A stretch of 64,000 nucleotides of DNA from an uncultured Bacteroidota bacterium (GTDB taxonomy: Bacteria; Bacteroidota; Bacteroidia; Chitinophagales; LD1): contig CAISWS010000119.1 of NCBI GenBank assembly GCA_903889265.1, positions 4,615 through 68,614 on the forward strand. Reading direction: 5' to 3'. The notes beneath the pieces were generated by a model. That model searched no databases, was not told the origin of the DNA, and saw nothing but the letters and a program-made list of their open reading frames with translations. Of the stretch, positions 1 to 64,000 are shown piece by piece. How positions within the stretch are numbered: the stretch's first letter is position 1; each line of letters opens with the position of its first letter. Both the position numbers and the translations under genes were made by a program.

Positions 1-1
1 T

Positions 2-1111
2 TATAATCATGACTTTAAGCGTCTCCCCAATGGTCATTACATGGTGCTGGGTAATGAGTTATGGCATAAGCTTTCTCCGCAATATTCCGACACCATCCCA
101 GGCAAAAAAAGATACGGTGACCGGCAATTCTTCAACGGCCACGAATATGCCAAAGATGAAACAGGCACTGTAATAGAGTACGACCGGCAAGGCAACGTAG
201 TATGGAGCTGGAACAGCTATAACTATCTCGAATACGACCCGTTAAGGCCCCGGGTCAGGAATCAGCATATTGAATATCCGCTGAAAGCACATATCAATGC
301 TTTTAGCATTGACAAAAAAAACGAATTTGTCTATTTGGGTTTCCGCGATATAAGCCGCATTGTTAAAGTTGAAAAAAGTACCGGTAAAGTAGTTGATAGC
401 TGGGGGCTTCGGATATATTTGGGCGGAGCCAATCATCCCGTCGAACTTCACCAGCAACACGATGCCAATATCCTGGATAACGGCAACATTGCAGTTTTTA
501 ACAGCAACGATTATCCCGGTAGTGATAGCATCCCCAGCGCTGTCATTATTTCCCAACAACCTGACGACAGCAATAAAATTATATGGCAATTCGACTGCCA
601 GCTCGACTCAACCGAACGCCGGGCTAACCGCAATGGCGGAAATGTGGACCAGCTAAAAAACGGAAACCTTCTGGTATGCACGGGTACCTCCGACCGGATT
701 TTCGAAATTACAATGGATAAAAAAATTGTGTGGCAATCTGAAATTAGCGGCGTTATAAAGGACAGCATCACCTGCTTGCACCGGTTATACCGCGCCCATT
801 ACGTATCATCGTTATATCCATGTTATTTTGTTTTTGAAACCGATCGGGATACCATCAGCAAAAATTCACCGGTCTTTAACATCAGAATATTTAATAAAGG
901 TTCAGAGAGCGATCTGTATAATGTCAATATAACTTCAGCCTCGGGTGTCCTGATCAAACAATTTACCACCGATCGGGTACCAAAGTATTGTTCAAGAACC
1001 TGCAACATAACCCCATCCGAAAATTTAAACAAAGGAGATAAAATCGAAGTGCTTATACGGTCTCAAACAAACCCTGATTTTGAAAGAAGGAACTGGCTAA
1101 CGGTTCAATAA
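2..1111 (+). CDS. arylsulfotransferase (ASST)-like beta-propeller protein, 5' end outside window
   Basis: Frame is open from nt 2 (YNHDFKRLPNGHYMVLGNE...), so the listed Met at 41 is internal. Motifs HDFKRLPNGH and HQQHDANILDNGNIAVFNSND resemble the repeated blades of aryl-sulfate sulfotransferase family proteins. Stop at 1109-1111. Confidence 0.55.
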   Translation, partial: YNHDFKRLPNGHYMVLGNELWHKLSPQYSDTIPGKKRYGDRQFFNGHEYAKDETGTVIEYDRQGNVVWSWNSYNYLEYDPLRPRVRNQHIEYPLKAHINAFSIDKKNEFVYLGFRDISRIVKVEKSTGKVVDSWGLRIYLGGANHPVELHQQHDANILDNGNIAVFNSNDYPGSDSIPSAVIISQQPDDSNKIIWQFDCQLDSTERRANRNGGNVDQLKNGNLLVCTGTSDRIFEITMDKKIVWQSEISGVIKDSITCLHRLYRAHYVSSLYPCYFVFETDRDTISKNSPVFNIRIFNKGSESDLYNVNITSASGVLIKQFTTDRVPKYCSRTCNITPSENLNKGDKIEVLIRSQTNPDFERRNWLTVQ

Positions 1112-1172
1112 ATCCCTGGCAAATCGCAAAAAATCCAACCCTTGGCTTATATAACCACAATGTTATGTTTCC

Positions 1173-1198
1173 TTACAATAGTAATGGTGTTATTGTAA
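1173..1198. promoter_or_regulatory. palindromic candidate operator TTACAATA-N10-TATTGTAA upstream of the P450 gene
   Basis: Perfect 8-bp inverted repeat (1173-1180 / 1191-1198) with a 10-nt spacer, about 85 bp upstream of the P450 start codon in an AT-rich intergenic region. Confidence 0.3.
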
Positions 1199-1280
1199 CA
1201 AAATAAAGCTGCCTGCCTGATTTTTATCATTAAAAGCTGCTCTCAATGAAACCACCTTTGATTACTTAAACCAAGTAACC

Positions 1281-2507
1281 ATGGAGGCATTAATTTTAAA
1301 GGACGATTTAATGGCACCTGAGGTGGTTGCCGACCCCCATACTTATTACCGCAAACTGCGCGAAAGCGAAAGAGTCCACTGGAATGAAAGATGGAAAGGT
1401 TGGGTACTCACAGGCTATAAAGAAGTAGTAGATGTTTTACGCGATCCCGACCATTTCTCATCAGATAGAATGGGCTACCTGGAAAACGAATTAACACCGC
1501 AGGAACGCGAGGAAATTGCTCCAATATTTAAAGTGCTTAAATACTGGATGGTATTTCGCGATCCGCCAAGCCACACTGTTTTGCGTATGTTACTCAATAA
1601 ACTCTTTACACCCACAGCCGTTGAAAGATACCGGCCTATGGTAAGAAAGATAGTTCAGAAAGCTTTGGATAAAGTTGTTGACAGAGGAAAAATGGAAGTT
1701 GTTCACGATCTGGCATATGACATTCCAATGTCCGTAGTACTTGAATTAATCGGCGCGCCCGATTTGGACCGTGAGAAAATAAAAGAATGGTCCGAAGCCA
1801 TTGGCGTTTTCTTTTTTATTAAAGCCGATGAACCCCGCCGCCGCGAAATTGCCTGTGAAGGCATAACCTCGCTGGTAAATTATATCGAACCTCTGATTGT
1901 GCACAGGCGCGAACACCCGGGTACTGATATGATAAGCCTTCTGATTGCCGCAGAAGAGGCTGGCCAGATTACTTATAATGATGTGCTGGGCACCTGCGTA
2001 CTATTAATATTCGGTGGCCATGAAACCACCATGAACCTGATTGCGAACGGAACTTTAGCGCTAATGCAAGACTCTGACCAATGGACGTTGTTGCACAAAA
2101 AGCCTGAGTTAATAAAAAAAGCAGTTGAGGAACTGCTCCGTTTTGACGGCTCTGTAAAATCAACAGTCCGCTGGGCCAAGGAAGATGTAATGGTAGGTGA
2201 TAAACTTATAAAGAAAGGCGAACGCTTGTTAGTAAGCCTGTCAGGCGCTAACCGCGATCCGCTTCAGTTCACCGCTCCTGATAAACTGGATATAACCCGC
2301 GACCCTAATCTGCATGTAGCCTTTGCACATGGCATACACGTTTGTCTGGGTGCATCGCTTGCCCGTATGGAAGCTGAAGAAGCTTTTGCCGGAATGATTA
2401 AACGCATCAGTTGCCCCAGGTTACCTGAAGATGCTTACCTGAATTACTATCCATCGGTGGTACATCGTGCTTTAAAAAACCTGCCGGTAACATTTCATAA
2501 ACTATAA
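1281..2507 (+). CDS. cytochrome P450
   Basis: 408 aa. Heme-binding signature FAHGIHVCLGASLAR (FxxGxHxCxG), I-helix-like LIFGGHETT and EELLRF (ExxR) motifs. Confidence 0.9.
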   Translation: MEALILKDDLMAPEVVADPHTYYRKLRESERVHWNERWKGWVLTGYKEVVDVLRDPDHFSSDRMGYLENELTPQEREEIAPIFKVLKYWMVFRDPPSHTVLRMLLNKLFTPTAVERYRPMVRKIVQKALDKVVDRGKMEVVHDLAYDIPMSVVLELIGAPDLDREKIKEWSEAIGVFFFIKADEPRRREIACEGITSLVNYIEPLIVHRREHPGTDMISLLIAAEEAGQITYNDVLGTCVLLIFGGHETTMNLIANGTLALMQDSDQWTLLHKKPELIKKAVEELLRFDGSVKSTVRWAKEDVMVGDKLIKKGERLLVSLSGANRDPLQFTAPDKLDITRDPNLHVAFAHGIHVCLGASLARMEAEEAFAGMIKRISCPRLPEDAYLNYYPSVVHRALKNLPVTFHKL

Positions 2508-2518
2508 TGCCTTAAACT

Positions 2519-2755
2519 ATGGGTATCAAAGTAACCGTTAACCATAACCGCTGCGTGGGCTCCAGGCTCTGCGTGGGCTTTCTTCCTGATGCGTTCAAAC
2601 TGAACGGGCAGGGACAGTCAGAACTCATTACGACCGGCGGAGTAAATGCGGAGGAGTTTGTACAAACAGCCGGGCAATGCCCTCAAAGTGCTATTAAAGT
2701 TGAAGACGCCGAAACGGGCGAAGTGCTTTTCCCTCCCGCAGAGCTTGAAATGTAA
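2519..2755 (+). CDS. small ferredoxin (single Fe-S cluster, P450 redox partner type)
   Basis: 78 aa. CVGSRLC...CPQSAI cysteine pattern typical of 3Fe-4S/4Fe-4S ferredoxins encoded directly downstream of bacterial P450s. 11-bp gap to the P450 stop. Confidence 0.8.
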   Translation: MGIKVTVNHNRCVGSRLCVGFLPDAFKLNGQGQSELITTGGVNAEEFVQTAGQCPQSAIKVEDAETGEVLFPPAELEM

Positions 2756-2829
2756 CCATCCAGTTAACGGACTAAAACCCTTCCCACAAACATGTGGCAA
2801 AGCGTAAATAATACGTTTACTTTTGCTAC

Positions 2830-4314
2830 ATGCTTAAAAAGATGATTTCGGCACCTATTCTATTTGCCCTGATTTCAGTTTTATCATTTGTAATCATTTA
2901 TAAAGCAGTTACACTTCCCTTAACGTTTGACGAGGTAGTAACATGGGATCGCTACACCACCAACACAAGCATCCCCAATGTTATACTTGCCGCTGATGGC
3001 AGTTCAAACAACCATATTTTAAATTCCCTTTCCATAAAGGTTTGTCAATTTATTTTAGGAGATAAACCATGGGCGCTACGACTGCCCAACGTACTCTCAT
3101 TTTTTCTGTTCGTGATTTCCGTCATTGCTTTAGCCAAACGATATTTTGAGCAATCCTTGTTATTGCTTTGCCTGCCATTAATTTGCGTATTCCTGAATCC
3201 TTATCTGATAGATTTTTTTAGTTTAGCCCGTGGCTATGGCATGGCCAACGCCTTCATGGCTTGCTCAATAAGTTGTTTGTTGCTTTTTTCTTCGGGCAGG
3301 CAAATGAAATGGTACTGCCTCACAATTTTATTCGCCATGCTTGCGGCCTATTCAAATTTCACCTTCTTAATTTTCTGGGCCGCTATAAATATCCTTTTGT
3401 CCGGCATGCTTGTAAATGCAGGTTTTGTTACAATACCGGTAAAACGCGCTTTTGCAATTACGGGTCTTCTGGCAATCTCTTTTGCAGCGTTATGCTACTT
3501 CCCCTTAAAAAACATGCAACAATGCATTCAGTCAACCTTCGGCGATCACACAGGATTTTTTTACGATACCCTTTTAAGCGAAACTAACCGGTTTAATTAC
3601 GGTGTCCCTTTGCCTGGCCTTACTGACAAAATCCTGTCAATGATGGTGTGTATCATAGGATTATTATCCGGCCTCAACTTCGTACTCAAACTCAGAAAGG
3701 ATTTGCGCTCTGCACTCACCGACCCATTTAACCTGGTATTTATTCTGCTTTTATTGGTCTGGGCTTTAAATATGTTACAGATATATTGCTTTAACACCTC
3801 TTACCTAAGCGGCAGAACTGCACTTATTTATTATCTGATGTTCGTTTTGGTTTTGGTTTTTTTCGTGCGGGACATAGCAGCCAAAAACCTGCTGCTCGCC
3901 CAAATAGCCTCAGGGCTTCTTTCGCTTCTTCTCCTCTGGCACTTTGCAGTAGCTATAAATCTGAATTCTGTTTATGAATGGTCGTTTGATGCTTACACCT
4001 ATGATGTAATGAACACAATAGAGTCATACAAACAGCAACATCCCGAAACAAAAAAAATTGAACTGAACCTCACCAGCTTTCTTCACCCATCATTTTCGTT
4101 CTATGTAAAAACAAAAAATTTACCCTGGTTCATTTTGGCAAACCCGCAAAGCAGCAATATAGATACCACATCCCAAACTCTGTTTTACTACACCATCGCC
4201 GATCACGTGGCCGAACTTAAAAACTATTCGGTTGTAAAAAGGTTTAAGCCGAATGGTATTTTGCTACCCATTGTAAATGCTGGTCATGATCAGGTTTTGC
4301 TCATGCATAAATAA
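2830..4314 (+). CDS. polytopic membrane protein, GT-C/ArnT-PMT-like glycosyltransferase candidate
   Basis: 494 aa with many hydrophobic segments. Acidic FDEV motif in the first predicted loop, as in GT-C enzymes, and a C-terminal soluble domain. Family assignment is by architecture only. Confidence 0.45.
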   Translation: MLKKMISAPILFALISVLSFVIIYKAVTLPLTFDEVVTWDRYTTNTSIPNVILAADGSSNNHILNSLSIKVCQFILGDKPWALRLPNVLSFFLFVISVIALAKRYFEQSLLLLCLPLICVFLNPYLIDFFSLARGYGMANAFMACSISCLLLFSSGRQMKWYCLTILFAMLAAYSNFTFLIFWAAINILLSGMLVNAGFVTIPVKRAFAITGLLAISFAALCYFPLKNMQQCIQSTFGDHTGFFYDTLLSETNRFNYGVPLPGLTDKILSMMVCIIGLLSGLNFVLKLRKDLRSALTDPFNLVFILLLLVWALNMLQIYCFNTSYLSGRTALIYYLMFVLVLVFFVRDIAAKNLLLAQIASGLLSLLLLWHFAVAINLNSVYEWSFDAYTYDVMNTIESYKQQHPETKKIELNLTSFLHPSFSFYVKTKNLPWFILANPQSSNIDTTSQTLFYYTIADHVAELKNYSVVKRFKPNGILLPIVNAGHDQVLLMHK

Positions 4315-4348
4315 ACCTGCTAAACAATTTTAACCAGAATAAGGGGTC

Positions 4349-5302
4349 CTAGTTCTTCTGCGGTTCCGTAGGCTCAGCAGACTTTGTTTGCGACAGCCCC
4401 ATGATTTGTTTAAGCGTATGCTGCATACCATCTGCTGAACCGTCCAGAAAAATGACATTCCCTTTTGATACCTCAGCAAATTGTTTGATAGCTTCCGTCC
4501 ACATGCTAAACATAATCATAGAAGTATCCAGGTTAGCCTGTTCCATTTCTTTCGCAGCAGCGCTCATGCCCCTTGCCACTTCCTCCCGGAAGAGGGCAAC
4601 GCCCTGTCCGCGCAACTGTGCAGCAATTTTTTCAGCCTCTGCCGAAATCTTAATCGCATTCCCCTCTGCTTCAGCAGACTTTGTTTTGGTTATCAGCAAA
4701 GCCTGGCCTTCATTTTCAGCTGCTGCTTTCAGGTTATTGGAAGCCACCACTCTGCTCATCGATTTCATAATATCCTCATCAAAGGTGATATCGTTTAATT
4801 GTAAATCCTGCAAATGGTAGCCCCAGTCCTCCAGTTGCTTATCCAGTTGTGCCTTCACATATTCAATTATCTCTTTGCGCAGCAGAAGAATTTCTGCCTG
4901 TTTCTTGGTTGCCACAAACGACCGTATAGAGCCTTCAATAGTACGAGTCAATGCCTGCATCAGGTTCTTCTCATCAATAAATTTAAATGCAACATTTTTT
5001 AGCGTCGCCTCCTCCTGGTTCAGCACCGAATAAAGCAGCATGGATTTAAAATAAACATTGGCCTGGTCAACTGTTATGGCCTGAAACTCCAGCTCCACAG
5101 AACGGTTTTGGATGGAGATAACCCTGTATATAGATTCAAAAAAAGGCAGTTTGAAATTAATACCCGGAAACATAATCCGCTGGTATTTTCCAAACAAAGT
5201 AACTATAGCAATGTTACCCTGCTGCACAGTTACAAAAGTGCTGAAAAGAATAATCAGCCCTAAAACGATAACAACAATCAGAAAAATTAGTGAGCCGCCC
5301 AT
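4349..5302 (-). CDS. SPFH/band 7 (stomatin-prohibitin-flotillin) domain protein
   Basis: 317 aa. N-terminal TM followed by VQQGNIAIVTLFGKYQRIMFPGINFKLPF, typical of the SPFH fold, then an Ala/Glu-rich coiled-coil tail. Confidence 0.85.
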   Translation of the reverse strand: MGGSLIFLIVVIVLGLIILFSTFVTVQQGNIAIVTLFGKYQRIMFPGINFKLPFFESIYRVISIQNRSVELEFQAITVDQANVYFKSMLLYSVLNQEEATLKNVAFKFIDEKNLMQALTRTIEGSIRSFVATKKQAEILLLRKEIIEYVKAQLDKQLEDWGYHLQDLQLNDITFDEDIMKSMSRVVASNNLKAAAENEGQALLITKTKSAEAEGNAIKISAEAEKIAAQLRGQGVALFREEVARGMSAAAKEMEQANLDTSMIMFSMWTEAIKQFAEVSKGNVIFLDGSADGMQHTLKQIMGLSQTKSAEPTEPQKN

Positions 5303-5397
5303 AAATGAATATTTTTTTAAAACTACTTAATTAATAACCCAAAACAAAAAATAATAGCTGTGGTATTATTTACATTTCCTTTTATCTTTATCATATT

Positions 5398-5967
5398 ATG
5401 AATTGGAAGCTTTGGGTACTTCTTCCCCTGTTGGCAATTATAACAGGCACCGGCATTGCCGCCTGGCGGATTACGGGCATTGAACGGAGCCCCGCTTTCC
5501 GGGTATACGGCAGCTGGCGCGGCACTACGAACCTGCCCTTAAACCGCGATGACCTGGTTACCACACAGGTTACCCTTTTTGCACTGTTTGCCCTGCCTTC
5601 GCAGGAGGCTGTTTATCTTTTCGCTTCCGGCGATGAAAATAAAAGCCGTCTGACCGGTAGCAATAGATATTCAATAGAAGGTAATATTCATAATATCAGG
5701 GCTGAGTACTGGAGCATTACAGCTTATGGCCGCGACTTGTATTTAATGACCAACCCGGTCAATCGTTATTCGTTTAATCCTGATAACCTTAAAACAGACA
5801 GCCTGGGTAATTTTAAAATAACATTAAGCAGCACCCCGGCAAACGGCAACTGGCTACCCACTCAAAAAGATAAAAAGTTTGAACTGGTGCTAAGGCTTTA
5901 TCATGGAGATGAAGATTTTATGAATCACCTGGATAAAGCAGTTTTACCAGTTATAAAAAAGATATAG
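5398..5967 (+). CDS. DUF1214 domain protein
   Basis: 189 aa. YWSITAYG...NRYS...GNWLP...FELVLRLYHG pattern matches the DUF1214 family. N-terminal TM/signal. Confidence 0.65.
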   Translation: MNWKLWVLLPLLAIITGTGIAAWRITGIERSPAFRVYGSWRGTTNLPLNRDDLVTTQVTLFALFALPSQEAVYLFASGDENKSRLTGSNRYSIEGNIHNIRAEYWSITAYGRDLYLMTNPVNRYSFNPDNLKTDSLGNFKITLSSTPANGNWLPTQKDKKFELVLRLYHGDEDFMNHLDKAVLPVIKKI

Positions 5968-5971
5968 AAAA

Positions 5972-6475
5972 ATGAAACGCCTCTATATACCGGTCCTGTT
6001 CTTTATTGCAATCGCGCTGTTAACGCAATGGTTGGTAATAAAATACGTACCCGATATGGTGCATGCCATTGCAACACACAGGGTGCCAATCACCAACCAA
6101 TGGATTAACAACGATAAAACAGATGCCCGCATGCGCCGGGTAGTATTACCCAATCCTGACTTTAAATACAGCGCCCTTTTTTATGATGTAACCCAACATG
6201 ATATCATCATTTCCGGTACGCTGCCCGACAGCGCCTACGCTTCTATAGCCTTTTACGATAACCGCTGCCAGCCCTATTACGTTTACAACAACCTTAGCCC
6301 CGAACGCAAAGGCCACTTCGAATTTCAAATAAGTAAAAACGCAACAACCGGCGCAAAGCAATTACAGCCCAAAACAAATACCGGTGTAATCATTTGCCGC
6401 TACCTGGTAAAAAACGACAGCGCCTTTAATGTAATGAAGGGCTATCAGCAACAATTGGCCTGCACAATCAAATAA
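5972..6475 (+). CDS. DUF1254 domain protein
   Basis: 167 aa. LPNPDFKYSALFYDV...YASIAFYD pattern matches the DUF1254 family. 4-bp gap to the upstream DUF1214 gene. Confidence 0.65.
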   Translation: MKRLYIPVLFFIAIALLTQWLVIKYVPDMVHAIATHRVPITNQWINNDKTDARMRRVVLPNPDFKYSALFYDVTQHDIIISGTLPDSAYASIAFYDNRCQPYYVYNNLSPERKGHFEFQISKNATTGAKQLQPKTNTGVIICRYLVKNDSAFNVMKGYQQQLACTIK

Positions 6476-6558
6476 CCTTTAAAAAAGGGCCTCAGAAGTT
6501 ATTTTATATAACACCCTTCCTGTTTTTCGGTTATGTTCGCACAGATATATTTTAAGCT

Positions 6559-7788
6559 ATGCCTGTTAAACGTAGTGCTGCCCTAGGGTTTATTTTTGTT
6601 ACTATACTGGTAGATGTTATCGGTTTGGGCATCATCATTCCGGTTATTCCTAAACTGATACAAAAACTAACCGGCGAGGGCCTCAGCGAAGCGTCAAGGT
6701 ACGGTGGGTGGCTCATATTTTCTTTCGCATTTATGCAGTTTATCTTCTCGCCCGTACTTGGCAGTTTAAGCGATCGCTACGGAAGAAGGCCCATCCTTCT
6801 TCTGTCACTTTCAGGTTTAGGCTTGGATTATATTTTGCAGGCTTTTGCACCAACCATTGCCTGGCTATTTGTAGGCAGGTTGATTGCCGGCGTAATGGGA
6901 GCCAGTTTTACCACAGCCACAGCATATATAGCCGACATAAGCACACCCGAAAAACGGGCCCAGAATTTCGGGCTTGTGGGCGCCGCCTTCGGACTAGGGT
7001 TTATTATTGGCCCGGTTATAGGTGGCCTGGCAGGTAAGTGGGGCACCGCTGTTCCCTTTATGATTGCAGCGGGGTTAACCCTGTTAAATGTGCTTTACGG
7101 TTATTTCATTTTGCCCGAATCACTAGCCATTGAAAACCGCCGCAAATTCGACTGGGCCCGGGCAAACCCGCTTGGCTCTCTAAAACATTTGCAAAAATAT
7201 CCGGTGGTATCCGGACTGATTGCTTCGCTGGTGCTCATAAATATTGCCGCACACGCCGTTCAATCCAACTGGACGTATTATACCATGTTTAAATTTAACT
7301 GGACTGAAGAAACCGTAGGTTTTTCTCTGGCTACTGTTGGCCTGCTGGTTGCATTGGTACAGGGTTTACTTATCCGTAAAATAATTCCTGCATTAGGGCA
7401 GAATAAATCCATTTATGCCGGCCTCATCTTTTACGCAATAGGGCTTGTACTATTCGGTATGGCCTGGCAGGGCTGGATGATGTTTGCCTTTTTAGTTCCT
7501 TATTGCATGGGAGGTATTGCCGGGCCGGCATTACAAGGCATCATATCTAACCAGGTTCCCGCTAATGAGCAGGGAGAACTACAAGGGGCGCTTACAAGCC
7601 TGGTAAGCATCACATCTATCCTGGGGCCGCTAATTATGAATAACCTGTTTGCTTACTCCACCTCTAAAGGCGGTTTATTTTATCTGCCCGGTGCTGCGTT
7701 TTATCTGGCGGCTTTGATGGTGCTGGCGGGCTTGTTTCTTTGCGTACGCACTCTTTCCGGTAAACGATTGGTCGGTGTACCAAACTGA
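6559..7788 (+). CDS. MFS transporter, TCR/Tet (TetA-like) family
   Basis: 409 aa with about 12 TM segments. [14 protein letters not shown] motif A of drug:H+ antiporter MFS proteins. Confidence 0.85.
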
Positions 7789-7815
7789 TTATACAAAAAA
7801 ATGATAGACAAAAGG

Positions 7816-8283
7816 CTATTGAAAGCTGACAAGAGTAACGTTGAATATGATAACAGAATTCGCAGGTATGCCGGAATAAGTACCCCCTTGCGATGGTTGT
7901 GCCGTACTGCCATAAGCAAGTGCCGAAGGAATGAGCAGCATAGCAGTTTGCCCCTTTTGCATTAATTGTATCCCTTCCTGCCATCCCGGTATAACGTCCG
8001 ATAAATTAAAAGTAGTTGGCGTTGTTTTCTGGTCAAAAACTGCCCCGTTGGTCAGGTAACCTTTATAGGTAACAGAAACAACACTGGCTGAAGAAGCATA
8101 AACTCCGTTTCCGCCCGAAACAGGTACAAAGTATAAACCATTCTGTTCAACCTGGGCATTTAAATGGTGGCTGCTGATATAGCTTTGAATAGTCTCGTTA
8201 TCAAGCACCGCCTGACTTTTCTGGCAGCCCATAAAAAAGGGTATAACAAGCAATAGAAGATAAGCTGATTTGCGCATGCACAA
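7816..8283 (-). CDS. FKBP-type peptidyl-prolyl cis-trans isomerase lipoprotein
   Basis: 155 aa. Lipobox FFMGC. VTYKGYLTNGAVFDQ...VIPGWQEGIQLMQKGQTAMLLIPSALAYG is the canonical FKBP_C core. Confidence 0.85.
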   Translation of the reverse strand: MCMRKSAYLLLLVIPFFMGCQKSQAVLDNETIQSYISSHHLNAQVEQNGLYFVPVSGGNGVYASSASVVSVTYKGYLTNGAVFDQKTTPTTFNLSDVIPGWQEGIQLMQKGQTAMLLIPSALAYGSTAQPSQGGTYSGIPANSVIIFNVTLVSFQ

Positions 8284-8327
8284 TAATACAGATTCTGCCG
8301 CAAAGCCAGTGCAGCCAATGGCATTTT

Positions 8328-11300
8328 TTATGTTAATGGCGGCTTTTCATCCCCGCCTTTTTCCTTAACCTGTTGGTCGTTTTCATGTGCCTGGGCTATT
8401 TCATATTCCAGTTCAGGGTCAATATTCTGCTCCTCAACCTTTTTTGCCTTTTCCAGCAACTCTTCATGGTGTTCACGCAAATAAGTCAGTTGTTTTTCAC
8501 CGTACGAAAAACGGGTAAACAACACAAATAAAACGGGCACAATAAATATCGAAATAGTAGACGATGCTATCATGCCGCCCAATACGGTAAAACCAATTGT
8601 TTTACGCGCAACAGCTCCCGCACCTGAAGCCAGTACCAGCGGCATCACTCCTAAAATAAACGCAATAGAAGTCATCAGTATGGGCCGTAATCTGAGCCTT
8701 ACTGCGTCAAGTGTTGACTCGATTAGCTCCTCACCCCTGTCAACACGAATCTTCGCAAACTCCACAATCAAAATTGCGTTTTTAGCTGAGAGGCCAATCA
8801 GGGTTATCAGCCCTATCTGGGCATATACATTGTTAGTAATAGGCGGAGGAAGACAAACAAGCGTTAGTATAGCTCCAAATGCGCTGATAGGCACCGCCAG
8901 CATAACTGAGAAAGGAACCGACCAGCTTTCGTAAAGCGCCGCCAGGAAAAGAAATACAAATACAATCGAAAACAGGAAAATATAAACCGTGGTAGCCCCG
9001 GCCCTTATCTCTTCATAACTCAGTCCTGAAAATTCGTAGGTATACCCTGGCGGCAAAGCCTTATCTGCAAGTTCGCGCAATGCAACTATACTCTGGCCTG
9101 TACTAAAACCCGCCGGTGTGGACCCATCAACTTCAGCCGACCTGAAAATATTAAAATGCTGTATCAAAGGAGCAGTTTCTATAGGCTTATAACTGATAAG
9201 CGTGCTCAATGGCACCATCTCCCCCATTTTATTACGCACGTAATATTTATTCATGTCAGAAACCATTGCCCTAAAAACCGTATCTGCTTGTACCACTACA
9301 TGGTAGGTTCGGTTATATAGGGTAATGTCATTTACATATAAGCTGCCCATGTATGCCTGCATAGTGGTAAATACATCCGTTACATTAACACCAAGCTTCT
9401 GGCATTTCTCTCTGTCAACCGTAAGACTGTAACTAGGTGTATGTGCCGAATACAAACTAAACGCGGTGGCTATGGCAGGTACCTTATGTGCATCAGCTAC
9501 AAACTTTTTCACTACCTGCTCAAAAGCATGAACATCATCGCTTGTATTGCCTTGCTCAATTTGCATGCTAAACCCCTGCGACTGGCCAATACCCCTGATT
9601 GGGGGAGGCGGGTTCACCTGCACTATTGCGTTTTTAATACCAGCTGCGGATATCCGTTTTTTTACAACATCAATTATACCTGGCAACCTTTCCGCAGGCT
9701 CCTTTCGTTCGGCCCACGGTTTTAACATACAAAATATCGTGCCGTTGTTCGAATTGGTACCACCACTCAATACATTAAAACCTGATAATGCTGCAAAATG
9801 ATTAACACCGGGCGTGCTCCCTATAATACCCATCATTTTCGTCATTACCTGCACAGATTGTGTAGTAGCCGAGCCTTCAGGCAGCTGATAGGTTATAATT
9901 AAACGGCCTTCGTCTTCAAATGGTATAAAACCGGTTGGCTCATATTTAAACAATAAGTAAGTAGCCGCACATATGACAATCAGGAAAACCACCACCAGCT
10001 TGCTCCACTTAATACAGCGCTTCACACCGTTTGAATACGAAATGGTAAGGCTTGTAAATTTCTTATCAAACCAAAAGAAAAATGCATCTAACCCTTTTGA
10101 GTTTTCGTTAATCCTGGTAGGCCTTAAAAGCAGTGAACACAAAGCCGGCGTTAACGATAAAGCAATAAAAGATGACAGCATTACCGAAATGGCAATGGTA
10201 ATAGCAAACTGTTGATATAAACGGCCAACAATACCCGGTATAAAACCCACCGGCACAAACACCGCTGCTAATATCAGCGCTATTGCCACCACCGGTGCCG
10301 AAATCTCCTTCATGGCATGATAAGTTGCCTCCTTTGGCGACATACCGTTTTCATCAATATAATGCTGTACGGCCTCCACTACAATAATGGCATCATCCAC
10401 TACAATACCAATGGCCAGTACAAAACCAAACATAGTAAGGGTATTTATAGTAAAGCCTAACGGTATAAAGAAAATGAAAGTGCCCAGAATGGAAACCGGT
10501 ATGGCCAGTATGGGTATAATGGTTGAACGCATGTTCTGTAGAAACAGGAACACTACCAGAGCCACCAAACCCAGTGCCATTAGCAGGGTTTCTACAACCT
10601 CCTGCATCGAAACTTTAATAATGGTAATATTCTCAAATGGTATTTTGTAAGCAATATCAGCAGGGAATGTTTTTTTAAGTTCCTCCAGTTTTGCAATAAC
10701 CGCATTGGATGTTTGCAGGGCATTACTTCCCGGCGCCTGGTAAACCATCAAAAACGAGGAGCGGTTACCATCTACAAAAGAGTTGCTTGCAAAAGTAAAT
10801 TTGCCTAACTCAACCCGGCCAACATCTTTCAGGTAAACCAACTCTCCGGTTGCGGGTATGGTTTTTACAATTACCTTTTCAAATTGCTCGCGTTTATTTA
10901 GCCGGCCGTTTACCAAAATACCCAGCTCAAACGGCTGCGTTATTTTTTGCGGCGGTTCACCCACCGAACCGGCCGCCACCTGCACATTTTGCGCATTCAG
11001 GGCACTTATAACATCTGAGGGGTTCAGTCCATATGCAGCCATCTTGCTTGGGTCAAGCCATACCCGCATGCTGAAATTATCACCACGTGCAGTTATGTCG
11101 CCAACGCCCGGCACACGCAAAAGGGCATCTTCAATAAATATGTTGGTGTAATTATCCAGGAACGTAATACCATGGGTACCTTTGGGAGAATAAATGGCAA
11201 CCATCATCAGCATACTGGGGTTACGCGCCCTTACAGTAAGCCCCAGTTTACTTACTACCGATGGCAGTAACGGCTGTGCAATACCTACACGGTTTTGAAC

Positions 11301-11621
11301 GTTAAGCGCAGCTATATGTACATTGGTGCCAATCTCAAACGTTACGTTAACGTTCATGGTTCCACTGTTGGTGCTGGTACTTTGCATGTACTCCATGCCC
11401 GGGGTACCGTTAACCTGTTCTTCTATAGGTATGGCCACCGTTTGCTCAACGGTTTGTGCATCAGCACCCGTATAGCCGCCCGAAACTGAAACAGACGGAG
11501 GAGAAATATTAGGGTACTGATCTACCGCAAGGTTGAAAATACAGATAGCGCCCGAAATCATTAATACAATGGATATAACGATTGCAGTTACCGGTCTCTT
11601 AATAAATGTATTGGCAATCAT
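8328..11621 (-). CDS. RND (HAE1/AcrB-like) efflux permease, distal paralog
   Basis: 1097 aa. MIANTFIKRPV N-terminus, 12-TM/2-loop layout and VVDDAIIVVE motif. Highly similar along its whole length to the upstream RND gene. Confidence 0.95.
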   Translation of the reverse strand: MIANTFIKRPVTAIVISIVLMISGAICIFNLAVDQYPNISPPSVSVSGGYTGADAQTVEQTVAIPIEEQVNGTPGMEYMQSTSTNSGTMNVNVTFEIGTNVHIAALNVQNRVGIAQPLLPSVVSKLGLTVRARNPSMLMMVAIYSPKGTHGITFLDNYTNIFIEDALLRVPGVGDITARGDNFSMRVWLDPSKMAAYGLNPSDVISALNAQNVQVAAGSVGEPPQKITQPFELGILVNGRLNKREQFEKVIVKTIPATGELVYLKDVGRVELGKFTFASNSFVDGNRSSFLMVYQAPGSNALQTSNAVIAKLEELKKTFPADIAYKIPFENITIIKVSMQEVVETLLMALGLVALVVFLFLQNMRSTIIPILAIPVSILGTFIFFIPLGFTINTLTMFGFVLAIGIVVDDAIIVVEAVQHYIDENGMSPKEATYHAMKEISAPVVAIALILAAVFVPVGFIPGIVGRLYQQFAITIAISVMLSSFIALSLTPALCSLLLRPTRINENSKGLDAFFFWFDKKFTSLTISYSNGVKRCIKWSKLVVVFLIVICAATYLLFKYEPTGFIPFEDEGRLIITYQLPEGSATTQSVQVMTKMMGIIGSTPGVNHFAALSGFNVLSGGTNSNNGTIFCMLKPWAERKEPAERLPGIIDVVKKRISAAGIKNAIVQVNPPPPIRGIGQSQGFSMQIEQGNTSDDVHAFEQVVKKFVADAHKVPAIATAFSLYSAHTPSYSLTVDREKCQKLGVNVTDVFTTMQAYMGSLYVNDITLYNRTYHVVVQADTVFRAMVSDMNKYYVRNKMGEMVPLSTLISYKPIETAPLIQHFNIFRSAEVDGSTPAGFSTGQSIVALRELADKALPPGYTYEFSGLSYEEIRAGATTVYIFLFSIVFVFLFLAALYESWSVPFSVMLAVPISAFGAILTLVCLPPPITNNVYAQIGLITLIGLSAKNAILIVEFAKIRVDRGEELIESTLDAVRLRLRPILMTSIAFILGVMPLVLASGAGAVARKTIGFTVLGGMIASSTISIFIVPVLFVLFTRFSYGEKQLTYLREHHEELLEKAKKVEEQNIDPELEYEIAQAHENDQQVKEKGGDEKPPLT

Positions 11622-11728
11622 ACGTGGTGCATCGTTATGGTATTAAGTTTTTAGACTACCTGGTATGCATTACAAACCTGGCAATTACAGTTCCATCTCA
11701 TGTCTTAATACGCTATACTAAATACTAA

Positions 11729-14700
11729 CTAACCCTTCTTTCCCCGCTCCGCCTCGTTCTGCTCCCGCGAATGGGCAATTTCAAATTCCAGTTCAGGATC
11801 AATATCCTGCGCCTCTACCTTCCTGGCCTTCTCCATCAGTTTATCATGGTGCTGGCGCAAGTATTCCAATTGTTTTTCTCCGTACGACAATCGGGTAATT
11901 AATACAAAAAGTACCGGCACAATAAATATGGCAATTGTTGTAGCCGCCAGCATACCACCCAATACAGTAAAACCAATAGTACGCCTTGCCACTGCTCCGG
12001 CACCGGTTGCAACAACCAGCGGCATCACACCCAAAATAAACGCCATCGAGGTCATAACAATCGGCCGTAAACGCAGGCTAACGGCTTCCAGTGTTGAGGT
12101 AATCAGGTCTTCACCCCGGTCAACCCGTACCTTGGCAAATTCCACTATCAGGATGGCGTTTTTCGCAGCAAGGCCTATCAGTGTAATCAAACCTATTTGC
12201 GCGTATACGTTATTGGTAAGGCCCGGAACACAGGTAAGTGTAAGTATAGCTCCGAATGCCCCGATTGGCACCGCCAGCAATACCGAAAATGGCACCGACC
12301 AGCTTTCGTACAACGCCGCCAGAAACAGAAATACAAATGTGATAGAGAACAGAAATATGTAAATAGTAGTAGACCCTGCCTTAATTTCCTCATAGCTCAG
12401 GCCCGAATATTCATAAGCATATCCCTCGGGCAATACCTTGTCAGCAACATCTTTCAGTGCTTCTAAGGCCTGCGTACTACTGTAGCCCTCCGCAGGCGCA
12501 CCGTCTACTTCCGCTGAGCGGAAAATATTAAAGTGCGATATCAAGGGCGCAGTTTCTGTGGTCTTATAACTAATAACTGTACCCAGTGGAACCATCTCAC
12601 CCGCCTGATTGCGCACATAATATTTGTCCATATCCGATATCATGGTCCTGAAGGCGGTATCAGCCTGCACCACCACATGGAAGGTGCGGTTGTAAGCAGT
12701 AAAATCATTGATATACAAACTGCCCATATAAGCCTGTATGGTGGTAAATACGTCCGAAATATTAACCCCCAGTTTCTCACATTTATCCCGGTCAACGGTC
12801 AGGTTATAACTGGGAGTATGTGCCGAATAGAAACTATAGGCGTTAGTGATGGCCGGGTTTTTATTGGCCTCGGCAACAAAGTTCTTTACTACTTTTTCAA
12901 ACGCATGTATGTCATCCGTTGTATTCCGCTGTTCAATCTGAAAACTAAAACCAACCGTTGCCCCAACCCCCGGTATCGGCGAGGGTTGTATTACCTGCAC
13001 GTTGGCGTTTTTAATACCTGCACTGTCAATGCGTTCCTTCAGCACATCCATAATTCCGGGCACCTTCTCTTTTGCTGCCTTCCGGTCTTCCCATGGTTTA
13101 AGCTGTACGTAAATAGTACCGCAGTTGGAGTTACTTGCATTGGTTACCACGTTTAGTCCCGAAAGTGCGGCATAGTGGCCTACCCCGGGCGTTGTAGTAA
13201 CAACCTTCATCAACTTCTGCATTACATTGGTTGATTGCACCGTGGATGAAGCCTCAGGCAACTGGAAGGTTACATACAAATTACCATCGTCCTCTGAAGG
13301 AATAAAACCCGATGGCTTCGCCTGGAACAGAAAATATGTGCCAACGCAAATACACACCAGCAGAACAACGATGTATTTAGTGCCCGCAATACTACGCTTA
13401 ACCCCCGCTGTATAATTAGCAGTAAGCCTGTCAAACCACGCATTAAACTTCAGAAACAAGCGGTCTAATCCTTTCGCTTCTTTTTCCTCCGGCGAAGGTT
13501 TTAATAACAGAGTGCATAATGCCGGTGTTAACGACAAGGCTATAAAGGCAGATATCATTACTGATATAGCAATGGTAATAGCAAATTGCTGATACAAACG
13601 CCCCACTATGCCCGGAATAAAACCTACCGGCACAAACACCGCAGCTAATATCAGTGCAATCGCTATCACCGGTGCCGATATATCCTTCATGGCATGGTAG
13701 GTCCCTTCTTTGGCCGACATACCTTCTTTATCAATATAATGCTGCACAGCCTCAACCACTATAATAGCATCATCAACCACAATACCTATGGCCAGCACAA
13801 AGCCAAACATGGTAAGCGTATTAATCGAAAACCCTAGCGGTATAAAAAAGCAAAAAGTGCCTAAGATAGAAACCGGTATTGCAAGTACCGGTATAAGTGT
13901 CGACCGCCAGTTTTGCAAAAACAGGTAAACAACTATAGCCACCAATCCTAAAGTCATCAGCAACGTATCCACAACGTCCGACATTGAAACCTTTACAACC
14001 GTCACCGATTCAAAAGGCACACTGTACTCAACATCCGCCGGGAAAGATTTTTTTAATTGTGCAAGTTCAGCATAAACCCCTTCAGCGGTTTTCAAAGCAT
14101 TGCTTCCCGGCGATTGATAAATCCGCAGATAAGAAGCGCGCTTCCCATCCACAAATGAATTACTGCTGAAAGTAAATTTTCCTAACTCCACCCGTGCAAC
14201 ATCCTTCAGATAAACCAACTCACTCGAATCCGGCAAGGCTTTCACAATAATATTTTCAAACTCCGAAACCTTGCTTAAACGCCCGTTTACAAGTATGCCC
14301 AACTCAAAAGTCTGCGTTTTTTTCTGCGGCGGCACACCGGCCGAACCGGCTGCTACCTGAACATTTTGGGCATTCAGCGCATTTATAATATCGCCGGGTG
14401 TTAAGCTGTACGCCGCCATTTTTTGGGGGTTCATCCAAACGCGCATACTAAAATCATCCGTAAAACGGTTTATGCTGCCTACACCCGGCACCCGCAAAAG
14501 GGCATCCTGTACAAAGATGTTAGTGTAATTATCCAGAAACGTAATGTCATGCGTTCCTTTGGGTGCATAAACCGCCACCATCATCAGCATACTCGGATTT
14601 AACGACCTTACAGTTAACCCTAGCCTGCTGGCTACAGAGGGAATCAAAGGGGTGGCAATACTTACACGGTTTTGAACATCCAACGTTGCAATATCAATGT

Positions 14701-14998
14701 CGGTGCCAATATTGTAGGTAACGTTAATCTGCATCAGCCCGTTGTTGGTGCTGTTGCTTTGCATGTATTCCATACCCGGCGTACCGTTCACCTGTTCTTC
14801 AATAGGCGTAGCCATAGTTTGCTCTACCGTTTGGGCATCAGCACCGGTAAACTGGCCGTTAACCTGTACTATAGGTGGAGTAATATTAGGGTATTGGTCA
14901 ACCGGAAGATTGAGGATACAGATAGTACCGGTAATAACCAATACTACGGAAATAACTATAGCGGTTACCGGTCTTTTAATAAATGTATTCGCAATCAT
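11729..14998 (-). CDS. RND (HAE1/AcrB-like) efflux permease, proximal paralog
   Basis: 1089 aa with the same motifs as the neighbouring RND gene. 107-bp gap between the two. Confidence 0.95.
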   Translation of the reverse strand: MIANTFIKRPVTAIVISVVLVITGTICILNLPVDQYPNITPPIVQVNGQFTGADAQTVEQTMATPIEEQVNGTPGMEYMQSNSTNNGLMQINVTYNIGTDIDIATLDVQNRVSIATPLIPSVASRLGLTVRSLNPSMLMMVAVYAPKGTHDITFLDNYTNIFVQDALLRVPGVGSINRFTDDFSMRVWMNPQKMAAYSLTPGDIINALNAQNVQVAAGSAGVPPQKKTQTFELGILVNGRLSKVSEFENIIVKALPDSSELVYLKDVARVELGKFTFSSNSFVDGKRASYLRIYQSPGSNALKTAEGVYAELAQLKKSFPADVEYSVPFESVTVVKVSMSDVVDTLLMTLGLVAIVVYLFLQNWRSTLIPVLAIPVSILGTFCFFIPLGFSINTLTMFGFVLAIGIVVDDAIIVVEAVQHYIDKEGMSAKEGTYHAMKDISAPVIAIALILAAVFVPVGFIPGIVGRLYQQFAITIAISVMISAFIALSLTPALCTLLLKPSPEEKEAKGLDRLFLKFNAWFDRLTANYTAGVKRSIAGTKYIVVLLVCICVGTYFLFQAKPSGFIPSEDDGNLYVTFQLPEASSTVQSTNVMQKLMKVVTTTPGVGHYAALSGLNVVTNASNSNCGTIYVQLKPWEDRKAAKEKVPGIMDVLKERIDSAGIKNANVQVIQPSPIPGVGATVGFSFQIEQRNTTDDIHAFEKVVKNFVAEANKNPAITNAYSFYSAHTPSYNLTVDRDKCEKLGVNISDVFTTIQAYMGSLYINDFTAYNRTFHVVVQADTAFRTMISDMDKYYVRNQAGEMVPLGTVISYKTTETAPLISHFNIFRSAEVDGAPAEGYSSTQALEALKDVADKVLPEGYAYEYSGLSYEEIKAGSTTIYIFLFSITFVFLFLAALYESWSVPFSVLLAVPIGAFGAILTLTCVPGLTNNVYAQIGLITLIGLAAKNAILIVEFAKVRVDRGEDLITSTLEAVSLRLRPIVMTSMAFILGVMPLVVATGAGAVARRTIGFTVLGGMLAATTIAIFIVPVLFVLITRLSYGEKQLEYLRQHHDKLMEKARKVEAQDIDPELEFEIAHSREQNEAERGKKG

Positions 14999-15129
14999 AA
15001 CACTGTTCGTTTTTGGTATTTAGTAGAAAGTAATGAGCAGAAAGATTTGAGCGTTGATGAACATTGGGGCGTGTTTTACGCTGTTATCTCAATACTTTTT
15101 ACACAATACTATATACACTCATTCAATCC

Positions 15130-16341
15130 TTATTTGCTTCCTTTTCCCTCACCGGTAGTTCCGCCCTGACCCGGCTGCTTTTTGGATACTGCAACCCTCG
15201 AACCCTCATGCAAAGCCTGAACTCCGTCAACCACAATCTGGTCGCCATCTGCAATACCGGCTTTAATTATCACATGGTCATCTATCGTTTGCCCTAACTG
15301 CACCTTATGTTGAAATGCACGATATTTTGGACCAGGCACTGAATCCATCGGATCTTTTTCCTTGCGGGCAGAATCTGCTGCTGTAAACATCACCGTATCC
15401 TTTACCACAAAAACAAAATATTCACCCATCTGTTCCACTACCGCCTTTCCTGGTATAACCATTTGGGGTGCCTTTTCCTGGTTATGCACACGCACCACGC
15501 AACTCATACCTGCACGTAAAGCATACTTCGGATTAGGAAATTCAAGTCGTATGCGGATAGTACCGGTTTGCGGATCAACGCCGCGGTCAATAACAGAAAT
15601 TTTTCCGGGGTAAGGGTAAACCGAGTGGTCTGGCAAAACAATAGTAAACAACGAATCAGAAAGCGCCGTTTTGCTTTGCGACAGCTCCTGGTAATGCGAC
15701 AGCTGAGCTTCATTAATCAGAAAGTCAACAGCCATCGGGTTATCAGTTGATATGGTATTCAGTATAGTTGAACCAACAGATACCATGTTCCCCATCTTTA
15801 CCTGGCTAAAACCAATAGTTCCGTCAAAAGGCGCAGTAATGATAGAATAAGTGAAATTAGCTTTGGCAGTATTAACAGCCTGTTGCGCAGCCCCAACTGA
15901 ATTCTTCGCATTCTCCAAAGCAATAATAGCGTGGTCGTATAACTGCTTGGCAACAGCATTCTGTTCATTTAAATAAGTATAACGGTCAGCGTCCTGCTGG
16001 GCCTGCACTTGCGTACCTTGCGCCACTTTAAGATTAGCTACGGCCTGGTCGTAAGCAGCCTGGTATAAGCGCTCATCTATTTCATAAAGCTTTTGTCCCT
16101 TTTGAACGTGAGTGCCTTCCGTAAAAAATATACCTGTAATATATCCCTGCACTTCCGGGCGCAGGTCTACCTGGCTTAGCCCCTGCACCGTTGCCGGAAA
16201 ATTATCGTAATAAAAAACCTGCTGGGATTTTACCGTATATAAATTTACCGGCGTAGGCGGTGTAGGCGGAGTCACCTTTGGCTTACACGAATAAAGTGTA
16301 AGACAGGCGGCAAAAAGTATACTTAATACTACTCTATTCAT
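15130..16341 (-). CDS. RND efflux periplasmic adaptor (membrane fusion protein)
   Basis: 403 aa. Lipobox LYSC, alpha-hairpin coiled coil (YQAAYDQAVANLKVAQ...), beta-barrel and MP domains typical of the HlyD_D23/AcrA family. Confidence 0.9.
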   Translation of the reverse strand: MNRVVLSILFAACLTLYSCKPKVTPPTPPTPVNLYTVKSQQVFYYDNFPATVQGLSQVDLRPEVQGYITGIFFTEGTHVQKGQKLYEIDERLYQAAYDQAVANLKVAQGTQVQAQQDADRYTYLNEQNAVAKQLYDHAIIALENAKNSVGAAQQAVNTAKANFTYSIITAPFDGTIGFSQVKMGNMVSVGSTILNTISTDNPMAVDFLINEAQLSHYQELSQSKTALSDSLFTIVLPDHSVYPYPGKISVIDRGVDPQTGTIRIRLEFPNPKYALRAGMSCVVRVHNQEKAPQMVIPGKAVVEQMGEYFVFVVKDTVMFTAADSARKEKDPMDSVPGPKYRAFQHKVQLGQTIDDHVIIKAGIADGDQIVVDGVQALHEGSRVAVSKKQPGQGGTTGEGKGSK

Positions 16342-16368
16342 AGAGTGTTTGGTTTTACGCGTTAATAA

Positions 16369-17697
16369 TTAATAGGAAATCTGTCCCATAGCCTGCTCCA
16401 CATCTATCTTGCTGGATAGTACCTGGAACAAAGCATTTAAATAACCAATTTCCGATGATATATAGTTTGATTGTGCTGTAATTACATTCAGATAAGGCAC
16501 AATACCCTGTTTATATTGCATTTCAACAACGGTGTAAACCTTTTTTGCCATGGCCGAATTATCCTGCTGCGCGTGCATGTTAAACAGGTTGCTGTTGTAA
16601 TTGGCAATGGCCTGCGTATACTGCGTATAAATAACCGATTCTAAATTCTGCTGGCTATAATCAAAAAGTTTCTCTTGCATTTTCGACCTCCGCACGCTTT
16701 CAATACGCGATAGACCGGTAAACAAGGGCAGGTTAAGCGATAGGCCAACTACGGAGTTGGGGGATGCTGTGGCTAACAGGTTATTCAGTTTATTACTCTC
16801 GTATTCGTAATTGTAATTAAAATAGGCACCCAGGGTTGGCAGAAATGAAAACTCGTAAAACCCGGTAAGCTTGTGCTGCAGCGCCCTGTCTGTTGCCAGT
16901 TGCTGATACTCTATTCTCTTTTCGTATTGCAACTGCTGCGTGGTATCAAGTCCTATATCTTTCATCATTTGAGCGGTGTCAAACTTTACATTAAAATCGT
17001 TGTGGGGAGGAAAGCCCATCAGCTGTTTTAATCCGGCGTACTGCGGAGTAATATTTTCGTTAGCCTGCCTTAGTTGCGCAACAGTATTATTCAGGGTTAT
17101 GGTGGCTTCCTGGTAATCGGTTACATCAGCAATGCCGCCAACGTATTGGTGGTATGCGTCCCTCACACTCTTGGCAAGCATTACCGTATCTGATTTTAAA
17201 ACATCAATTTCCTGCAGGTTAAGCAGCAGATTATAAAAGGCCTTGGTTACAGCTACAGCAACGTATATCTTCGAACTATCTATTATCTGCGTAGCTGCTT
17301 TAGTGTACAATTTGGCGGTTGTAGCAGAATATAAAAGGGTAGGGCTGAATATAGTTTGAGTGCCATTCAAAGCAGGTATAAAACTGGCCTGTATTGCGCT
17401 TCTTTCGGCCACCAAAGGAAGGTTAGGGTTTACAGGGTTCGAAATAAGTGATGTTGTTGGCTGCGGGTAAAACGCAAAGTTGCCCGTAGCCCCAACCTGT
17501 GGCAACCAACCCGATATATTAATAAAGTTAGTAGTTCTGGCAATCTTTAAACCAAGCGTGGCCTGCATAATATTCGGCTGGTTCTTCAGGGCATAGTCTA
17601 TACAGTCCTGCAGCGAAAAACTTTGAACACCGTTAGCTGAAGCATTTTGGCTACGCATATCCTTCGGCATGCTAAGCAAAACCGCTAAAAACAGCAT
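16369..17697 (-). CDS. TolC-family outer membrane efflux protein
   Basis: The ORF extends to 17799, but a signal-peptide-like MLFLAVLLSMPKDMRSQ begins at the Met encoded at 17697. Two OEP repeats. 27-bp gap to the adaptor gene. Confidence 0.85.
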   Translation of the reverse strand: MLFLAVLLSMPKDMRSQNASANGVQSFSLQDCIDYALKNQPNIMQATLGLKIARTTNFINISGWLPQVGATGNFAFYPQPTTSLISNPVNPNLPLVAERSAIQASFIPALNGTQTIFSPTLLYSATTAKLYTKAATQIIDSSKIYVAVAVTKAFYNLLLNLQEIDVLKSDTVMLAKSVRDAYHQYVGGIADVTDYQEATITLNNTVAQLRQANENITPQYAGLKQLMGFPPHNDFNVKFDTAQMMKDIGLDTTQQLQYEKRIEYQQLATDRALQHKLTGFYEFSFLPTLGAYFNYNYEYESNKLNNLLATASPNSVVGLSLNLPLFTGLSRIESVRRSKMQEKLFDYSQQNLESVIYTQYTQAIANYNSNLFNMHAQQDNSAMAKKVYTVVEMQYKQGIVPYLNVITAQSNYISSEIGYLNALFQVLSSKIDVEQAMGQISY

Positions 17698-18098
17698 AGT
17701 GTGGGTAATCCTGTTTTTTACAGCGGCACAAAGTCCTCTCAAAAGCAGTGGGTTCTCATTATTTAACCAAATGTGATATTCCATAAACTTAATTCGCATT
17801 CAGATGTAAAAAGCTTGACACTGGTACGCCAACTGCCAGGTATGGGCATTATAGCCTCATGGGTAAGACGCATCAAACATAAAGATTAAAAAATCTGCAA
17901 CAAGTCTGTAAGGGCTGATTAACATATTTTTTACTTATTGTAGCAATATCGGCACAGCGGTAAGCTTTTTCTTTTAGTCTGCTTTTTGTTTAAAAATAGT
18001 ATTTTCGTCCGGTTCGCTTTGTTAAATATATATTCGAAAAAATGATTCAAATAAACCGGCATTGCTACTTCTTTGCCCGGTAATACAATCCTTCAGAA

Positions 18099-18668
18099 AT
18101 GAAACCTGAAAAAGGAAAAAAGAAAGACAGGCCGGTATCATCACCCAAAAAAGAGGAGTCCTCCGGTAGCCTCAGTTTTATCTCGGGCCTTTTTTTTAAT
18201 ATCATGGGTGCAGCCGTTGCAGGTGTTTTTTTATATGTGATTTTCAACTACAGCCAGGGGTACGATTGGCTTTTGAATACCATGCTTAAAGGCAACTTTG
18301 AAACAATGGAGCAAAATCCGCCAGACCCTTCCGTAGCACAGCGTTACGAAATAAAATGGGGCGGTAGAATTGGCATGGGCGAAATATCATACGTAAACAG
18401 GATAAAAGACCAAACCCCTGACTCAGCAATCATTCTTATTCCGCCCAGAAAAATGCTAACCGAAGTAGGCTTTAAAAGCATGCCCGAAATGCCCTGGTTA
18501 ACTTATTTTCTTTATCCGCGAAAAGTAGTTTACGAAGATGATAAGGATAGCAGCAAGCTTTATAGCAGGGCAAATTACATTCTGGCATTAAATGGCTGGG
18601 GTTTAAATAAAGTAAACTATGCTATTCAAAAACCTGAAGGCTTTATGGTTTTACCTCTGAAAAAATGA
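18099..18668 (+). CDS. hypothetical single-pass membrane protein
   Basis: 189 aa. Lys-rich N-terminus, one TM (FISGLFFNIMGAAVAGVFLYVIF). 4-bp gap to the downstream polytopic membrane gene. No recognisable family. Confidence 0.4.
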   Translation: MKPEKGKKKDRPVSSPKKEESSGSLSFISGLFFNIMGAAVAGVFLYVIFNYSQGYDWLLNTMLKGNFETMEQNPPDPSVAQRYEIKWGGRIGMGEISYVNRIKDQTPDSAIILIPPRKMLTEVGFKSMPEMPWLTYFLYPRKVVYEDDKDSSKLYSRANYILALNGWGLNKVNYAIQKPEGFMVLPLKK

Positions 18669-18672
18669 CTGA

Positions 18673-20109
18673 ATGAACTACCTGATATTTACACTCATTT
18701 TTGTAACCGGTTTGCTTATTGTGCTTCTTATCAGCGATAAGTTCAGCCTGGGTGAAAGACTTGGATTAACGCCTTTGCTTGGCTTGGGATATACCACTTT
18801 TCTGATGTTCTTTTTGGATGCCGCGGGTATGGGCATTCGTTATTCAAATGTGGTAGCTGCTTTGCTGGCCACAATTACAGTTGCCGGAGCAGGCCTGGCT
18901 TTTCTTTACATTAAAAAACTACGCCGCTTTGAACTTTTCCCCAACGAAAAACCCAGCCTGGCAGGCATCAATCTTCCCTGGGCTGTATTTTTTGTATTCG
19001 GGCTTTACCTGGCTTACGGCATAACCGTTAAATGCCTTTACTGGCCACCGGCCGAGTTTGACAGTATAGAAGGTTACGACTTACTTGCCAAAGCCATAGC
19101 GCATGAAGGAACTATCGCTAACAGCGTTCTCCTTAATCCGCAAATAGTTGCCGGTTGTGGCCCGCGGCTTTTATACCCGCCACTGTTTGCCTCGTGTAAT
19201 GCGATTTGTTATATGAGCGGCATGGAAAGCCCAAAGTTAATTACAGCAATTTTCTTCCTGTCCTGGCTGGTGCTTTTGTATTCACTTATTAAAAGGTTTG
19301 TACCCCATACCGCCGCCATTTTCGCCACATTTATGACAATGATTGCGCCTGAAATGTTTGCCAATGCCTCTTTCACGCTTACCAATTACCCTACCGCAGT
19401 TTACTCCGCCGCTGCAGTGCTCAGTTTCTATATTTGGCATGAGCGAAGGATAGATGGTTTCTTTTATCTGAGCATCATTACATTATTATTTGCCACCTGG
19501 ACCAGGTCCGATGGGGTAGTTTTCTATCCCGCCATAATGTTGGTATTGCTATACGATGCCTGGAAAACCAAAACCGTAAAAAGAATTCTCACTTACGGTA
19601 TTGTCAGCATAATCCCTTTTATTCTTTGGCATTTTTACCTTACCTCGCATATCGAGCGCCAGCAGGATTCGTTCTTTATTAAGAAACTGTTTTTTGATAC
19701 AGCGAAGCTGGGTCAGGTTTGGGATGCCGCTAAAAAAATGTTGTTCGAAACGCAGCTTTACGGCATTGTCTTCCACTTTTTTGTGGGTGTCATAGTCTTA
19801 AACGTCTTGTATAAGTTATACCTGTTTCTATCTGCCAATCAGGAAAAGAGAAAAAATATTTTTCAGGCTGATGACCGCTTTAGTTTCCTGGTTGTGTTTT
19901 TCGGAGGCTGGTTTTTATATACTTTGCTTTTTTACCAGATGAAAAACACCGATGGCTCGCTATTTGCACCAGGGGGTTGGATGCTTTCAGGTTACAAACG
20001 CGGCATGTTCTCCTTCGTCCCTCTGGCTATGTTTTACTTTGTAGCTAATCCGCTGGCCATGTGGCTTTACGCTAAGTTAAGCAGCTGGGCCTCTAACGGT
20101 AATTCTTAA
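18673..20109 (+). CDS. polytopic membrane protein, GT-C-like glycosyltransferase candidate
   Basis: 478 aa with more than 10 hydrophobic segments. Acidic loop motif PAEFDSIEGYD after the early TMs. Assignment by architecture only. Confidence 0.45.
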   Translation: MNYLIFTLIFVTGLLIVLLISDKFSLGERLGLTPLLGLGYTTFLMFFLDAAGMGIRYSNVVAALLATITVAGAGLAFLYIKKLRRFELFPNEKPSLAGINLPWAVFFVFGLYLAYGITVKCLYWPPAEFDSIEGYDLLAKAIAHEGTIANSVLLNPQIVAGCGPRLLYPPLFASCNAICYMSGMESPKLITAIFFLSWLVLLYSLIKRFVPHTAAIFATFMTMIAPEMFANASFTLTNYPTAVYSAAAVLSFYIWHERRIDGFFYLSIITLLFATWTRSDGVVFYPAIMLVLLYDAWKTKTVKRILTYGIVSIIPFILWHFYLTSHIERQQDSFFIKKLFFDTAKLGQVWDAAKKMLFETQLYGIVFHFFVGVIVLNVLYKLYLFLSANQEKRKNIFQADDRFSFLVVFFGGWFLYTLLFYQMKNTDGSLFAPGGWMLSGYKRGMFSFVPLAMFYFVANPLAMWLYAKLSSWASNGNS

Positions 20110-20170
20110 AATAGATATTTGTACGATGGTGGTTACCGGCAGTTCCGCATAAGGTTGAGTAAGGCTCCCG

Positions 20171-21247
20171 TTACTTCTCTTTCTTCTTCGCCTCGTTAAT
20201 GCCTGCCATAAAATCGTTCCACGATTTTTTCTTGTAAACATCATCACCATAAAAGGTGACAATATTTTTAAGCGACCCCGCCGGGAGGTAAAACGGAATT
20301 GCATCCACTATATTCATACTCTCATCAAGTATTACCATCGTGGGCAAAGTAAAGCTGTTGCGGCAAAGCGTAATAGCCAGCTGATGAAACGGCGCCTGTG
20401 GTGTACGTGCATTAGAAAAAGTCTGCCCTTTAAAAGTAATAGCATCCGTTATCTCGGGGTTAAAATCCACCAGGTCGTATTTGTCAGTAACATATTTCTC
20501 AACCGTGGTATCTATAAAAGATGACCGCTGCATTACCCGGCAGGCGTTACACCACTCCGTATGTATCAGCACAAGGGTTTTCTTCTTGGATGTTTCTTTG
20601 TTATTAAACGCTTCAACCGGTGTCTTCCATTTAATTTCTTTCAGTCTGCGTTCAGTGGCAGTATCAGAAAACGCAACGTCATAGCCTGCCTTAAAATCAT
20701 CATAGCTCGAATTCCGGAAGGCATTCTCCAGCGTAAAAACCAGTATCGGCTCAAATTTGGTATTATCCAGGTAGCCCTGGGCCAGCATGCTAAAGCTAAA
20801 TTCGTCTTTCTTTTTATCGTAGTTGTTTAAAAACATGGTGGTAGGGTACATCAACTTATTTTGCAGCAATTTTATGGCCAGTGCATTTGTGGCACCCCTG
20901 CCAGTACCCACCGGCCCGTATTTTTCGCCCAGGTACTCAATCGTATCTTTTGTTTCTGCATTAAATTTTACAGGGTAAAAGTTATTGTTGATGTATCCGG
21001 CAAGGTCCGGATTGGCATAAGTAGTTTTCATCATCTGTTTGCACCATCCGCACCAGTCGGTGTAAAAGTCCATGATAATGGGGCGTGGCTGTGTTTTTTC
21101 CTTCTCCATCGCCTCCTGCAGGGTCATCCATTTCACATAACTTCCTTCGGCATCTGCCTGTAAAGGCGCCTGTTGTTGTGCCCTAACCAAACAAGGAAAC
21201 AATAAGCCTGTGCAAATAGCAGTATATAGTAATGTTTTCCGTAGCAT
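20171..21247 (-). CDS. secreted protein with two thioredoxin-like domains
   Basis: 358 aa. Signal peptide, then two CxxC sites in Trx-like context (DWCGWCKQM and EWCNACRVM). Confidence 0.75.
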   Translation of the reverse strand: MLRKTLLYTAICTGLLFPCLVRAQQQAPLQADAEGSYVKWMTLQEAMEKEKTQPRPIIMDFYTDWCGWCKQMMKTTYANPDLAGYINNNFYPVKFNAETKDTIEYLGEKYGPVGTGRGATNALAIKLLQNKLMYPTTMFLNNYDKKKDEFSFSMLAQGYLDNTKFEPILVFTLENAFRNSSYDDFKAGYDVAFSDTATERRLKEIKWKTPVEAFNNKETSKKKTLVLIHTEWCNACRVMQRSSFIDTTVEKYVTDKYDLVDFNPEITDAITFKGQTFSNARTPQAPFHQLAITLCRNSFTLPTMVILDESMNIVDAIPFYLPAGSLKNIVTFYGDDVYKKKSWNDFMAGINEAKKKEK

Positions 21248-21353
21248 GCTTACAAATTTAAAAGAATGGGCGATTTGACCCGGAAAATGATTTCGATATT
21301 TAACTTTCTAAAACAAATTATCTCCCCTTTCCTGATGCCAATAACCAGCCTGG

Positions 21354-22271
21354 TTATTTCACCACAGGGCTTTCATTGTTCATTCCGAGGTACCTTAAAA
21401 ACCCCGATATAAAATCAAAAATGCTATTCATACCCTCAAAATTTATTTTGGCTGCCACATCCGACGCCCGGTGATAATCCTGGTGCGTACCCGTGGTAAA
21501 ATGCAGCAAAGGAACACGCAAAGCCTCCAAATATTTCAGGTCCGAAAACTCAATATTGGAGTCATCTGATCTGAAATGTAGTTTATCATTATCATGAGCC
21601 CAAATGTTTTTCACCAATACAGAATCGTTTGAAAATACCCCCACCCTGAGCATTCTGCTCAAAGTATCCAAACGCCCTACCATATCAAAATTCATAACTA
21701 AAGCCAGGCGCATACTATCAGCAAAACCAGAACGCACAAAATATTCCGAACCAAATAAACCCTCCTCATGTGCCGATGGAAAAAACGCTATTACATTAAA
21801 AGGCAATTCCTTTTGGCCTGACAAATATCTGGTCAGCTCCATTACCATGGCAACCCCACTTGCATTATCATCTGCCCCGGGATGCACCATATTTTTATGA
21901 GAAAAATCCAGGGCTTTGGATGAGCCCATACCCAAATGGTCGTAATGCGCCATCAGAATGATGGTCTGCCTTTTGCGCCTGTTAAGGACACCGATAACAT
22001 TGGTTGCTGGATGCCGGGTGGATGAATCAACCGGATAGGTGAATTGCTGATGCGTAACTATGGCCTTGCACTGCTTACTCAAAAAGTTGCCGATATATCC
22101 GGCAGCTTTTTGCTCATCATCAGTCCCCGCCGCCCTGCCATGTAAGGATTCGGATGCCAAAAAAATGATGTGCTCTTTAAACCCGACCTGCGCATTTACC
22201 GCCAGATTAAAGAAAAGCAGAACCCAAATGCTTAACGCCACTGCCCCGTTAAGGCCAGTTATAAAATACAT
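21354..22271 (-). CDS. M28 family metallopeptidase (aminopeptidase)
   Basis: 305 aa. AHYDHLG...GADDNASGVAMVMEL...HEEGLFGS...DYHRASD zinc-ligand pattern of the M28 family. Its start codon overlaps the stop of the upstream collagen-like gene (TAATG). Confidence 0.85.
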   Translation of the reverse strand: MYFITGLNGAVALSIWVLLFFNLAVNAQVGFKEHIIFLASESLHGRAAGTDDEQKAAGYIGNFLSKQCKAIVTHQQFTYPVDSSTRHPATNVIGVLNRRKRQTIILMAHYDHLGMGSSKALDFSHKNMVHPGADDNASGVAMVMELTRYLSGQKELPFNVIAFFPSAHEEGLFGSEYFVRSGFADSMRLALVMNFDMVGRLDTLSRMLRVGVFSNDSVLVKNIWAHDNDKLHFRSDDSNIEFSDLKYLEALRVPLLHFTTGTHQDYHRASDVAAKINFEGMNSIFDFISGFLRYLGMNNESPVVK

Positions 22272-24925
22272 TATTTGTTACTTGTGGTACCGGCTCCTTT
22301 GCCAATGCTCTTTTTAGTCATTTTCTTTTTAACCGTTGGCGCGCTTTTCTGCATATGAAAAACTGTTCCGGTCGGGCGGTCAAACCTAACCTTCTGTCCA
22401 TCCCACCATACCGGGTTGCCGGTGTGCTCCAAATCGCTTTCGTCAAACATCACACCCTTCATGTTGGCGTCAAAATTCTTATCAGCAAGGTCCGCCGGCA
22501 GGGCTGGTTTGTTGGCAGCATCAATTCTGTTGCCCACCGCAATCCAGGTAAATTGAATATTCGACTGCCCTCCTTTGTTTTCTTTTACTGTAAAGCCTGT
22601 TTTATCCATGCTTACAATAAACAGGCCGTTACTTTCGCCAATAGGAGTAACTGTAACATTAGGTGTTGCACCCAACATAGCTGCAAAAGAAGCATCAAAT
22701 TTCACTGTTGCGCTGCCATTTTGTAACGCAGCGTTACCATCACCATAAACCTTAACATCGGCCGAAGTTACACTAAAAGCAGCTACACGCTTATCACCGG
22801 CATCAACCAATTCTGCCTGGTAACCTGAAGTGTAAGAATTACCCAGGTTATAAGAGGCAAATAATTCGCCGCAATTAACCTGGCCCATTACAGCACCCCG
22901 GGTCCAGCTTCCTATAATACCACCCGTTCCACCCGAACCAATGCCATATACATTGCTTGATGGTAAAAAACCATTACCGCTGCCCGAAGTACCGGCGGTA
23001 TAATAAATACCATACAGTACATCATTTGCAGCTGTATAAGCTATGGCACCAAAAGTATTTGAAAGTGTAGTTGAACCCATAACTCCGCCACTTCGTGTTC
23101 CATACCCGGCAGAGCCATCATTATTTATTCCCCAAACCCCAAAATGGTACATCGCCCTTAAACTTGTAATAGTGGAGTTTATAGTATCCTGACCGTAAAG
23201 ACCGGCATCGGCATTTAAGTAATTGGTTCCTGCAGTTAATCCGTTCAGCTGAAAACCAACAGCCCCGGTAGAGCTTCCACTAAATGCCCCCCCACTACCT
23301 GCAGGTAAATAATAACCAAAAGTTAAGTCGTTGCCGATTGCAATCGCTGCGGTACCATTTGTATTACCGTTATAACCATCAAAACTGAAGCCACTTGATT
23401 GGGCTGTATAAGAAAAAATACCATCGCCTACATTAGTGCCCGCCGCAGCGTTGTTTGTTATATCCATGCCATCTGTTGCCGGATTGTTGCTCAATAAAAA
23501 CGCAGCCTGCCCACCAGCTGCCGCCGAATTGATAGCTACCAGCGCCGGATCACTTCCCCCAATACAATTGACTGCCAAAGGCACATTTGCCGCCGATGTG
23601 AAATATCCGGTAGGATTGCTTACAACTTCACCACTTATCGTCAATGTAGGGTTGATATAACCCAAGTAAGCATCTCCAAACGAACTGCCATTGGCGTGCA
23701 GCGCATATTGCCCCGTGGTAGTACTTGTTGTAGTAACATTTAACCCGCTAATGGCTGCACCCAGCACGGTCAGTTTTTCTGTGGTGGTAGCAACTGTTGT
23801 TCCACCCACAGGGCCCATAGCTACGTTAGTTCCGTTATCGTAAATATTAGTGGCTGTGGTTATCCAGGCTGGTATAGATGCATTATAATATGGCATCGTG
23901 AATACTCCCCCCGGTTGTAAAAATCCGGTTGCCCCCACAGCGCCTGTTGCACCAATCGCACCCGTAGCACCCTGTATACCCTGGCTACCTGTTATACCCT
24001 GAATGCCCTGCAAGCCGGTAGCACCAACGTCGCCCGTAATTCCATGAACTCCCTGAGCCCCGGTTACACCCGGTATACCTTGTGCCCCGGTAATACCCTG
24101 AACACCCTGATTTCCCTGATTGCCTTGTGCACCCGTTGCACCCTGTACGCCCTGGTTCCCCTGTGCACCGGTTATCCCTTGTATTCCCTGTGGACCGGTT
24201 GGGCCGGTTGCTCCGTTCAATCCGGTGGCACCTGGTGCACCTTGCGAGCCCGAAGCCGCATTAATACCCGGCGTTCCTTGTGGGCCCTGCGGACCAGTTG
24301 CGCCAATATCGCCCTGACTACCTGTTACTCCTTGTATCCCTTGTGCACCGGTTGGTCCGTCATTACCTTGTAAGCCCTGCGGCCCGGTAGGCCCCGCGAT
24401 GCCCGGAATACCCTGAAGGCCGGTAGGTCCGTCATTGCCTTGTAATCCTGTAGCGCCTTGTGGGCCTGTGGCTCCTGGTGCGCCTGGCTGCCCGGTTGCA
24501 CCCGGAGTGCCATTTGCCCCCGTAACACCTATTGGGCCTTGAGCCCCCGTTGCCCCGTTAACGCCAATGGTACCACTTGCGCCCGGTAAGCCCGGAGCTC
24601 CTGTTGCACCTGCGGGGCCTGTTATACCCGGATTACCCTGGGCACCTGTTGGCCCGGATAACTGGCACAGAGATACCCATGCCGTGTTATAATAAAAATA
24701 GCATCCTATATTGACATCATAAACCAATAACCCAACTGCAGGCGCAGCAATAGATGTTCTTTGCGCAGTAGTTAATCTGGGGGCCAAAAACCCTTTATTA
24801 TTTGAGGTAAGATCAAGAATTGCACTGGCATCAGGCGTTGTAGTACCGATACCAACATTCTGGTTCTGAGAAAATGCGTTTACCACTTGTAGCAGGAGGA
24901 ACGCAACTAGTAAATTCTTTTTCAT
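22271..24925 (-). CDS. secreted collagen-like (Gly-X-Y) repeat protein with large non-collagenous C-terminal domain
   Basis: 884 aa. Signal peptide, a conserved N-terminal module (NVGIGTTTP...PRLTTAQR...GLLVYD...GCYFYYN...SLCQ), about 240 aa of GXY triplets, then about 550 aa rich in Gly/Thr/Ala/Asn. Confidence 0.85.
23924..24655 (-). repeat. Gly-X-Y triplet (collagen-like) coding repeat tract
   Basis: Residues about 91-334 of the 884-aa protein are uninterrupted GXY triplets apart from one break (GINAASG). Mirror Pro-rich ORFs on the opposite strand are artefacts of this periodicity. Confidence 0.85.
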
Positions 24926-25097
24926 GTGTGTCTTTGAGCCTGCAAAAATAAAATAATCAGGGAAAAATGTTGATAAAAATTTATGGGTATCTTAATACCG
25001 CTAAACCGGGCCTGCTACCCCTAAAAAAGCTTGTATCCCGTTAAGCCTTTTCTGCACTTTTGGCAACCTCATCCGGCGTTTTTTCTAAATTGCAACC

Positions 25098-26471
25098 ATG
25101 GCCAAGTTAAAGTCTGTTTATTTCTGCCAGAGCTGTGGCAACCAATCACCCAAATGGATAGGCAAATGCCCCGTTTGCGGCGAATGGAATACCTATGTAG
25201 AGGAGGTGGTTGATAAAACCGAAGAGAAATTAAAAGAGAAAAAAGGATACTCCGTTAAAAGAAACGAAGAAGCCAAGCCCATTCCCATCAAAGAAGTACA
25301 TGAGTTGGAAACCCGCAGAATTGACACCCACGATACCGAGTTAAACAGGGTGTTGGGCGGGGGAATTGTATTGGGCTCACTGATATTAATTGGCGGAGAA
25401 CCCGGCATAGGTAAATCTACCCTCATGCTTCAGGTGGCTTTAAAGCTAAAGGGCATAAAAATACTATACGTTACAGGCGAAGAAAGCGACCGCCAGATAA
25501 AACTACGCGCCGACCGCATTGGCATAAAAAACGAAAATTGCTACATATTAACCGAAACCAATACCCAGGCCATATTTAAACAGGCCGAGGAATTGGCACC
25601 AGACATCATCATTATTGATTCCATTCAAACCCTGCATACAGTTTATGTTGAATCGCCCCCTGGTAGTGTTTCGCAGGTGCGCGAATGCACTGCTGAACTT
25701 CAGAGGTATTCAAAAGAAACTTCTATCCCCATTTTTTTAATTGGTCACATTACCAAAGATGGAATGATTGCCGGCCCCAAAGTATTGGAACATATTGTTG
25801 ATACTGTGTTACAGTTTGAAGGCGACCGCAATTATACCTACCGCATTTTGCGCACTATTAAAAACCGCTTCGGCTCTACTTCCGAAATTGGGATTTATGA
25901 AATGATTGGCGACGGCCTGCGGCCCGTAATTAACCCTTCCGAAATCCTGCTAACCCAGCGCGACGATGATTTAAGCGGCATTGCCATTGCCAGCATGATG
26001 GAAGGCATGAGGCCCTTTTTAATTGAAACACAAGCACTGGTAACCCCTGCATTTTACGGAACACCTCAGCGCTCCTCCACGGGCTTTGATGCAAGAAGAC
26101 TAAACATGCTATTGGCAGTGCTTGAAAAAAGAGCAGGATTCCGTTTCGGCACCAAGGATGCATTTTTAAATATTGCCGGTGGCCTACGTGTTGAAGACCC
26201 CGCTATCGACCTCGCCGTAATGGCCGCACTGGCTTCTTCCTACAACGATATTTTCGTCCCCGGCAAAATAGCCTTCGCTGCGGAAGTAGGTTTAAGTGGC
26301 GAAGTAAGGGCCGTAAGCAAAATAGACCAACGTGTATCGGAAGCCGATAAACTGGGCTTTGAAAAAATATACATCTCCAAATTCAACCAGAAGTTCGATG
26401 CAAAAAAATTCAATATCGAAGTAGTAAACATCAGCCGCGTTCAACAACTGATGGAAGAACTGTTTGGATAA
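25098..26471 (+). CDS. radA: DNA repair protein RadA/Sms
   Basis: 457 aa. N-terminal zinc finger CQSCGNQSPKWIGKCPVCGEWN, Walker A GEPGIGKST, KNRFG motif and a Lon-like C-terminal domain. Confidence 0.95.
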   Translation: MAKLKSVYFCQSCGNQSPKWIGKCPVCGEWNTYVEEVVDKTEEKLKEKKGYSVKRNEEAKPIPIKEVHELETRRIDTHDTELNRVLGGGIVLGSLILIGGEPGIGKSTLMLQVALKLKGIKILYVTGEESDRQIKLRADRIGIKNENCYILTETNTQAIFKQAEELAPDIIIIDSIQTLHTVYVESPPGSVSQVRECTAELQRYSKETSIPIFLIGHITKDGMIAGPKVLEHIVDTVLQFEGDRNYTYRILRTIKNRFGSTSEIGIYEMIGDGLRPVINPSEILLTQRDDDLSGIAIASMMEGMRPFLIETQALVTPAFYGTPQRSSTGFDARRLNMLLAVLEKRAGFRFGTKDAFLNIAGGLRVEDPAIDLAVMAALASSYNDIFVPGKIAFAAEVGLSGEVRAVSKIDQRVSEADKLGFEKIYISKFNQKFDAKKFNIEVVNISRVQQLMEELFG

Positions 26472-26496
26472 GTTCAAATAGATTTCTCTGTATTCA

Positions 26497-26541
26497 CCTT
26501 TGCGCTCTTAGCGTCTTTGCGGTAAAAAAATGTATTTATTT
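26497..26541 (+). repeat. family-B intergenic repeat, half copy (CTTTGCGCTCTTAGCG...GCGGTAAAAAAATGTATTT)
   Basis: Shares the core CCTTTGCGCTCTTAGCG and the GCGGTAAAAA(A)TGTATTT end with copies at 37551, 54873 and 63052 and with the inverted arms at 28148 and 54805. A degenerate second unit (CTTAGTG...CTTAGTGGTAAA) follows at about 26552-26590. Confidence 0.75.
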
Positions 26542-26641
26542 CCGGCATCTTCTTAGTGAAACTTAGTGCCCTCCGTGCCTTAGTGGTAAATTTCTCTCCG
26601 GATTTAAATTTTTCAAAAATTTATTTCATGTTTGAACCCAG

Positions 26642-27019
26642 ATGACACTGGACGAGGAAATATATAAGTCTTTGCACGATGACCTGGATGTGTGCCGCGA
26701 TTATATCAGGCAGATATCAAAAGGCATGATTAAAGGCAGCGTCTCCAAATATCCCATCTTCATAGCCATCCGCGGCGAATCAGATTTCGACCTCGGCTTA
26801 CCTTTAATAACCCGCAACGATTTCGACATCACCTGGAACTTCAGCGTATCGCACCTCGAAGAATTCGTCAACAAAAAAATTGTGGGCACAGACAGAGTTG
26901 AAGACTTTATTAAAGCCTACAAAAACCCCGAACAGTTTATGTGCGTTTTTGTAGCCGAAGAAGGAGCCATGAGCTTTGTATTTATGCCCTACGACAGGCA
27001 CCGCGAGCTGCTCAATTAA
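26642..27019 (+). CDS. hypothetical protein
   Basis: 125-aa ORF with plausible coding composition. No family recognised. Confidence 0.45.
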   Translation: MTLDEEIYKSLHDDLDVCRDYIRQISKGMIKGSVSKYPIFIAIRGESDFDLGLPLITRNDFDITWNFSVSHLEEFVNKKIVGTDRVEDFIKAYKNPEQFMCVFVAEEGAMSFVFMPYDRHRELLN

Positions 27020-27056
27020 CTCTAAACAAAAAATGTAAATATATTATGGCTGCCCA

Positions 27057-27105
27057 AAAACTCTCCTCCTGATTCAGGAGGAGCAGCCCTGGAGGTGGTT
27101 ACGGC
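27057..27105 (+). repeat. family-E GC-rich hairpin repeat
   Basis: AAAACTCTCCTCCTGATTCAGGAGGAGCAGCCCTGGAGGTGGTTACGGC. 9-bp stem CTCCTCCTG/CAGGAGGAG. A second copy at 33864-33911 has a compensatory T-A to C-G change in the stem. Confidence 0.7.
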
Positions 27106-27602
27106 TATTATGCATTTCATACCCAATCGCCGAAAATAGGGGTGGGTTACACTTTTTCAAAATGAACCCTCTTGGTTATCAAATGGTTATATTACATTTT
27201 TTGCAGCGTGTAACCACCCTCAATTTTAATATCATGATAACCAATTGATTACAAACCGTAATTTTTATACTATGTAACCCCTGTGTAACCCCCTACGAGA
27301 GATAGCATGCTTTTTCAAAATATTATCGCGCATCTAAGTTGTTACATAACTTATTCCAGCATTAAAGAAATTGTTATCAGATTATTCAATAAGATAGTGC
27401 ATTAAAGTCTACTCTTTGGGGAAATATTAACTACTGGTAAGATGTTTTTTGGGCCTTCGTTTTTCAAGCGAAGCGCCGAAAAACGAAGGATCTCCCCCGC
27501 CGGCGGGGGTGTAGGGGGTGGTGAGAATCTAAGATTACGCAACCATTAAAAATATCAGGATGGTAACTTCAGAACAATTATGGGTAAGATTTATAGTGGC
27601 TG

Positions 27603-27989
27603 CTAATTCAAAATAAACGGCGCCACCAACCTAAACACCGGTATTTTAACCTCAAATTCCTTTCCGCTAACTTTATTATCGAAAATATAAAGTCCCTCCA
27701 TCTTGCCTATGGCAGTAGCCAGGTTGCAGCCCGATACATAACTGTAGCTATCTCCGGGGTATAAAACAGGCTGGCGGCCTACAACACCTTCGCCCTCTAC
27801 AGTTTTAATATCTGCATTGGCATCGGTAATTATCCAAACCCTGCGCAATAACTGAACAGCAAAACTATTGTGGTTATATAAAGTAATCCGGTACGAATGC
27901 ATATGCTCATTCAGAATGGGTTTTGAGTAACCCACCTGGTAATAGGTTTCCACCTTTACCTCAACCCCTGATGTTATAAGTGTTTGCAT
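27603..27989 (-). CDS. apaG: ApaG (DUF525) protein
   Basis: 128 aa. YRITLYNHNSFAVQLLRRVWIITDANADIKTVEGEGVVGRQPVLYPGDSYSYVSGC matches the conserved ApaG beta-sandwich core. Confidence 0.85.
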   Translation of the reverse strand: MQTLITSGVEVKVETYYQVGYSKPILNEHMHSYRITLYNHNSFAVQLLRRVWIITDANADIKTVEGEGVVGRQPVLYPGDSYSYVSGCNLATAIGKMEGLYIFDNKVSGKEFEVKIPVFRLVAPFILN

Positions 27990-28147
27990 TTGTAATTTAA
28001 ATCTACAACGCTTTATTCACAAAACCAAACGTCCGCTTTGTTCCTCACAAAATATTCATCGTTTGCATTTTGCTTCTGCGTTCTCCTGTAGTTGCTCTGT
28101 CTTTTTCTGCCAATGACAAGTATTGCAGCTACTTGGCTTTCAATACG

Positions 28148-28243
28148 GGTTCACGCAAAGAGCGCAAAGAAAATACAACGCAAAGAATTGCAGAATTAAG
28201 GCAAAAAAACTTTGCGCAACGCTTTGCGGCCTTTGCGTGAACC
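28148..28243. repeat. family-B repeat, full palindromic copy
   Basis: GGTTCACGCAAAGAGCGCAAAG...CTTTGCGGCCTTTGCGTGAACC. The terminal 13-bp arms GGTTCACGCAAAG/CTTTGCGTGAACC are perfectly complementary. The two listed ORFs across it (28123-28362 +, 28129-28365 -) are artefacts. Confidence 0.75.
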
Positions 28244-28315
28244 GCTATTGTCATCTTCAAAACAGTTTCAGGTCGGCTCTGATTAATTACTCCGTGGGAA
28301 AATTGTATGCTGCCG

Positions 28316-28936
28316 TTAATCCCCATGCACATGCTCCGTCTGCGGTGCCAAAAATGCCGTAACATAATTTTTCACCCGCATGTAAGCGGTATCAAAATCC
28401 CGGTTAACCACAATCTTATCAAATTTTGAAGCATAGGTCAACTCCTCTTCCGACCTCTTAATACGCGCCTTTAAACTTTTATCATCTTCAGTGGCCCTGT
28501 TCTTCAACCGGTTAATAAGCGACTCAACAGATGGCGGCTGAATGAATACAGCCAGCGCATCCTGCCCGAATTGCTTCTTCAGCGTTTCAGCCCCTTTTAC
28601 GTCAATATCAAACACAGCCACTTTGCGCTGCGCCCATATTTTCTCAACCTCCGTTTTTAATGTGCCATAAAATTTACCGGGGTAAACTTCTTCATACTCC
28701 ACAAATTCGTTGTTGGCTATTTTGCGCTTAAAATCTTCCGCGCTTATAAAATAGTAGTCTTTGCCATCTACTTCACCTACACGCTTTTCGCGGGTGGTAC
28801 ATGAAATAGAAAACGCAAGGTCATGCTTCTGTGCCAACAGCTTGCGGACTAATGATGATTTCCCCGCACCCGATGGTGCTGTAATTACTACTATCTTTTT
28901 AGGTGGAATAAGCACCCTGGTTACATTGTGCGACAT
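28316..28936 (-). CDS. gmk: guanylate kinase
   Basis: 206 aa. P-loop APSGAGKSS and the TTREKRVGEVDGKDYYF guanylate-binding motif. Confidence 0.9.
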   Translation of the reverse strand: MSHNVTRVLIPPKKIVVITAPSGAGKSSLVRKLLAQKHDLAFSISCTTREKRVGEVDGKDYYFISAEDFKRKIANNEFVEYEEVYPGKFYGTLKTEVEKIWAQRKVAVFDIDVKGAETLKKQFGQDALAVFIQPPSVESLINRLKNRATEDDKSLKARIKRSEEELTYASKFDKIVVNRDFDTAYMRVKNYVTAFLAPQTEHVHGD

Positions 28937-28937
28937 A

Positions 28938-29816
28938 TTACAATATATTGTTCGTTTGTTCTTTAATCTTTTCCAGTTCGTCTTTCATATTCACCACTAT
29001 CTTTTGCATAATGGCATCGTTGGCCTTTGAGCCCACCGTATTTATTTCACGGCCCAGCTCCTGCGCTATAAAATTTAGCTTGCGGCCTTTCAGTTCTTCC
29101 TTATCATCAATTATGCTGGTAAAATAAGTGCAGTGGCTTTTTAAACGGGTCAACTCCTCAGTTATATCCAGCTTCTCAATGTAATAAATAACCTCCTGCT
29201 CAAACCGGTTCATGTCAATTTTATCCTTCGGTATAAAAGCCTCCAGGTTATTTTTCAACCGCTCGCGTATTTCTGTAACCCTGCGGCTATCTTCCATTAT
29301 TAACTGCCCCGATAAAACCTCAATATTCTTCACCCGCAAATGCATTTCGGTTTGCAGCGATTTGCCCTCATTGATTCTAAACGACTCTACCTCCTGTATA
29401 GCCCTACCCAGTATTTCTTCAATCCCCTTCAACTCATCCTCACCCGGCACCTCATGCGATTCACCAATAACATCCGGCATTTTAAGGATGGTTGGTAACA
29501 GGTTTTCGGTTGAAGCCCCCACCTCAATAGCTATCTGCTTAAACTCCTCAAAGTACGATTTGATAAGCTCCTTGTTCAAAAACAACTCGCTGCTGGCGGT
29601 GTTATCTTCCAGCGTAATAAAAATGTCAATTTTACCGCGCTGCAAAACATTAGCGGTTTTATTGCGCAGGGCATATTCATACTCCCGGTATTTACTCGGA
29701 AACTTAATACTCAGGTCCAGCCCCTTCTGACTGTTCAGCGATTTAATCTCAACATTCAGGGTCCGCCCGTCTATCTTTCCACTTGCCTTCCCGAAGCCGG
29801 TCATTGATTTTAACAT
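28938..29816 (-). CDS. YicC/YloC family stress-induced protein
   Basis: 292 aa. MLKSMTGFGKA N-terminus and the C-terminal EELTRLKSH...REINTVGSKAND motif of the YicC family. 1-bp gap to gmk. Confidence 0.9.
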   Translation of the reverse strand: MLKSMTGFGKASGKIDGRTLNVEIKSLNSQKGLDLSIKFPSKYREYEYALRNKTANVLQRGKIDIFITLEDNTASSELFLNKELIKSYFEEFKQIAIEVGASTENLLPTILKMPDVIGESHEVPGEDELKGIEEILGRAIQEVESFRINEGKSLQTEMHLRVKNIEVLSGQLIMEDSRRVTEIRERLKNNLEAFIPKDKIDMNRFEQEVIYYIEKLDITEELTRLKSHCTYFTSIIDDKEELKGRKLNFIAQELGREINTVGSKANDAIMQKIVVNMKDELEKIKEQTNNIL

Positions 29817-29962
29817 ACTGCGAAGTTAACAGGGTATAGCTGATAGGCAAGGGGAAAGTTTTTTCCTCTTCCCTTTGCCTCCCGGCATTTCCCTTATGAC
29901 CAAATTTCAGATAAAGATTGAAACTCACAAATACAAAATGAATACAACAGTCAAAGGTTCGC

Positions 29963-30030
29963 TCTCCCTCTACTTTTTTGCTCTGAAAAAAGGAGAGGGA
30001 GATGTCCAACGGACAGAGGGTGAGGCAAAC
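29963..30030 (+). repeat. family-A hairpin repeat
   Basis: TCTCCCTCTACTTTTTTGCTCTGAAAAAAGGAGAGGGAGATGTCCAACGGACAGAGGGTGAGGCAAAC. Long imperfect stem around the loop GCTCTG. A second copy lies at 56299-56370. Confidence 0.7.
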
Positions 30031-30056
30031 GGCTGTTCCCCTCTCGCTTCTAAAAT

Positions 30057-30989
30057 CTATTCTAAAACCATATCATCACTATCCGGCTCAGTCTCCGGCT
30101 TCGCAAACATTTTAGGCTTACCCGCAAACGATACAAAATAAACCCCGCTAAAAATCAGCACCGCCGAAATCACTTTCTCAACAGTAATCTGGTCTTTCCC
30201 CAGCGAAATAGAAATAATAGTAGCCACCACCGGCTGCAAATAAATATAAGCCCCCACCACCGACGAATGCACCTCGCGCAGCGCCAGTATATTCAACAGG
30301 TAAGCAAAAAAAGTAGTGCATATCACTATAAAACCAACGCATAGCCAGGTACTTGCTGTAAACGTGCCCCACTCAATCTGGCCGAACTGTTTTGCCCCGA
30401 AAAGAACAACCGGTATCAACCCAAAAAAGAAAACCCATTTTATAACCGTTAACGGATGATACTTTTTCATCAGCGGCCTTACAATAACCAGGTAAACCGC
30501 AAAAGAAGTAGCATTCAGCAATACACAAAAATCACCCCAAAGCGTATGTCCGTTAAAATTAAATCCCTTGCCGCCCAGTATAATCAAAGCCCCTGCACTA
30601 CCCAGCAGCAACCCTACAACCTTCTGCCACGTAACATCCTCATGCGACAAAAAAAACGAAATAACAAACACCAATATCGGCGCCATTATCATAATCAGCG
30701 AAGCATTAATCGGCGTGGTGATACTCAACCCTAAAAAGAACAACTCCTGGTTAATAACCACCCCAAACAAACCACAGGCAGCCAGCAACAAAAAATCCTT
30801 CTTCTCCACCTTCTCCTTAATCCAAAACCGGTGCAACACAAAAAACAAAAGCGTAGTTAAACTAACCCTGATTAAAATAAACCCAAATGGCTTGATGTAT
30901 TGGGGCATTACCATCTTAGAAACGGTAAACCCCGCACCATAAAACAGGTTAACTATAAAAAGATAAATATGAGCGCGAAGGTTTTTCAT
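30057..30989 (-). CDS. DMT superfamily (EamA-like) transporter
   Basis: 310 aa with 10 TM segments in two EamA-like halves. Confidence 0.8.
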   Translation of the reverse strand: MKNLRAHIYLFIVNLFYGAGFTVSKMVMPQYIKPFGFILIRVSLTTLLFFVLHRFWIKEKVEKKDFLLLAACGLFGVVINQELFFLGLSITTPINASLIMIMAPILVFVISFFLSHEDVTWQKVVGLLLGSAGALIILGGKGFNFNGHTLWGDFCVLLNATSFAVYLVIVRPLMKKYHPLTVIKWVFFFGLIPVVLFGAKQFGQIEWGTFTASTWLCVGFIVICTTFFAYLLNILALREVHSSVVGAYIYLQPVVATIISISLGKDQITVEKVISAVLIFSGVYFVSFAGKPKMFAKPETEPDSDDMVLE

Positions 30990-31963
30990 AATAGACTAAA
31001 CGATACCGGAAAAGTAAAATAGGCGTCCACCGGTTGCCCTCGGTAGGTGCCCGGTATAAACCGGGGCAGCGCTTTGGCAACCCTAACCGCCTCGGCATCC
31101 ATGGCGGGGTTAACACCTTGTATAACGGTGGCATTGCCCACAAAACCATTTTCACCAACAAAAACCCTAACAGTAACGCTTTTCAGTATATCGCTGTTCA
31201 TACCCGGCGGGGTTTGCACATTCAGCTTTACAAACCGGTTCAGTTCAGCCTGTCCTCCCTTAAAAGCCGGCGGCGTTTCAAGCGAGTCGTAATTATACGT
31301 TTTCCCATCTTCATCATAACTGGTCCCCTTCACCAGTTTGCCATCCTTATAAAGCTCATCGGTATAAACCTTTCCATTGGCATAATAGCCATGCCAAACG
31401 CTGTCAAACATACCCTGCCTTACCGGCCCCGTAAAAACAATCTTCTTAAACGATTGCCGGGTATTCACCATATCCGTAAAGTAATAACGGCCGTTGCCTT
31501 TGGCGGTTAGCTCGGCACCGGTGGTATCCCAAAAGCTCATCAAAAAACTTTCGGCATAGGTAAAGTCATCGGCAATTTTGTAAACCCACTCCTCTTTGGG
31601 TTTTCCATTGGGGTACCAGGTTTCCCACTTCTTATTCTTAAACCCAAAAACATGCTGGTCAAGGTCGCTGTAATACTGGCCCTCCCCGCTTCTATTGCCG
31701 TTTTTATAGTAGTAGGTATACTTGCCAATTTTATACAAAAAATTCACATCCAGCGCATGCCCAATCATCTTAATGCGCCCATCCATCCAATACTCCACCC
31801 CCAAATAAATTTTACCCGTATCCTGCCTGGTAATTTTGCGGTAATACACCGCCTTATCTATATGCGTCACCCTGTCCGAGCCATCAAAGTATTGGATGGA
31901 ATCTGTTTGGGCGTAAGAGCCTACCCAGCTAAACATTAATAATAAAAAGCAAATCCGCATCAT
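30986..31963 (-). CDS. TonB C-terminal domain protein with MORN-variant-like repeats
   Basis: C-terminus PAFKGGQAELNRFV...VRVFVGENGFVGNATVIQGVNPAMDAEAVRVAKALPRFIPGTYRGQPVDAYFTFPVSF is a TonB_C fold, with upstream YYKNG/YYANGK repeats. The signal peptide MMRICFLLLMFSWVGSYAQ starts at 31963. The longer ORF to 32017 reads into a palindromic repeat. Confidence 0.7.
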   Translation of the reverse strand: MMRICFLLLMFSWVGSYAQTDSIQYFDGSDRVTHIDKAVYYRKITRQDTGKIYLGVEYWMDGRIKMIGHALDVNFLYKIGKYTYYYKNGNRSGEGQYYSDLDQHVFGFKNKKWETWYPNGKPKEEWVYKIADDFTYAESFLMSFWDTTGAELTAKGNGRYYFTDMVNTRQSFKKIVFTGPVRQGMFDSVWHGYYANGKVYTDELYKDGKLVKGTSYDEDGKTYNYDSLETPPAFKGGQAELNRFVKLNVQTPPGMNSDILKSVTVRVFVGENGFVGNATVIQGVNPAMDAEAVRVAKALPRFIPGTYRGQPVDAYFTFPVSFSLL

Positions 31964-31979
31964 AATGTCGCATTCAACA

Positions 31980-32127
31980 CCCGCCCCTTCCCTCCCCAGA
32001 AGGGGATACCAGGGCAAAACATCCTAAATACAAATGTTGACGACAACATCTGTATTTGTATTCGGCTTTGGTTTCCCCTTTTATTTCATCCCGCGGTTTT
32101 AGGCGGGAAGGGGACGGAAGGGGCGGG
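31980..32127. repeat. approximately 148-bp extended imperfect palindrome
   Basis: Outer arms CCCGCCCCTTCCCTCCCC (31980-31997) and GGGGACGGAAGGGGCGGG (32110-32127) are complementary with one mismatch. Inner arms AAGGGGATACCAGGGC/GGCTTTGGTTTCCCCTT and AAATACAAATGTTG/CAACATCTGTATTT continue the pairing. Confidence 0.7.
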
Positions 32128-32212
32128 CACATTATCTATAAAAAACAAACCTCCTCAAAAAATACCCACACCCGGATTCATTATCACATTATCACATTGC
32201 CGAATTATCACA

Positions 32213-33748
32213 TTACCCCCTCCTCCAATCCACCTTCGCATTCACCACCTCTTTCAGCCTCTCAATACTAATGCGCTCCTGCAACATCGTATCCCGGTCG
32301 CGGATGGTAACCATATTATCTACCAAAGTATCATGGTCAACGGTTATACAGAAAGGAGTACCCAATGCATCCTGCCTTCTGTAACGTTTACCAATAGAAT
32401 CCTTCTCATCATAAAAACACTGATGGTCATATTTCAATACATCAAAAATCTCACGTGCTTTCTCAGGCAGCCCATCCTTTTTCACTAACGGGAACACACC
32501 AATTTTCACGGGTGCTAAAAATGCCGGCAAGGCAAGCACTACACGCTCACTGCCATCTTCCAGTTTTTCATTTTTATATCCGCTGCACATCAGCGCTAAA
32601 AAAGTCCGGTTCAATCCCACCGAGGTTTCAACCACGTAAGGGATATAGCTCTCGTTCAACTCAGGGTCAAAATACTGCAACTTTTTACCCGATAAATTTT
32701 GATGCTGCGTTAAATCGTAATTAGTGCGGCTATGTATACCTTCCATTTCCTTAAAACCAAAAGGAAACTCAAACTCAATATCTACCGCTGCATCAGCATA
32801 GTGTGCCGTTTTTAAATGGTCTTTATATTTTAACTCGGTTTCCTTAAAACCAAGGGTCCGGTGCCATTTTAAACGTGCCTCTTTCCAGTACTCATACCAT
32901 TTTTTTTGCTCGCCGGGGCGCACAAAAAACTGCATTTCCATCTGCTCAAACTCACGGGTGCGGAAAATAAACTGGCGGGCCACAATCTCATTTCTAAAAG
33001 CCTTACCCACCTGCGCAATACCAAAAGGAATCCGCTGGCGGCTGGTGTTCATTACATTTAAAAAGTTTACAAAAATCCCCTGCGCTGTTTCAGGCCTTAA
33101 ATAAATCGTGTTGCTGTCTTCCGCTAACGAGCCAACTTCAGTAGCAAACATCAGGTTAAACTGCCTTACGTCAGTCCAGTTACGGGTGCCGCTTATCGGG
33201 CAAACAATCTCCAGGTCAATAATTATCTGTTTAATTTCTGCCAGGTCGTTGGCCTCCAAAGCTGCTTTAAAGCGGGCTTCTGTAGCATCCACTTTCTCCC
33301 TAACCCGCAAAACATTCGGGTTGGTTTTCAAAAACATCTCTTTATCAAACGTATCGCCAAAACGTTTTTGGGCCTTTTCTACTTCTTTTTCAATCTTGGC
33401 TTCCTGCTTTTGCATGGCCTCTTCTATCAACACATCGGCACGGTAACGCTTCTTCGAATCCTTGTTATCAATCAAAGGGTCGTTAAAAGCATCCACATGT
33501 CCCGAAGCCTTCCATGTTTTAGGGTGCATAAAAATAGCGGCATCAATCCCCACAATATTCTCATGCAACTGCACCATGCTCTTCCACCAGTATTGCTGTA
33601 TGTTATTCTTCAACTCAATACCATACGGGCCGTAATCGTATACTGCACTCAACCCGTCGTATATCTCCGACGACGGAAAAATAAATCCGTATTCCTTACA
33701 ATGCGAAATAATCTCCTGAAAAAGGTTCTGGGTGTTTTCTTTGCTCAT
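32213..33748 (-). CDS. glyQS: glycine--tRNA ligase (class II, dimeric GlyQS type)
   Basis: 511 aa. FIFPSSEIYDGLSAVYDYGPYG N-terminal motif, class II motifs (FRNE, GIAQVGKAFRNE) and a C-terminal anticodon-binding domain. Confidence 0.95.
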   Translation of the reverse strand: MSKENTQNLFQEIISHCKEYGFIFPSSEIYDGLSAVYDYGPYGIELKNNIQQYWWKSMVQLHENIVGIDAAIFMHPKTWKASGHVDAFNDPLIDNKDSKKRYRADVLIEEAMQKQEAKIEKEVEKAQKRFGDTFDKEMFLKTNPNVLRVREKVDATEARFKAALEANDLAEIKQIIIDLEIVCPISGTRNWTDVRQFNLMFATEVGSLAEDSNTIYLRPETAQGIFVNFLNVMNTSRQRIPFGIAQVGKAFRNEIVARQFIFRTREFEQMEMQFFVRPGEQKKWYEYWKEARLKWHRTLGFKETELKYKDHLKTAHYADAAVDIEFEFPFGFKEMEGIHSRTNYDLTQHQNLSGKKLQYFDPELNESYIPYVVETSVGLNRTFLALMCSGYKNEKLEDGSERVVLALPAFLAPVKIGVFPLVKKDGLPEKAREIFDVLKYDHQCFYDEKDSIGKRYRRQDALGTPFCITVDHDTLVDNMVTIRDRDTMLQERISIERLKEVVNAKVDWRRG

Positions 33749-33863
33749 AGGTGGCGAAAATATGTTTTACCGCCGATACATAGCACACTACCCACCGGAT
33801 TTTTTAGTTTTGCCCTTTAAAATTGAATCAACGTTCTTTTGTGAAGGGGTGGCCGTTTGCATT

Positions 33864-33911
33864 AAAACTCCCCTCCTGATTCTGGAGGGGCTGCCCTGGG
33901 GGTGGTTAGGC
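33864..33911 (+). repeat. family-E GC-rich hairpin repeat
   Basis: AAAACTCCCCTCCTGATTCTGGAGGGGCTGCCCTGGGGGTGGTTAGGC, colinear with 27057-27105. Confidence 0.7.
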
Positions 33912-34028
33912 TGCTGGCAATTTTACCAAGCCCCGGGGAAAACAATCTTTCCCCCAAAAAACCGTTAAAACCTGAACACTTAAACACCTTCGCACCTTAA
34001 CACATAAACACGTTAACACACTCAAAAA

Positions 34029-34937
34029 ATGTCAGTAAAAGTTACAAACCTTACCAAAATTTACGGAACACAACACGCAGTAGACGGCATATCCTTCGAG
34101 GTAAACAAAGGCCAGGTATTAGGCTTTCTGGGGCCCAACGGCGCAGGCAAGTCAACCACCATGAAAATGTTAACCTGCTTTGTTCCCCAGTCATCAGGCA
34201 GCGCCCTCGTGTGCGGCTTTGACACCACCACCGAACCACTGGAAGTAACCAAAAAAATTGGCTACTTGCCTGAAAACAATCCCCTTTATTACGACATGTA
34301 CGTAAAGGAATACCTGGAATTTATGGCGGGCCTGCATAAACTGGGCAAAATAACCCAACAGCGCATTAACGAAATGATAGAAATTACCGGCTTAACCGCC
34401 GAGCGTAAAAAGAAAGTGGGCCAGCTATCAAAAGGATATAAACAACGCGTAGGCCTGGCACAAGCCATGTTACACAACCCCGAGGTGCTGATATTAGATG
34501 AACCTACCTCCGGCCTCGACCCTAACCAGTTAGTTGAAATCCGTTCTCTCATCAAACAGTTGGGAAAAGACAAAACCGTAATCTTTTCCAGCCACATTAT
34601 GCAGGAAGTACAAGCCGTGGCCGACCGGGTTATTATCATCAACAAAGGCAAAATTGTAGCCGATGATTCAACCGAAAAACTACAAAGCCGGGTAGGTAAC
34701 GAAATTATCGTAACCGCCGAGTTTAAACAAACCGTAGACCTCGCCCTGCTAAAAAACATTAAAACCGTTAAATCTTTCAACCAGCTAAAAGACGGCAAAT
34801 GGAGTTTTGTAGGAGAGGAAAATAAAGACATCCGCGAGGATATCTTCAACTTCGCAAAAGAAAAAAACCTCACCCTTTTACATTTAAACAAAGAAGAGTA
34901 TTCGCTGGAAGAAGTATTTAAACAGTTAACAAGATAA
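34029..34937 (+). CDS. gldA: gliding-motility-associated ABC transporter ATP-binding subunit GldA-like
   Basis: 302 aa. Walker A GPNGAGKST, signature LSKGYKQR, Walker B LILDEPT. Followed by GldF- and GldG-like genes. Confidence 0.8.
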   Translation: MSVKVTNLTKIYGTQHAVDGISFEVNKGQVLGFLGPNGAGKSTTMKMLTCFVPQSSGSALVCGFDTTTEPLEVTKKIGYLPENNPLYYDMYVKEYLEFMAGLHKLGKITQQRINEMIEITGLTAERKKKVGQLSKGYKQRVGLAQAMLHNPEVLILDEPTSGLDPNQLVEIRSLIKQLGKDKTVIFSSHIMQEVQAVADRVIIINKGKIVADDSTEKLQSRVGNEIIVTAEFKQTVDLALLKNIKTVKSFNQLKDGKWSFVGEENKDIREDIFNFAKEKNLTLLHLNKEEYSLEEVFKQLTR

Positions 34938-34950
34938 ATAGACAAGATAT

Positions 34951-35011
34951 TAGAATCAAGAAACAAGACTAAGAGGCTCTGCATTAGTCTTGTTTCTCGG
35001 TTCTTGGTTCT
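34951..35011 (+). repeat. strong intercistronic hairpin between gldA and gldF
   Basis: Perfect 13-bp stem GAAACAAGACTAA (34960-34972) / TTAGTCTTGTTTC (34984-34996), 11-nt loop, with flanking partial pairing TAGAATCAA/TTGGTTCTA. No clear U-tract. Confidence 0.6.
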
Positions 35012-35044
35012 AAAATCTATTCGGTTATTTTTGTCGCCCGCAAT

Positions 35045-35776
35045 ATGTACGCAATATTTAAGAAAGAGATTCAGCAGTTTTTCAGCTCACTGGTTGGCTA
35101 TGTGGCCATCATTGTGTTCCTGTCTCTTTTGGGCCTCTTTGTCTGGATTTTCCCCGGAAGCAATATCCTCGACTCAGGCTACGCCACCCTCGATTACTTT
35201 TTTGATATAGCCCCTTACATTTTATGTGTGCTAATTCCGGCAGTTACCATGCGCTCATTCGCCGAAGAAATTAATACCGGCACTATCGAGCTTCTTTCCA
35301 CGCGCCCGGTTACCGAATTACAAATTATACTGGGTAAATATTTTGCGGCCCTGCTGCTGGTGCTAATCGCCATCATCCCAACTTTTATTTATTTCTATAC
35401 CATCTATCATTTATCCTCACCGGTTGGCAATGTTGATGTGGGCGGGGTGCTGGGCTCTTACTTCGGCCTTATATTTTTAGGTGCGGTGTTTGTGTCTATC
35501 GGTATTTTCTGCTCAGCTATTACCTCTAACCAGATTGTGGCTTTTATGGTTGGCGTATTTCTTTGCTTTTTCCTATACATGTCGTTTGGCTACATAGCGC
35601 AGTTTAGTGTTTTTGTAGGCAAAAACGACTACCTGGTAGAGTCGTTAGGGTTGAGTAGTCATTACGATGCTATGGGCAAAGGCGTAGTTGACAGCCGCGA
35701 TGTAATTTACTTTTTAAGCGTTATCTCTCTCTTTGTTTTAATGACCCGCACAGCCTTATCAAGCAGAAGATGGTAA
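35045..35776 (+). CDS. gldF: gliding-motility ABC transporter permease GldF-like
   Basis: 243 aa, 6-TM ABC-2 type permease. Overlaps the downstream gene by 7 nt (ATGGTAA). Confidence 0.75.
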   Translation: MYAIFKKEIQQFFSSLVGYVAIIVFLSLLGLFVWIFPGSNILDSGYATLDYFFDIAPYILCVLIPAVTMRSFAEEINTGTIELLSTRPVTELQIILGKYFAALLLVLIAIIPTFIYFYTIYHLSSPVGNVDVGGVLGSYFGLIFLGAVFVSIGIFCSAITSNQIVAFMVGVFLCFFLYMSFGYIAQFSVFVGKNDYLVESLGLSSHYDAMGKGVVDSRDVIYFLSVISLFVLMTRTALSSRRW

Positions 35777-37500
35777 AAAAGCAGAAACTCATATTAACCA
35801 ACCGCCGGGAGGCCATCGTCAGTTTAGTGCTGATGCTCACTATCCTTTTGCTGTTGAATGTGGTTTCGCGTTATTATTACTTCCGGCTAGATCTTACGTC
35901 CGAGCAACGGTATTCTATTTCCAAACCCACCAAAGAAATGGTGCGCGACCTCAAGGATATTGTTACCGTTAAAGTTTATTTAGATGGCGACCTCAACGCA
36001 GGTTTTACCCGGTTAAAAGAAAGTACCCGTAATTTATTGAAAGAGTTCAGGGCCTACGGTGGTAAGAATATTGAATACGAATTTATCAACCCCATGGGCA
36101 TCCAAAACCTGGATGAACGCAAGGCCATGATAAGCGACTTAATACAGCGCGGTCTGGCACCAACCAACCTTACCACCCAAAGCAAAACCGAAAGCAAAAA
36201 GCAATTAATTTTCCCCGGAGCTATTGTTACCTATGCAGGCCGCCAGATGCCCGTTCAACTGCTCGATAATCAGATTGGCTACGGCCCCGAAGAAATATTA
36301 AACCACTCCGAAATTCAGCTGGAATATAAATTTGCCAACGCCATTCAAAAGCTTACCCAATCGCGCCCGCCCCGGGTAACTTTCATCCACGGCCATGGCG
36401 AATTAGCCCCTATTGAAACCGAAGACCTCAGGCAAACATTACAGGGCCTGCAGTTTGATGTAAAAGATATTGACCTCCGAAGCACCTACTACATCCCTAC
36501 TTATTCCGATGTACTGATTGTTGCCAAACCACGCGGCTCGTTCGATGAAAAAGACAAGTATAAAATAGACCAGTATATCATGCACGGCGGCAAAGTTATC
36601 TGGCTGCTGGATGGAACAAATGCCAATATGGATAGCCTGCGAATGGGCCGGGGTGTTCAGTTTGTAATTGCCAACGATAACGAGTTTAACCTCGATGACA
36701 TGCTGTTTAAATACGGTGTAAGAATTAACGCCGATGTGGTTCAGGATATTAATATGTGCAACCCAATCCCTATAGTAACCGGGCAAATGGGTAATGCGCC
36801 GCAAACACAAATGTTTCCCTGGTATTACTATCCCATGCTGATTTCCGATAACAACCACTCCATCATTAAAAACCTCGACCCGGTTGCCAGCTTCTTCCCC
36901 AGCAGTATTGATACTATCCGTAACCCCGGTGTAACCAAAACAATTTTACTGCACACCACCGAAAACGCCAAAGCGCAAATGACGCCAACGCGTGTTTCTA
37001 TCACCATCACGCAAAGCAAGCCTAATCCCGGCTATTACAACCAGCCCAAAATACCGGTCGCTGTTTTACTGGAAGGCGAATTTGAATCCGTATTCAAAAA
37101 CCGCATGTCGCCCGAGTTCCTTGCAGCAAGTGACACCATACCCGCTTTAAAGTTTGTAGATAAAAGCAAAGCCAGCAAAATGATAGTTATTTCTGATGGT
37201 GATATAATCCGCAACGAAATGAGAAGCGACAGCGCTTTTTATCCTCTCGGCTATTATAAATTCACTAAACAGCAGTTTGCCAATAAAGATTTTATACTCA
37301 ACTGCATTCAGTACCTGGTAGACGATAAAGGCATTTTAGAAACCCGCAATAAAGAAGTAAAACTGCGCATGTTAAACGGCGTAAAAGTTGAAGACGAAAA
37401 ACTGAAATGGCAGTTGCTGAATATTTTATTGCCAATAGTTTTAATTGTATTTTTTGGAATTGGATTTAACGCTTACCGGAAAAGGAAATACGCTTCGTGA
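35770..37500 (+). CDS. gldG: gliding-motility ABC transporter auxiliary subunit GldG-like
   Basis: 576 aa with N- and C-terminal TM anchors flanking a large periplasmic domain. Position after gldA/gldF. Confidence 0.8.
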   Translation: MVKKQKLILTNRREAIVSLVLMLTILLLLNVVSRYYYFRLDLTSEQRYSISKPTKEMVRDLKDIVTVKVYLDGDLNAGFTRLKESTRNLLKEFRAYGGKNIEYEFINPMGIQNLDERKAMISDLIQRGLAPTNLTTQSKTESKKQLIFPGAIVTYAGRQMPVQLLDNQIGYGPEEILNHSEIQLEYKFANAIQKLTQSRPPRVTFIHGHGELAPIETEDLRQTLQGLQFDVKDIDLRSTYYIPTYSDVLIVAKPRGSFDEKDKYKIDQYIMHGGKVIWLLDGTNANMDSLRMGRGVQFVIANDNEFNLDDMLFKYGVRINADVVQDINMCNPIPIVTGQMGNAPQTQMFPWYYYPMLISDNNHSIIKNLDPVASFFPSSIDTIRNPGVTKTILLHTTENAKAQMTPTRVSITITQSKPNPGYYNQPKIPVAVLLEGEFESVFKNRMSPEFLAASDTIPALKFVDKSKASKMIVISDGDIIRNEMRSDSAFYPLGYYKFTKQQFANKDFILNCIQYLVDDKGILETRNKEVKLRMLNGVKVEDEKLKWQLLNILLPIVLIVFFGIGFNAYRKRKYAS

Positions 37501-37550
37501 ATGGAAGCCGGAACCAATTGATTCAACTGCATTATTCAATCTTATGTATT

Positions 37551-37620
37551 CCTTTGCGCTCTTAGCGTTCTTAGCGGTAAAAAATGTATTTGAATTTCTT
37601 TGCAGTAAAAATTGTATTTC
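37551..37620 (+). repeat. family-B intergenic repeat, half copy with partial tandem end
   Basis: CCTTTGCGCTCTTAGCGTTCTTAGCGGTAAAAAATGTATTTGAATTTCTTTGCAGTAAAAATTGTATTTC. Ends 4 bp before the ATG at 37624. Confidence 0.75.
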
Positions 37621-37623
37621 GCA

Positions 37624-38673
37624 ATGAAAAAATTTCTCCCTTTTATAATTGTCATCCTCTTACTGGCAGCTGCCGCAGCCTGGTTCGTTTTGCATAAAAC
37701 ACACGGCACTTTTGATAAAGAAGAAAACGCCTTTGCCATTGCCGATAAAAATGACATTACCAAAGTAATACTTACCGATGCCGATAAAAAGCGGATTGAG
37801 CTTACCAAGGTAAAAGGTATATGGATGGTAAATAATAAATACCCCGCCCGCCAGGAACTGGTTGTTTCATTATTTGATGTACTCACCCGTGTTACTACGC
37901 TATGCCCCGTACCACGCGCTGCAAACGATTATGTAATACGCACCCTGTTTGAAAAGCACATTAAAACAGAAGTATATTGTAACGACAACAACGAGGCCAC
38001 CCGGATATACTATGTAGGCGGCCCCAGCGCCGATGGCAATGGCACTTATATGCTGCGCGAAATTGACGGCAAACCCGATGCCCGCCCCTATATTACCTTC
38101 ATACCGGGCATGCACGGCTACCTCACCCCGCGCTACCAAACTGATGAAGAAATATGGCGCACCCGGGTAGTTTTTAATTATAATCCTGAGGATATTAAAT
38201 CCCTCAGCCTTGAATATCCGGGCGAGGAAAACAGGTCTTTCACTTTAAACCGGGTTTCGAAAGATTCATTCAGCTTATCTGCACTGAATAGCAAAAACAC
38301 TATCAACCAGGCCTACAAGCAAAAATACGTGCACGATTATCTGAGCTTCTATTCCGGCATTTCTATCGAAACTTTCGATAATAAAAACACAGATAAGGAT
38401 TCCATCATCCACACCACTCCTTTCAGCATTTTTACTATTACCGGTAACGATGGCTTGGTAAATAAGTTAAACATGTTTTACATGCCGGCCAACAAGCGCA
38501 CCAAAATGCCTTTCGATAGCAAAGGCAATGTTATGACGTACGATGTTGACCGTTACTTCGCCTCATTTAACAACGATAAAGACTTTGGCGTGGTGCAATA
38601 TTATGTGTTCGGTAAGCTACTCCGCAGTTACCAGGATTTCTTCTTTAAACCAGGAAGCGGGGAAAAGAAATAA
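37624..38673 (+). CDS. DUF4340-like protein (commonly downstream of gldG)
   Basis: Signal/TM MKKFLPFIIVILLLAAAAAWF from the ATG at 37624. The listed ORF start at 37612 is a TTG inside the repeat. Family call by context and layout. Confidence 0.55.
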   Translation: MKKFLPFIIVILLLAAAAAWFVLHKTHGTFDKEENAFAIADKNDITKVILTDADKKRIELTKVKGIWMVNNKYPARQELVVSLFDVLTRVTTLCPVPRAANDYVIRTLFEKHIKTEVYCNDNNEATRIYYVGGPSADGNGTYMLREIDGKPDARPYITFIPGMHGYLTPRYQTDEEIWRTRVVFNYNPEDIKSLSLEYPGEENRSFTLNRVSKDSFSLSALNSKNTINQAYKQKYVHDYLSFYSGISIETFDNKNTDKDSIIHTTPFSIFTITGNDGLVNKLNMFYMPANKRTKMPFDSKGNVMTYDVDRYFASFNNDKDFGVVQYYVFGKLLRSYQDFFFKPGSGEKK

Positions 38674-38689
38674 CTATTTTCAAAAAAGC

Positions 38690-38735
38690 AAAAAGGGTTC
38701 CGGAGAAGTAAAATCTTCAGTCGGAACCCTTTTTA
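38690..38735. terminator. candidate bidirectional rho-independent terminator
   Basis: 11-bp stem AAAGGGTTCCG (38692-38702) / CGGAACCCTTT (38722-38732), flanked by A-run and T-run, between convergent genes. Confidence 0.55.
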
Positions 38736-38750
38736 CTTTTAGCCCTCTGT

Positions 38751-39281
38751 TTAGTTCAATTTCCGTCCTTTGGCAACGTGTTGCTTCAGGGTAGTGTTGT
38801 TTATTTTGTGCAGGTCAACCAGCAAAAAAGCACCATGGCTGTCTGGATCAGTGTAATATTCATCACCGCTGTAGTGAACTTTACCCATGCCATTGTTCCA
38901 GTCAGAAGCCAGCAGCACAAAACGTTCGCCTTTATTTGGGTTAACGCCAAAGCTCAGATAATGGTCATCACCTACTTCAAAACTTACAAGCATTTTATTT
39001 TCCTTAGGCATATCGGTCAATACGCCCGGCGTTCCTGCCTTAATCAAAATTTCATCCACCTTACGGCCATCTACCATTTTAATTTTCCCACGCACAATCT
39101 CCGATGTCCCTTTGCTCAATTCACGACGTAGGATAACATCATGCGATAAATAGAATTGAATTCCTTTTAACTGGTCAACGGTCCAGTTATGATCCCTTTT
39201 TAAAGAATCTGTAAAGGGTATCAGATTTTTACAAGATGCTAACGCGGAAGCAATTGCTACAAACAAAATGAGCTTTTTCAT
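38751..39281 (-). CDS. hypothetical lipoprotein
   Basis: Lipobox MKKLILFVAIASALASC from the Met at 39281. The ORF extends to 39350, but the upstream part is hydrophobic and poorly coding-like. Confidence 0.5.
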   Translation of the reverse strand: MKKLILFVAIASALASCKNLIPFTDSLKRDHNWTVDQLKGIQFYLSHDVILRRELSKGTSEIVRGKIKMVDGRKVDEILIKAGTPGVLTDMPKENKMLVSFEVGDDHYLSFGVNPNKGERFVLLASDWNNGMGKVHYSGDEYYTDPDSHGAFLLVDLHKINNTTLKQHVAKGRKLN

Positions 39282-39431
39282 ACTTTTAAGATATTTAGCT
39301 GTGAATACTATAACGATTACAATAACAGTTCGATATACAAAGGAGCTCAAAGTTTAACCCACCAAAAGCAATTTTAAGGTTTTTTCTGAATGTAAGGTAA
39401 AAACAGACTTAAAAGCCGGTCATTGGGGTTA

Positions 39432-39851
39432 TTATGCTATCCGGTTACCATCCTTATCAAAAACCTGCACATCGTCCTTAGCTCCCTTGTCAGATTTGAT
39501 AGTTAACCTTTCAAAAATCCCATTTACAATAGAAAGCAAAATACTGAAAAACAGGGCAGACCAAAAGCTATCTACCGTAAAACCGGGTTGTAATATCCAT
39601 GCAGCTATTTCAATAATTAGCGCGTTAATGACAAGTAAAAACAGCCCCAGCGATAAAATGGTTGCCGGAATCGTCAAAAAGATAAGCAGGGGTTTTATAG
39701 ACACATTTAACAACGATAATACTGCTGCCAGCAACAAGGCGTTCAAAAAGCTGGGATGCCCGGCGGTGCCGGCCAGGTGCACGCCCGGCAATATATAGGC
39801 CACAATAACTACGGCAATAGCATTCAAAAAAAGCTTGATAATAAAGTTCAT
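39432..39851 (-). CDS. phage holin family 4-like (DUF360) membrane protein
   Basis: 139 aa with 4 TM segments. N-terminus MNFIIKLFLNAIAVVIVAYILPGVHL is typical of the YvlD/DUF360 family. Confidence 0.65.
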   Translation of the reverse strand: MNFIIKLFLNAIAVVIVAYILPGVHLAGTAGHPSFLNALLLAAVLSLLNVSIKPLLIFLTIPATILSLGLFLLVINALIIEIAAWILQPGFTVDSFWSALFFSILLSIVNGIFERLTIKSDKGAKDDVQVFDKDGNRIA

Positions 39852-39888
39852 CGGTTATTTTTGTGCCTCAAAAATAGAGTTTTCAAAA

Positions 39889-40317
39889 ATGATTCAGCAA
39901 ATAATTCATCTCAAAAAAGGTAATAATTACCAATTGCCCTTTAACAGGCCGGTTTCCCGGTTCTTTTTTATCCCCCTGTTTGTTGCGCTGGTAATCACCG
40001 GTTGTCAGACTAGCGGACCAATTCAACCCGATGCGGGCTCAGCTGATATCCCTCCCCTGATTTATACCAAACACGCCCGTTGCCGAATGGAGTGCCGGCA
40101 CATTAATGAAGCAGAAATAAAAGAAGTACTGGCCGAAAACAATATCAATAACAGAAAGAGCAATCCCGAAGGCAAACCCTGCCCGGCTTATGCCTACGAG
40201 GGCTATTCAAAAGAACACCAGCACCTGCGCATTATAATTGGCAAGTGCGATGACCATGCCTGGAAAGTAATCACCTGCATTGACCTGGGTAATGAATTTG
40301 AATGCGATTGCCATTAA
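39889..40317 (+). CDS. Cys-rich lipoprotein with DUF4258-like core
   Basis: Lipobox VALVITGC. YTKHARCRMECRHINEAEIKEVL resembles the DUF4258 signature. Start placed at the Met at 39889. Confidence 0.5.
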   Translation: MIQQIIHLKKGNNYQLPFNRPVSRFFFIPLFVALVITGCQTSGPIQPDAGSADIPPLIYTKHARCRMECRHINEAEIKEVLAENNINNRKSNPEGKPCPAYAYEGYSKEHQHLRIIIGKCDDHAWKVITCIDLGNEFECDCH

Positions 40318-40506
40318 TATGCTTAAATAGTTGCCCTACACTTCGGGGTAGGGATTTGAGAATATAACAGAAACAGAGGCCCTGAGCCCTTTAATACACT
40401 TCTTTGGAAAATATAGAAAATGCCTTTCATAATTTTTCATTACTCGGCTGTTAACTCTGTATTTTCTCCGTGCGATACCTGTATTTTGGGTGTTTTCCAA
40501 AGAAGT

Positions 40507-42063
40507 CTAATGTATATCAGAAACATTCACCCGCTCAATATTTTGCAGGTGAACCTCAATGCCGTTTCGCTTGGCATTTACACAATACTCACTAATGGTT
40601 TCCAAAACATCATGGTCAATGGTTTTAGTAAATGAACCGTCAATTAAAACCTCGGAGTAATGAGGGATATTATTTAGCAATTCTTTAATGCGAGATTTAT
40701 CCAGAAAAGTAACATTGGTATGCATCTTAATGGTGTAAGTAGTAATACCAAGGCGGGTTTCCTTACTGATATCATAATCCGCTTTGTAATTATTCCGGAT
40801 AAGAAAAAATATAGAAAGCAACAGGCCTATACTAACGCCCATTAGCAGGTCAGTAAATAAAATAACCACAATAGTAATCAGAAAGGGTAAAAACTGATTC
40901 CACCCCAGTTTAAACATACTCCTGTATAATTTCGGCCGGGTCAGTTTAAAACCGGTTACTACCAGTATAGAAGCCAGCGCCGCCAGCGGTATCTGGTTAA
41001 TCACAAATGGAACAAGCATTACCGCGCCAATCATAAACGCGCCATGCGTAAATGCCGACATTTTTGTTCTTCCGCCCGCATCAATGTTTGCTGAACTTCG
41101 CACTATAACAGCAGTTATGGGCAGTGCACCCGCAAAGCCACACACCATGTTGCCAATACCTTGCGCTATCAATTCGCGGTTGGTAGGTGTTGTGCGGTGC
41201 CAGGGGTCTAATTTATCAATGGCTTCAACGCTAAGCAAAGTTTCCAGGCTGGCCAGCGTTCCAATCAGTAGTGAAGATTTAATCGCATCCGGATGCTCTT
41301 TAAATACCCCAAAATCAGGAAACATAAACGAGTTGAAGAGATGGTCCGGAATATGCACCAACTGGCTGCTGTTAAGTGCCAATGCAGGTACAAATTGCTT
41401 AAATATCATTTGCAGCGCTATACCGCTGCCCACCACAAACAAGGGCACGGGTACAAACCTCACTTTGTCAAAAAACTCCTTCTCCCACAAATAATAGGCT
41501 GCTAACGAAAGCAAGGTGATAATCAGCGCGCCGCTGGAAAGGTTAGCGTAAAACTCCTCTATATTGGTAAAAAGGTGCGTATTGCCTACCAGGTTAATAA
41601 ACTCCTTACTCCAGAAATCCGGATGCCCGTAACCTATGGCAACCGGAAATTGCTTCGATATCAGAATAACACCAATGGCCGCAAGCATACCTTTAATAAC
41701 CGATGAAGGAAAATAATTGGCAATAGAACCCAGCTTTAACGCACCCAGCAACAACTGAAAAGCCCCTGCGCCTGCTACAATGGCCATAAACATGGGGTAG
41801 TTGTTATAGCTTAAAAGTATAGCCCCTACCACAGTGGTTAAACCAGCAGCCGGCCCCGATACGCTAAGCGGAGAACCACTTAATAATGAAACCAGCAAAC
41901 CACCTATAACGCCTGATAAAATGCCAGTATAGAGCGGTGCGCCCGATGCCAGGGCTATCCCTAAACACAATGGCAAAGCAACAAAAAATACCGTTAATCC
42001 TGCAGAAAGGTCGTGTTTAAGAAAAAGGCGGGAGTAATATTTAAATTTTCTTTTACTTATCAT
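40507..42063 (-). CDS. SulP family inorganic anion transporter with C-terminal STAS domain
   Basis: 518 aa. Sulfate_transp core (GLTVFFVALPLCLGIALASGAP...) and a C-terminal STAS-like soluble domain. Confidence 0.9.
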   Translation of the reverse strand: MISKRKFKYYSRLFLKHDLSAGLTVFFVALPLCLGIALASGAPLYTGILSGVIGGLLVSLLSGSPLSVSGPAAGLTTVVGAILLSYNNYPMFMAIVAGAGAFQLLLGALKLGSIANYFPSSVIKGMLAAIGVILISKQFPVAIGYGHPDFWSKEFINLVGNTHLFTNIEEFYANLSSGALIITLLSLAAYYLWEKEFFDKVRFVPVPLFVVGSGIALQMIFKQFVPALALNSSQLVHIPDHLFNSFMFPDFGVFKEHPDAIKSSLLIGTLASLETLLSVEAIDKLDPWHRTTPTNRELIAQGIGNMVCGFAGALPITAVIVRSSANIDAGGRTKMSAFTHGAFMIGAVMLVPFVINQIPLAALASILVVTGFKLTRPKLYRSMFKLGWNQFLPFLITIVVILFTDLLMGVSIGLLLSIFFLIRNNYKADYDISKETRLGITTYTIKMHTNVTFLDKSRIKELLNNIPHYSEVLIDGSFTKTIDHDVLETISEYCVNAKRNGIEVHLQNIERVNVSDIH

Positions 42064-42176
42064 CGCAAAACGAAGTTACGATAACACTCAATCCCTATGG
42101 GTTGATTTTTGTCAATAATAACAACAAATTATCATCCATTCTCCTGTAATCTCAGTTTTGTATAACAGATAAAATG

Positions 42177-42208
42177 AAAATGCCGCTTGTTTTACGAAGC
42201 GGCATTTT
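42177..42208 (-). terminator. rho-independent terminator after the T9SS-associated gene string
   Basis: AAAATGCCGCTT-GTTTTACG-AAGCGGCATTTT. GC-rich 8-bp core stem, extendable to 12 bp by the flanking A and T runs, with a T-rich tract following on the minus strand. About 25 bp downstream of the OmpA-family stop. Confidence 0.7.
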
Positions 42209-42229
42209 AAAGTCTTTTCACACGGCAGC

Positions 42230-44365
42230 TTAGTTATGTGGCGCAGGAACCGTCTGCATAGCAGGCTGTCTCTTATCGTCCAGAATCTTAAATTCTGTTC
42301 TTCTGTTCTTTGCCCGTCCTTCAGGGTTATCCGACCCGTCAGGGTTTGTATTTGGCGCTACCGGCATGGTTTTACCGTATCCCTTGGCTATAATCCTGTC
42401 TTTGGCAATTCCTTTTTCGCTTACCAGGTAATTAGTACAGGCCTCTGCACGCTTCTGGCTTAATTCTTCGTTGTATTTATCCGCCCCTTTGCTATCTGTA
42501 TGGGCGCTCAACTCAATGGTAATAGTCGGGTTCTCTTTCAAAATGTCATATAGTGTATCTAACACCAGTTTTGATGCAGGTATCAGGTCGGCCTTATCAT
42601 ATTCGTAATAAATATTGCTTAACGAATATGCCTTATTCATCACCATCTTCTTCATGCTAACGGTAAAGCTGGCAGTATCACTTTTATCCTTGCCCAAAGT
42701 GTTGTAAAGCTGTGTCCCGGTAAAGTAGCCATCGCGCGCTGCGCTGATTTTGTACGACTTATCAGGCTCCAGGTCAAAGAAATAACTGCCGTCTTTCGAG
42801 TTGTAAGATTTTATCAGGGCACCGGTATTGGCATCATATAAATTCACCACCTGGTCCTTTACCACATTACCACTGTCTGGGTCAACCAGCTTACCCTTTA
42901 CCGCAAGGAATATGCGGTACCTGTACAGCTGATAAATATCATCGCAGCATGTTTCACTTTTTAAACCGTAACCACCGGGACGGTTACTTACTACAAAACC
43001 AATTCCGTTCTTCTCATCCCAGCTGTAATACATATCATCAACACTCGAGTTAACCGGCATGCCTAAGTTTTCAGGTTCACTCCAACCTCCATTCACCGGT
43101 TTAGTTTTGTACACATCTGCACCACCTATGTTAATGTGCCCGTCAGAACTGAAATACAAAGTATTGGTCTGTGCATCATAAACAGGCGTAAATTCATTTC
43201 CCTCGGTGTTAATGTTGCCGCTTATTTCGCGCGCTTTATCAAAAGTGCCATCACTGTTTAGTTTGGCATAAAATATATCCGTTCCGCGGCCTACATTTCT
43301 ATCTGAAACAAAGTAAAGCACATCTTCGCCCTTTTCATTTTTGCCTAAATTCGGCTGTGTATTGGTTGCACCTGCTGCATTTACGTTTTCGTTAAGCATA
43401 GTACCGGCAATCCAGCCTGTATCACCCAAAAGGCTCTTATAAATATTACATTTAATAGCCTGATTGTCATCCTGCAAACACTCAGTGTAATACATGGTTT
43501 TACCATTTGCACTAAAAGTAGGGTTACCTACATGATAAGCAATGGTATTAACCTCGCCTGCTAAAATTTGCTTTTTGGTCCAGGTTGAGTCGCTGTTCTT
43601 CTTTGCAGAGTAAATTCTGGAGAAGGTGGCAAACTTCTCTCTCTTGCCTGTTAAAATTACCTTGTCAGAAACCACTGCCGAAAAATATAACGTTGTTGGG
43701 TCCCTTAGCACCGGTGCATAATCAGTAAAGGGCTGGTTAACGTTGGTATCCAGGTGAACCAGTTTGGTTTCTTTAAACGTTTTATCATCGCGGAACTTAA
43801 TACCCAAATCGCAGCCTGCATCTTCCATGCTGGCTTTTTTTCTTACGTTAGCCAGGTCCGCCGAATTTTTATAGGTCTCGTTAAACTGTTCAAACAACAG
43901 CTTAGCCTTTTCATAATTGCCAATAAACTTTTCAGTTAACGCTAACTTATAAAGGGCCATCCAGTTACTGTGTTTGGCGGTATCCATGTCCACCAGCATT
44001 TTATAGTATTTGTTGGCACTACGGTAATCGCGTAACATAAAATTGCCATCAGCCATTTGCTGATATAAATTGGTCTCTTTCGGATTCTTCGCAATTGCAG
44101 CCTCATAATAATGAAGCCCGTTGTACAAACTTCCCTGTTCAAAAAGTTTGTCTCCAAACATTTTGTCCTTTTTCCAGCTTACAGAAAGAGGGTCTGGCAG
44201 CTCCTTTAATTTTTCCAGCTTTTTAGGTTTAGGTGCTTTAACCTTAACTGAGTCAACTACCTGGGCAACCTTTGTCGAATCCACTGCCTGTGCTTTCAGC
44301 TCATTTCCCGGTGTCAGTTGCAATGCCAGAAGCGCAACAACAAAAAGTAAAAATTTCAATTTCAT
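42230..44365 (-). CDS. PorE-like OmpA family protein (TPR + PD40/beta-propeller + CarboxypepD_reg-like + OmpA_C)
   Basis: 711 aa. Signal peptide, TPR-like N-terminus, repeated PD40-type segments (YFSSDG, YFVSDRN), and C-terminal OmpA_C (ELSAHTDSKGADKYNEELSQKRAEA...NRRTEFKIL). Confidence 0.8.
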   Translation of the reverse strand: MKLKFLLFVVALLALQLTPGNELKAQAVDSTKVAQVVDSVKVKAPKPKKLEKLKELPDPLSVSWKKDKMFGDKLFEQGSLYNGLHYYEAAIAKNPKETNLYQQMADGNFMLRDYRSANKYYKMLVDMDTAKHSNWMALYKLALTEKFIGNYEKAKLLFEQFNETYKNSADLANVRKKASMEDAGCDLGIKFRDDKTFKETKLVHLDTNVNQPFTDYAPVLRDPTTLYFSAVVSDKVILTGKREKFATFSRIYSAKKNSDSTWTKKQILAGEVNTIAYHVGNPTFSANGKTMYYTECLQDDNQAIKCNIYKSLLGDTGWIAGTMLNENVNAAGATNTQPNLGKNEKGEDVLYFVSDRNVGRGTDIFYAKLNSDGTFDKAREISGNINTEGNEFTPVYDAQTNTLYFSSDGHINIGGADVYKTKPVNGGWSEPENLGMPVNSSVDDMYYSWDEKNGIGFVVSNRPGGYGLKSETCCDDIYQLYRYRIFLAVKGKLVDPDSGNVVKDQVVNLYDANTGALIKSYNSKDGSYFFDLEPDKSYKISAARDGYFTGTQLYNTLGKDKSDTASFTVSMKKMVMNKAYSLSNIYYEYDKADLIPASKLVLDTLYDILKENPTITIELSAHTDSKGADKYNEELSQKRAEACTNYLVSEKGIAKDRIIAKGYGKTMPVAPNTNPDGSDNPEGRAKNRRTEFKILDDKRQPAMQTVPAPHN

Positions 44366-44477
44366 ATTCTGGGTTAAGGTTGTTTCAAAAACGTATTTAT
44401 GCCAATTGCATTCGAAAATAAAAAAAGGTTGCCGTTATATAAATATTGTTGTATTTAACATGTAAGCGCGCCGTATA

Positions 44478-45515
44478 TTAAAAACGCGGGCAAATCAACG
44501 CGCTCTTATAATTATAATTCTTTTTCTTGCCGGTATAGGTTAATGATAGTTCAAGCGCACCAATTGCAGTACCTGCGCTCTTTAGTTGAGATACCGTAGC
44601 ATCATAACTAATACCCAGTTTAAATCCTTTAACCTCAAAAGCCAGGTAAGGTATAACAGCATCGCCACCGGCACCGCCTTTGGCCAGGGTGTTAATACGG
44701 TTATATAATCCCAGCGTAAGCGTCATATCGTTATCAAAGTCGATACCAAAACCAAGTCCGCTGTTTAGTTCATCTACACCTCCCTGGTGCATATACATCA
44801 GCGATGGCAACAAGTGATATCTTTTTGCAATAGTAACATCAATACCAGCGTTAACATCCCATCTTAAATAAAGGTTGTTATTGTCTCCTGTAAGGATGTC
44901 GTACTTAGGTTGGTATAAATTAAACAAGGCACCGCCGGCATATATACCTATCACGTCACTTAAACGGCCATACCACAATAACCCCGCGTTTATGTTCGGA
45001 TAAAGTACATGCGTTTTACCTATATTTTCGTTGTTGCTGAGTGAGCTGTTGAAGATGTTATCCTGAAACTGGCTGGCAAACTGAAACCCGCCCGTATTGA
45101 TACTGGTATTGGTAATGCCCAACTGAAAGCCCGCCGATAAATGGTGATTTTTCTTTTTACCCAGCGTTTTGATATAGGAGGCAGAAGCGCAAACCATAAT
45201 GGTGCTAAAAGTGTTTGCACCGGCCTGGTCATTAGCCAGAAAAAGGCCTACACCAACAACATCGTCCTTTACCTTTATAGGAACATCACCACCAATGGCC
45301 GTAGTCATGTAAGGCGATGCGCCAAAACTACCGCCGCTGGCGCTAAACCATTGGTTACGGTAGTTTATACCAACCCGGTAAGTGCCCGGCGTAAAACCGG
45401 TTAATGCCGGATTAAGCAACAAGGGTGCATTAAAAAATTGCGAGTAGTGAATATCCTGCGCAAAAACGGATGCTGCTAAAACGAAGCTGAAAGCGAGGGT
45501 AAAAAATTTCTTCAT
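44478..45515 (-). CDS. PorP/SprF family type IX secretion system membrane protein
   Basis: 345 aa. N-terminus AQDIHYSQFFNAPLLLNPALTGF is the PorP/SprF hallmark. Confidence 0.85.
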   Translation of the reverse strand: MKKFFTLAFSFVLAASVFAQDIHYSQFFNAPLLLNPALTGFTPGTYRVGINYRNQWFSASGGSFGASPYMTTAIGGDVPIKVKDDVVGVGLFLANDQAGANTFSTIMVCASASYIKTLGKKKNHHLSAGFQLGITNTSINTGGFQFASQFQDNIFNSSLSNNENIGKTHVLYPNINAGLLWYGRLSDVIGIYAGGALFNLYQPKYDILTGDNNNLYLRWDVNAGIDVTIAKRYHLLPSLMYMHQGGVDELNSGLGFGIDFDNDMTLTLGLYNRINTLAKGGAGGDAVIPYLAFEVKGFKLGISYDATVSQLKSAGTAIGALELSLTYTGKKKNYNYKSALICPRF

Positions 45516-45556
45516 GTTTATAGTGTTGAGTCCTTAACTTATTAATTTTTTATTCC

Positions 45557-46873
45557 CTACCACAATAGGGCCAGATTTCCTGAAACTACTTTAACCACAC
45601 CGGTTTCATTAACCTTTACACTGGCAGTATATACATAGTTTCCCATAGGTTGCAGTTTGCCATTATATTTTCCATCCCAGCAGTAAGTAGGTGCCGCACC
45701 TGCAGTCGGTATTACCCTGGTATCGCCATCGCGGTTACCATCATAAACCAACTCACCCCAGCGGTCATAAATGCGCATTTCCTGTACGGTTACCAGCCCG
45801 TTTTCGTTAATAATGTGGAAGGTGTTATTGTTCACCTGGTCGCTGCCATTCGGCGCAAATACGTTAGGGAAAACAAAGTTTACTTCTTTCCAGTTAATCA
45901 GGGCATGTGGCTCATTACCATTATCTGTCCAATCGCTTTTCATCATTCGCATGGGCGGCGTGCCGTTGCTGGCCAATGGCATAACATCGCCTGCGCTATC
46001 CAGATTTTGCCATTGTGGCACTACCTGCCAGCGGGCCATGGAGTTCCAGCTTCCGTCAACAGCAGGGTCATAATAAATAGATAATGCCGCTGAAGCTGTA
46101 TTGTTGTATTGTTTCAATAAGTGATAATACTGGCCATTTACCTGTGTAATGATAGATGCCTTGGTTGCAGTATCATATCCATCGCTGGTAGGGTTTTCAT
46201 ATGCAAACCGTACTGAAAACGCCTGGCTGTCCGGTACTGATGGGCTGAACTCAACCGGTCTGTAAATAACTGTTCCACTGTTATCCCACCCTGTAGGGAA
46301 AAGGTAAGTGCTGGTGCTTTTGGTGCTTCTGAATAATCTGCCGGCACCGGTGCTGCTTACAAAACCTGTATTTCTGATAATGGCACCAGTGTCTGTATTC
46401 AGCACATAAAGATTAAAATTACCGGTAGCAGATTCGCAGCTGTTAATACTGTCAAGATGTAAAACCGTGGCATCCAGTGTCTGCGTTTTTACTGAACCGG
46501 GCGTATTCAGCGTAAGGTTATAAAAGGTAGTGGGCTGGGTACCGGTAATATTCTGGTTGGCACCGGTTAAAGATACCTCGCTCTGGTCAGCGGTAAACAG
46601 GTCATTGTTTTCCCAATCGCCGGTTACATAATAAACCCCGGTCGCAGCTCCCCCGCCGGTAGCTGTGCCACCATTGCGGAAATAACCATTAATCGTGGTA
46701 TAACCTGCATTGCTGTAAGTCCCGCTGGCGTTTTCTGCCGCGCCCTCTACATAAACCACCGCACCACCGGTTACGGTAATTTGCGCGCCTGCATTATATA
46801 ATACCTGGGCCTGTAACTGCCCAATGCTTAATAGGCCCATGGTTAACGCTGTAAAAAAAACTCCTGATTTCAT
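45557..46873 (-). CDS. T9SS type B sorting (gliding-motility-associated C-terminal) domain protein
   Basis: 438 aa. C-terminus FPNVFAPNGSDQVNNNTFHI...MRIYDRWGELVYDG...WDGKYNGKLQPMGNYVY matches the type B CTD. Confidence 0.8.
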   Translation of the reverse strand: MKSGVFFTALTMGLLSIGQLQAQVLYNAGAQITVTGGAVVYVEGAAENASGTYSNAGYTTINGYFRNGGTATGGGAATGVYYVTGDWENNDLFTADQSEVSLTGANQNITGTQPTTFYNLTLNTPGSVKTQTLDATVLHLDSINSCESATGNFNLYVLNTDTGAIIRNTGFVSSTGAGRLFRSTKSTSTYLFPTGWDNSGTVIYRPVEFSPSVPDSQAFSVRFAYENPTSDGYDTATKASIITQVNGQYYHLLKQYNNTASAALSIYYDPAVDGSWNSMARWQVVPQWQNLDSAGDVMPLASNGTPPMRMMKSDWTDNGNEPHALINWKEVNFVFPNVFAPNGSDQVNNNTFHIINENGLVTVQEMRIYDRWGELVYDGNRDGDTRVIPTAGAAPTYCWDGKYNGKLQPMGNYVYTASVKVNETGVVKVVSGNLALLW

Positions 46874-46905
46874 CTTTATAAGTTTATTAAAAACTGAACT
46901 TAATT

Positions 46906-47178
46906 TTATTTTGCCTTATACGTATCCTTTGCTGGGGTAAACTTAGCCATGCCTGGGGTCGAATTATCACCGGATTTCACATTATCCCGTTTTTGAGCTC
47001 CCTTATTTTTGCCGTCAAATTTTGCTCCGCCAACCACAGGTTGCACGTGGGTCTGCTTGTCCTCCGCTTGTTTGGCGGTACCCTTGGTTGTCGCCATACC
47101 CGGAGTTTCAGCACTTTGGCTAAATCCTTTTATGGCAAAAGCTAAAAATAAAAAAGGGAGCATTAATCTTTTCTTCAT
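46906..47178 (-). CDS. small Lys-rich secreted protein
   Basis: 90 aa. Signal peptide MKKRLMLPFLFLAFAIKGFSQ, TPGMA motif twice, low-complexity basic sequence. Tight spacing to both neighbours (22 and 32 bp). Confidence 0.45.
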   Translation of the reverse strand: MKKRLMLPFLFLAFAIKGFSQSAETPGMATTKGTAKQAEDKQTHVQPVVGGAKFDGKNKGAQKRDNVKSGDNSTPGMAKFTPAKDTYKAK

Positions 47179-47200
47179 CTACTCGGTTTTATTCAAAATG

Positions 47201-48319
47201 CTATTGTACAAATGCAGTTAAGGTTGCGTGATTAGGGGCATTGGTAGGGTCTATGGCCAATCCTGTTCCTCCTAATACTGCGCTTGAATAATATTGCACG
47301 GTTATAGTATTGGTCACATTCGGGGTTACTGTTACCATTTTAGTAATAGCCGAACTCCAGCCAAACAAGGTATAACCATCATAATCATCGGTAACACTCG
47401 ACATGGTAAAGCTTCCACCTACCGCTGTTCCGTTTACCAATATTTGAAAATAGGCAATGCCCGCAGCATTCTGTGTACCAAATCCGGATGCGGTAAACTC
47501 AACAAAAGTCTTACTCTGAGTTGGAACAATCGAAAGGGTTATTCCTGGTAAATTAGTAAAAGTAGTAGCATTCAGATTGGTATTCGCAGTCAAGGATATA
47601 GATTGTATGTTAAGGCCTGAGCCTGCACCGGTAGGGCCGGTTACACCTGCTGGCCCCGTAGCACCTGGAGTTCCTGCGGTACCTGGCGTTCCCGGAGTTC
47701 CGGCAACACCAGTTGGTCCGGCTATGCCCGGAGCACCATTAGCACCGGATGGACCAGTTACACCTGGCACTCCCTGAGGGCCGGTAGGGCCTGTTGATCC
47801 ATTTGCACCTGTTGGCCCTAAAGAGCCCGCTCCGCCAGGGCCTATTGGACCGGTAGGTCCCGTTGCACCGGTAGTTCCATCGGTGCCACTTGCCCCGGGA
47901 ACACCCTGCAAACCCGTAGCGCCGTCTGCACCCGATGGGCCCGTTACTCCATCATTACCTGATGGGCCGGTTACTCCATTCAATCCTGAAGGACCGGTTG
48001 CCCCCGGAGTACCTGCAGCACCTGTAGGTCCTGCTGGTCCGGCCTGGCACAACGAAATCCAAGCTGTGGAGTTGTAATAATAAAAGCATCCTAAGTTAGT
48101 ATCATAAACCAGCAAACCCTGTGCTGGCGAGGCAATGCCAGTGCGCTGTGCGGTAGTTAACCGCGGTACCAGCATCCCCTGGGTAGTTGACGTTACATCT
48201 AAAGCTGCCGAAGGGGCAGGTGTGGTGGTTCCTATGCCCACATTATTATTTTGGGCAAATGCGGGAACTGTGATTATTACTGCTAAAAACAGAAACAAAC
48301 CGGGGTAAATTCTTTTCAT
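47201..48319 (-). CDS. secreted collagen-like (Gly-X-Y) protein with globular C-terminal head, paralog 2
   Basis: 372 aa. Signal peptide, a conserved about 70-aa N-terminal Cys-containing module, about 140 aa of GXY, then about 140 aa of beta-rich C-terminal domain. Confidence 0.85.
   Translation of the reverse strand: MKRIYPGLFLFLAVIITVPAFAQNNNVGIGTTTPAPSAALDVTSTTQGMLVPRLTTAQRTGIASPAQGLLVYDTNLGCFYYYNSTAWISLCQAGPAGPTGAAGTPGATGPSGLNGVTGPSGNDGVTGPSGADGATGLQGVPGASGTDGTTGATGPTGPIGPGGAGSLGPTGANGSTGPTGPQGVPGVTGPSGANGAPGIAGPTGVAGTPGTPGTAGTPGATGPAGVTGPTGAGSGLNIQSISLTANTNLNATTFTNLPGITLSIVPTQSKTFVEFTASGFGTQNAAGIAYFQILVNGTAVGGSFTMSSVTDDYDGYTLFGWSSAITKMVTVTPNVTNTITVQYYSSAVLGGTGLAIDPTNAPNHATLTAFVQ
47621..48040 (-). 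repeat. Gly-X-Y triplet coding repeat tract
   Basis: Residues about 94-233 of the 372-aa protein. Register break at GPGGAGSLG. Antisense Pro-rich ORFs are artefacts. Confidence 0.85.
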
Positions 48320-48400
48320 AGTGCTTTTTTGTATGTCAGGAAACAGAGAGCCAATATAAAGGGAATTTTTAAATAACGTTAAGACTTTGTGCAGAAAACA
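48320..48400 (-). promoter_or_regulatory. duplicated upstream leader/promoter region of collagen-like paralog 2
   Basis: About 80 bp upstream of the start codon aligns by eye with 49657-49738 (…GAGAGCCAAT.TAAA.GGA.TTTT.AAATA.CGTTAA.ACTTTGTGCAGAAAACA). Confidence 0.4.
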
Positions 48401-48534
48401 TTACTTACTCACCGCCGGGATTAGTACCCGGTTAAAAAAAAACCTCACAGCTACGATATTTTTAACATAATTCATCTGGTTCTCGGCAAATCCCGTTTCT
48501 AAAAATCAGTCTTTACAACTTCAAATAATTATAC

Positions 48535-49656
48535 CTATTCATACACCATAATACACCGCTGGCTTTCGGGATCGGTTGTCACATTACAGTTGCATGCCCC
48601 CGTAAGGCCATCTGCCCAGCTAACCTGCCAATCAAGCCTGATGGTAACAGCAACCCCAGGTGTAACGGTCATGGGTGTTGATAAGGCAACGTTCCAGCTA
48701 GTGGTGGTGTATTGATTACCGCCGGTGTTAAACATACTGTTGGAAATTGAACCCGCCCCGGCCACAACAGCGGCACTCGTCACATTATATATTCTTACAC
48801 CCACATAACTTGGCACCCGCTTGGTAACGTCATTATAACCAGCTGCACTTGCGTTTATATAAACAACAGCTTTATTAGGTGTAAAGGTTAAAGTTGTTCC
48901 CGCCATGGCAGAATAAGTACTGGATGTAGTGGTAATATCAGTTGTGCCACAAATAGAAGCTCTCATTGGCGCTATATTAGTAGTAAGCGTGCCTCCCCCA
49001 TCGGTAATACTGAGGGCCCCTGAACCTGCGTTATAGGTAAATGCAGTATTAAATGAACCGGGGGCTGTAGCTCCCGTAGGCCCTTGTGCACCTGTTGCAC
49101 CTGCTATACCAGTGGCACCTGCAACACCCGCAACACCGCTTGGTCCGGCTGCACCTGTTGTGCCCTGCGGCCCTGTAGCGCCTGTTGGCCCAAACGAGCC
49201 TGCTCCACCAGGTCCGGTTGGTCCGGTTGCACCTGTAGCGCCGTTAATACCTATAGTGCCGCTTGCGCCTGCTGCACCCGAAGGGCCGGTTACCCCATCT
49301 ACACCTGAAGGCCCGGTAGCTCCGTTTGCTCCCGAAGGGCCCGACACTCCCGGCGCACCGGTCGGTCCGGCTGGCCCGGCCTGGCATAATGAAATCCAGG
49401 CGGTGGAATTATAATAGTAAAAGCAGCCCAGGTTAGTATCGTACACAAGCAAACCCTGTGCAGGCGAGGCAATTGCCGTGCGCTGAACTGTGGTTAACCT
49501 GGGTACCAGCATACCTTGCGTGGTTGAAGTTACATCTAATACTGCTGAAGGTGCAGGTGTGGTGGTTCCAATACCTACGTTATTATTTTGAGCAAAAAGC
49601 GGGGTGGTAACAATTAGCACAAAAAACAAGAACAAAAAAGGGTAAAATCTTTTCAT
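48535..49656 (-). CDS. secreted collagen-like (Gly-X-Y) protein with globular C-terminal head, paralog 3
   Basis: 373 aa. The first about 100 residues are nearly identical to paralog 2. About 100 aa of GXY, then an unrelated about 175-aa C-terminal domain containing Cys residues. Confidence 0.85.
49069..49377 (-). repeat. Gly-X-Y triplet coding repeat tract
   Basis: Residues about 94-196 of the 373-aa protein, with the same GPGGAGSFG register break as paralog 2. Confidence 0.85.
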
Positions 49657-49738
49657 AGTGTTTTTTAAAATTTATCAGAAACTGAGAGCCAATCTAAATG
49701 GATTTTTCAAATATCGTTAACACTTTGTGCAGAAAACA
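49657..49738 (-). promoter_or_regulatory. duplicated upstream leader/promoter region of collagen-like paralog 3
   Basis: Colinear with 48320-48400. Confidence 0.4.
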
Positions 49739-49910
49739 GTATTTCCACATGAATTCGGTTAGTAATTCGCCGAAAAAGCGCTCCCTGCAACGTATTTTTG
49801 CCTCAAATCACCTCATAAGCCAAAATATCCGCTGTTTAACTCATACTATGTTGTATGAAAGCCGGTTAGCCGGCATGGATATCTTTTAATCGTATTTAAA
49901 ATCAAACCTC

Positions 49911-50888
49911 ATGAACATGAAAACCCTGTTAATTGCCCCCTTTGCCTGCTTGCTTTTGCTTTCATCATGCCTGGTAACCAAAAAAAAATATGACGAGCAG
50001 GTTGCCCTGGCCAATAAATACCTGGCCGAAAAAAATGATTGCGGCGATAAACTAACCCAGGCCACGGCAACTATAGACGACCTCAATAAACAAATAGCCA
50101 ATCTGAATGATGAGATACAGAAGTTAAAAGACAACAACACCTCTTTAGAAGACAGGAACAAAAAACTGGCTGCCTTAAAAGATGAAACAGAAAGCATCTG
50201 CGCCAAAGTGAGAGAGAAGCTGGACGAGATAACCAACTCATCCGCCGCTGAGAAAAATAAATTGATGAAGGACCTTGCCGGAAAAGAAAAAGACCTGATG
50301 GCCAAAAGCGAAGAGCTGAATAAACTAAGCCACGACCTTGACGAGCGCGACGCTAAACTGCGCAACATGCAGGCGCTAATGGCCCGTAAAGATTCCGCCG
50401 TGCAGGCACTGAGGAAAAAACTGACTGATGCCCTGCTGGGATTCAATACGAGCGAGCTTTCCGTTTCGGTTAAAGACGGTAAGGTTTACGTATCTATGAG
50501 CGATAAACTATTGTTCAGCACGGGTAGCTTTAAAGTAGATGAGCGCGGTAAAGAGGCCCTTAAAAAAATAGCTGAAGTACTAAACAAGCAAACCGATATC
50601 AACATTAATATAGAAGGGCATACCGATAATAAGGCTTACGTATCAACCACCAGCAGCCCAATCAACAGCAACTGGGACCTCAGCGTTATGCGCGCCTCCT
50701 ACGTAACTAAAATTATGGTGGAAGATTACAGCGTTGACCCTACACGAATTATCCCTTCCGGCCGTAGCAAATTCTTCCCCGTTGAAAGTAACGATACCGC
50801 CGAAGGCCGTGGCAAAAACCGCCGCGTAGAAGTAATACTTGAGCCGGACATGAAAGCCATTATGGACATTCTGAATGGGGTTAATTGA
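49911..50888 (+). CDS. OmpA/MotB family lipoprotein with long coiled coil
   Basis: 325 aa. Lipobox LLLSSC, about 150 aa of heptad-like coiled coil, C-terminal OmpA_C (IEGHTDNKAY...NWDLSVMRA...NRRVEVIL). Confidence 0.85.
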   Translation: MNMKTLLIAPFACLLLLSSCLVTKKKYDEQVALANKYLAEKNDCGDKLTQATATIDDLNKQIANLNDEIQKLKDNNTSLEDRNKKLAALKDETESICAKVREKLDEITNSSAAEKNKLMKDLAGKEKDLMAKSEELNKLSHDLDERDAKLRNMQALMARKDSAVQALRKKLTDALLGFNTSELSVSVKDGKVYVSMSDKLLFSTGSFKVDERGKEALKKIAEVLNKQTDININIEGHTDNKAYVSTTSSPINSNWDLSVMRASYVTKIMVEDYSVDPTRIIPSGRSKFFPVESNDTAEGRGKNRRVEVILEPDMKAIMDILNGVN

Positions 50889-50914
50889 GTTACTTTATTA
50901 ACTAATTAGTATAT

Positions 50915-50984
50915 AGTATTAAGACGGATTTGCCGCAGGGCAATATCATCCCTTAATGTTATCAGCAAATCAAGTCTTAATACT
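50915..50984. repeat. 11-bp inverted repeat upstream of tatC, followed by a tandem 12-mer
   Basis: AGTATTAAGAC (50915-50925) / GTCTTAATACT (50974-50984) are perfect complements. AATACTAAATAC occurs at 50979-50990 and 50993-51004. Confidence 0.55.
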
Positions 50985-51025
50985 AAATACTCAATACTAA
51001 ATACCTAATTCCCTACATTCGCCGC

Positions 51026-51874
51026 ATGTTAGGACTGAAAAATCCCCAAAATCCGGAAGCCGAAATGGGCTTTTTCGATCATGTGGAAGTGCTGCGCTGG
51101 CACCTGATACGCTCGGCACTCGCTATACTGGTTTGTTCGTGCGTAGTGGGCTATTACTATCAGTTTATTTTTGATAACATTATCCTGGGCGTTCAATCGC
51201 GTAATTTCCCTACCTACCGGTTCCTTTGCTGGATGGCCGCAAAGTTTCCCTATTTAACGGGCCTTTGCATGGACCACGACCTGAACATACACCTGCAAAA
51301 CACAGCCATGTTCGGGCAAATAAACCTGCTGTTTCAATATGCATTCGTGCTGGGGGTGGTAATCGCCTTTCCTTATATTATCTGGGAGTTATGGCGTTTT
51401 ATAGCACCGGCACTGCAGGAATCAGAGGCAAAAAAAACAAGTAAGGTTATACTCGCCTGCTCGGGCTTCTTTTTTGCAGGCATTATTTTCTGCTATTTTA
51501 TTGTCATCCCGTTCTCGCTCAATTTTGCAGTCAGCTTTACGGTAAGCCCTACCATTAAAAACGACTTTACCATTGATAACTATATAGACTTCTTCACCAT
51601 TATGCTGGTGGCCATAGGCGGCGTATTTGAATTACCCATGATAGTTTATTTCCTGGCCCGCCTGGGTATTCTGGGCCCTGCTATTATGCGCAAATACCGT
51701 AGTTACGCAATTGTTGTAATTGTTATTGTAGCCGCCATGCTAGACCCCTCTCCCGATGTATTTTCGCAATGCCTGATAGGACTGCCTATTTATATACTTT
51801 ACGAATTGAGTATTTTAATTGCAGCCCGCGTTGAAAATAACAGAAACAAAAAAATACAGCAAGCGCCTAAATAA
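51026..51874 (+). CDS. tatC: twin-arginine translocase subunit TatC
   Basis: 282 aa, 6 TM. FFDHVEVLRWHLIRS N-terminal motif and the P-rich loop LDPSPD typical of TatC. Confidence 0.9.
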   Translation: MLGLKNPQNPEAEMGFFDHVEVLRWHLIRSALAILVCSCVVGYYYQFIFDNIILGVQSRNFPTYRFLCWMAAKFPYLTGLCMDHDLNIHLQNTAMFGQINLLFQYAFVLGVVIAFPYIIWELWRFIAPALQESEAKKTSKVILACSGFFFAGIIFCYFIVIPFSLNFAVSFTVSPTIKNDFTIDNYIDFFTIMLVAIGGVFELPMIVYFLARLGILGPAIMRKYRSYAIVVIVIVAAMLDPSPDVFSQCLIGLPIYILYELSILIAARVENNRNKKIQQAPK

Positions 51875-51882
51875 TAACACCT

Positions 51883-52311
51883 ATGAAAGTAGCCATCGGA
51901 GGAGACCATGCCGGTTTTGAATATAAAGCCGAACTGACAAAATATTTAACCGCTAACGGTTTTGACGTAAAAGATTTCGGCCCCTTTTCATCCGAATCGT
52001 GCGACTACCCCGACTTTGCTCACCCTTTAGCCGCAAGCGTTGAAAAGGGCGAGAACACTTTTGGTATATTAATATGTGGCAGCGCCAACGGTGTAGCAAT
52101 GACAGCGAACAAACACCAGGGCATTCGTGCTGCCATTGTATGGAAAAATGAATTAGCCGCACTGGCCCGCCAGCATAACGATGCCAACGTAATTTGCCTC
52201 CCTGCCCGTTTTATTTCATTGGATGAAACTAAAGAATTTGCGCTAACATTTCTAAACACCGCATTCGAAGGTGGAAGACATCAGCGCCGGGTAGATAAAA
52301 TCGCTTGCTAA
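51883..52311 (+). CDS. rpiB: ribose 5-phosphate isomerase B
   Basis: 142 aa. MKVAIGGDHAGFEYK...ILICGSANGVAMTANKHQGIRAA...NDANVICLPARF is the RpiB/LacAB signature. Confidence 0.9.
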   Translation: MKVAIGGDHAGFEYKAELTKYLTANGFDVKDFGPFSSESCDYPDFAHPLAASVEKGENTFGILICGSANGVAMTANKHQGIRAAIVWKNELAALARQHNDANVICLPARFISLDETKEFALTFLNTAFEGGRHQRRVDKIAC

Positions 52312-54365
52312 TGCGAATTTTCTCTCCACAAGGTCTCAAAGAGCAATATTCTAAAGAAGTACCCATGATTTTTGATAGAAAAAACCTTAGCAACGAAGAA
52401 CTGATCCAACTATATCAACTCATCCTTAAACCAAGGGTTATTGAAGAGCGCATGCTCAAATTACTACGGCAGGGACGAGTGAGCAAATGGTTTTCAGGTA
52501 TCGGGCAGGAGGCCATTTCGGTAGGCGTTACCGCTGCTTTGCATGAAGATGAATACGTTTGTCCGCTGCACCGTAACCTGGGTGTGTTTACCACCCGCAA
52601 CTGCGACCTTCAGCAATTATTTGAGCAATTTCAGGGCAAGCAAAACGGATTCTCACAAGGACGTGAAAGAAGTTTTCACTTTGGCACCAATGAGCACCAC
52701 ATTGTAGGTATGATATCCCACCTCGGACCACAACTTTGCGTGGGCGATGGTATTGCACTGGCAAGTAAGCTCAAAAAGGAAAAGAAAATAACCGTCACTT
52801 TTACAGGTGATGGCGGAACCAGCGAAGGGGATTTTCACGAAGCCTGCAACATAGCCGCAGTATGGAATTTACCAGTCATTATCCTGATTGAGAACAACGG
52901 TTACGGCCTCTCCACCCCCACCAACGAACAGTTTAAATGCAAATACCTGGCCGAAAGGGCTATCGGCTACGGCATGAAAGGCATAACCATCGACGGCAAT
53001 AATATTTTAGAAGTATACCACACCGTCAGGGCCTTGGCCGATGAAATGCGCGAAAGGCCCTTTCCGGTTTTGCTGGAGTGTATGACCTTCAGAATGCGCG
53101 GGCATGAAGAAGCCAGCGGTGTAAAATACGTGCCCAAAGAGTTGTTTGAATTATGGGAGAAAAAAGACCCTGTAACCAACTACGAAAACTGGCTGATTGA
53201 ACAAGGCGTTATCTCGCCCGATTACCCCCACATGCTGAAGGAAGAAATGGATACCGAAGTGCGTGCAGCTTTTGATAAAGCCGACGCACAACCGGATGTA
53301 ATACCAGATACAGAAAAGGAATTGCGAGAATTATACTGCCCCCTCCCAACCTCCCCCGAAAGGGGAGGCTTCAAGTCCTCTCCCCTTCGGGGAGAGTTAG
53401 AGAGGGGCCGGGAGTCTTTGCGATTGGTGGATGCCATTCGTGAAGGCCTTTGGCAATCTATGGAGCGTTACGACAATCTTGTAGTGATGGGTCAAGACGT
53501 TGCCGAATACGGCGGCGTATTTAAAGTAACCGATGGCTTTGTAGAAAAATTCGGAAAAGAGAGGCTGCGCAATACCCCATTGTGTGAATCGGGTATTTTA
53601 AGCGCAGCGTTGGGCATGAGTGTAAAAGGAATTAAGAGCGTAGTTGAAATGCAGTTTGCCGATTTCGTCTCAACCGGGTTTAACGCCATAGTAAATAATC
53701 TCGCCAAATCATACTGGCGTTGGGGTCAAAACGCCGATGTGGTAGTTCGTATGCCTACCGGTGCCGGTGTAGGTGCGGGGCCCTTCCACTCGCAAAGTAA
53801 CGAGGCCTGGTTTTTTCACGTACCCGGTTTAAAAGTAGTTTACCCCGCCTTTCCGGATGATGCAAAAGGACTATTAGCCGCAGCAATAGAAGACCCAAAC
53901 CCTGTTATGTATTTCGAGCATAAAGCGCTTTACCGAAGTATTGAAGGCAACGTGCCCGATGATTATTACACCACCGAAATAGGCAAAGCCAAACTGGTAA
54001 AAGAAGGCGATGAAGTTTCTATCATTACCTACGGCGCCGGTGTGCACTGGGCCTTAGAAGCCGCTAAAGATGCTTCAGCAGATATACTTGACCTTCGCAC
54101 ATTGTTGCCCTTCGATAAAGAAGCCATAACCGCCACCGTTAAAAAAACCGGCAAAGTTTTAGTGCTACACGAAGACACGCTTATAGGCGGCATAGGCGGA
54201 GAAATCGCCGCCTGGATATCAGAAACCCTGTTCGAACATTTAGATGCCCCTATAGTCCGCGTAGCATCATTAGATACACCGGTGCCCTTTGCCATTCCCT
54301 TAGAGAATAATTTTTTACCGAAAGAAAGATTGAAAGGAAAATTGCAGGAGTTGTTGAATTACTAG
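52311..54365 (+). CDS. fused E1 alpha/beta 2-oxoacid (branched-chain-type) dehydrogenase, TPP-dependent
   Basis: The N-terminal half has an E1-alpha TPP motif (GDGGTSEGDFHEACNIAAVWNLPVIILIENNGY). The C-terminal half is E1-beta/transketolase-like (VVMGQDVAEYGGVFKVTDGF...). The ATG at 52311 overlaps the rpiB stop (TAATG). An alternative start is at 52365. The listed ORF start at 52305 is a TTG. Confidence 0.9.
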   Translation: MRIFSPQGLKEQYSKEVPMIFDRKNLSNEELIQLYQLILKPRVIEERMLKLLRQGRVSKWFSGIGQEAISVGVTAALHEDEYVCPLHRNLGVFTTRNCDLQQLFEQFQGKQNGFSQGRERSFHFGTNEHHIVGMISHLGPQLCVGDGIALASKLKKEKKITVTFTGDGGTSEGDFHEACNIAAVWNLPVIILIENNGYGLSTPTNEQFKCKYLAERAIGYGMKGITIDGNNILEVYHTVRALADEMRERPFPVLLECMTFRMRGHEEASGVKYVPKELFELWEKKDPVTNYENWLIEQGVISPDYPHMLKEEMDTEVRAAFDKADAQPDVIPDTEKELRELYCPLPTSPERGGFKSSPLRGELERGRESLRLVDAIREGLWQSMERYDNLVVMGQDVAEYGGVFKVTDGFVEKFGKERLRNTPLCESGILSAALGMSVKGIKSVVEMQFADFVSTGFNAIVNNLAKSYWRWGQNADVVVRMPTGAGVGAGPFHSQSNEAWFFHVPGLKVVYPAFPDDAKGLLAAAIEDPNPVMYFEHKALYRSIEGNVPDDYYTTEIGKAKLVKEGDEVSIITYGAGVHWALEAAKDASADILDLRTLLPFDKEAITATVKKTGKVLVLHEDTLIGGIGGEIAAWISETLFEHLDAPIVRVASLDTPVPFAIPLENNFLPKERLKGKLQELLNY
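53338..53417 (+). repeat. GC-rich double-hairpin element lying in-frame in the E1 alpha/beta linker
   Basis: CCTCCCC-CGAAA-GGGGAGG (53350-53368) and CTCTCCC-CTTCG-GGGAGAG (53378-53396). Encodes PLPTSPERGGFKSSPLRGELERGRE between the alpha and beta domains. Its composition resembles the intergenic poly-C/poly-G hairpins at 27494-27509 and 31980-32000. Confidence 0.6.
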
Positions 54366-54424
54366 TTGCCCTACTTACTTAACTCATCAATGTGCTTATA
54401 CGCCAATTTCTTTCCTTCTTCAAG

Positions 54425-54784
54425 CTACCGTTTGCCAGGCAAATTACTCCCCTGCCTCCAAATCCAAAACCCAATCAAAGGCATCAGCACCACCACCAAA
54501 ATACAAACGGGGTTCAGCCTGCCGTGCAGGGTATAACTCATCCACGCACAATTGCCGTGGTATAAAAACGGGTACACCGCGGCCAAAAAATAAATCAGCG
54601 CCCTATATGGTATGCCCTTTCGTAAAAGAGCATATAGGCAAAGGCAATAGCTTAAAAGATGAATGCAATGCGAATAAACAGGCTCATCGCTGTAATGTGT
54701 CGCCAACCCAACAACATGCACACCAATACAGATTAAAAGAAACAGGGTAAAAAGAATATCAATGCCAATGCGGGTTGCTTTCAT
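54425..54784 (-). CDS. small hydrophobic membrane protein (hypothetical)
   Basis: About 119 aa from the Met at 54784 (MKATRIGIDILF...), 4 TM segments. The longer listed ORF (to 54934) reads through a family-B repeat and is unlikely to be real. Confidence 0.45.
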   Translation of the reverse strand: MKATRIGIDILFTLFLLICIGVHVVGLATHYSDEPVYSHCIHLLSYCLCLYALLRKGIPYRALIYFLAAVYPFLYHGNCAWMSYTLHGRLNPVCILVVVLMPLIGFWIWRQGSNLPGKR

Positions 54785-54804
54785 ATTTTGAAGGTATAAA
54801 AAGT

Positions 54805-54924
54805 AATACAGGTTAACGCAAAGGCCGCTAAGAAAATACATCGCAAAGAACGCAGAGAAATTCAAATAAAAATCTTTGCGGTTCTTTGCGAAAAACCTTT
54901 GCGCTCTTAGCGTGAACCTGTATT
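54805..54924. repeat. family-B repeat, full palindromic copy (about 120 bp)
   Basis: AATACAGGTTAACGCAAAGGCCGCTAAG...CCTTTGCGCTCTTAGCGTGAACCTGTATT. The terminal 15 nt are complementary with one mismatch, and it is colinear with the copy at 28148-28243. Confidence 0.75.
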
Positions 54925-54984
54925 TGCCTTTCATCCAACAAAAATTTCCTTAATTCACACTCTCAAAATAAAACCACGCATAAA

Positions 54985-55806
54985 GTGAATACAGTATTCA
55001 AACCCGGACTATTTGAAGGAAAAACTGCCATCATAACCGGTGGCGGAACAGGCATTGGTTTACGCATAGCCCGCGAACTGGCTTACCTCGGTGCAACTGT
55101 AATCCTCGCCAGCCGCAAAATGGAAAACCTGGCTAAAGGCGTTGAAATAATAACTGCCGAAGGCGGCAAAGCCCACGCCGTAGAATGCAACATCCGCCAG
55201 GAAGAAAGCATAAAAGCCTGCGTAGCCAAAACCATCGAACTAACCGGCCGCATCGATTACCTGGTAAACAACGGTGGCGGACAGTTCCCCTCACCGGCTG
55301 AGATGATAAGCCCTAAAGGCTGGCATGCAGTTATTGAAACCAACTTAACAGGCACCTTCTTTATGAGCCAGGAGGTGTTTAACAGGCAGTTTGTAAATAC
55401 GGGTGGCGCTATAGTTAATATCATAGCCAACATGCGTAATGGCTTTCCTATTATGGCGCACACCGGTGCAGCAAGGGCGGGGGTTGAAAACATCACCAAA
55501 AGCCTGGCCACCGAATGGGGCAAATATGGCGTGCGTGTAAACGCAGTAGCCCCCGGCGTAATTAAAAGCAGCGGCCTCGACCGCTACGACCCATCCTACA
55601 AAGATTTCATTCTCAGCTTTGCCAAAAACAACCAAACCACCCGATTAGGCACCGAGGCCGAAGTATCATCTGCAGTTGTGTTTCTGCTATGTCCCGGTGC
55701 AGCTTATATCTCCGGCGTAACACTGGCCGTTGATGCTGCAGAGTCATTATACTCACCCGTAATGCCACCGGTTGCTAATAATGCCAATCCGGCGTTTGAG
55801 GATTAG
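54985..55806 (+). CDS. SDR family oxidoreductase (enoyl/dienoyl-CoA reductase-like)
   Basis: 273 aa, GTG start. TGGGTGIG Rossmann motif, NNGG, and classical SDR layout. Confidence 0.88.
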   Translation: MNTVFKPGLFEGKTAIITGGGTGIGLRIARELAYLGATVILASRKMENLAKGVEIITAEGGKAHAVECNIRQEESIKACVAKTIELTGRIDYLVNNGGGQFPSPAEMISPKGWHAVIETNLTGTFFMSQEVFNRQFVNTGGAIVNIIANMRNGFPIMAHTGAARAGVENITKSLATEWGKYGVRVNAVAPGVIKSSGLDRYDPSYKDFILSFAKNNQTTRLGTEAEVSSAVVFLLCPGAAYISGVTLAVDAAESLYSPVMPPVANNANPAFED

Positions 55807-55968
55807 GAAAACAGCTGGAAAGGGGTGGGGGGTGTTTCCACTTTTTTTATTACACCATTGGTTATCAATACCCGACATTCTTAAGACCCCTTTCCATGGA
55901 AACCACCCCCTTTCATTTTTAAGGCTCTTTAACTCGTCACCGTTTATAACGAGGATTTAGTGACTTAC

Positions 55969-56006
55969 GCATTTCATTTTAATACGTACGGATTAAAATG
56001 AAATGC
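55969..56006. repeat. perfect 13-bp stem hairpin
   Basis: GCATTTCATTTTA (55969-55981) / TAAAATGAAATGC (55994-56006), 12-nt loop. Confidence 0.6.
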
Positions 56007-56035
56007 GGGCATAATAAATGGCAAACCCCATTCTA

Positions 56036-56057
56036 GAGACGCGATGCTTCGCGTCTC
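56036..56057. repeat. family-D hairpin GAGACGCGA-TGCT-TCGCGTCTC
   Basis: 9-bp perfect stem. The exact reverse complement occurs at 56140-56161. Confidence 0.7.
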
Positions 56058-56139
56058 CTATGCCGGATGGGCCAAGGCATATTTGTTCACCACATTTTGG
56101 GTATGTGCTTATAAACAGGATTTCGCCCACACGCAACAA

Positions 56140-56161
56140 GAGACGCGAAGCATCGCGTCTC
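56140..56161. repeat. family-D hairpin GAGACGCGA-AGCA-TCGCGTCTC (inverted copy)
   Basis: Reverse complement of 56036-56057. Together they bound a 126-bp segment. Confidence 0.7.
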
Positions 56162-56298
56162 TACGGCCAAATCACAGAATGTTGTGGTTTACGCGTTTTA
56201 TTACGTATTACAACGAACTGAAATTACAAATACTAATGCCGCCGTTATTACAATATTCTGAAAATTTACAAAGTGTATTAAAACCAAGCAATAAGGTT

Positions 56299-56370
56299 TT
56301 CCCCTACTACTTTTTTGCTCCGAAAAAAGGAGAGGGGGAAATGTCGACAGACAAAGGGGGTGAGGCAACC
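56299..56370 (+). repeat. family-A hairpin repeat
   Basis: TTCCCCTACTACTTTTTTGCTCCGAAAAAAGGAGAGGGGGAAATGTCGACAGACAAAGGGGGTGAGGCAACC, colinear with 29963-30030. Confidence 0.7.
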
Positions 56371-56431
56371 CTTAGGCTATGATTTAGCCGGTTATTGGGT
56401 AAAGGTGGATTATAGGGAGTGGTGAGGAATG
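56367..56431 (+). repeat. about 65-bp direct repeat, left copy
   Basis: CAACCCTTAGGCTATGATTTAGCCGGTTATTGGGTAAAGGTGGATTATAGGGAGTGGTGAGGAATG is closely similar to 57413-57480. Confidence 0.7.
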
Positions 56432-56473
56432 AACGGTCACAAGGCGCAAAAACATAACAGGCTGTTTTGTATT

Positions 56474-56562
56474 AAGCCCTGAAAGGGCGACAAGACAATA
56501 GCACCGGGTGCAGCCCGGTGTGCAAACACACAGCCGGGTTAACAGCCCTGTAAGGGCGTAAG
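56474..56562 (+). repeat. REP-like three-hairpin unit (family C), copy 1
   Basis: AGCCCTGAAAGGGCG..GCACCGGGTGCAGCCCGGTG..CAGCCCTGTAAGGGCGTAAG. Hairpins GCCCT-GAA-AGGGC, CACCGGG-TGCAG-CCCGGTG and GCCCT-GTA-AGGGC. Abuts the 3' end of the Y1 transposase gene. Confidence 0.8.
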
Positions 56563-56563
56563 A

Positions 56564-57016
56564 TTAATCCCATACATACCGCTCATCATATTCAACGCGG
56601 TATTTTTTCAGGAACGCACGGTATTCATCCTGGAATGTTTTTTTGGCGTGATGTTCTTTTTGGTTGGAGATATATTTTACAACCGTTTCAACTTCGGTGG
56701 GATTTACCGAGAATGCGCCATATCCATCCTGCCAATAAAAATCTTTAAAACCTTCACCTTTAAGCTTCATCCATTTAGATGAATGGGACTTTAGTTCCTC
56801 TAAAAGTTTTATAAGCGCAATCTTTTTTGATAACAGGCAAAGGATGTGAACGTGATCTTTATGGCCACCAATTTGGATTGGAAAGCAATCCAGTTTATTA
56901 CAAATACCGCCCAGGTAAGCATGTAAATCATCTGCCACCTTATCCGTTATAAGCGGCATCCGGTTTTTTGTGCTGAACACAATGTGCATGTAATTTTGAA
57001 CGAGCGATTGCGACAT
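56564..57016 (-). CDS. IS200/IS605-family Y1 (HUH) transposase, REP-associated tyrosine transposase (RAYT)-like
   Basis: 150 aa. NYMHIVFSTKNR N-terminus, HUH motif HKDHVHIL, and a catalytic Tyr region WQDGYGAFSV. Size and layout match TnpA_IS200/RAYT. Confidence 0.85.
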   Translation of the reverse strand: MSQSLVQNYMHIVFSTKNRMPLITDKVADDLHAYLGGICNKLDCFPIQIGGHKDHVHILCLLSKKIALIKLLEELKSHSSKWMKLKGEGFKDFYWQDGYGAFSVNPTEVETVVKYISNQKEHHAKKTFQDEYRAFLKKYRVEYDERYVWD

Positions 57017-57018
57017 AT

Positions 57019-57106
57019 TCTTACGCCCTTTCAGGGCTTTATGTTTTCGTTATTCACCTACACCGGGCTGCACCCGGTGCTATTGTCTTATCGCCCTTTC
57101 AGGGCT
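57019..57106 (-). repeat. REP-like three-hairpin unit (family C), copy 2 (inverted)
   Basis: CTTACGCCCTTTCAGGGC...CACCGGGCTGCACCCGGTGCTATTGTCTTATCGCCCTTTCAGGGCT. Its reverse complement aligns with copy 1. Confidence 0.8.
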
Positions 57107-57285
57107 GAATACATCGGGCTTATAGTTAACGGCGGTGATATGTATGTGAAATTATAAAAAATGGATAATGATTAATTGGGTATTTAAAGATTCACGCGAA
57201 TATCTCATCGCACCCTACAACCTGAATCCATTATAACCCTAAACTTCTCTGCGCTACCCCTCCGATAACACCAACCCCTGTATCA

Positions 57286-57371
57286 AGCCCTGAAAGGGCG
57301 ACCAGATAACAGCACCGGGTGCAGCCCGGTGTAAACAAACGGCCGGATTAACAGCCCTGTAAGGGCGTAAG
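57286..57371 (+). repeat. REP-like three-hairpin unit (family C), copy 3
   Basis: AGCCCTGAAAGGGCGACCAGATAACAGCACCGGGTGCAGCCCGGTGTAAACAAACGGCCGGATTAACAGCCCTGTAAGGGCGTAAG, in the same orientation as copy 1. Confidence 0.8.
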
Positions 57372-57412
57372 AATAACCAACCTGCTACAGCAACAAGCCC
57401 CAACACAACACC

Positions 57413-57480
57413 AACCCTTAGGCTATGATTTAGCAGATTATTTGGTAAAGGTGGATAATAGGGAGTGGTGGGGAAGGATG
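57413..57480 (+). repeat. about 65-bp direct repeat, right copy
   Basis: CAACCCTTAGGCTATGATTTAGCAGATTATTTGGTAAAGGTGGATAATAGGGAGTGGTGGGGAAGGATG. Confidence 0.7.
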
Positions 57481-57536
57481 CCGAAAGTATAATTCTTGTT
57501 CTTTTGAATATCTAACTTAGCGCATAAATATAAGGT

Positions 57537-58070
57537 ATGGACTTAGATAGTTTTGAAGGGAGACAAGATTTCTTTCTGCTTAAATTACATGTGGACCGGT
57601 TAAACAGAATTGCGGGTAAATCGGCATTTAGCCAGTTCGAATTTCAGCTACATCTTGATTTGATGTCGACAGGCGAACCGCCCATTGATGCAGAAGTCTT
57701 TTTAGTTAATCTCCTTGACAAAGGTTACATAGACCATAATTTAAGTTACAACCAGAACGATGCACCATATGTATTGACCAAAGAAGGTTCTGAATTTGTA
57801 AATAGCAATGGTTTTACCGAGAAGGAAAGGAGGAGATTAGTTGAACTGCAGAAAGACGAAAAAGTAAAACATGAACTAAAAGATATTACCAGAAAAAACA
57901 AGTGGTTTTATCCCCTACTCCTTTTTGCCATAATAAGCGCAACCGGGAATGTAGTTACGATTTACAAATACTTAACGCCCCCTGAAAAATCATTGGTATC
58001 CCAGCCAATGCTATTGCAAAAGCCACAGATTAAAGATGCCGTTCCTGCCAAAGCAACTAATCGGAAATAA
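57537..58070 (+). CDS. hypothetical protein, possible wHTH-like N-domain with C-terminal TM anchor
   Basis: 177 aa. LVNLLDKGYIDHN...YVLTKEGSEFV resembles a winged-helix recognition segment. Charged coiled segment, then TM WFYPLLLFAIISATGNVVTIY. No family recognised. Confidence 0.4.
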   Translation: MDLDSFEGRQDFFLLKLHVDRLNRIAGKSAFSQFEFQLHLDLMSTGEPPIDAEVFLVNLLDKGYIDHNLSYNQNDAPYVLTKEGSEFVNSNGFTEKERRRLVELQKDEKVKHELKDITRKNKWFYPLLLFAIISATGNVVTIYKYLTPPEKSLVSQPMLLQKPQIKDAVPAKATNRK

Positions 58071-58105
58071 TTTGTTCAATGATATGATCTTTTCGAGTAG
58101 AGCAA

Positions 58106-58453
58106 TCAATGGTAATATACCGCTATTTGTCGCTCATTCATTTTATATCCAATTCCTCGGAAGTCCAAAACGCCCTTCTTTTGATACCATTCAAAAATAT
58201 AACCGCCTTTTTGTGGCTTTACTGTTACCCATCCCGTATGTGTTCCAGCTGTATCTATGTATTGATTACGATAAATAGAAAATAAGCCATCGCCAATGTT
58301 CGTTGCCCCCGCTTTCTTTCGTAATAGCTCAACATAAACTTCGGAGTTAGGGCCACGATATACCCCGTTAATGCATCCATCCAATCCAATGTCATATAGT
58401 ATTAATGCATACGTGTCGTCTATTTTGTTGGTTGCCGCCTTTGATGATGCCAT
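58106..58453 (-). CDS. hypothetical protein
   Basis: 115-aa ORF, convergent with the previous gene. Beta-rich, Gly/Tyr-rich. No family recognised. Confidence 0.4.
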   Translation of the reverse strand: MASSKAATNKIDDTYALILYDIGLDGCINGVYRGPNSEVYVELLRKKAGATNIGDGLFSIYRNQYIDTAGTHTGWVTVKPQKGGYIFEWYQKKGVLDFRGIGYKMNERQIAVYYH

Positions 58454-58531
58454 ATTGATTTTTTAGGAATTTGAAAATATATAGTCCAAATTTATAAACT
58501 TTGGTGGTTTGAAACAATCCTCAACACACAA

Positions 58532-58551
58532 AAGCCACCCAAAGGTGGCTT
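58532..58551 (-). terminator. candidate terminator downstream of nrdJ
   Basis: AAGCCACC-CAAA-GGTGGCTT 8-bp stem about 40 bp after the nrdJ stop. On the minus strand it is followed by TTGTGTGTT. Confidence 0.5.
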
Positions 58552-58589
58552 CCGCATTAATTCATAATTCAAAAATCATCATTCAACAA

Positions 58590-61500
58590 TCAAGAACATC
58601 CCATACTATTACCGCAGTTAATGCACTTGTAACAGGTACCGCTGCGGATGGTGATGTTGCCGCATACGCTGCAGGGTGGGGCATCGCCCATCATATCCTG
58701 GGCCATTTTGTTGAAGCCTTGCATTGATGATTCGGCGAGGGTTAATTTTTTCATGTCGGTTTTCTTCACCGTCTCTTTGCTGGTTTTTGGTGTGTCCTGC
58801 ATTTCGGGGTGATTGCTTGCCGGGCGCTTTTCAATAAACGGCTCTTCCGAAATTTCGGTAGTAAGGTCGGCAGTAGATTGAGAGCGCATAGCCAGTTCTG
58901 ATGGTGTTACATGCACCAGGTCTGTGCGGCCCAGGTATTCAAACGCTAACAGTCGGAATATATAATCTACAATAGAACTTGCGTTTTTAATGTTCGGGTG
59001 GTCAACCATACCGCTTGGCTCAAAGCGGGTAAAGGTGAACTTGTTAACGAACTCTTCCAGCGGCACACCATATTGCAGGCCTATGGAAACCGATATAGCA
59101 AAACAGTTCATCAGCGACCGGAACGATGCACCTTCTTTGTGCATATCCACAAATATTTCGCCTAAGGTATTGTCGTCATACTCACCGGTGCGAACGAATA
59201 CGGTTTGTCCGCCGATTTTTGCTTTTTGGGTAAAGCCTCTTCTCTTGTGTGGTAATTTCTTACGCTCAACAATGCGGCTCAGTTCGCGCATAAAGTGGGT
59301 ATCGGTACTTTCCTGCATTAAAACGCGGGCAGCTTCCAATACTTCCTCAGGTGTAAGCCTGCTGAATCTTTCGCCTTCAGGCTGAGCTGGTGTAGCAACT
59401 TTGGTTTCTTTTTTGTCTTCCTTCTCTTCGTCTTTTTTGTTGCTGAGTGGCTGAGAAAGCTTGCATCCATCGCGGTAAAGCGCATTAGCCTTTAAGCCCA
59501 GCTTCCACGAAAGTTCATAGCACTTCTGAATATCCTCGACCGTTGCCTCATTTGGCAGGTTAATGGTTTTAGAAATCGCCCCGCTGATGAAAGGCTGAAC
59601 TGCCGCCATCATGCGGATGTGGCCGTGGGGATGGATAAACCTTACACCCTTCGTACCGCACTTGTTAGCACAGTCAAACACCGGCAGGTGTTCATCTTTC
59701 AATAAAGGAGCGCCTTCAATGGTCATGGTACCGCAAACGTACTCGTTGGCAGCATCCATTTCTTCCCTGCTATATCCTAACTCACGCAGCAGGTTAAAGT
59801 TGGCGGCTTTATATTGATCGGGTGTAAATCCAAGTTTTTGCAGGGTCTCTTCGCCCAGGCTCCAGTAATTAAATGCAAAGCTTATGTCAAACGCTGCTGG
59901 TAGTTGTGCTTCAATTTTATCCAGGTCAACATTGTTGAATCCTTTGGCCCGTAAACTATCGGCGTTAATATGCGGACAACCGGTTAACGAAGCATGGCCT
60001 TTTGCATATTTCACAATAGCATCAATCTGAACCGGAGAGTATCCCAGGTTTTCCAGCGCTGCCGGCACACATTCGTTTACAATTTTAAAGTAACCGCCAC
60101 CCGATAGTTTCTTAAATTTTACCAAAGCAAAATCAGGCTCAACACCGGTAGTATCACAATCCATTAATAAACCAATAGTTCCGGTTGGCGCAATAACCGT
60201 TGCCTGTGCATTGCGGTATCCGTATTGTTCTCCTAATTGCAAAGCCTGGTCCCATGCGCTGGTTGCAGCAGCCAGTAAATAGCTTGGGCAATCTTTAGGG
60301 TTAATGCCGCAAGGTTTAATTTCAATGCCTTCGTAGCTGCTTGCATCAGCATTGTATGCAGCCAAACGGTGGTTGCGCATTACGCGCAGCATGTTCTTTT
60401 TGTTTCTCTCATAACCTGCAAACGGCCCTAATACCGAAGCCATTTCAGCAGATGTTTTGTAAGCAACCCCGGTCATAATTGCAGAGAGCGCTCCGCCCCA
60501 TGCACGTGCCTTATCACTATCGTAAGGTATTCCCGAAACCATCAGCACCGAGCCCAGGTTGGCATATCCCAATCCAAGCGTTCTGAATTCATATGATAGC
60601 CTTGCCACTTCTTTAGAAGGGAATTGGGCCATTAAAACAGATATTTCAAGCACCACGGTCCAGATGCGGCTCATGTGCTCAAATCCTTTTACATTAAACT
60701 CCAGCGTTTGGTCGTTAAAGAATTTGCGCAGGTTAAACGAAGCCAGGTTGCAGGCGGTGTTATCTAAAAACATATACTCGCTGCAAGGGTTGCTGGCGCG
60801 TATTGGGCCGTCCTCAGGGCAGGTGTGCCATTCGTTAATGGTAGTATCAAACTGAATGCCCGGGTCAGCACAACGCCATGCCGCCTTGGCAATTTTATCC
60901 CACAACTCGCCCGATGGAACAGACTTCATTACACGGCGGTCAGTTCTTGCCAGTAAATCCCAGCTCTCGCCTCTTTCAAGTTTATGGAAGAATGAGTTAG
61001 GAATGCGTACCGAGTTGTTCGAATTCTGCCCGGCTATAGTTCTGTAAGCTTCACCTTCATAATGCGAATCGTAACCGCCGTTAATTAAAACAGCAGCCTT
61101 ATCTTCTTCCTTCATTTTCCACTCAATAAAGTCTACAACTTCAGGGTGGTCAAGGTCAAGGCAAACCATTTTGGCAGCACGGCGTGTTGTTCCGCCACTT
61201 TTAATAGCACCGGCAGCAGCATCACCAATTTTCAAAAAGCTCATTAAGCCCGATGAAGTTCCCCCGCCCGAAAGTTTTTCGCCTTCGCCACGGATGTTTG
61301 AGAAGTTGGTTCCAACGCCCGAACCATATTTAAATATGCGGGCTTCACGTATCCAAAGGTCCATAATACCACCACCGCCAACTAAATCGTCATCAACTGA
61401 AAGTATAAAACATGCATGGGGTTGAGGTCTCTCATAGGCAGATGTTGATTGTTCTAAAACTCCGGTATCAGGGTTTACAAAATAATGTCCTTGTGGTTTG

Positions 61501-61949
61501 CCGGTAATTCCATAAGACGAAAACAGGCCAGTGTTGAACCACTGTGGCGAGTTAGGTGCAGCCATCTGGTCTAACAACGAGAATACCAACTCATCGTAAA
61601 ACACATCTGCGTCTTTTTTACTGGCAAAATAACCATAGCGTTCGCCCCAGCTTCTCCAGCAGTCGGCCAAACGGTGTGTAACCTGCTTTATTGAGCGCTC
61701 CCCACCCACAGAACCATCGGCCTGCGGAACACCAGCTCGTCGAAAATATTTCTGGGCAAGAATATCGGTGGCAACCTGGCTCCAGCCTTTAGGCACTTCA
61801 ACGTTGTGCATCTCAAACACAGCGTCTCCTGCCGGGTTGCGTATTACCGACGAGCGTAACTCGTATTCAAAAAGGTCGAAGGCGGTAAGGCCGTCTTTGG
61901 TATACAGACGGTCGACCTTCAATCCTTTCTTTTCATTTTTCTTTGCCAT
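58590..61949 (-). CDS. nrdJ: adenosylcobalamin-dependent (class II) ribonucleotide reductase, long form
   Basis: 1119 aa. Active-site region [57 protein letters not shown], and a C-terminal CSVCGN...[14 protein letters not shown] zinc ribbon. Confidence 0.92.
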
Positions 61950-62249
61950 GTTATTTATGTTTTGTAGGGTATTAAAATTCTCCTTTGTGTTGAAGTGGAA
62001 TGACGTAGGCGAATTTATTCTTGTTAAAAAAATATCCCATCCTATTTTATCAACAGAAAATGTGAAAAGATGTTTTGTTCTTTTAACATCAGAGGCAGGG
62101 GACGATTTCGTTGTGTGGAAAAATGTTTTTCCAATTTTATTAGCGTAAATTTCGGAAATTTTTCACTGTTTTTTTGTCTGATTTATTGAGCAGACCATTT
62201 AACCCTTAATTGCCCTAAAAGCCATAATACAAAATCCACGTTGTAACAA

Positions 62250-62996
62250 ATGATCTATAAAAAAATTAAAACCGGAAAACAATCCAGGCTCGCAGTTCTT
62301 ATTGACCCCGATAAGCACAATGCCGAATCTTTATTAAGGCTGGCTGAGCTATCGGCCAACTGCAAAGTCGACTTCTTTTTTATTGGTGGAAGCCTGTTAA
62401 TGGAAAGGAATTTTGAGAGTGCTATTAAAATAATCAAGGCTCATTCAAATATCCCTGTAATCATCTTTCCGGGCAGTAATTACCAGCTCAGTGGCAAGGC
62501 AGATGCTATCCTCTTTTTAAGCCTGATATCAGGCCGCAACCCCGAGTATCTGATTGGCCAGCAGGTAGTAGCTGCACCAATGATAAAAAAGATGGGCCTG
62601 GAATCTATCTCCACAGGATATATCCTGGTTGACGGCGGACGAGTTTCGTCTACCTCGTATATTACCCAAACCACGCCAATACCCAATAGCAAAACAGATA
62701 TTGCAGTAGCCACAGCCCAGGCCGGCGAAATGCTGGGCATGAAAATGATTTACCTGGAAGCCGGAAGCGGGGCAAAAAACACGGTAAGTGCTAAAATGAT
62801 AGCTGCGGTTAAGCAAAAAATTTCAATCCCTCTCATAGTAGGCGGCGGCATACGCACGGCTGAACAGGCCGAGGAGATTTGCAAAGCCGGTGCCGATATT
62901 ATTGTAGTTGGTAACGCGCTTGAAGAAACCCCCGGTTTATTGATGGAAATATCGCTGGCAGTGCACGGCGTAAATACGAGTAAAAAAACTATTTAA
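62250..62996 (+). CDS. geranylgeranylglyceryl/heptaprenylglyceryl phosphate synthase family (PcrB/GGGPS-like) protein
   Basis: 248 aa, TIM-barrel prenyltransferase pattern: LIDPDK, FFFIGGSLL, YLEAGSGA, PLIVGGGIRT...ADIIVVGNA. Confidence 0.85.
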   Translation: MIYKKIKTGKQSRLAVLIDPDKHNAESLLRLAELSANCKVDFFFIGGSLLMERNFESAIKIIKAHSNIPVIIFPGSNYQLSGKADAILFLSLISGRNPEYLIGQQVVAAPMIKKMGLESISTGYILVDGGRVSSTSYITQTTPIPNSKTDIAVATAQAGEMLGMKMIYLEAGSGAKNTVSAKMIAAVKQKISIPLIVGGGIRTAEQAEEICKAGADIIVVGNALEETPGLLMEISLAVHGVNTSKKTI

Positions 62997-63051
62997 ATCA
63001 AACTTTAGCTTGCGCAGAAAAAACCGCTTTAAACAAATTTATTTGTATTCA

Positions 63052-63105
63052 TCTTTGCGCTCTTGGCTCCCGATTGCTATCGGGATTGCGGTAAAAATGT
63101 ATTTA
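63052..63105 (+). repeat. family-B intergenic repeat, half copy with inserted mini-hairpin
   Basis: TCTTTGCGCTCTTGGCTCCCGATTGCTATCGGGATTGCGGTAAAAATGTATTT. CCCGAT-TGCT-ATCGGG hairpin inside. Ends 10 bp before the rsgA ATG. Confidence 0.7.
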
Positions 63106-63115
63106 ACTTAAAAGC

Positions 63116-64000
63116 ATGAGGGGAGTAGTCATCAAATCTACTGGCAGTTGGTACGAGGTAAAGGCCGAAAACGGCGAGGTAATCAAATGCCGTTTAAAAG
63201 GCCTTTTCAGGTTAGATGAAAGTAAAGATAAAGACAGCAACCCCATTGCCGTTGGCGATAAGGTTACCATAAACAGCGCCGAAGGAAATGACTCATGGAT
63301 GATAGATGCCATCGAACCCCGCGATAATTACATTGTCCGTGTATCACCCAAACATAAAGGCGCGCGTCAAATCATAGCCGCCAACCTCGGCCAGGCCATG
63401 CTGATAGTTACCATGGCCAACCCCCGAACCAGCACAGGTTTTATTGACCGCTTTCTGGTTACTGCTGAGGCCTACCACATACCCACCATTATTGTTTTCA
63501 ATAAACAGGATATGCTGGATGTAAAATCGCAAAAGAAGCAGGATTGGGTGGCTGATATTTATAAAAAGATTGGCTACAAAGTTTTGTTCGTCTCCGCCGT
63601 GCAGCCCGAAACCCTGGATGTTGTAAAAAATGAATTGAAAGATAAAACGACCTTAATTGCCGGCCACTCAGGCGTAGGTAAATCTACCCTGCTTAACGCC
63701 ATTCAACCCAGCCTTAATTTACGTACGGAACAGATATCAAAAATGCACGCCAAAGGTATGCACACCACCACATTTGCCGAAATGCACTTTCTTGATTTTG
63801 GAGGCAGTGTAATTGACACCCCCGGCGTTAAAGAATTCGGCATACTCAACTTTAAAACAGAAGAGATATCGCATTACTTTATTGAAATGCGGGAAGTGCT
63901 GAACAACTGCAAATTCAATAACTGCGTGCACGAAAAAGAACCGGGCTGTGCCGTAAGGCAAGCTTATTATGATGGCAAGATTTCGGAGGAGCGGTATGTG
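63116..64000 (+). CDS. rsgA: ribosome small-subunit-dependent GTPase A (RsgA/YjeQ), 3' end outside window
   Basis: Not in the ORF track because no stop is reached. My translation from the ATG at 63116 is MRGVVIKSTGSWYEVKAENGEVIKCRLKG... (OB fold), circularly permuted GTPase motifs FNKQD and GHSGVGKSTLLN, then DTPGVKEF and the zinc-knuckle region CKFNNCVHEKEPGCAV. Confidence 0.85.
   Translation, partial: MRGVVIKSTGSWYEVKAENGEVIKCRLKGLFRLDESKDKDSNPIAVGDKVTINSAEGNDSWMIDAIEPRDNYIVRVSPKHKGARQIIAANLGQAMLIVTMANPRTSTGFIDRFLVTAEAYHIPTIIVFNKQDMLDVKSQKKQDWVADIYKKIGYKVLFVSAVQPETLDVVKNELKDKTTLIAGHSGVGKSTLLNAIQPSLNLRTEQISKMHAKGMHTTTFAEMHFLDFGGSVIDTPGVKEFGILNFKTEEISHYFIEMREVLNNCKFNNCVHEKEPGCAVRQAYYDGKISEERYV

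Follow-up and report, generated by a model that had tools for sequence, protein, structure and literature searches.

The locus described here raises the question of whether genes for collagen-like fibres that lie directly upstream of a T9SS type-B cassette work together with that cassette or are only its neighbours. It forms part of a window of 64,000 nucleotides (the whole stretch of DNA analysed) from an uncultured Bacteroidota bacterium of the Chitinophagales. We infer a probable functional coupling of the fibres to cargo of the type encoded by one of the cassette genes, ctdB, which would be their dock or carrier.

Layout of the locus and the T9SS cassette

Six genes lie on the minus strand, with intergenic gaps (from col3 to the porE-like gene, by ORF coordinates) of 215, 22, 32, 41 and 112 bp. 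Their order, sizes and gaps, and the terminator that closes the string, are as a preliminary description had claimed, judged from the ORF coordinates and the hairpin found:

49657-49800, minus strand: conserved region upstream of col3, promoter- or 5'UTR-like, about 110 nt of it near-identical to the col2 upstream region
48535-49656, minus strand: col3, ORF of 373 aa
48320-48463, minus strand: conserved region upstream of col2, with the same boxes as upstream of col3
47201-48319, minus strand: col2, ORF of 372 aa
46906-47178, minus strand: K90, ORF of 90 aa
45557-46873, minus strand: ctdB, ORF of 438 aa
44478-45515, minus strand: porP, ORF of 345 aa
42230-44365, minus strand: porE-like gene, ORF of 711 aa
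42177-42208, no strand assigned: terminator-like hairpin ending the six-gene string, 12-bp stem with 5 G-C pairs

The hairpin, with T/A runs bordering its stem on both strands, is the sole strong terminator-like site within the string, and none was found between its genes. About 2.5 kb past the downstream end of the string lies a small gene with a holin-family Pfam label. Two boxes, TGTGGAAGTA..GTTTTCTG.ACAAAG and TTTA[TG]ATTGG, are kept 5' of the fibre genes in the orthologous loci of other lineages, and upstream of col2 and col3 they may serve as promoter elements. Since col2 and col3 each carry a conserved upstream region of their own, col3 at least is probably a separate transcription unit. 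From col2 to porP the genes are only 22-41 bp apart; no strict Bacteroidota-type TAnnTTTG box occurs in any gap from col2 to the porE-like gene, which is consistent with a single transcript, and on sequence grounds we would expect co-transcription from the col2 promoter region through to the terminator.

The ctdB product is a T9SS cargo protein with a type-B CTD, and its passenger domain is all-beta and uncharacterised. The CTD (residues 335-436; 45566-45871) matches CHU_C PF13585 at 37.3 bits (cutoff 27), and the same C-terminal region matches the type-B sorting domain TIGR04131 at 36.4 bits (cutoff 35). The passenger belongs to a family that homologue searches show to be conserved, and it has no enzyme-like family match in Pfam or NCBIfam. 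Its AlphaFold2 model is confident (pLDDT 88) yet has no match in the PDB at E <= 0.001, and its function is therefore not readable from its fold. The porP product is the PorP/SprF-family outer-membrane shuttle cognate to ctdB (PF11751, 129 bits; TIGR03519, 152 bits with a cutoff of 90.6), and porP stands directly 3' of ctdB in every orthologous locus whose sequence extends that far. The 711-aa protein resembles PorE in its TPR / beta-propeller / CRD / OmpA_C plan and is a predicted peptidoglycan anchor: it matches OmpA (71 bits) and PD40 (38.9 bits), with CarboxypepD_reg and TPR matches under cutoff. Two curated models, NF052230 T9SS_PorE (305 bits, cutoff 600) and NF053607 (332 bits, cutoff 620), are also matched under cutoff, and its signal peptide has no lipobox Cys. 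Together the three genes make up an already known operon type.

The fibre proteins and their small companion

The preliminary description had called for profile searches, and all of its gene and domain identifications held when these were run against Pfam and NCBIfam. Both fibre proteins exceed the Collagen PF01391 cutoff of 27.2 bits (col3, 53 bits; col2, 67 bits), and a third paralog, col1, lies elsewhere in the window:

49066-49377, minus strand: col3 Gly-X-Y stalk, followed by a 176-aa head
48044-48253, minus strand: col2 N-terminal module, PF26696-type
47621-48040, minus strand: col2 Gly-X-Y stalk, collagen repeats
47204-47620, minus strand: col2 head, a modelled jelly roll
22271-24925, minus strand: col1, 884 aa, N-terminal module HMM E = 1e-34

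In col3, a Sec signal peptide ending in AQ, just before NNN, precedes a PF26696-type module at about residues 23-92 (module HMM E = 5e-39), in keeping with its precomputed Pfam labels, PF26696 and Collagen. The N-terminal 92 residues of col2 are about 96% identical to those of col3, and the col3 head can be aligned to the col2 head family at 23% identity; the two genes would appear to be tandem duplicates. The col1 protein has 81 Gly-X-Y triplets and a 548-aa Gly/Ser/Thr-rich C-terminal region with a Lys-rich tail at its end. Its gene is followed by those of an M28 peptidase and a double thioredoxin-like protein, and no T9SS genes were found next to it. In the signal peptides of col1, col2 and col3 alike, a Gln lies close to the point where cleavage is predicted.

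The col2 head is predicted to be a TNF/C1q-like jelly roll of the kind found in trimeric lectins. Its AlphaFold2 model (pLDDT 87.8) finds jelly rolls of this class in Foldseek, with trimeric lectins as the best matches (BC2L-C-Nt lectin, E = 4.8e-7, with the PLTL lectin also matching), followed by C1q-like domains such as C1QL (about 1e-4), BclA (3tyj, E = 1.7e-4) and the Bdellovibrio Bd2734 tip (8okw, E = 3.4e-4). The BclA/C1q-style layout suggested at the outset thus holds structurally, and the fibres may trimerise, act as lectins and be located at the cell surface. The Sec signal peptides noted earlier were borne out, as was the lack of a T9SS CTD: profile searches found a CTD of neither type in the full-length collagen-like proteins (Pfam and NCBIfam, E <= 0.01), none in the isolated col2 and col3 heads or full-length col1 (Pfam, E <= 10), and none among the 120 best fibre homologues (0/120).

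The N-terminal module is not peculiar to this locus but widespread: PF26696 comprises 76,017 protein clusters, often occurs in many copies within one protein and is found in phage fibre proteins as well. A Peptidase_S74 intramolecular chaperone ends 11 of the 120 best fibre homologues and also sister fibres in three other loci (L089, L100 and L134).

K90 has a signal peptide and a mature part with 12 Lys in 70 residues (pI 9.8), and is a small secreted basic protein that is probably disordered; Pfam, NCBIfam and PHROG searches returned no family match. Across loci, genes of this type track the fibre genes rather than the T9SS genes. A gene for an 80-131-aa protein with a signal peptide lies directly 3' of the fibre genes in L099, L004, L100, L101, L102, L131, L132 and L134, and the likeness among these small Lys-rich proteins is one of composition only.

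Linkage of fibre genes to ctdB

A neighbourhood census had been proposed at the outset, and it shows that fibre-ctdB adjacency is both kept and recurrent. In nine related lineages (the window, L087/L099, L088, L089, L004/L091, L007, L131, L132 and L092) one or more fibre genes lie between a divergent coiled-coil OmpA gene and ctdB, whose identity to the window's ctdB runs from 100% down to 52%; the fibre genes differ in number, in head type and in order, yet their position is constant. Outside this clade, homologues of the ctdB passenger adjoin same-strand fibre genes in L009, in L013 (two pairs) and in L134 (two pairs, in a locus selected from the fibre side rather than via ctdB), with gaps of 2, 15, 45 and about 205 nt. 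These are three independent contexts, in several unrelated Bacteroidota, and their ctdB-like proteins align with the ctdB passenger at an hhalign probability of 99.8% (E = 4e-29). No PorP or PorE adjoins the pairs in L009 and L013 (by search) or in L134 (by precomputed Pfam labels), and therefore the anchor is not obligatory to the pairing. In a census of 80 species-level loci, each anchored on a type-B CTD of whatever kind, 8 have a ctdB-like passenger; a fibre gene lies within 10 kb in 3 of these and in 1 of the 72 others (Fisher p = 0.0026). The census is small, and one of the three positive loci belongs to the window's own clade. Many fibre genes, col1 included, have no PorP or PorE neighbour.

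As the best explanation of these data we tentatively propose a T9SS type-B cassette combined with collagen-stalked fibres, in which the ctdB passenger is the dock or carrier of the fibres. By analogy with known systems, ctdB would be exported by Sec, translocated by the T9SS via its type-B CTD and handed on to its cognate PorP/SprF-family shuttle, which the PorE-like OmpA_C protein would tie to peptidoglycan, giving a static wall-anchored surface complex. The products of col3 and col2 would be Sec-exported homotrimeric fibres, each with a PF26696 module, a collagen triple-helix stalk and a jelly-roll head, and accompanied by K90. The ctdB passenger would bind the conserved N-terminal module of the fibres, and this contact, with display through the PorP/PorE-like anchor, would present the variable heads as glycan-binding adhesins. 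The fibres themselves lack a T9SS signal, and we propose that they are coupled to ctdB-type cargo. Possibly ctdB also carries them through the T9SS pore, although such transport of a protein without a CTD has not, to our knowledge, been described.

A realistic alternative is that a variable fibre cassette landed in the intergenic region 5' of a T9SS type-B operon to which it is unrelated, and that the fibres, expressed from their own promoters, reach the surface, the extracellular matrix or the periplasm by a route independent of ctdB, PorP and PorE. The conserved boxes upstream of each fibre gene, the differences in fibre gene number, order and head type among orthologous loci, and the tendency of the small basic gene to follow the fibre genes rather than the T9SS genes all suit this explanation, as does the sheer size of the module family, whose genes are frequently found with no ctdB, PorP or PorE nearby (for example col1, L100 and L102). 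Moreover, ctdB-porP pairs exist without fibre genes: the more distant pairs (L005, L006, L008, L094/L095, L096, L097 and L133) have none within 7-10 kb. The OmpA-TatC-RpiB flank is conserved also in loci lacking fibre genes, and the nine-lineage linkage may reflect a single insertion into a generally syntenic region. Against mere proximity stand the independent recurrence of ctdB-like proteins at very short distances from fibre genes, the census enrichment, the retention of adjacency down to 52% ctdB identity and the run from col2 to the porE-like gene without an obvious promoter box or terminator.

It is also conceivable, if rather doubtful, that the ctdB-like protein and the fibres are coupled without docking, either as jointly regulated components of a single surface structure or matrix, or with ctdB acting on the fibres as a chaperone, processing factor or cross-linker; the PorP/PorE-like anchor would then serve ctdB alone. 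The linkage evidence is the same as for the dock model, the pairs in L009, L013 and L134 stand without an adjacent PorP or PorE match, and the passenger fold is confident but unmatched; however, the passenger has no enzyme-like family match, and the present data fit docking equally well. Finally, that the collagen-like genes code for phage tail fibres, whether still active or left over, rather than for cellular surface proteins is very improbable: although PHROG tail-fibre families match their products, IMG/VR contigs and T4-like cyanophages contain the N-terminal module, and related fibres bear the S74 chaperone domain typical of phage fibres, the PHROG matches fall almost wholly within the Gly-X-Y repeats, col1, col2 and col3 have Sec signal peptides whereas module-bearing phage proteins have none and carry the module at their C-terminal end, the annotated flanks in the window and orthologous loci hold no phage gene save the one holin-family label, and synteny of the locus extends over many lineages.

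Relation to known systems

The preliminary description had not recognised the combination as a described system. The triad itself is of a described type: the same gene order is found in PG1035-PorP-PorE of P. gingivalis, which form a complex (PMC9143113), and in the five PorE-homologue / type-B substrate / SprF-like operons of F. johnsoniae, Fjoh_3952-3951-3950 and four more, with static anchoring proposed for Fjoh_3952 (PMC12618676). The window's cargo CTD and PorP reach curated family cutoffs, and by analogy the outcome would be alike, a static peptidoglycan-tethered surface complex; its OmpA protein, however, scores about half of the equivalog cutoff and has no lipoprotein Cys, and its cargo passenger belongs to an uncharacterised family. 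What the window adds is the same-strand collagen-like fibre genes upstream; the literature searched held no report of such genes upstream of T9SS type-B operons.

Among collagen-like proteins, Bacillus BclA and the C1q/TNF-superfamily trimers have, like the window proteins, a Gly-X-Y stalk that leads into a jelly-roll head (about 135-175 aa) at the C terminus. The best matches of the col2 head are instead bacterial TNF-like lectins, the host is Gram-negative, and no C1q- or BclA-type head family was found in the isolated col2 and col3 heads (Pfam, E <= 10). The N-terminal module is presumably unrelated to the exosporium-targeting region of BclA. In Scl1/Scl2 (Streptococcus) and Lcl (Legionella), collagen-like adhesins, a globular non-collagen domain trimerises and binds ligands, and Lcl-type proteins are present in Bacteroidota too (PMC11162425). 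The window proteins are not members of these families, because NCBIfam Scl/Lcl-type models score 45-66 bits on the Gly-X-Y part against cutoffs of 325-500; nor did Pfam find in them an LPXTG anchor or a DUF1566-type Lcl C-terminal domain. Phage tail fibres that bear collagen repeats and a Peptidase_S74 chaperone follow a similar trimeric logic of conserved attachment and variable tips, but the window proteins carry signal peptides and have the module at the N terminus, and their locus is syntenic and chromosomal; none of the genes annotated there is a phage structural or replication gene.

A parallel in overall plan is offered by the MAT (mosaic adhesive trimer) fibres of Bdellovibrio bacteriovorus, which are surface-located and combine a signal peptide, a conserved N-terminal beta-rich domain, a long trimeric fibre and swapped C-terminal tips, of S74-chaperone and TNF-like lectin types, with several paralogs per genome as here (PMC10769870). 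Both the MAT tip Bd2734 (8okw) and the col2 head match BC2L-C 2WQ4 and C1QL 4QPY. The stalks differ, being beta-helix or meandering fibre in MAT and collagen triple helix in the window, as do phylum and secretion machinery; no sequence relation between the N-terminal domains emerged from searches made with the window's domain, and neither has homologues in the PDB. For MAT fibres, the dock of the conserved N-terminal domain is unidentified (PMC10769870), whereas in the window gene linkage suggests one, making ctdB-type cargo a candidate surface dock for fibres of this kind.

The gene string and its T9SS cassette

The string consists of six minus-strand open reading frames whose coordinates, gaps and terminator agree with the preliminary description, and the domain calls made there for the string were upheld by Pfam and NCBIfam; the anatomy of the string is secure.

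Genes of the string, read along the minus strand
48535-49656, minus strand: col3, collagen-like fibre protein, 373 aa
47201-48319, minus strand: col2, collagen-like fibre protein, 372 aa
46906-47178, minus strand: K90, small Lys-rich secreted protein, 90 aa
45557-46873, minus strand: ctdB, T9SS type-B CTD cargo, 438 aa
44478-45515, minus strand: porP, PorP/SprF protein, 345 aa
42230-44365, minus strand: porE-like, OmpA_C protein, 711 aa

The intergenic gaps from col3 to porE-like are 215, 22, 32, 41 and 112 bp, and the hairpin at 42177-42208 is the sole strong terminator-like site in the string. Each of the six proteins starts with a signal peptide that has a Gln near its predicted cleavage site, the usual pattern in Bacteroidota for substrates of signal peptidase I. 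Identical genes were found on metagenome-assembly contigs, and the nearest genomes are Chitinophagales MAGs. Divergent from the string, at 49911-50888 (plus strand), lies the gene of a coiled-coil OmpA_C protein of 325 aa. In almost every orthologous locus this gene adjoins ctdB or fibre genes and has TatC and RpiB on its far side; its product may be another partner that binds peptidoglycan, or the gene may simply be syntenic. An IS200-like Y1 transposase (150 aa, 56564-57016, minus strand; PF01797, 89 bits) is encoded about 7 kb from the locus, and the orthologous contig L001 has the same gene at its edge.

Residues 335-436 of ctdB match the type-B CTD models TIGR04131 (36.4 bits, cutoff 35, exceeded by little) and PF13585 (37.3 bits, cutoff 27), and its homologues bear the same label. 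The porP product matches TIGR03519 (152.4 bits, cutoff 90.55) and PF11751 (129.4 bits, cutoff 22.3) over residues 1-327. With these curated cutoffs passed, and with porP directly downstream of ctdB in an arrangement kept in every orthologous locus where sequence continues, the proposed pairing of a type-B CTD cargo with a PorP/SprF gene is borne out. The passenger of ctdB is predicted to be all-beta (AlphaFold2, pLDDT 88); its model had no match in the PDB at E <= 0.001 in a fold search, and the ctdB profile had no significant match among PDB sequences. In a fold search against viral structures the CTD found matches and the passenger did not. Some homologues of the passenger (P0142-P0147) bear a type-A CTD (PF18962) in place of type B, so the passenger has switched between the two routes of T9SS targeting. 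In the comparison locus L005 (one MAG; 1854-7887), gldL-gldM-gldN-gldM-gldN, with the gldM-gldN pair duplicated, is followed directly by ctdB-porP, so that this ctdB ortholog adjoins T9SS core motor genes.

The 711-aa protein may have the PorE layout ascribed to it. PorE is described as a lipoprotein (PMC7192894), with the domain order TPR / WD40-type propeller / CRD / OmpA_C (PMC12773672). Here OmpA_C (71 bits) and PD40 (38.9 bits) are above cutoff; the matches to CarboxypepD_reg (27.5 bits against 32.3) and TPR (about 19 bits) are below it, though placed where that order would have them. Against the model of PorE itself (NF052230 T9SS_PorE) the protein scores 304.8 bits, about half the cutoff of 600, and against the sister model NF053607 (CHU_0125_OmpA) 332.4 bits with a cutoff of 620, which excludes it as a PorE equivalog; furthermore, its N terminus, MKLKFLLFVVALLALQLTPGNELKAQAVD, contains no Cys that could make it a lipoprotein. 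Taken together, the half-cutoff score and the missing Cys point to a PorE-like paralog rather than PorE.

The collagen-like fibres

The three paralogs, col2 and col3 in the string and col1 elsewhere in the window, are collagen triple-helix repeat proteins by their match to PF01391 (53, 67 and 127 bits for col3, col2 and col1; cutoff 27.2), with 34, 46 and 81 Gly-X-Y triplets, respectively, in uninterrupted runs of at least eight, and each may form a triple helix. Genes col2 and col3 are tandem duplicates: the first 92 residues of their products are about 96% identical, and some 110 nt of upstream DNA are conserved as well. Membership of the Scl1/Scl2 and Lcl equivalogs (NF038329, NF038330, NF046116) is ruled out by the curated cutoffs, as the matches reach 45-66 bits where 325-500 are required and are restricted to the Gly-X-Y region.

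The label PF26696 'PTL_trimer' is given to the N-terminal module in precomputed annotation, both of identical proteins and of relatives, and our own module HMM matches all three paralogs (1e-34 to 5e-39). No paper mentioning 'PTL_trimer' was found in a literature search, and a profile of the module had no significant match among PDB sequences. At E <= 0.001 the same profile retrieves 76,017 representative clusters, in which the module is repeated up to 28 times per protein and protein length reaches 6,840 aa; ten such proteins that we scanned carry YadA-head repeats, an S74 fibre chaperone, DUF2793 or Kelch domains. The preliminary description had seen no obvious T9SS CTD in the collagen-like proteins, and this stands: neither a type-A (PF18962) nor a type-B (PF13585) CTD was found in col1, col2 or col3 by Pfam or NCBIfam, none of the ten scanned module proteins has a T9SS CTD, and no such label occurs among the 120 best full-length col2 homologues, 11 of which end in S74.

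The module is also found in the T4-like cyanophages S-RIM12, Syn33 and P-SSM4 and in Leptolyngbya phage Lbo-JY46, and is thus not restricted to Bacteroidota. In four IMG/VR contigs (L103, L109, L120, L121) it sits at the extreme C-terminal end of 720-1550-aa proteins without signal peptide, and in predicted phage contigs a gene of about 120 aa often follows the module gene. Directly after col1, with its start overlapping the col1 stop, comes an M28 peptidase gene and then one for a double thioredoxin-like protein (20171-22271, minus strand), and in the comparison locus L013 a thioredoxin-like gene (8745-9683) lies among the fibre genes. Since the fibre module has two conserved Cys, a link of these thioredoxin-like genes to disulfide formation is possible.

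The heads of col2 and col3 form one family (23% identity) and, in isolation, match no Pfam family at E <= 10, so that no C1q- or BclA-type head is seen at the sequence level. The col2 head was nevertheless modelled by AlphaFold2, as a monomer, as a TNF/C1q-like jelly roll (pLDDT 87.8), which Foldseek matched with probability 1.00 to BC2L-C-Nt, PLTL, C1QL1-3, BclA 3tyj and Bd2734.

Foldseek matches of the col2 head model
BC2L-C N-terminal lectin (2wq4): E 4.8e-7, TM 0.62-0.72
Photorhabdus TNF-like lectin PLTL (9ib7): E 5.3e-6
Chlamydial Pgp3 (4jdo, 4jdn): E 3.8e-5
C1q-like domains (4qpy and others): E about 1e-4
BclA (3tyj): E 1.7e-4
Bdellovibrio fibre tip Bd2734 (8okw): E 3.4e-4

The model thus predicts, at the end of the collagen stalk that is C-terminal, a jelly roll of the BclA / C1q-TNF kind at the level of fold only. 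The likeness to BclA-type hairs drawn in the preliminary description is accordingly backed for the predicted fold of the head but not for sequence-level membership, and of the features looked for by profile search in these proteins the collagen repeat was recovered, and a C1q/BclA-type head or T9SS CTD was not.

Fibre genes beside type-B cargo

Nine lineages have fibre genes in the space between ctdB and the divergent coiled-coil OmpA gene (the window and the comparison loci L087/L099, L088, L089, L004/L091, L007, L131, L132 and L092), with ctdB identity to the window as low as 52%. Each has one or two fibre genes, in varying gene order, with heads of the col2 type, the col3 type, a third type or, in L089, the S74 type, and the porE-like gene is present in 8/8 of these lineages with downstream sequence, L092 ending within ctdB. 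In seven distant lineages (L005, L006, L008, L094/L095, L096, L097 and L133), fibre and porE-like genes are absent near ctdB, with porP usually present, and the evidence from the clade may therefore come down to one evolutionary event in a region where synteny is general. This would favour simple neighbourhood, the main rival to functional coupling and one that we regard as quite possible. Moreover, ctdB, PorP and PorE are all missing from the neighbourhood of col1 in the window and of the fibre genes of L100 and L102.

Against mere neighbourhood, three unrelated contexts have fibre genes immediately next to genes for proteins of about 410-605 aa with ctdB-like passengers, and the homology of these to the ctdB passenger is supported by hhalign (probability 99.8%, E = 4e-29). 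In L009 the gap between the two genes is 2 nt; L013 has the order ctdB-like, fibre, ctdB-like, with three further fibre genes upstream; and L134, a locus chosen from the fibre side, has ctdB-like, fibre-S74, ctdB-like, fibre, small gene. A census covered 80 species-level loci that were anchored on a type-B CTD of whatever kind, mostly generic type-B cargo and reused here as background: a fibre gene occurs within 10 kb at 3/8 of those with a ctdB-like passenger versus 1/72 of the others (Fisher p = 0.0026). In L101, a giant SprB/PKD type-B protein is encoded directly upstream of a fibre gene. Fibre genes and ctdB-type cargo genes are thus neighbours in the nine lineages and three unrelated contexts, but not in the seven fibre-free ctdB lineages or around col1, L100 and L102.

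The K90 gene belongs with the fibres, since many unrelated loci, some of them devoid of T9SS genes, have a gene for an 80-131-aa protein with a signal peptide 6-22 nt downstream of a fibre gene.

Small genes following fibre genes
Window, 46906-47178 (K90)
L100, 8206-8448
L101, 8111-8389
L102, 8447-8773 and 10087-10419
L134, 9240-9635
L131, 6721-6990
L132, 6668-6967

The likeness among these proteins is compositional, most being basic and probably disordered, with two in L102 that look folded and different; a homology search among them found signal peptides and composition in common and nothing more. The Lys-rich tail of col1 (22271-22400 of the window; 8 Lys in the last 38 residues, pI 11.3) resembles them in composition. 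Fibre gene and small gene may, from their recurrent order, form a conserved two-gene fibre unit.

Two boxes, TGTGGAAGTA..GTTTTCTG.ACAAAG and TTTA[TG]ATTGG, precede each fibre gene and are conserved among lineages with proteins only about 56-88% identical.

Boxes upstream of fibre genes
Window, 48320-48463 (before col2)
Window, 49657-49800 (before col3)
Also in L099, L088, L089, L004, L007 and L132

They may represent a shared promoter or regulator site, which makes col3 probably a transcription unit of its own. The gaps from col2 to porE-like contain neither a terminator-like site nor the Bacteroidota TAnnTTTG box, which the col upstream boxes match at only 7 of 8 positions, making a single col2-K90-ctdB-porP-porE transcript plausible. 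A sigma-70 promoter scan is not meaningful for Bacteroidota, and only its terminator part was used here.

Possible roles and known systems

At this locus a T9SS type-B anchor cassette of known kind stands together with members of a common, uncharacterised fibre family. A literature search found no paper joining collagen-like proteins with T9SS PorP-type anchors, and the combination hence appears undescribed, as had been proposed, the 3' cassette alone being already known. From the recurrent adjacency, we lean, with somewhat less than even confidence, towards a functional coupling of the fibres to ctdB-type cargo, which would most simply be their surface dock and possibly their carrier through the T9SS. 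The same adjacency would also fit a coupled role of ctdB and fibres other than docking, which we consider rather improbable. A prophage remnant is unlikely: the three window paralogs bear Sec signal peptides, which phage proteins with the module lack, and synteny of the locus extends over many lineages.

Within the coupling that we favour, a more specific and, in our view, speculative proposal is that the family of small ctdB-like type-B CTD proteins (about 410-450 aa) is a dedicated adaptor for 'hitchhiker' secretion and docking of fibres like the Bdellovibrio mosaic adhesive trimers (MAT). The adaptor would bind the conserved N-terminal module of the CTD-less trimeric fibres in the periplasm, carry the bound fibres through the T9SS translocon and then hold them on a PorP/PorE-like wall anchor. 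If so, this would explain the surface route of a very large Bacteroidota family of signal-peptide-bearing fibre proteins that has no known outer-membrane export signal. The more than 120 fibre proteins checked carry no T9SS signal, and the locus and the recurrent pairing of fibre and type-B cargo name a candidate partner and a candidate anchor (PorP plus a PorE-like peptidoglycan binder). If coupling is true, the T9SS would extend from single CTD-tagged exports to exporting or docking partner proteins, and lectin-headed fibres would be indicated as a modular means of adhesion among environmental Chitinophagales; if not, an ordinary T9SS cassette lies here beside an equally ordinary representative of a common fibre family.

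Type-B cargo has been proposed to be anchored by PorP-like partners (PMC9143113), and Fjoh_3952-3951-3950 has been proposed as a static wall-anchored complex (PMC12618676). Judged by its sequence, the ctdB-porP-porE-like triad is a cassette of this known type-B/PorP/PorE kind, with the qualification that its OmpA protein scores at about half the cutoff and has no lipoprotein Cys. For the fibres, MAT proteins combine a signal peptide, a conserved N-terminal domain and a trimeric fibre with swapped tips, including S74 and TNF-like lectins (PMC10769870), and these analogous fibres pose the same question of a surface dock. The window fibres share this overall plan, here read from genes and a monomer model of the head, and the MAT family is their closest overall analogue.

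Follow-up and report, generated by a model that had tools for sequence, protein, structure and literature searches.

The locus is best read, with a probability of about 0.65, as a stable, vertically inherited, single-copy cassette of REPtron-like type, in which a gene for a putative Y1/HUH single-stranded DNA endonuclease of subclass 1.2 lies between mirror-oriented copies of what would be its cognate repeat. It was found in a window of 64,000 nt, by which we mean the whole stretch of DNA that was analysed. The reading draws on the anatomy of the locus, the conservation and covariation of the repeat, the gene-unit association, synteny and a polymorphism in tandem copies, all of which were observed directly.

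The gene (56564-57016, minus strand) encodes 150 amino acids. Its product matched PF01797 Y1_Tnp with an E-value of 3.6e-25 and passed the NCBIfam IS200 equivalog cut-off. The HUH motif that the first-pass annotation had recognised in this ORF was confirmed as H55-V56-H57, aligned to H64-I65-H66 of ISHp608 TnpA, and neither histidine varies in a set of 22 sequences that are 45-90% identical. The tyrosine region had been placed in the stretch DGYGAFSV, wrongly: this belongs to the conserved WQ motif (W95-Q96), and alignment to ISHp608 TnpA puts the catalytic residue at Y115 (in VVKYISNQ / VKYISNQKEHH), opposite Y127. Q119, four residues after Y115, is aligned to Q131 of the same enzyme. In the 22-sequence set Q119 is invariant and Y115 is kept in at least 90% of the sequences. 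An AF2 model of the protein (pLDDT 83.4, pTM 0.80) retrieved IS200/IS605 TnpA structures at all Foldseek ranks from 1 to 29 (IS608, ISDra2, Sulfolobus; E ~3e-8), with the E. coli RAYT 4ER8 at rank 30. When the enzyme-family profile was searched against the PDB, only IS200/IS605 TnpA structures were returned, and 4ER8 was not retrieved even at E<=10.

We assign the protein to subclass 1.2 of TnpA-Y1 because its motifs DHVH, WQ and YISNQKEHH are the signature of Quentin et al. (PMC6006769, Table 1). That signature is given as DH[IV]H, WQ and Y---Q--HH (YIKNQKEHH), together with a length of about 148 aa and a subclass-specific C-terminal domain; members have a low copy number and do not act as insertion sequences, and intragenomic copies are about 36% identical (PMC6006769). 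The present family resembles the subclass of Quentin, Siguier, Chandler & Fichant (2018) in signature, length, C-terminal tail, low copy number and presence in Bacteroidetes. Its own C-terminal tail, FQDEYRAFLKKY.VEYDERYVWD, is nearly invariant. The Y motif of the RAYT clade (class 2; Nunvar 2010; groups 2-3 of Bertels 2017), YIxxNP, is not matched by the YISNQ of the 150-aa protein. As judged from its sequence, the protein is a member of an IS200-like sister group outside the RAYT clade, and the RAYT-like identity first proposed for it had to be given up in view of the subclass 1.2 motifs and the failure of the profile search to find 4ER8. Protein identity within the family is 70-80% across Bacteroidota orders, and its range includes Verrucomicrobiota, Planctomycetota and Acidobacteriota.

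Three copies of a three-hairpin unit accompany the gene. Unit L, directly 3' of it (56468-56567, plus strand), scored 82.2 bits with the covariance model R1 and comprises hp1 (GCCCT-GAA-AGGGC, 56476-56488), hp2 (CACCGGG-TGCAG-CCCGGTG, 56502-56520) and hp3 (GCCCT-GTA-AGGGC, 56545-56557). Unit R, directly 5' of the gene and inverted with respect to unit L (57016-57113, minus strand, 88.3 bits), carries hp3 at 57025-57037, hp2 at 57061-57079 and hp1 at 57093-57105. The third unit (57279-57376, plus strand, 83.1 bits) follows 165 nt beyond unit R, after an AT-rich spacer read from the sequence (57114-57278), and is present in the sister lineage L004 too. All three matches have E-values of ~1e-19. 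R1 matches opposite strands at the two flanks, with 88 bits for the 5' one and 82 bits for the 3' one, which shows that they are inverted; the model is strand-specific, with 88.3 bits on the minus strand of unit R versus 14 bits on the plus strand. Units L and R are 96% complementary over 54 nt. The inverted three-hairpin units at both ends of the ORF and the third copy, all described in the first-pass annotation, were thereby recovered, with a length of about 97 nt each.

Within this length a near-invariant 5-bp hairpin module (AAGCCCTGAAAGGGCG.AATA) occurs twice, around a variable hairpin of 7-9 bp. The motif AGCCCTG[A/T]AAGGGCG was found six times versus 0.12 expected by chance, and CACCGGGTGCAGCCCGGTG three times versus 0.01. 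When the units were folded as single-stranded DNA, the three hairpins were the minimum-energy or centroid fold, with z-scores of −3.4 to −5.8. The stretch 57010-57380 folds into one long hairpin of −91.8 kcal/mol (z −12), and unit R and the third unit form a REPIN-like inverted doublet. The Rfam match to MIR7533, at 57057-57335, was rejected, as it reflects the long inverted repeat only.

The inner hairpins end close to the coding sequence, 5 nt from the stop codon in unit L and 7 nt from the ATG in unit R. On the gene strand, unit L reads as hp2 followed by CTATTGTCTT and scores terminator-like; it probably doubles as the terminator of the gene. The spacer 57114-57278 is presumed to be the promoter region. 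A sigma-70 promoter scan of this spacer, of a type that does not cover Bacteroidota promoters, gave results no better than shuffles. The upstream unit R sits in the 5' leader of the gene.

Conservation of the unit was assessed in an alignment of 29 units from at least eight phylum-level groups, in which 99.2% of the cells were paired. Covariation is strong in hp2: double changes were seen in six of its seven pairs, a number that was reached by none of 500 shuffles and was lost when the partners were slid. Phnomibacter, Roseimicrobium and an acidobacterium have compensatory changes in hp1 and hp3. These two hairpins look more invariant than they are, because the units used to train R1 were partly ascertained by a fixed hp1/hp3 pattern. 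Ahead of hp2 only A-[GA]-C is conserved (ATAGC, CCAGC, CCAAC), and a search of the alignment for a GT[AG]G foot found no GTAG at hp1 or hp3. The three-hairpin units are a real, conserved and covarying family, which is structured and under selection. The small hairpins are near-invariant across phyla and the middle hairpin is free to vary, which suggests a modular recognition code.

The association of unit and gene was examined at 80 metagenome loci that were ascertained via the protein, not the repeat, with the units tallied by hand. At least one unit was present at every one of them (80/80). A (+) unit stood just before the ATG in 68 and a (-) unit just after the stop codon in 64, both being present in about 57. 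The gene with inverted units was also found in named genomes, namely those of Aquiflexum, Spirosoma, Phnomibacter and Roseimicrobium, a Pirellulales MAG and Acidobacteria MAGs, and at some loci additional solo units and arrays gather around the gene. The layout of gene plus inverted units is a property of the family, with loci from four phyla.

A genome scan for the units returned at least 120 stretches, and the gene was on only 8-9 among the matches listed. Many of the dispersed stretches are tight inverted doublets, and the geometry of the (+)(-) doublets is exactly that of the cassette minus the gene; tandem arrays occur as well, and copies lie in either orientation with respect to neighbouring genes. 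In one Lentisphaeria MAG there are six copies of the unit with identities of 95% or more. Elsewhere, in other genomes and phyla, the unit type is scattered in large numbers, and among the matches listed most copies have no such gene beside them. It had been noted at first that the window held no further copies, and indeed none was found in the 64 kb outside the locus, the next-best unfiltered R1 match scoring 17 bits. Nor were dispersed units found in ~140 kb around Bacteroidota orthologues (20-kb flanks). In the window and in the contigs of close relatives, units occur at the gene only, and the REP population that defines RAYT systems was not seen there. The dispersed population about which the first-pass annotation had asked is thus missing from these contigs but abundant in other genomes and phyla. 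As possible vehicles, plasmids and phages were unsupportive: a tblastn search of plasmids yielded no more than two megaplasmids, both from Bacteroidota, and the unit pattern was present in only two viral contigs. As a candidate for the cognate enzyme, a RAYT-like ORF of class 2 on a Thermoguttaceae contig (L033) was set aside; it lies 1.1 kb from a doublet and has no Pfam match.

The layout is that of the RAYT/REP 'REPtron', not that of IS200/IS605 ends. Like the REPtron of the E. coli TnpA-REP/RAYT (Nunvar 2010, Ton-Hoang 2012, Messing 2012, PDB 4ER8), the cassette has a single-copy Y1/HUH gene between inverted hairpin repeats, extra repeats beside the gene, inverted doublets dispersed in other genomes, and a gene that behaves as a resident, with synteny and neighbour-like divergence. 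It differs in that the enzyme is of class 1 (IS200-like) and not class 2, and in that three short hairpins, none with a GTAG foot, make up the ~97-nt repeat. Moreover, conservation of its small hairpins extends across phyla, while a REP is usually confined to one species, and the source lineage is without a visible dispersed population in the window and the contigs of its relatives. In having two inverted units a few to tens of nucleotides apart that can form one long hairpin, multi-copy in some genomes, the doublets resemble REPINs (Bertels & Rainey 2011) and the MITE/PATE derivatives of IS200/IS605; REPINs, however, belong with group 2/3 RAYTs of Proteobacteria and have a single GTAG-footed hairpin per arm. 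Of the cognate RAYT/REP pair suggested at the outset, the Y1 gene bracketed by an inverted structured repeat was retained, and the RAYT was not, as the enzyme falls outside that clade.

Subclass 1.2 has been described as being without REPs and without IS-type end structures (PMC6006769), whereas here inverted three-hairpin units flank the genes in most of the 80 protein-anchored loci, in four phyla. The 'no REP' statement conflicts with the cassette reading; the inspection behind it was made manually by experts, comprised only 101 sequences and looked for canonical GTAG-footed REPs. If the gene-unit association holds, the published entry for subclass 1.2 changes. It has been asked whether REPtrons and IS200/IS605 have a common ancestor (PMC8266576), and the field has been looking for an intermediate of just this sort, an enzyme of the IS200 clade in what is already a REPtron arrangement.

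The most probable alternative, although we consider it unlikely, is an autonomous IS200-group insertion sequence of the ordinary kind, with inverted-repeat ends of ~100 bp. The gene-less doublets would then be deletion derivatives of MITE/PATE type, the copy in the window would be one insertion and the 67-nt repeat that surrounds it incidental. The enzyme itself speaks for this, its closest relatives by sequence and fold being IS200/IS605 transposases (IS200, IS608, ISDra2) with the same catalytic residues, as does the IS200 equivalog match. So does the (+)(-) doublet, whose geometry is that of a cassette without its gene. These elements also have the compact build of the cassette, with hairpins hard against both gene ends. 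The contexts of the cassette are unrelated between genera and include a type I restriction-modification operon in Spirosoma, and the high protein identity across Bacteroidota orders suggests horizontal spread. In IS200/IS605 elements, however, one strand carries both hairpins, in contrast to the mirror-image ends found here. Those elements are also multi-copy and near-identical, whereas the gene studied here is syntenic and, in the sequences covered, single-copy: one copy is present in the window, and the exact proteins of the complete Spirosoma, Phnomibacter and Roseimicrobium genomes were found at one place each. A 90%-identical orthologue occupies the same place, between a class II RNR and an SDR gene, in a lineage ~12% apart; its DNA is 87.7% identical, a value that falls between those of its neighbours (89% and 80%). 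The build-up of solo units and arrays around the gene is REPtron-like, and the low copy number and divergent intragenomic copies reported for subclass 1.2 (PMC6006769) likewise argue against an ordinary insertion sequence.

In the REPtron-like cassette that we favour, the 150-aa protein would bind and cleave the units and drive their spread, by analogy with characterised enzymes. A dimer may target hairpins that fold in single-stranded DNA, such as the lagging-strand template, as do IS608 TnpA and E. coli TnpA-REP. Cutting and rejoining nearby would proceed via a 5'-phosphotyrosine on Y115, with the metal held by H55, H57 and Q119. In active lineages, gene-less units, mostly as tight inverted doublets, would spread in this way through intergenic DNA. 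The source lineage, with only three units, all at the gene, would be quiescent, and in the source genome the locus appears ordinary.

The three-hairpin unit is probably the same entity as the Rfam family Acido-Lenti-1 (RF01687), extended by a third hairpin. The units of the window scored 25.9-26.7 bits with the Rfam model, below its gathering score of 37, and homologous units at 10 other loci scored 39-46 bits, above it. Those above the threshold are from Blastocatellia, Lentisphaeria, Thermoguttaceae, Desulfobacteraceae and Saprospiraceae. The architecture is the same on the opposite strand, with a hairpin of 7-8 bp, a linker of ~12 nt (GCUAnnnUnU) and a 5-bp hairpin with a UUC loop; the Rfam model differs in that it spans two of the three hairpins. 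Acido-Lenti-1 (Weinberg et al. 2010) is filed in Rfam as an sRNA of unknown function from two phyla, without a link to a Y1 enzyme, and a 2026 preprint still writes, of its function, that 'little is known'. Our literature search, which covered few subscription journals and not ISfinder, found no paper connecting subclass 1.2 with Acido-Lenti-1, and Lentisphaera, Koribacter, Solibacter, Aquiflexum and Spirosoma are unmentioned in the supplements of PMC6006769. We lean, if only slightly, towards the view that Acido-Lenti-1 is not an sRNA but the cognate REP/REPIN-type DNA repeat of IS200-like subclass-1.2 Y1 enzymes. Next to the REP-RAYT pairing there would then be another, independent one of similar type, found in Bacteroidota, Acidobacteriota, Verrucomicrobiota, Planctomycetota and Lentisphaerota at the least, and its place in the phylogeny would be intermediate between true IS200 transposons and the domesticated RAYTs. 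A concrete and testable identity would thus be offered for an element that genome annotations have included since 2010. Entries of these hairpins as sRNA genes are to be avoided.

The Rfam classification itself favours the other possibility, that the units act as RNA, either as an sRNA or as a UTR element that controls translation in the 5' leader and terminates or stabilises the transcript at its 3' end, the link with the enzyme being regulatory. The upstream unit ends only 7 nt ahead of the ATG, and the downstream hp2 with its T-rich tail has a terminator-like score on the gene's strand. There is also a precedent in IS200, where a stem-loop in the leader blocks translation. We regard this explanation as improbable. 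The flanks are reverse complements, so that a transcript would bear two different RNAs at its ends, and R1 is strongly strand-specific, yet both orientations are equally conserved. Tight inverted doublets and tandem arrays in either orientation relative to their neighbours do not fit an RNA element, and the spread of several near-identical copies through one genome is how mobile DNA behaves.

The direct repeat of ~65 bp that had been thought to bound the whole block is present, but not as an element end. Copy 1, on the 3' side of the gene (56366-56432, plus strand), and copy 2 (57412-57478, plus strand), which lies 59 nt upstream of a 177-aa ORF (57537-58070), are 67 nt long, 91% identical and 1046 nt apart. 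The sister lineage L004 has copy 2 only (9540-9600), copy 1 being absent at the equivalent position, and assembly L002 has two tandem copies of the 1046-bp block, with a repeat between them that combines copy 1 and copy 2 as a hybrid. Because of the single copy in L004 and the hybrid in L002, the repeat is not the boundary of a mobile unit; it is a local duplicate of the region upstream of the 177-aa gene. A target-site duplication was rejected as well: the repeat is too long, only 91% identical and single-copy in the sister lineage, and Y1 elements generate no such duplication. Flanking direct repeats recur elsewhere, with 69 nt (91% identical, 911 nt apart) in L006 and at least 114 nt (2060 nt apart) in L145. 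It is highly improbable that the 1046-bp block is a small circle integrated by recombination at a 67-nt attachment sequence with the repeats as attL/attR, since no integrase is present, the repeat sequences differ between lineages, L004 has the cassette with one repeat copy and unequal homologous exchange simply explains the L002 hybrid, even though repeats of similar size recur in L006 and L145, L104 has a tandem array and a 1037-bp Logan contig covers very nearly one period. By unequal crossing-over at the 67-nt repeat the 1046-bp block can multiply in tandem, and copy 1 was one partner in the exchange that produced the L002 duplication. The tandem copies of L104, whose array has a period of 873, and those of L002 are of local origin.

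The enzyme gene (56564-57016, minus strand) encodes a 150-aa protein that matched the Pfam Y1_Tnp family with E 3.6e-25 and scored 66 bits against the NCBIfam IS200 model (cut-off 55). Alignment with ISHp608 TnpA placed H55 and H57 on the HUH histidines, which bears out the HUH motif of the first-pass annotation, and paired Y115 with the catalytic Y127 and Q119 with Q131. The tyrosine region formerly read in DGYGAFSV was therefore wrongly assigned; these residues represent the conserved WQ-G-Y-G motif. The DHVH, WQ and YISNQKEHH motifs, the 150-aa length and the conserved tail match the signature of TnpA-Y1 subclass 1.2 (PMC6006769, Table 1), a subclass that the same survey places as sister of the true IS200 transposases and outside the RAYT class. 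In the PDB, the family profile matched IS608, ISDra2 and Sulfolobus TnpA (E 6e-11 to 4e-5) and did not recover the E. coli RAYT with the threshold relaxed to E<=10. For the AlphaFold model (pLDDT 83, pTM 0.80), 29 IS200/IS605 TnpA chains were the first fold matches and the E. coli RAYT structure, 4ER8, ranked 30th. Both structure-based results agree with placement on the IS200 side and not in the RAYT class, to which the gene had originally been assigned. The protein family comprises 597 clusters at 50% identity (E<=1e-30), and the window locus is one ordinary member of this very large family. In P0122, P0130 and about 20 other proteins of ~290 aa, a single chain contains two complete subclass-1.2 Y1 domains, a number that Pfam confirms; these proteins may be fused 'single-chain dimers'.

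The gene is bracketed by two three-hairpin units of ~97 nt, at 56468-56567 (+) on its 3' side and at 57016-57113 (-) on its 5' side, which are 96% complementary over 54 nt; a third copy lies at 57279-57376 (+). Each unit consists of GCCCT-GAA-AGGGC, CACCGGG-TGCAG-CCCGGTG (the middle hairpin, hp2) and GCCCT-G(A/T)A-AGGGC, the small outer hairpins being hp1 and hp3, and re-reading of the region confirmed the layout of ORF, units, hairpins and direct repeat as first described. The window contains 6 copies of the small hairpin and 3 of the middle hairpin, where chance would give 0.12 and 0.01, respectively. The ssDNA folds predicted for the units are the three hairpins (z -3.4 to -5.8), and the 5' and third units are predicted to be able to fold jointly into a single long hairpin (-91.8 kcal/mol, z -12). 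On the gene's strand, hp2 of the downstream unit is followed by CTATTGTCTT and scores terminator-like, so that a secondary role of this unit in transcript termination is plausible.

In the flanks of orthologues the three-hairpin plan is kept, with the small hairpins unchanged and hp2 varying by compensatory substitutions (CACCGGG/CCCGGTG, CACAGGG/CCCTGTG, CGCAGGG/CCCTGCG and GGAATGGG/CCCATTCC). Across 29 aligned units, 99.2% of the cells were paired and both-sided changes occurred in 6/7 hp2 pairs, values reached by 0/500 shuffles; sliding the partners by 1-3 columns lowered the pairing to 19-60%. The covariance model built from this alignment, R1, run with filters off over the whole window, found the three units alone at 82-88 bits, with the next match at 17 bits, in keeping with the initial remark that no further copies were seen there. 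The model was strand-specific (88 versus 14 bits). In a repeat-independent sample of 80 metagenome loci (211 kb), picked via the protein alone at 69-90% identity, R1 detected 297 units. By hand tally of the R1 table, at least one unit was present at all 80 loci; at 68 a (+) unit ended no more than ~120 nt from the ATG, at 64 a (-) unit began no more than ~125 nt from the stop, and about 57 had both. Many of the loci had unit arrays. Family members of 45-52% identity from named Verrucomicrobia, Pirellulales and Acidobacteria also have the (+) gene (-) layout, with more covariation (for example GCTGTCT-GAA-AGACAGC and CCGGCCC-AAC-GGGCCGG). This layout contradicts the entry 'REP: no' for subclass 1.2 in the published survey (PMC6006769), the search target of which was GTAG-footed REPs, whereas the three-hairpin units are not GTAG-footed. 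Adjoining one subclass-1.2 gene (L151 2120-2500), hp2 alone (GGAATGGGCATCGCCCGTTCC) is amplified in a 27-nt tandem array.

The gene is single-copy in the window. The exact protein was found on a few metagenome contigs, with unchanged neighbours, and a 90% identical protein (P0002) occupies the same site in many peat-metagenome contigs, between a class II ribonucleotide reductase and a short-chain dehydrogenase. At the DNA level the two lineages are 89% identical in the reductase gene, 87.7% in the stretch containing the cassette (the gene with its flanking units) and 80% on the dehydrogenase side; the cassette thus diverged like its surroundings. At longer evolutionary distances the context differs, with adjoining HTH and sigma/FecR genes in Aquiflexum, a type I restriction-modification operon in Spirosoma and an adjoining NifU in Phnomibacter, and the exact proteins of these genera were each found at one location in their own complete genome. 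In Spirosoma sp. KCTC 42546 (CP041360.1; L022 9600-10700) the cassette lies between HsdS/AAA_13 genes and HsdM, and its upstream and downstream units differ in the middle hairpin. Two sister-lineage variants (L004 and L006) diverge upstream of the cassette at position 9903, one with PDZ and a 117-aa gene, the other with 125/115/177-aa genes, the repeat and the third unit; the breakpoint coincides exactly with the outer end of the upstream unit (TG[C/T]ATTAAGCCCTG).

Two copies of a 67-nt direct repeat, at 56366-56432 and 57412-57478, bound the block (91% identical, spacing 1046 nt). In the sister lineage L004, which shares the cassette and the third unit, the 67-nt sequence is present once, on the 177-aa gene side. 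In contig L002 the whole block is present twice, with a spacing of 1046 nt, and the middle repeat is a hybrid of the two copies, as would be expected from unequal crossing-over inside the repeat; a Logan contig of 1037 bp corresponds to about one block period. The single copy in L004 and the hybrid in L002 rule out the repeat as an element terminus or target duplication, and the meaning first given to it falls with them; it is a local duplicate through which the block varies in copy number. In L006 the cassette lies between the copies of a 69-nt repeat of different sequence (91% identity, spacing 911 nt), and in L145 between those of a repeat of 114 nt or more (spacing 2060 nt). In a Dysgonamonadaceae MAG (JAQVZQ010000007.1; L104 3500-5540) the whole cassette of unit, gene and unit is in tandem, with two genes and a period of 873/834; tandem duplications of the L002 and L104 type could be the origin of the two-domain ~290-aa proteins. 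A palindromic AT-rich sequence (TATTTCATTTTAATAC...GCATTAAAAATGCG; 55968-56007 in the window) recurs as 43-69-nt direct repeats, which flank the cassette in L006 (9800-9868, 10711-10779) and a 1126-bp insertion with 146-aa and 58-aa ORFs in L004 (10737-10779, 11863-11905); the intergenic region around these repeats is a hot spot of segmental gain and loss. Two perfect 22-nt palindromes, GAGACGCGA(T/A)GC(T/A)TCGCGTCTC, 104 nt apart inside a 51-nt inverted repeat (56034-56163), form a hairpin family distinct from the three-hairpin units; they have no further copies in the window and are kept in L004 (10796-10931).

Each window unit gave a sub-threshold match to the Rfam motif Acido-Lenti-1 on hp2 and hp1 (26-27 bits versus 37), and the architectures are identical. 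The supplement of PMC2864571 describes this motif from Acidobacteria and Lentisphaerae, with group II introns nearby in some cases; a literature search returned nothing linking it to a Y1 enzyme. A scan for the hp1...hp3 pattern in one genome per species yielded at least 120 stretches, with Bacteroidota, Acidobacteriota, Planctomycetota, Lentisphaeria, Desulfobacterota, Ignavibacteria, Verrucomicrobia and others listed. Among the matches listed, units from ten loci passed the Acido-Lenti-1 gathering score (39-46 bits), several genomes had matches on several contigs each, and a subclass-1.2 gene was present in just 8-9 of 120 stretches, which were 8-kb slices, so that a few such genes may fall just beyond them. 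R1 found 230 units in the first 100 of these stretches, about one third of which contained tight inverted doublets, (+)(-) or (-)(+), few to tens of nt apart. One Lentisphaeria MAG contains six unit copies that share at least 95% identity over ~115 nt, which indicates recent proliferation. R1 found no unit elsewhere in the 64-kb window, and none was present away from the locus in about 140 kb around orthologues from five Bacteroidota lineages; some other Bacteroidota MAGs have units on several contigs among the matches listed. The local evidence suggests that the locus is quiescent in this lineage.

In the best-supported reading of the locus, a class-1 Y1 enzyme and a composite hairpin repeat form a REPtron-like partnership. 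Of the RAYT/REP pair proposed at first, the geometry of a gene between inverted units stands; the family, the catalytic residue and the meaning of the direct repeat do not. IS608 TnpA and E. coli TnpA-REP act on folded single-stranded DNA, and by analogy the enzyme would act on the folded single-stranded units. The main rival is an ordinary IS with MITE-like derivatives. The enzyme's relatives and the gene-less (+)(-) doublets speak for it; the single-copy gene, the synteny and the inverted ends argue against it. A pure RNA role of the units fits poorly with mirror-image flanks and with inverted doublets and arrays, and a circle integrated at the 67-nt repeat is unlikely given the single repeat copy of L004 and the L002 hybrid. 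As a REPtron-like partnership, the locus reveals a REP-like system on the IS200 side of the Y1 tree and points to a probable identity of the orphan motif Acido-Lenti-1; what it exposed is worth follow-up, though the locus itself is ordinary.

Further arrangements of the units were seen in individual MAGs. In the Blastocatellia MAG CAWDRU01 (L068 2120-2390, L084 3790-4040 and L043) inverted doublets are enclosed by a further inverted repeat, TTAACGTGAATTCGACATAA, together making a ~300-bp palindromic MITE-like element whose arms differ in the middle hairpin. Near-identical solo units in the Lentisphaeria MAG JAPXLT01 (L087, L054, L094, L101 and L085) lie between short-repeat arrays that are mutually reverse-complementary, with GGACACGGAC upstream and TGTCCAT downstream. 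A unit in an Acidobacteriota MAG (L047 3768-5183) is directly upstream of a putative CRISPR array, in which the translated peptides FQSTPPRGRR and VSIHASAREAT are repeated in several frames. Finally, a Thermoguttaceae MAG contains, at a distance of 1.1 kb from an inverted unit doublet, a 245-aa ORF (L033 2422-3159) that has the class-2 RAYT-like motifs NHLHLI, WQEGSH and YIHDNPV but no Pfam match.
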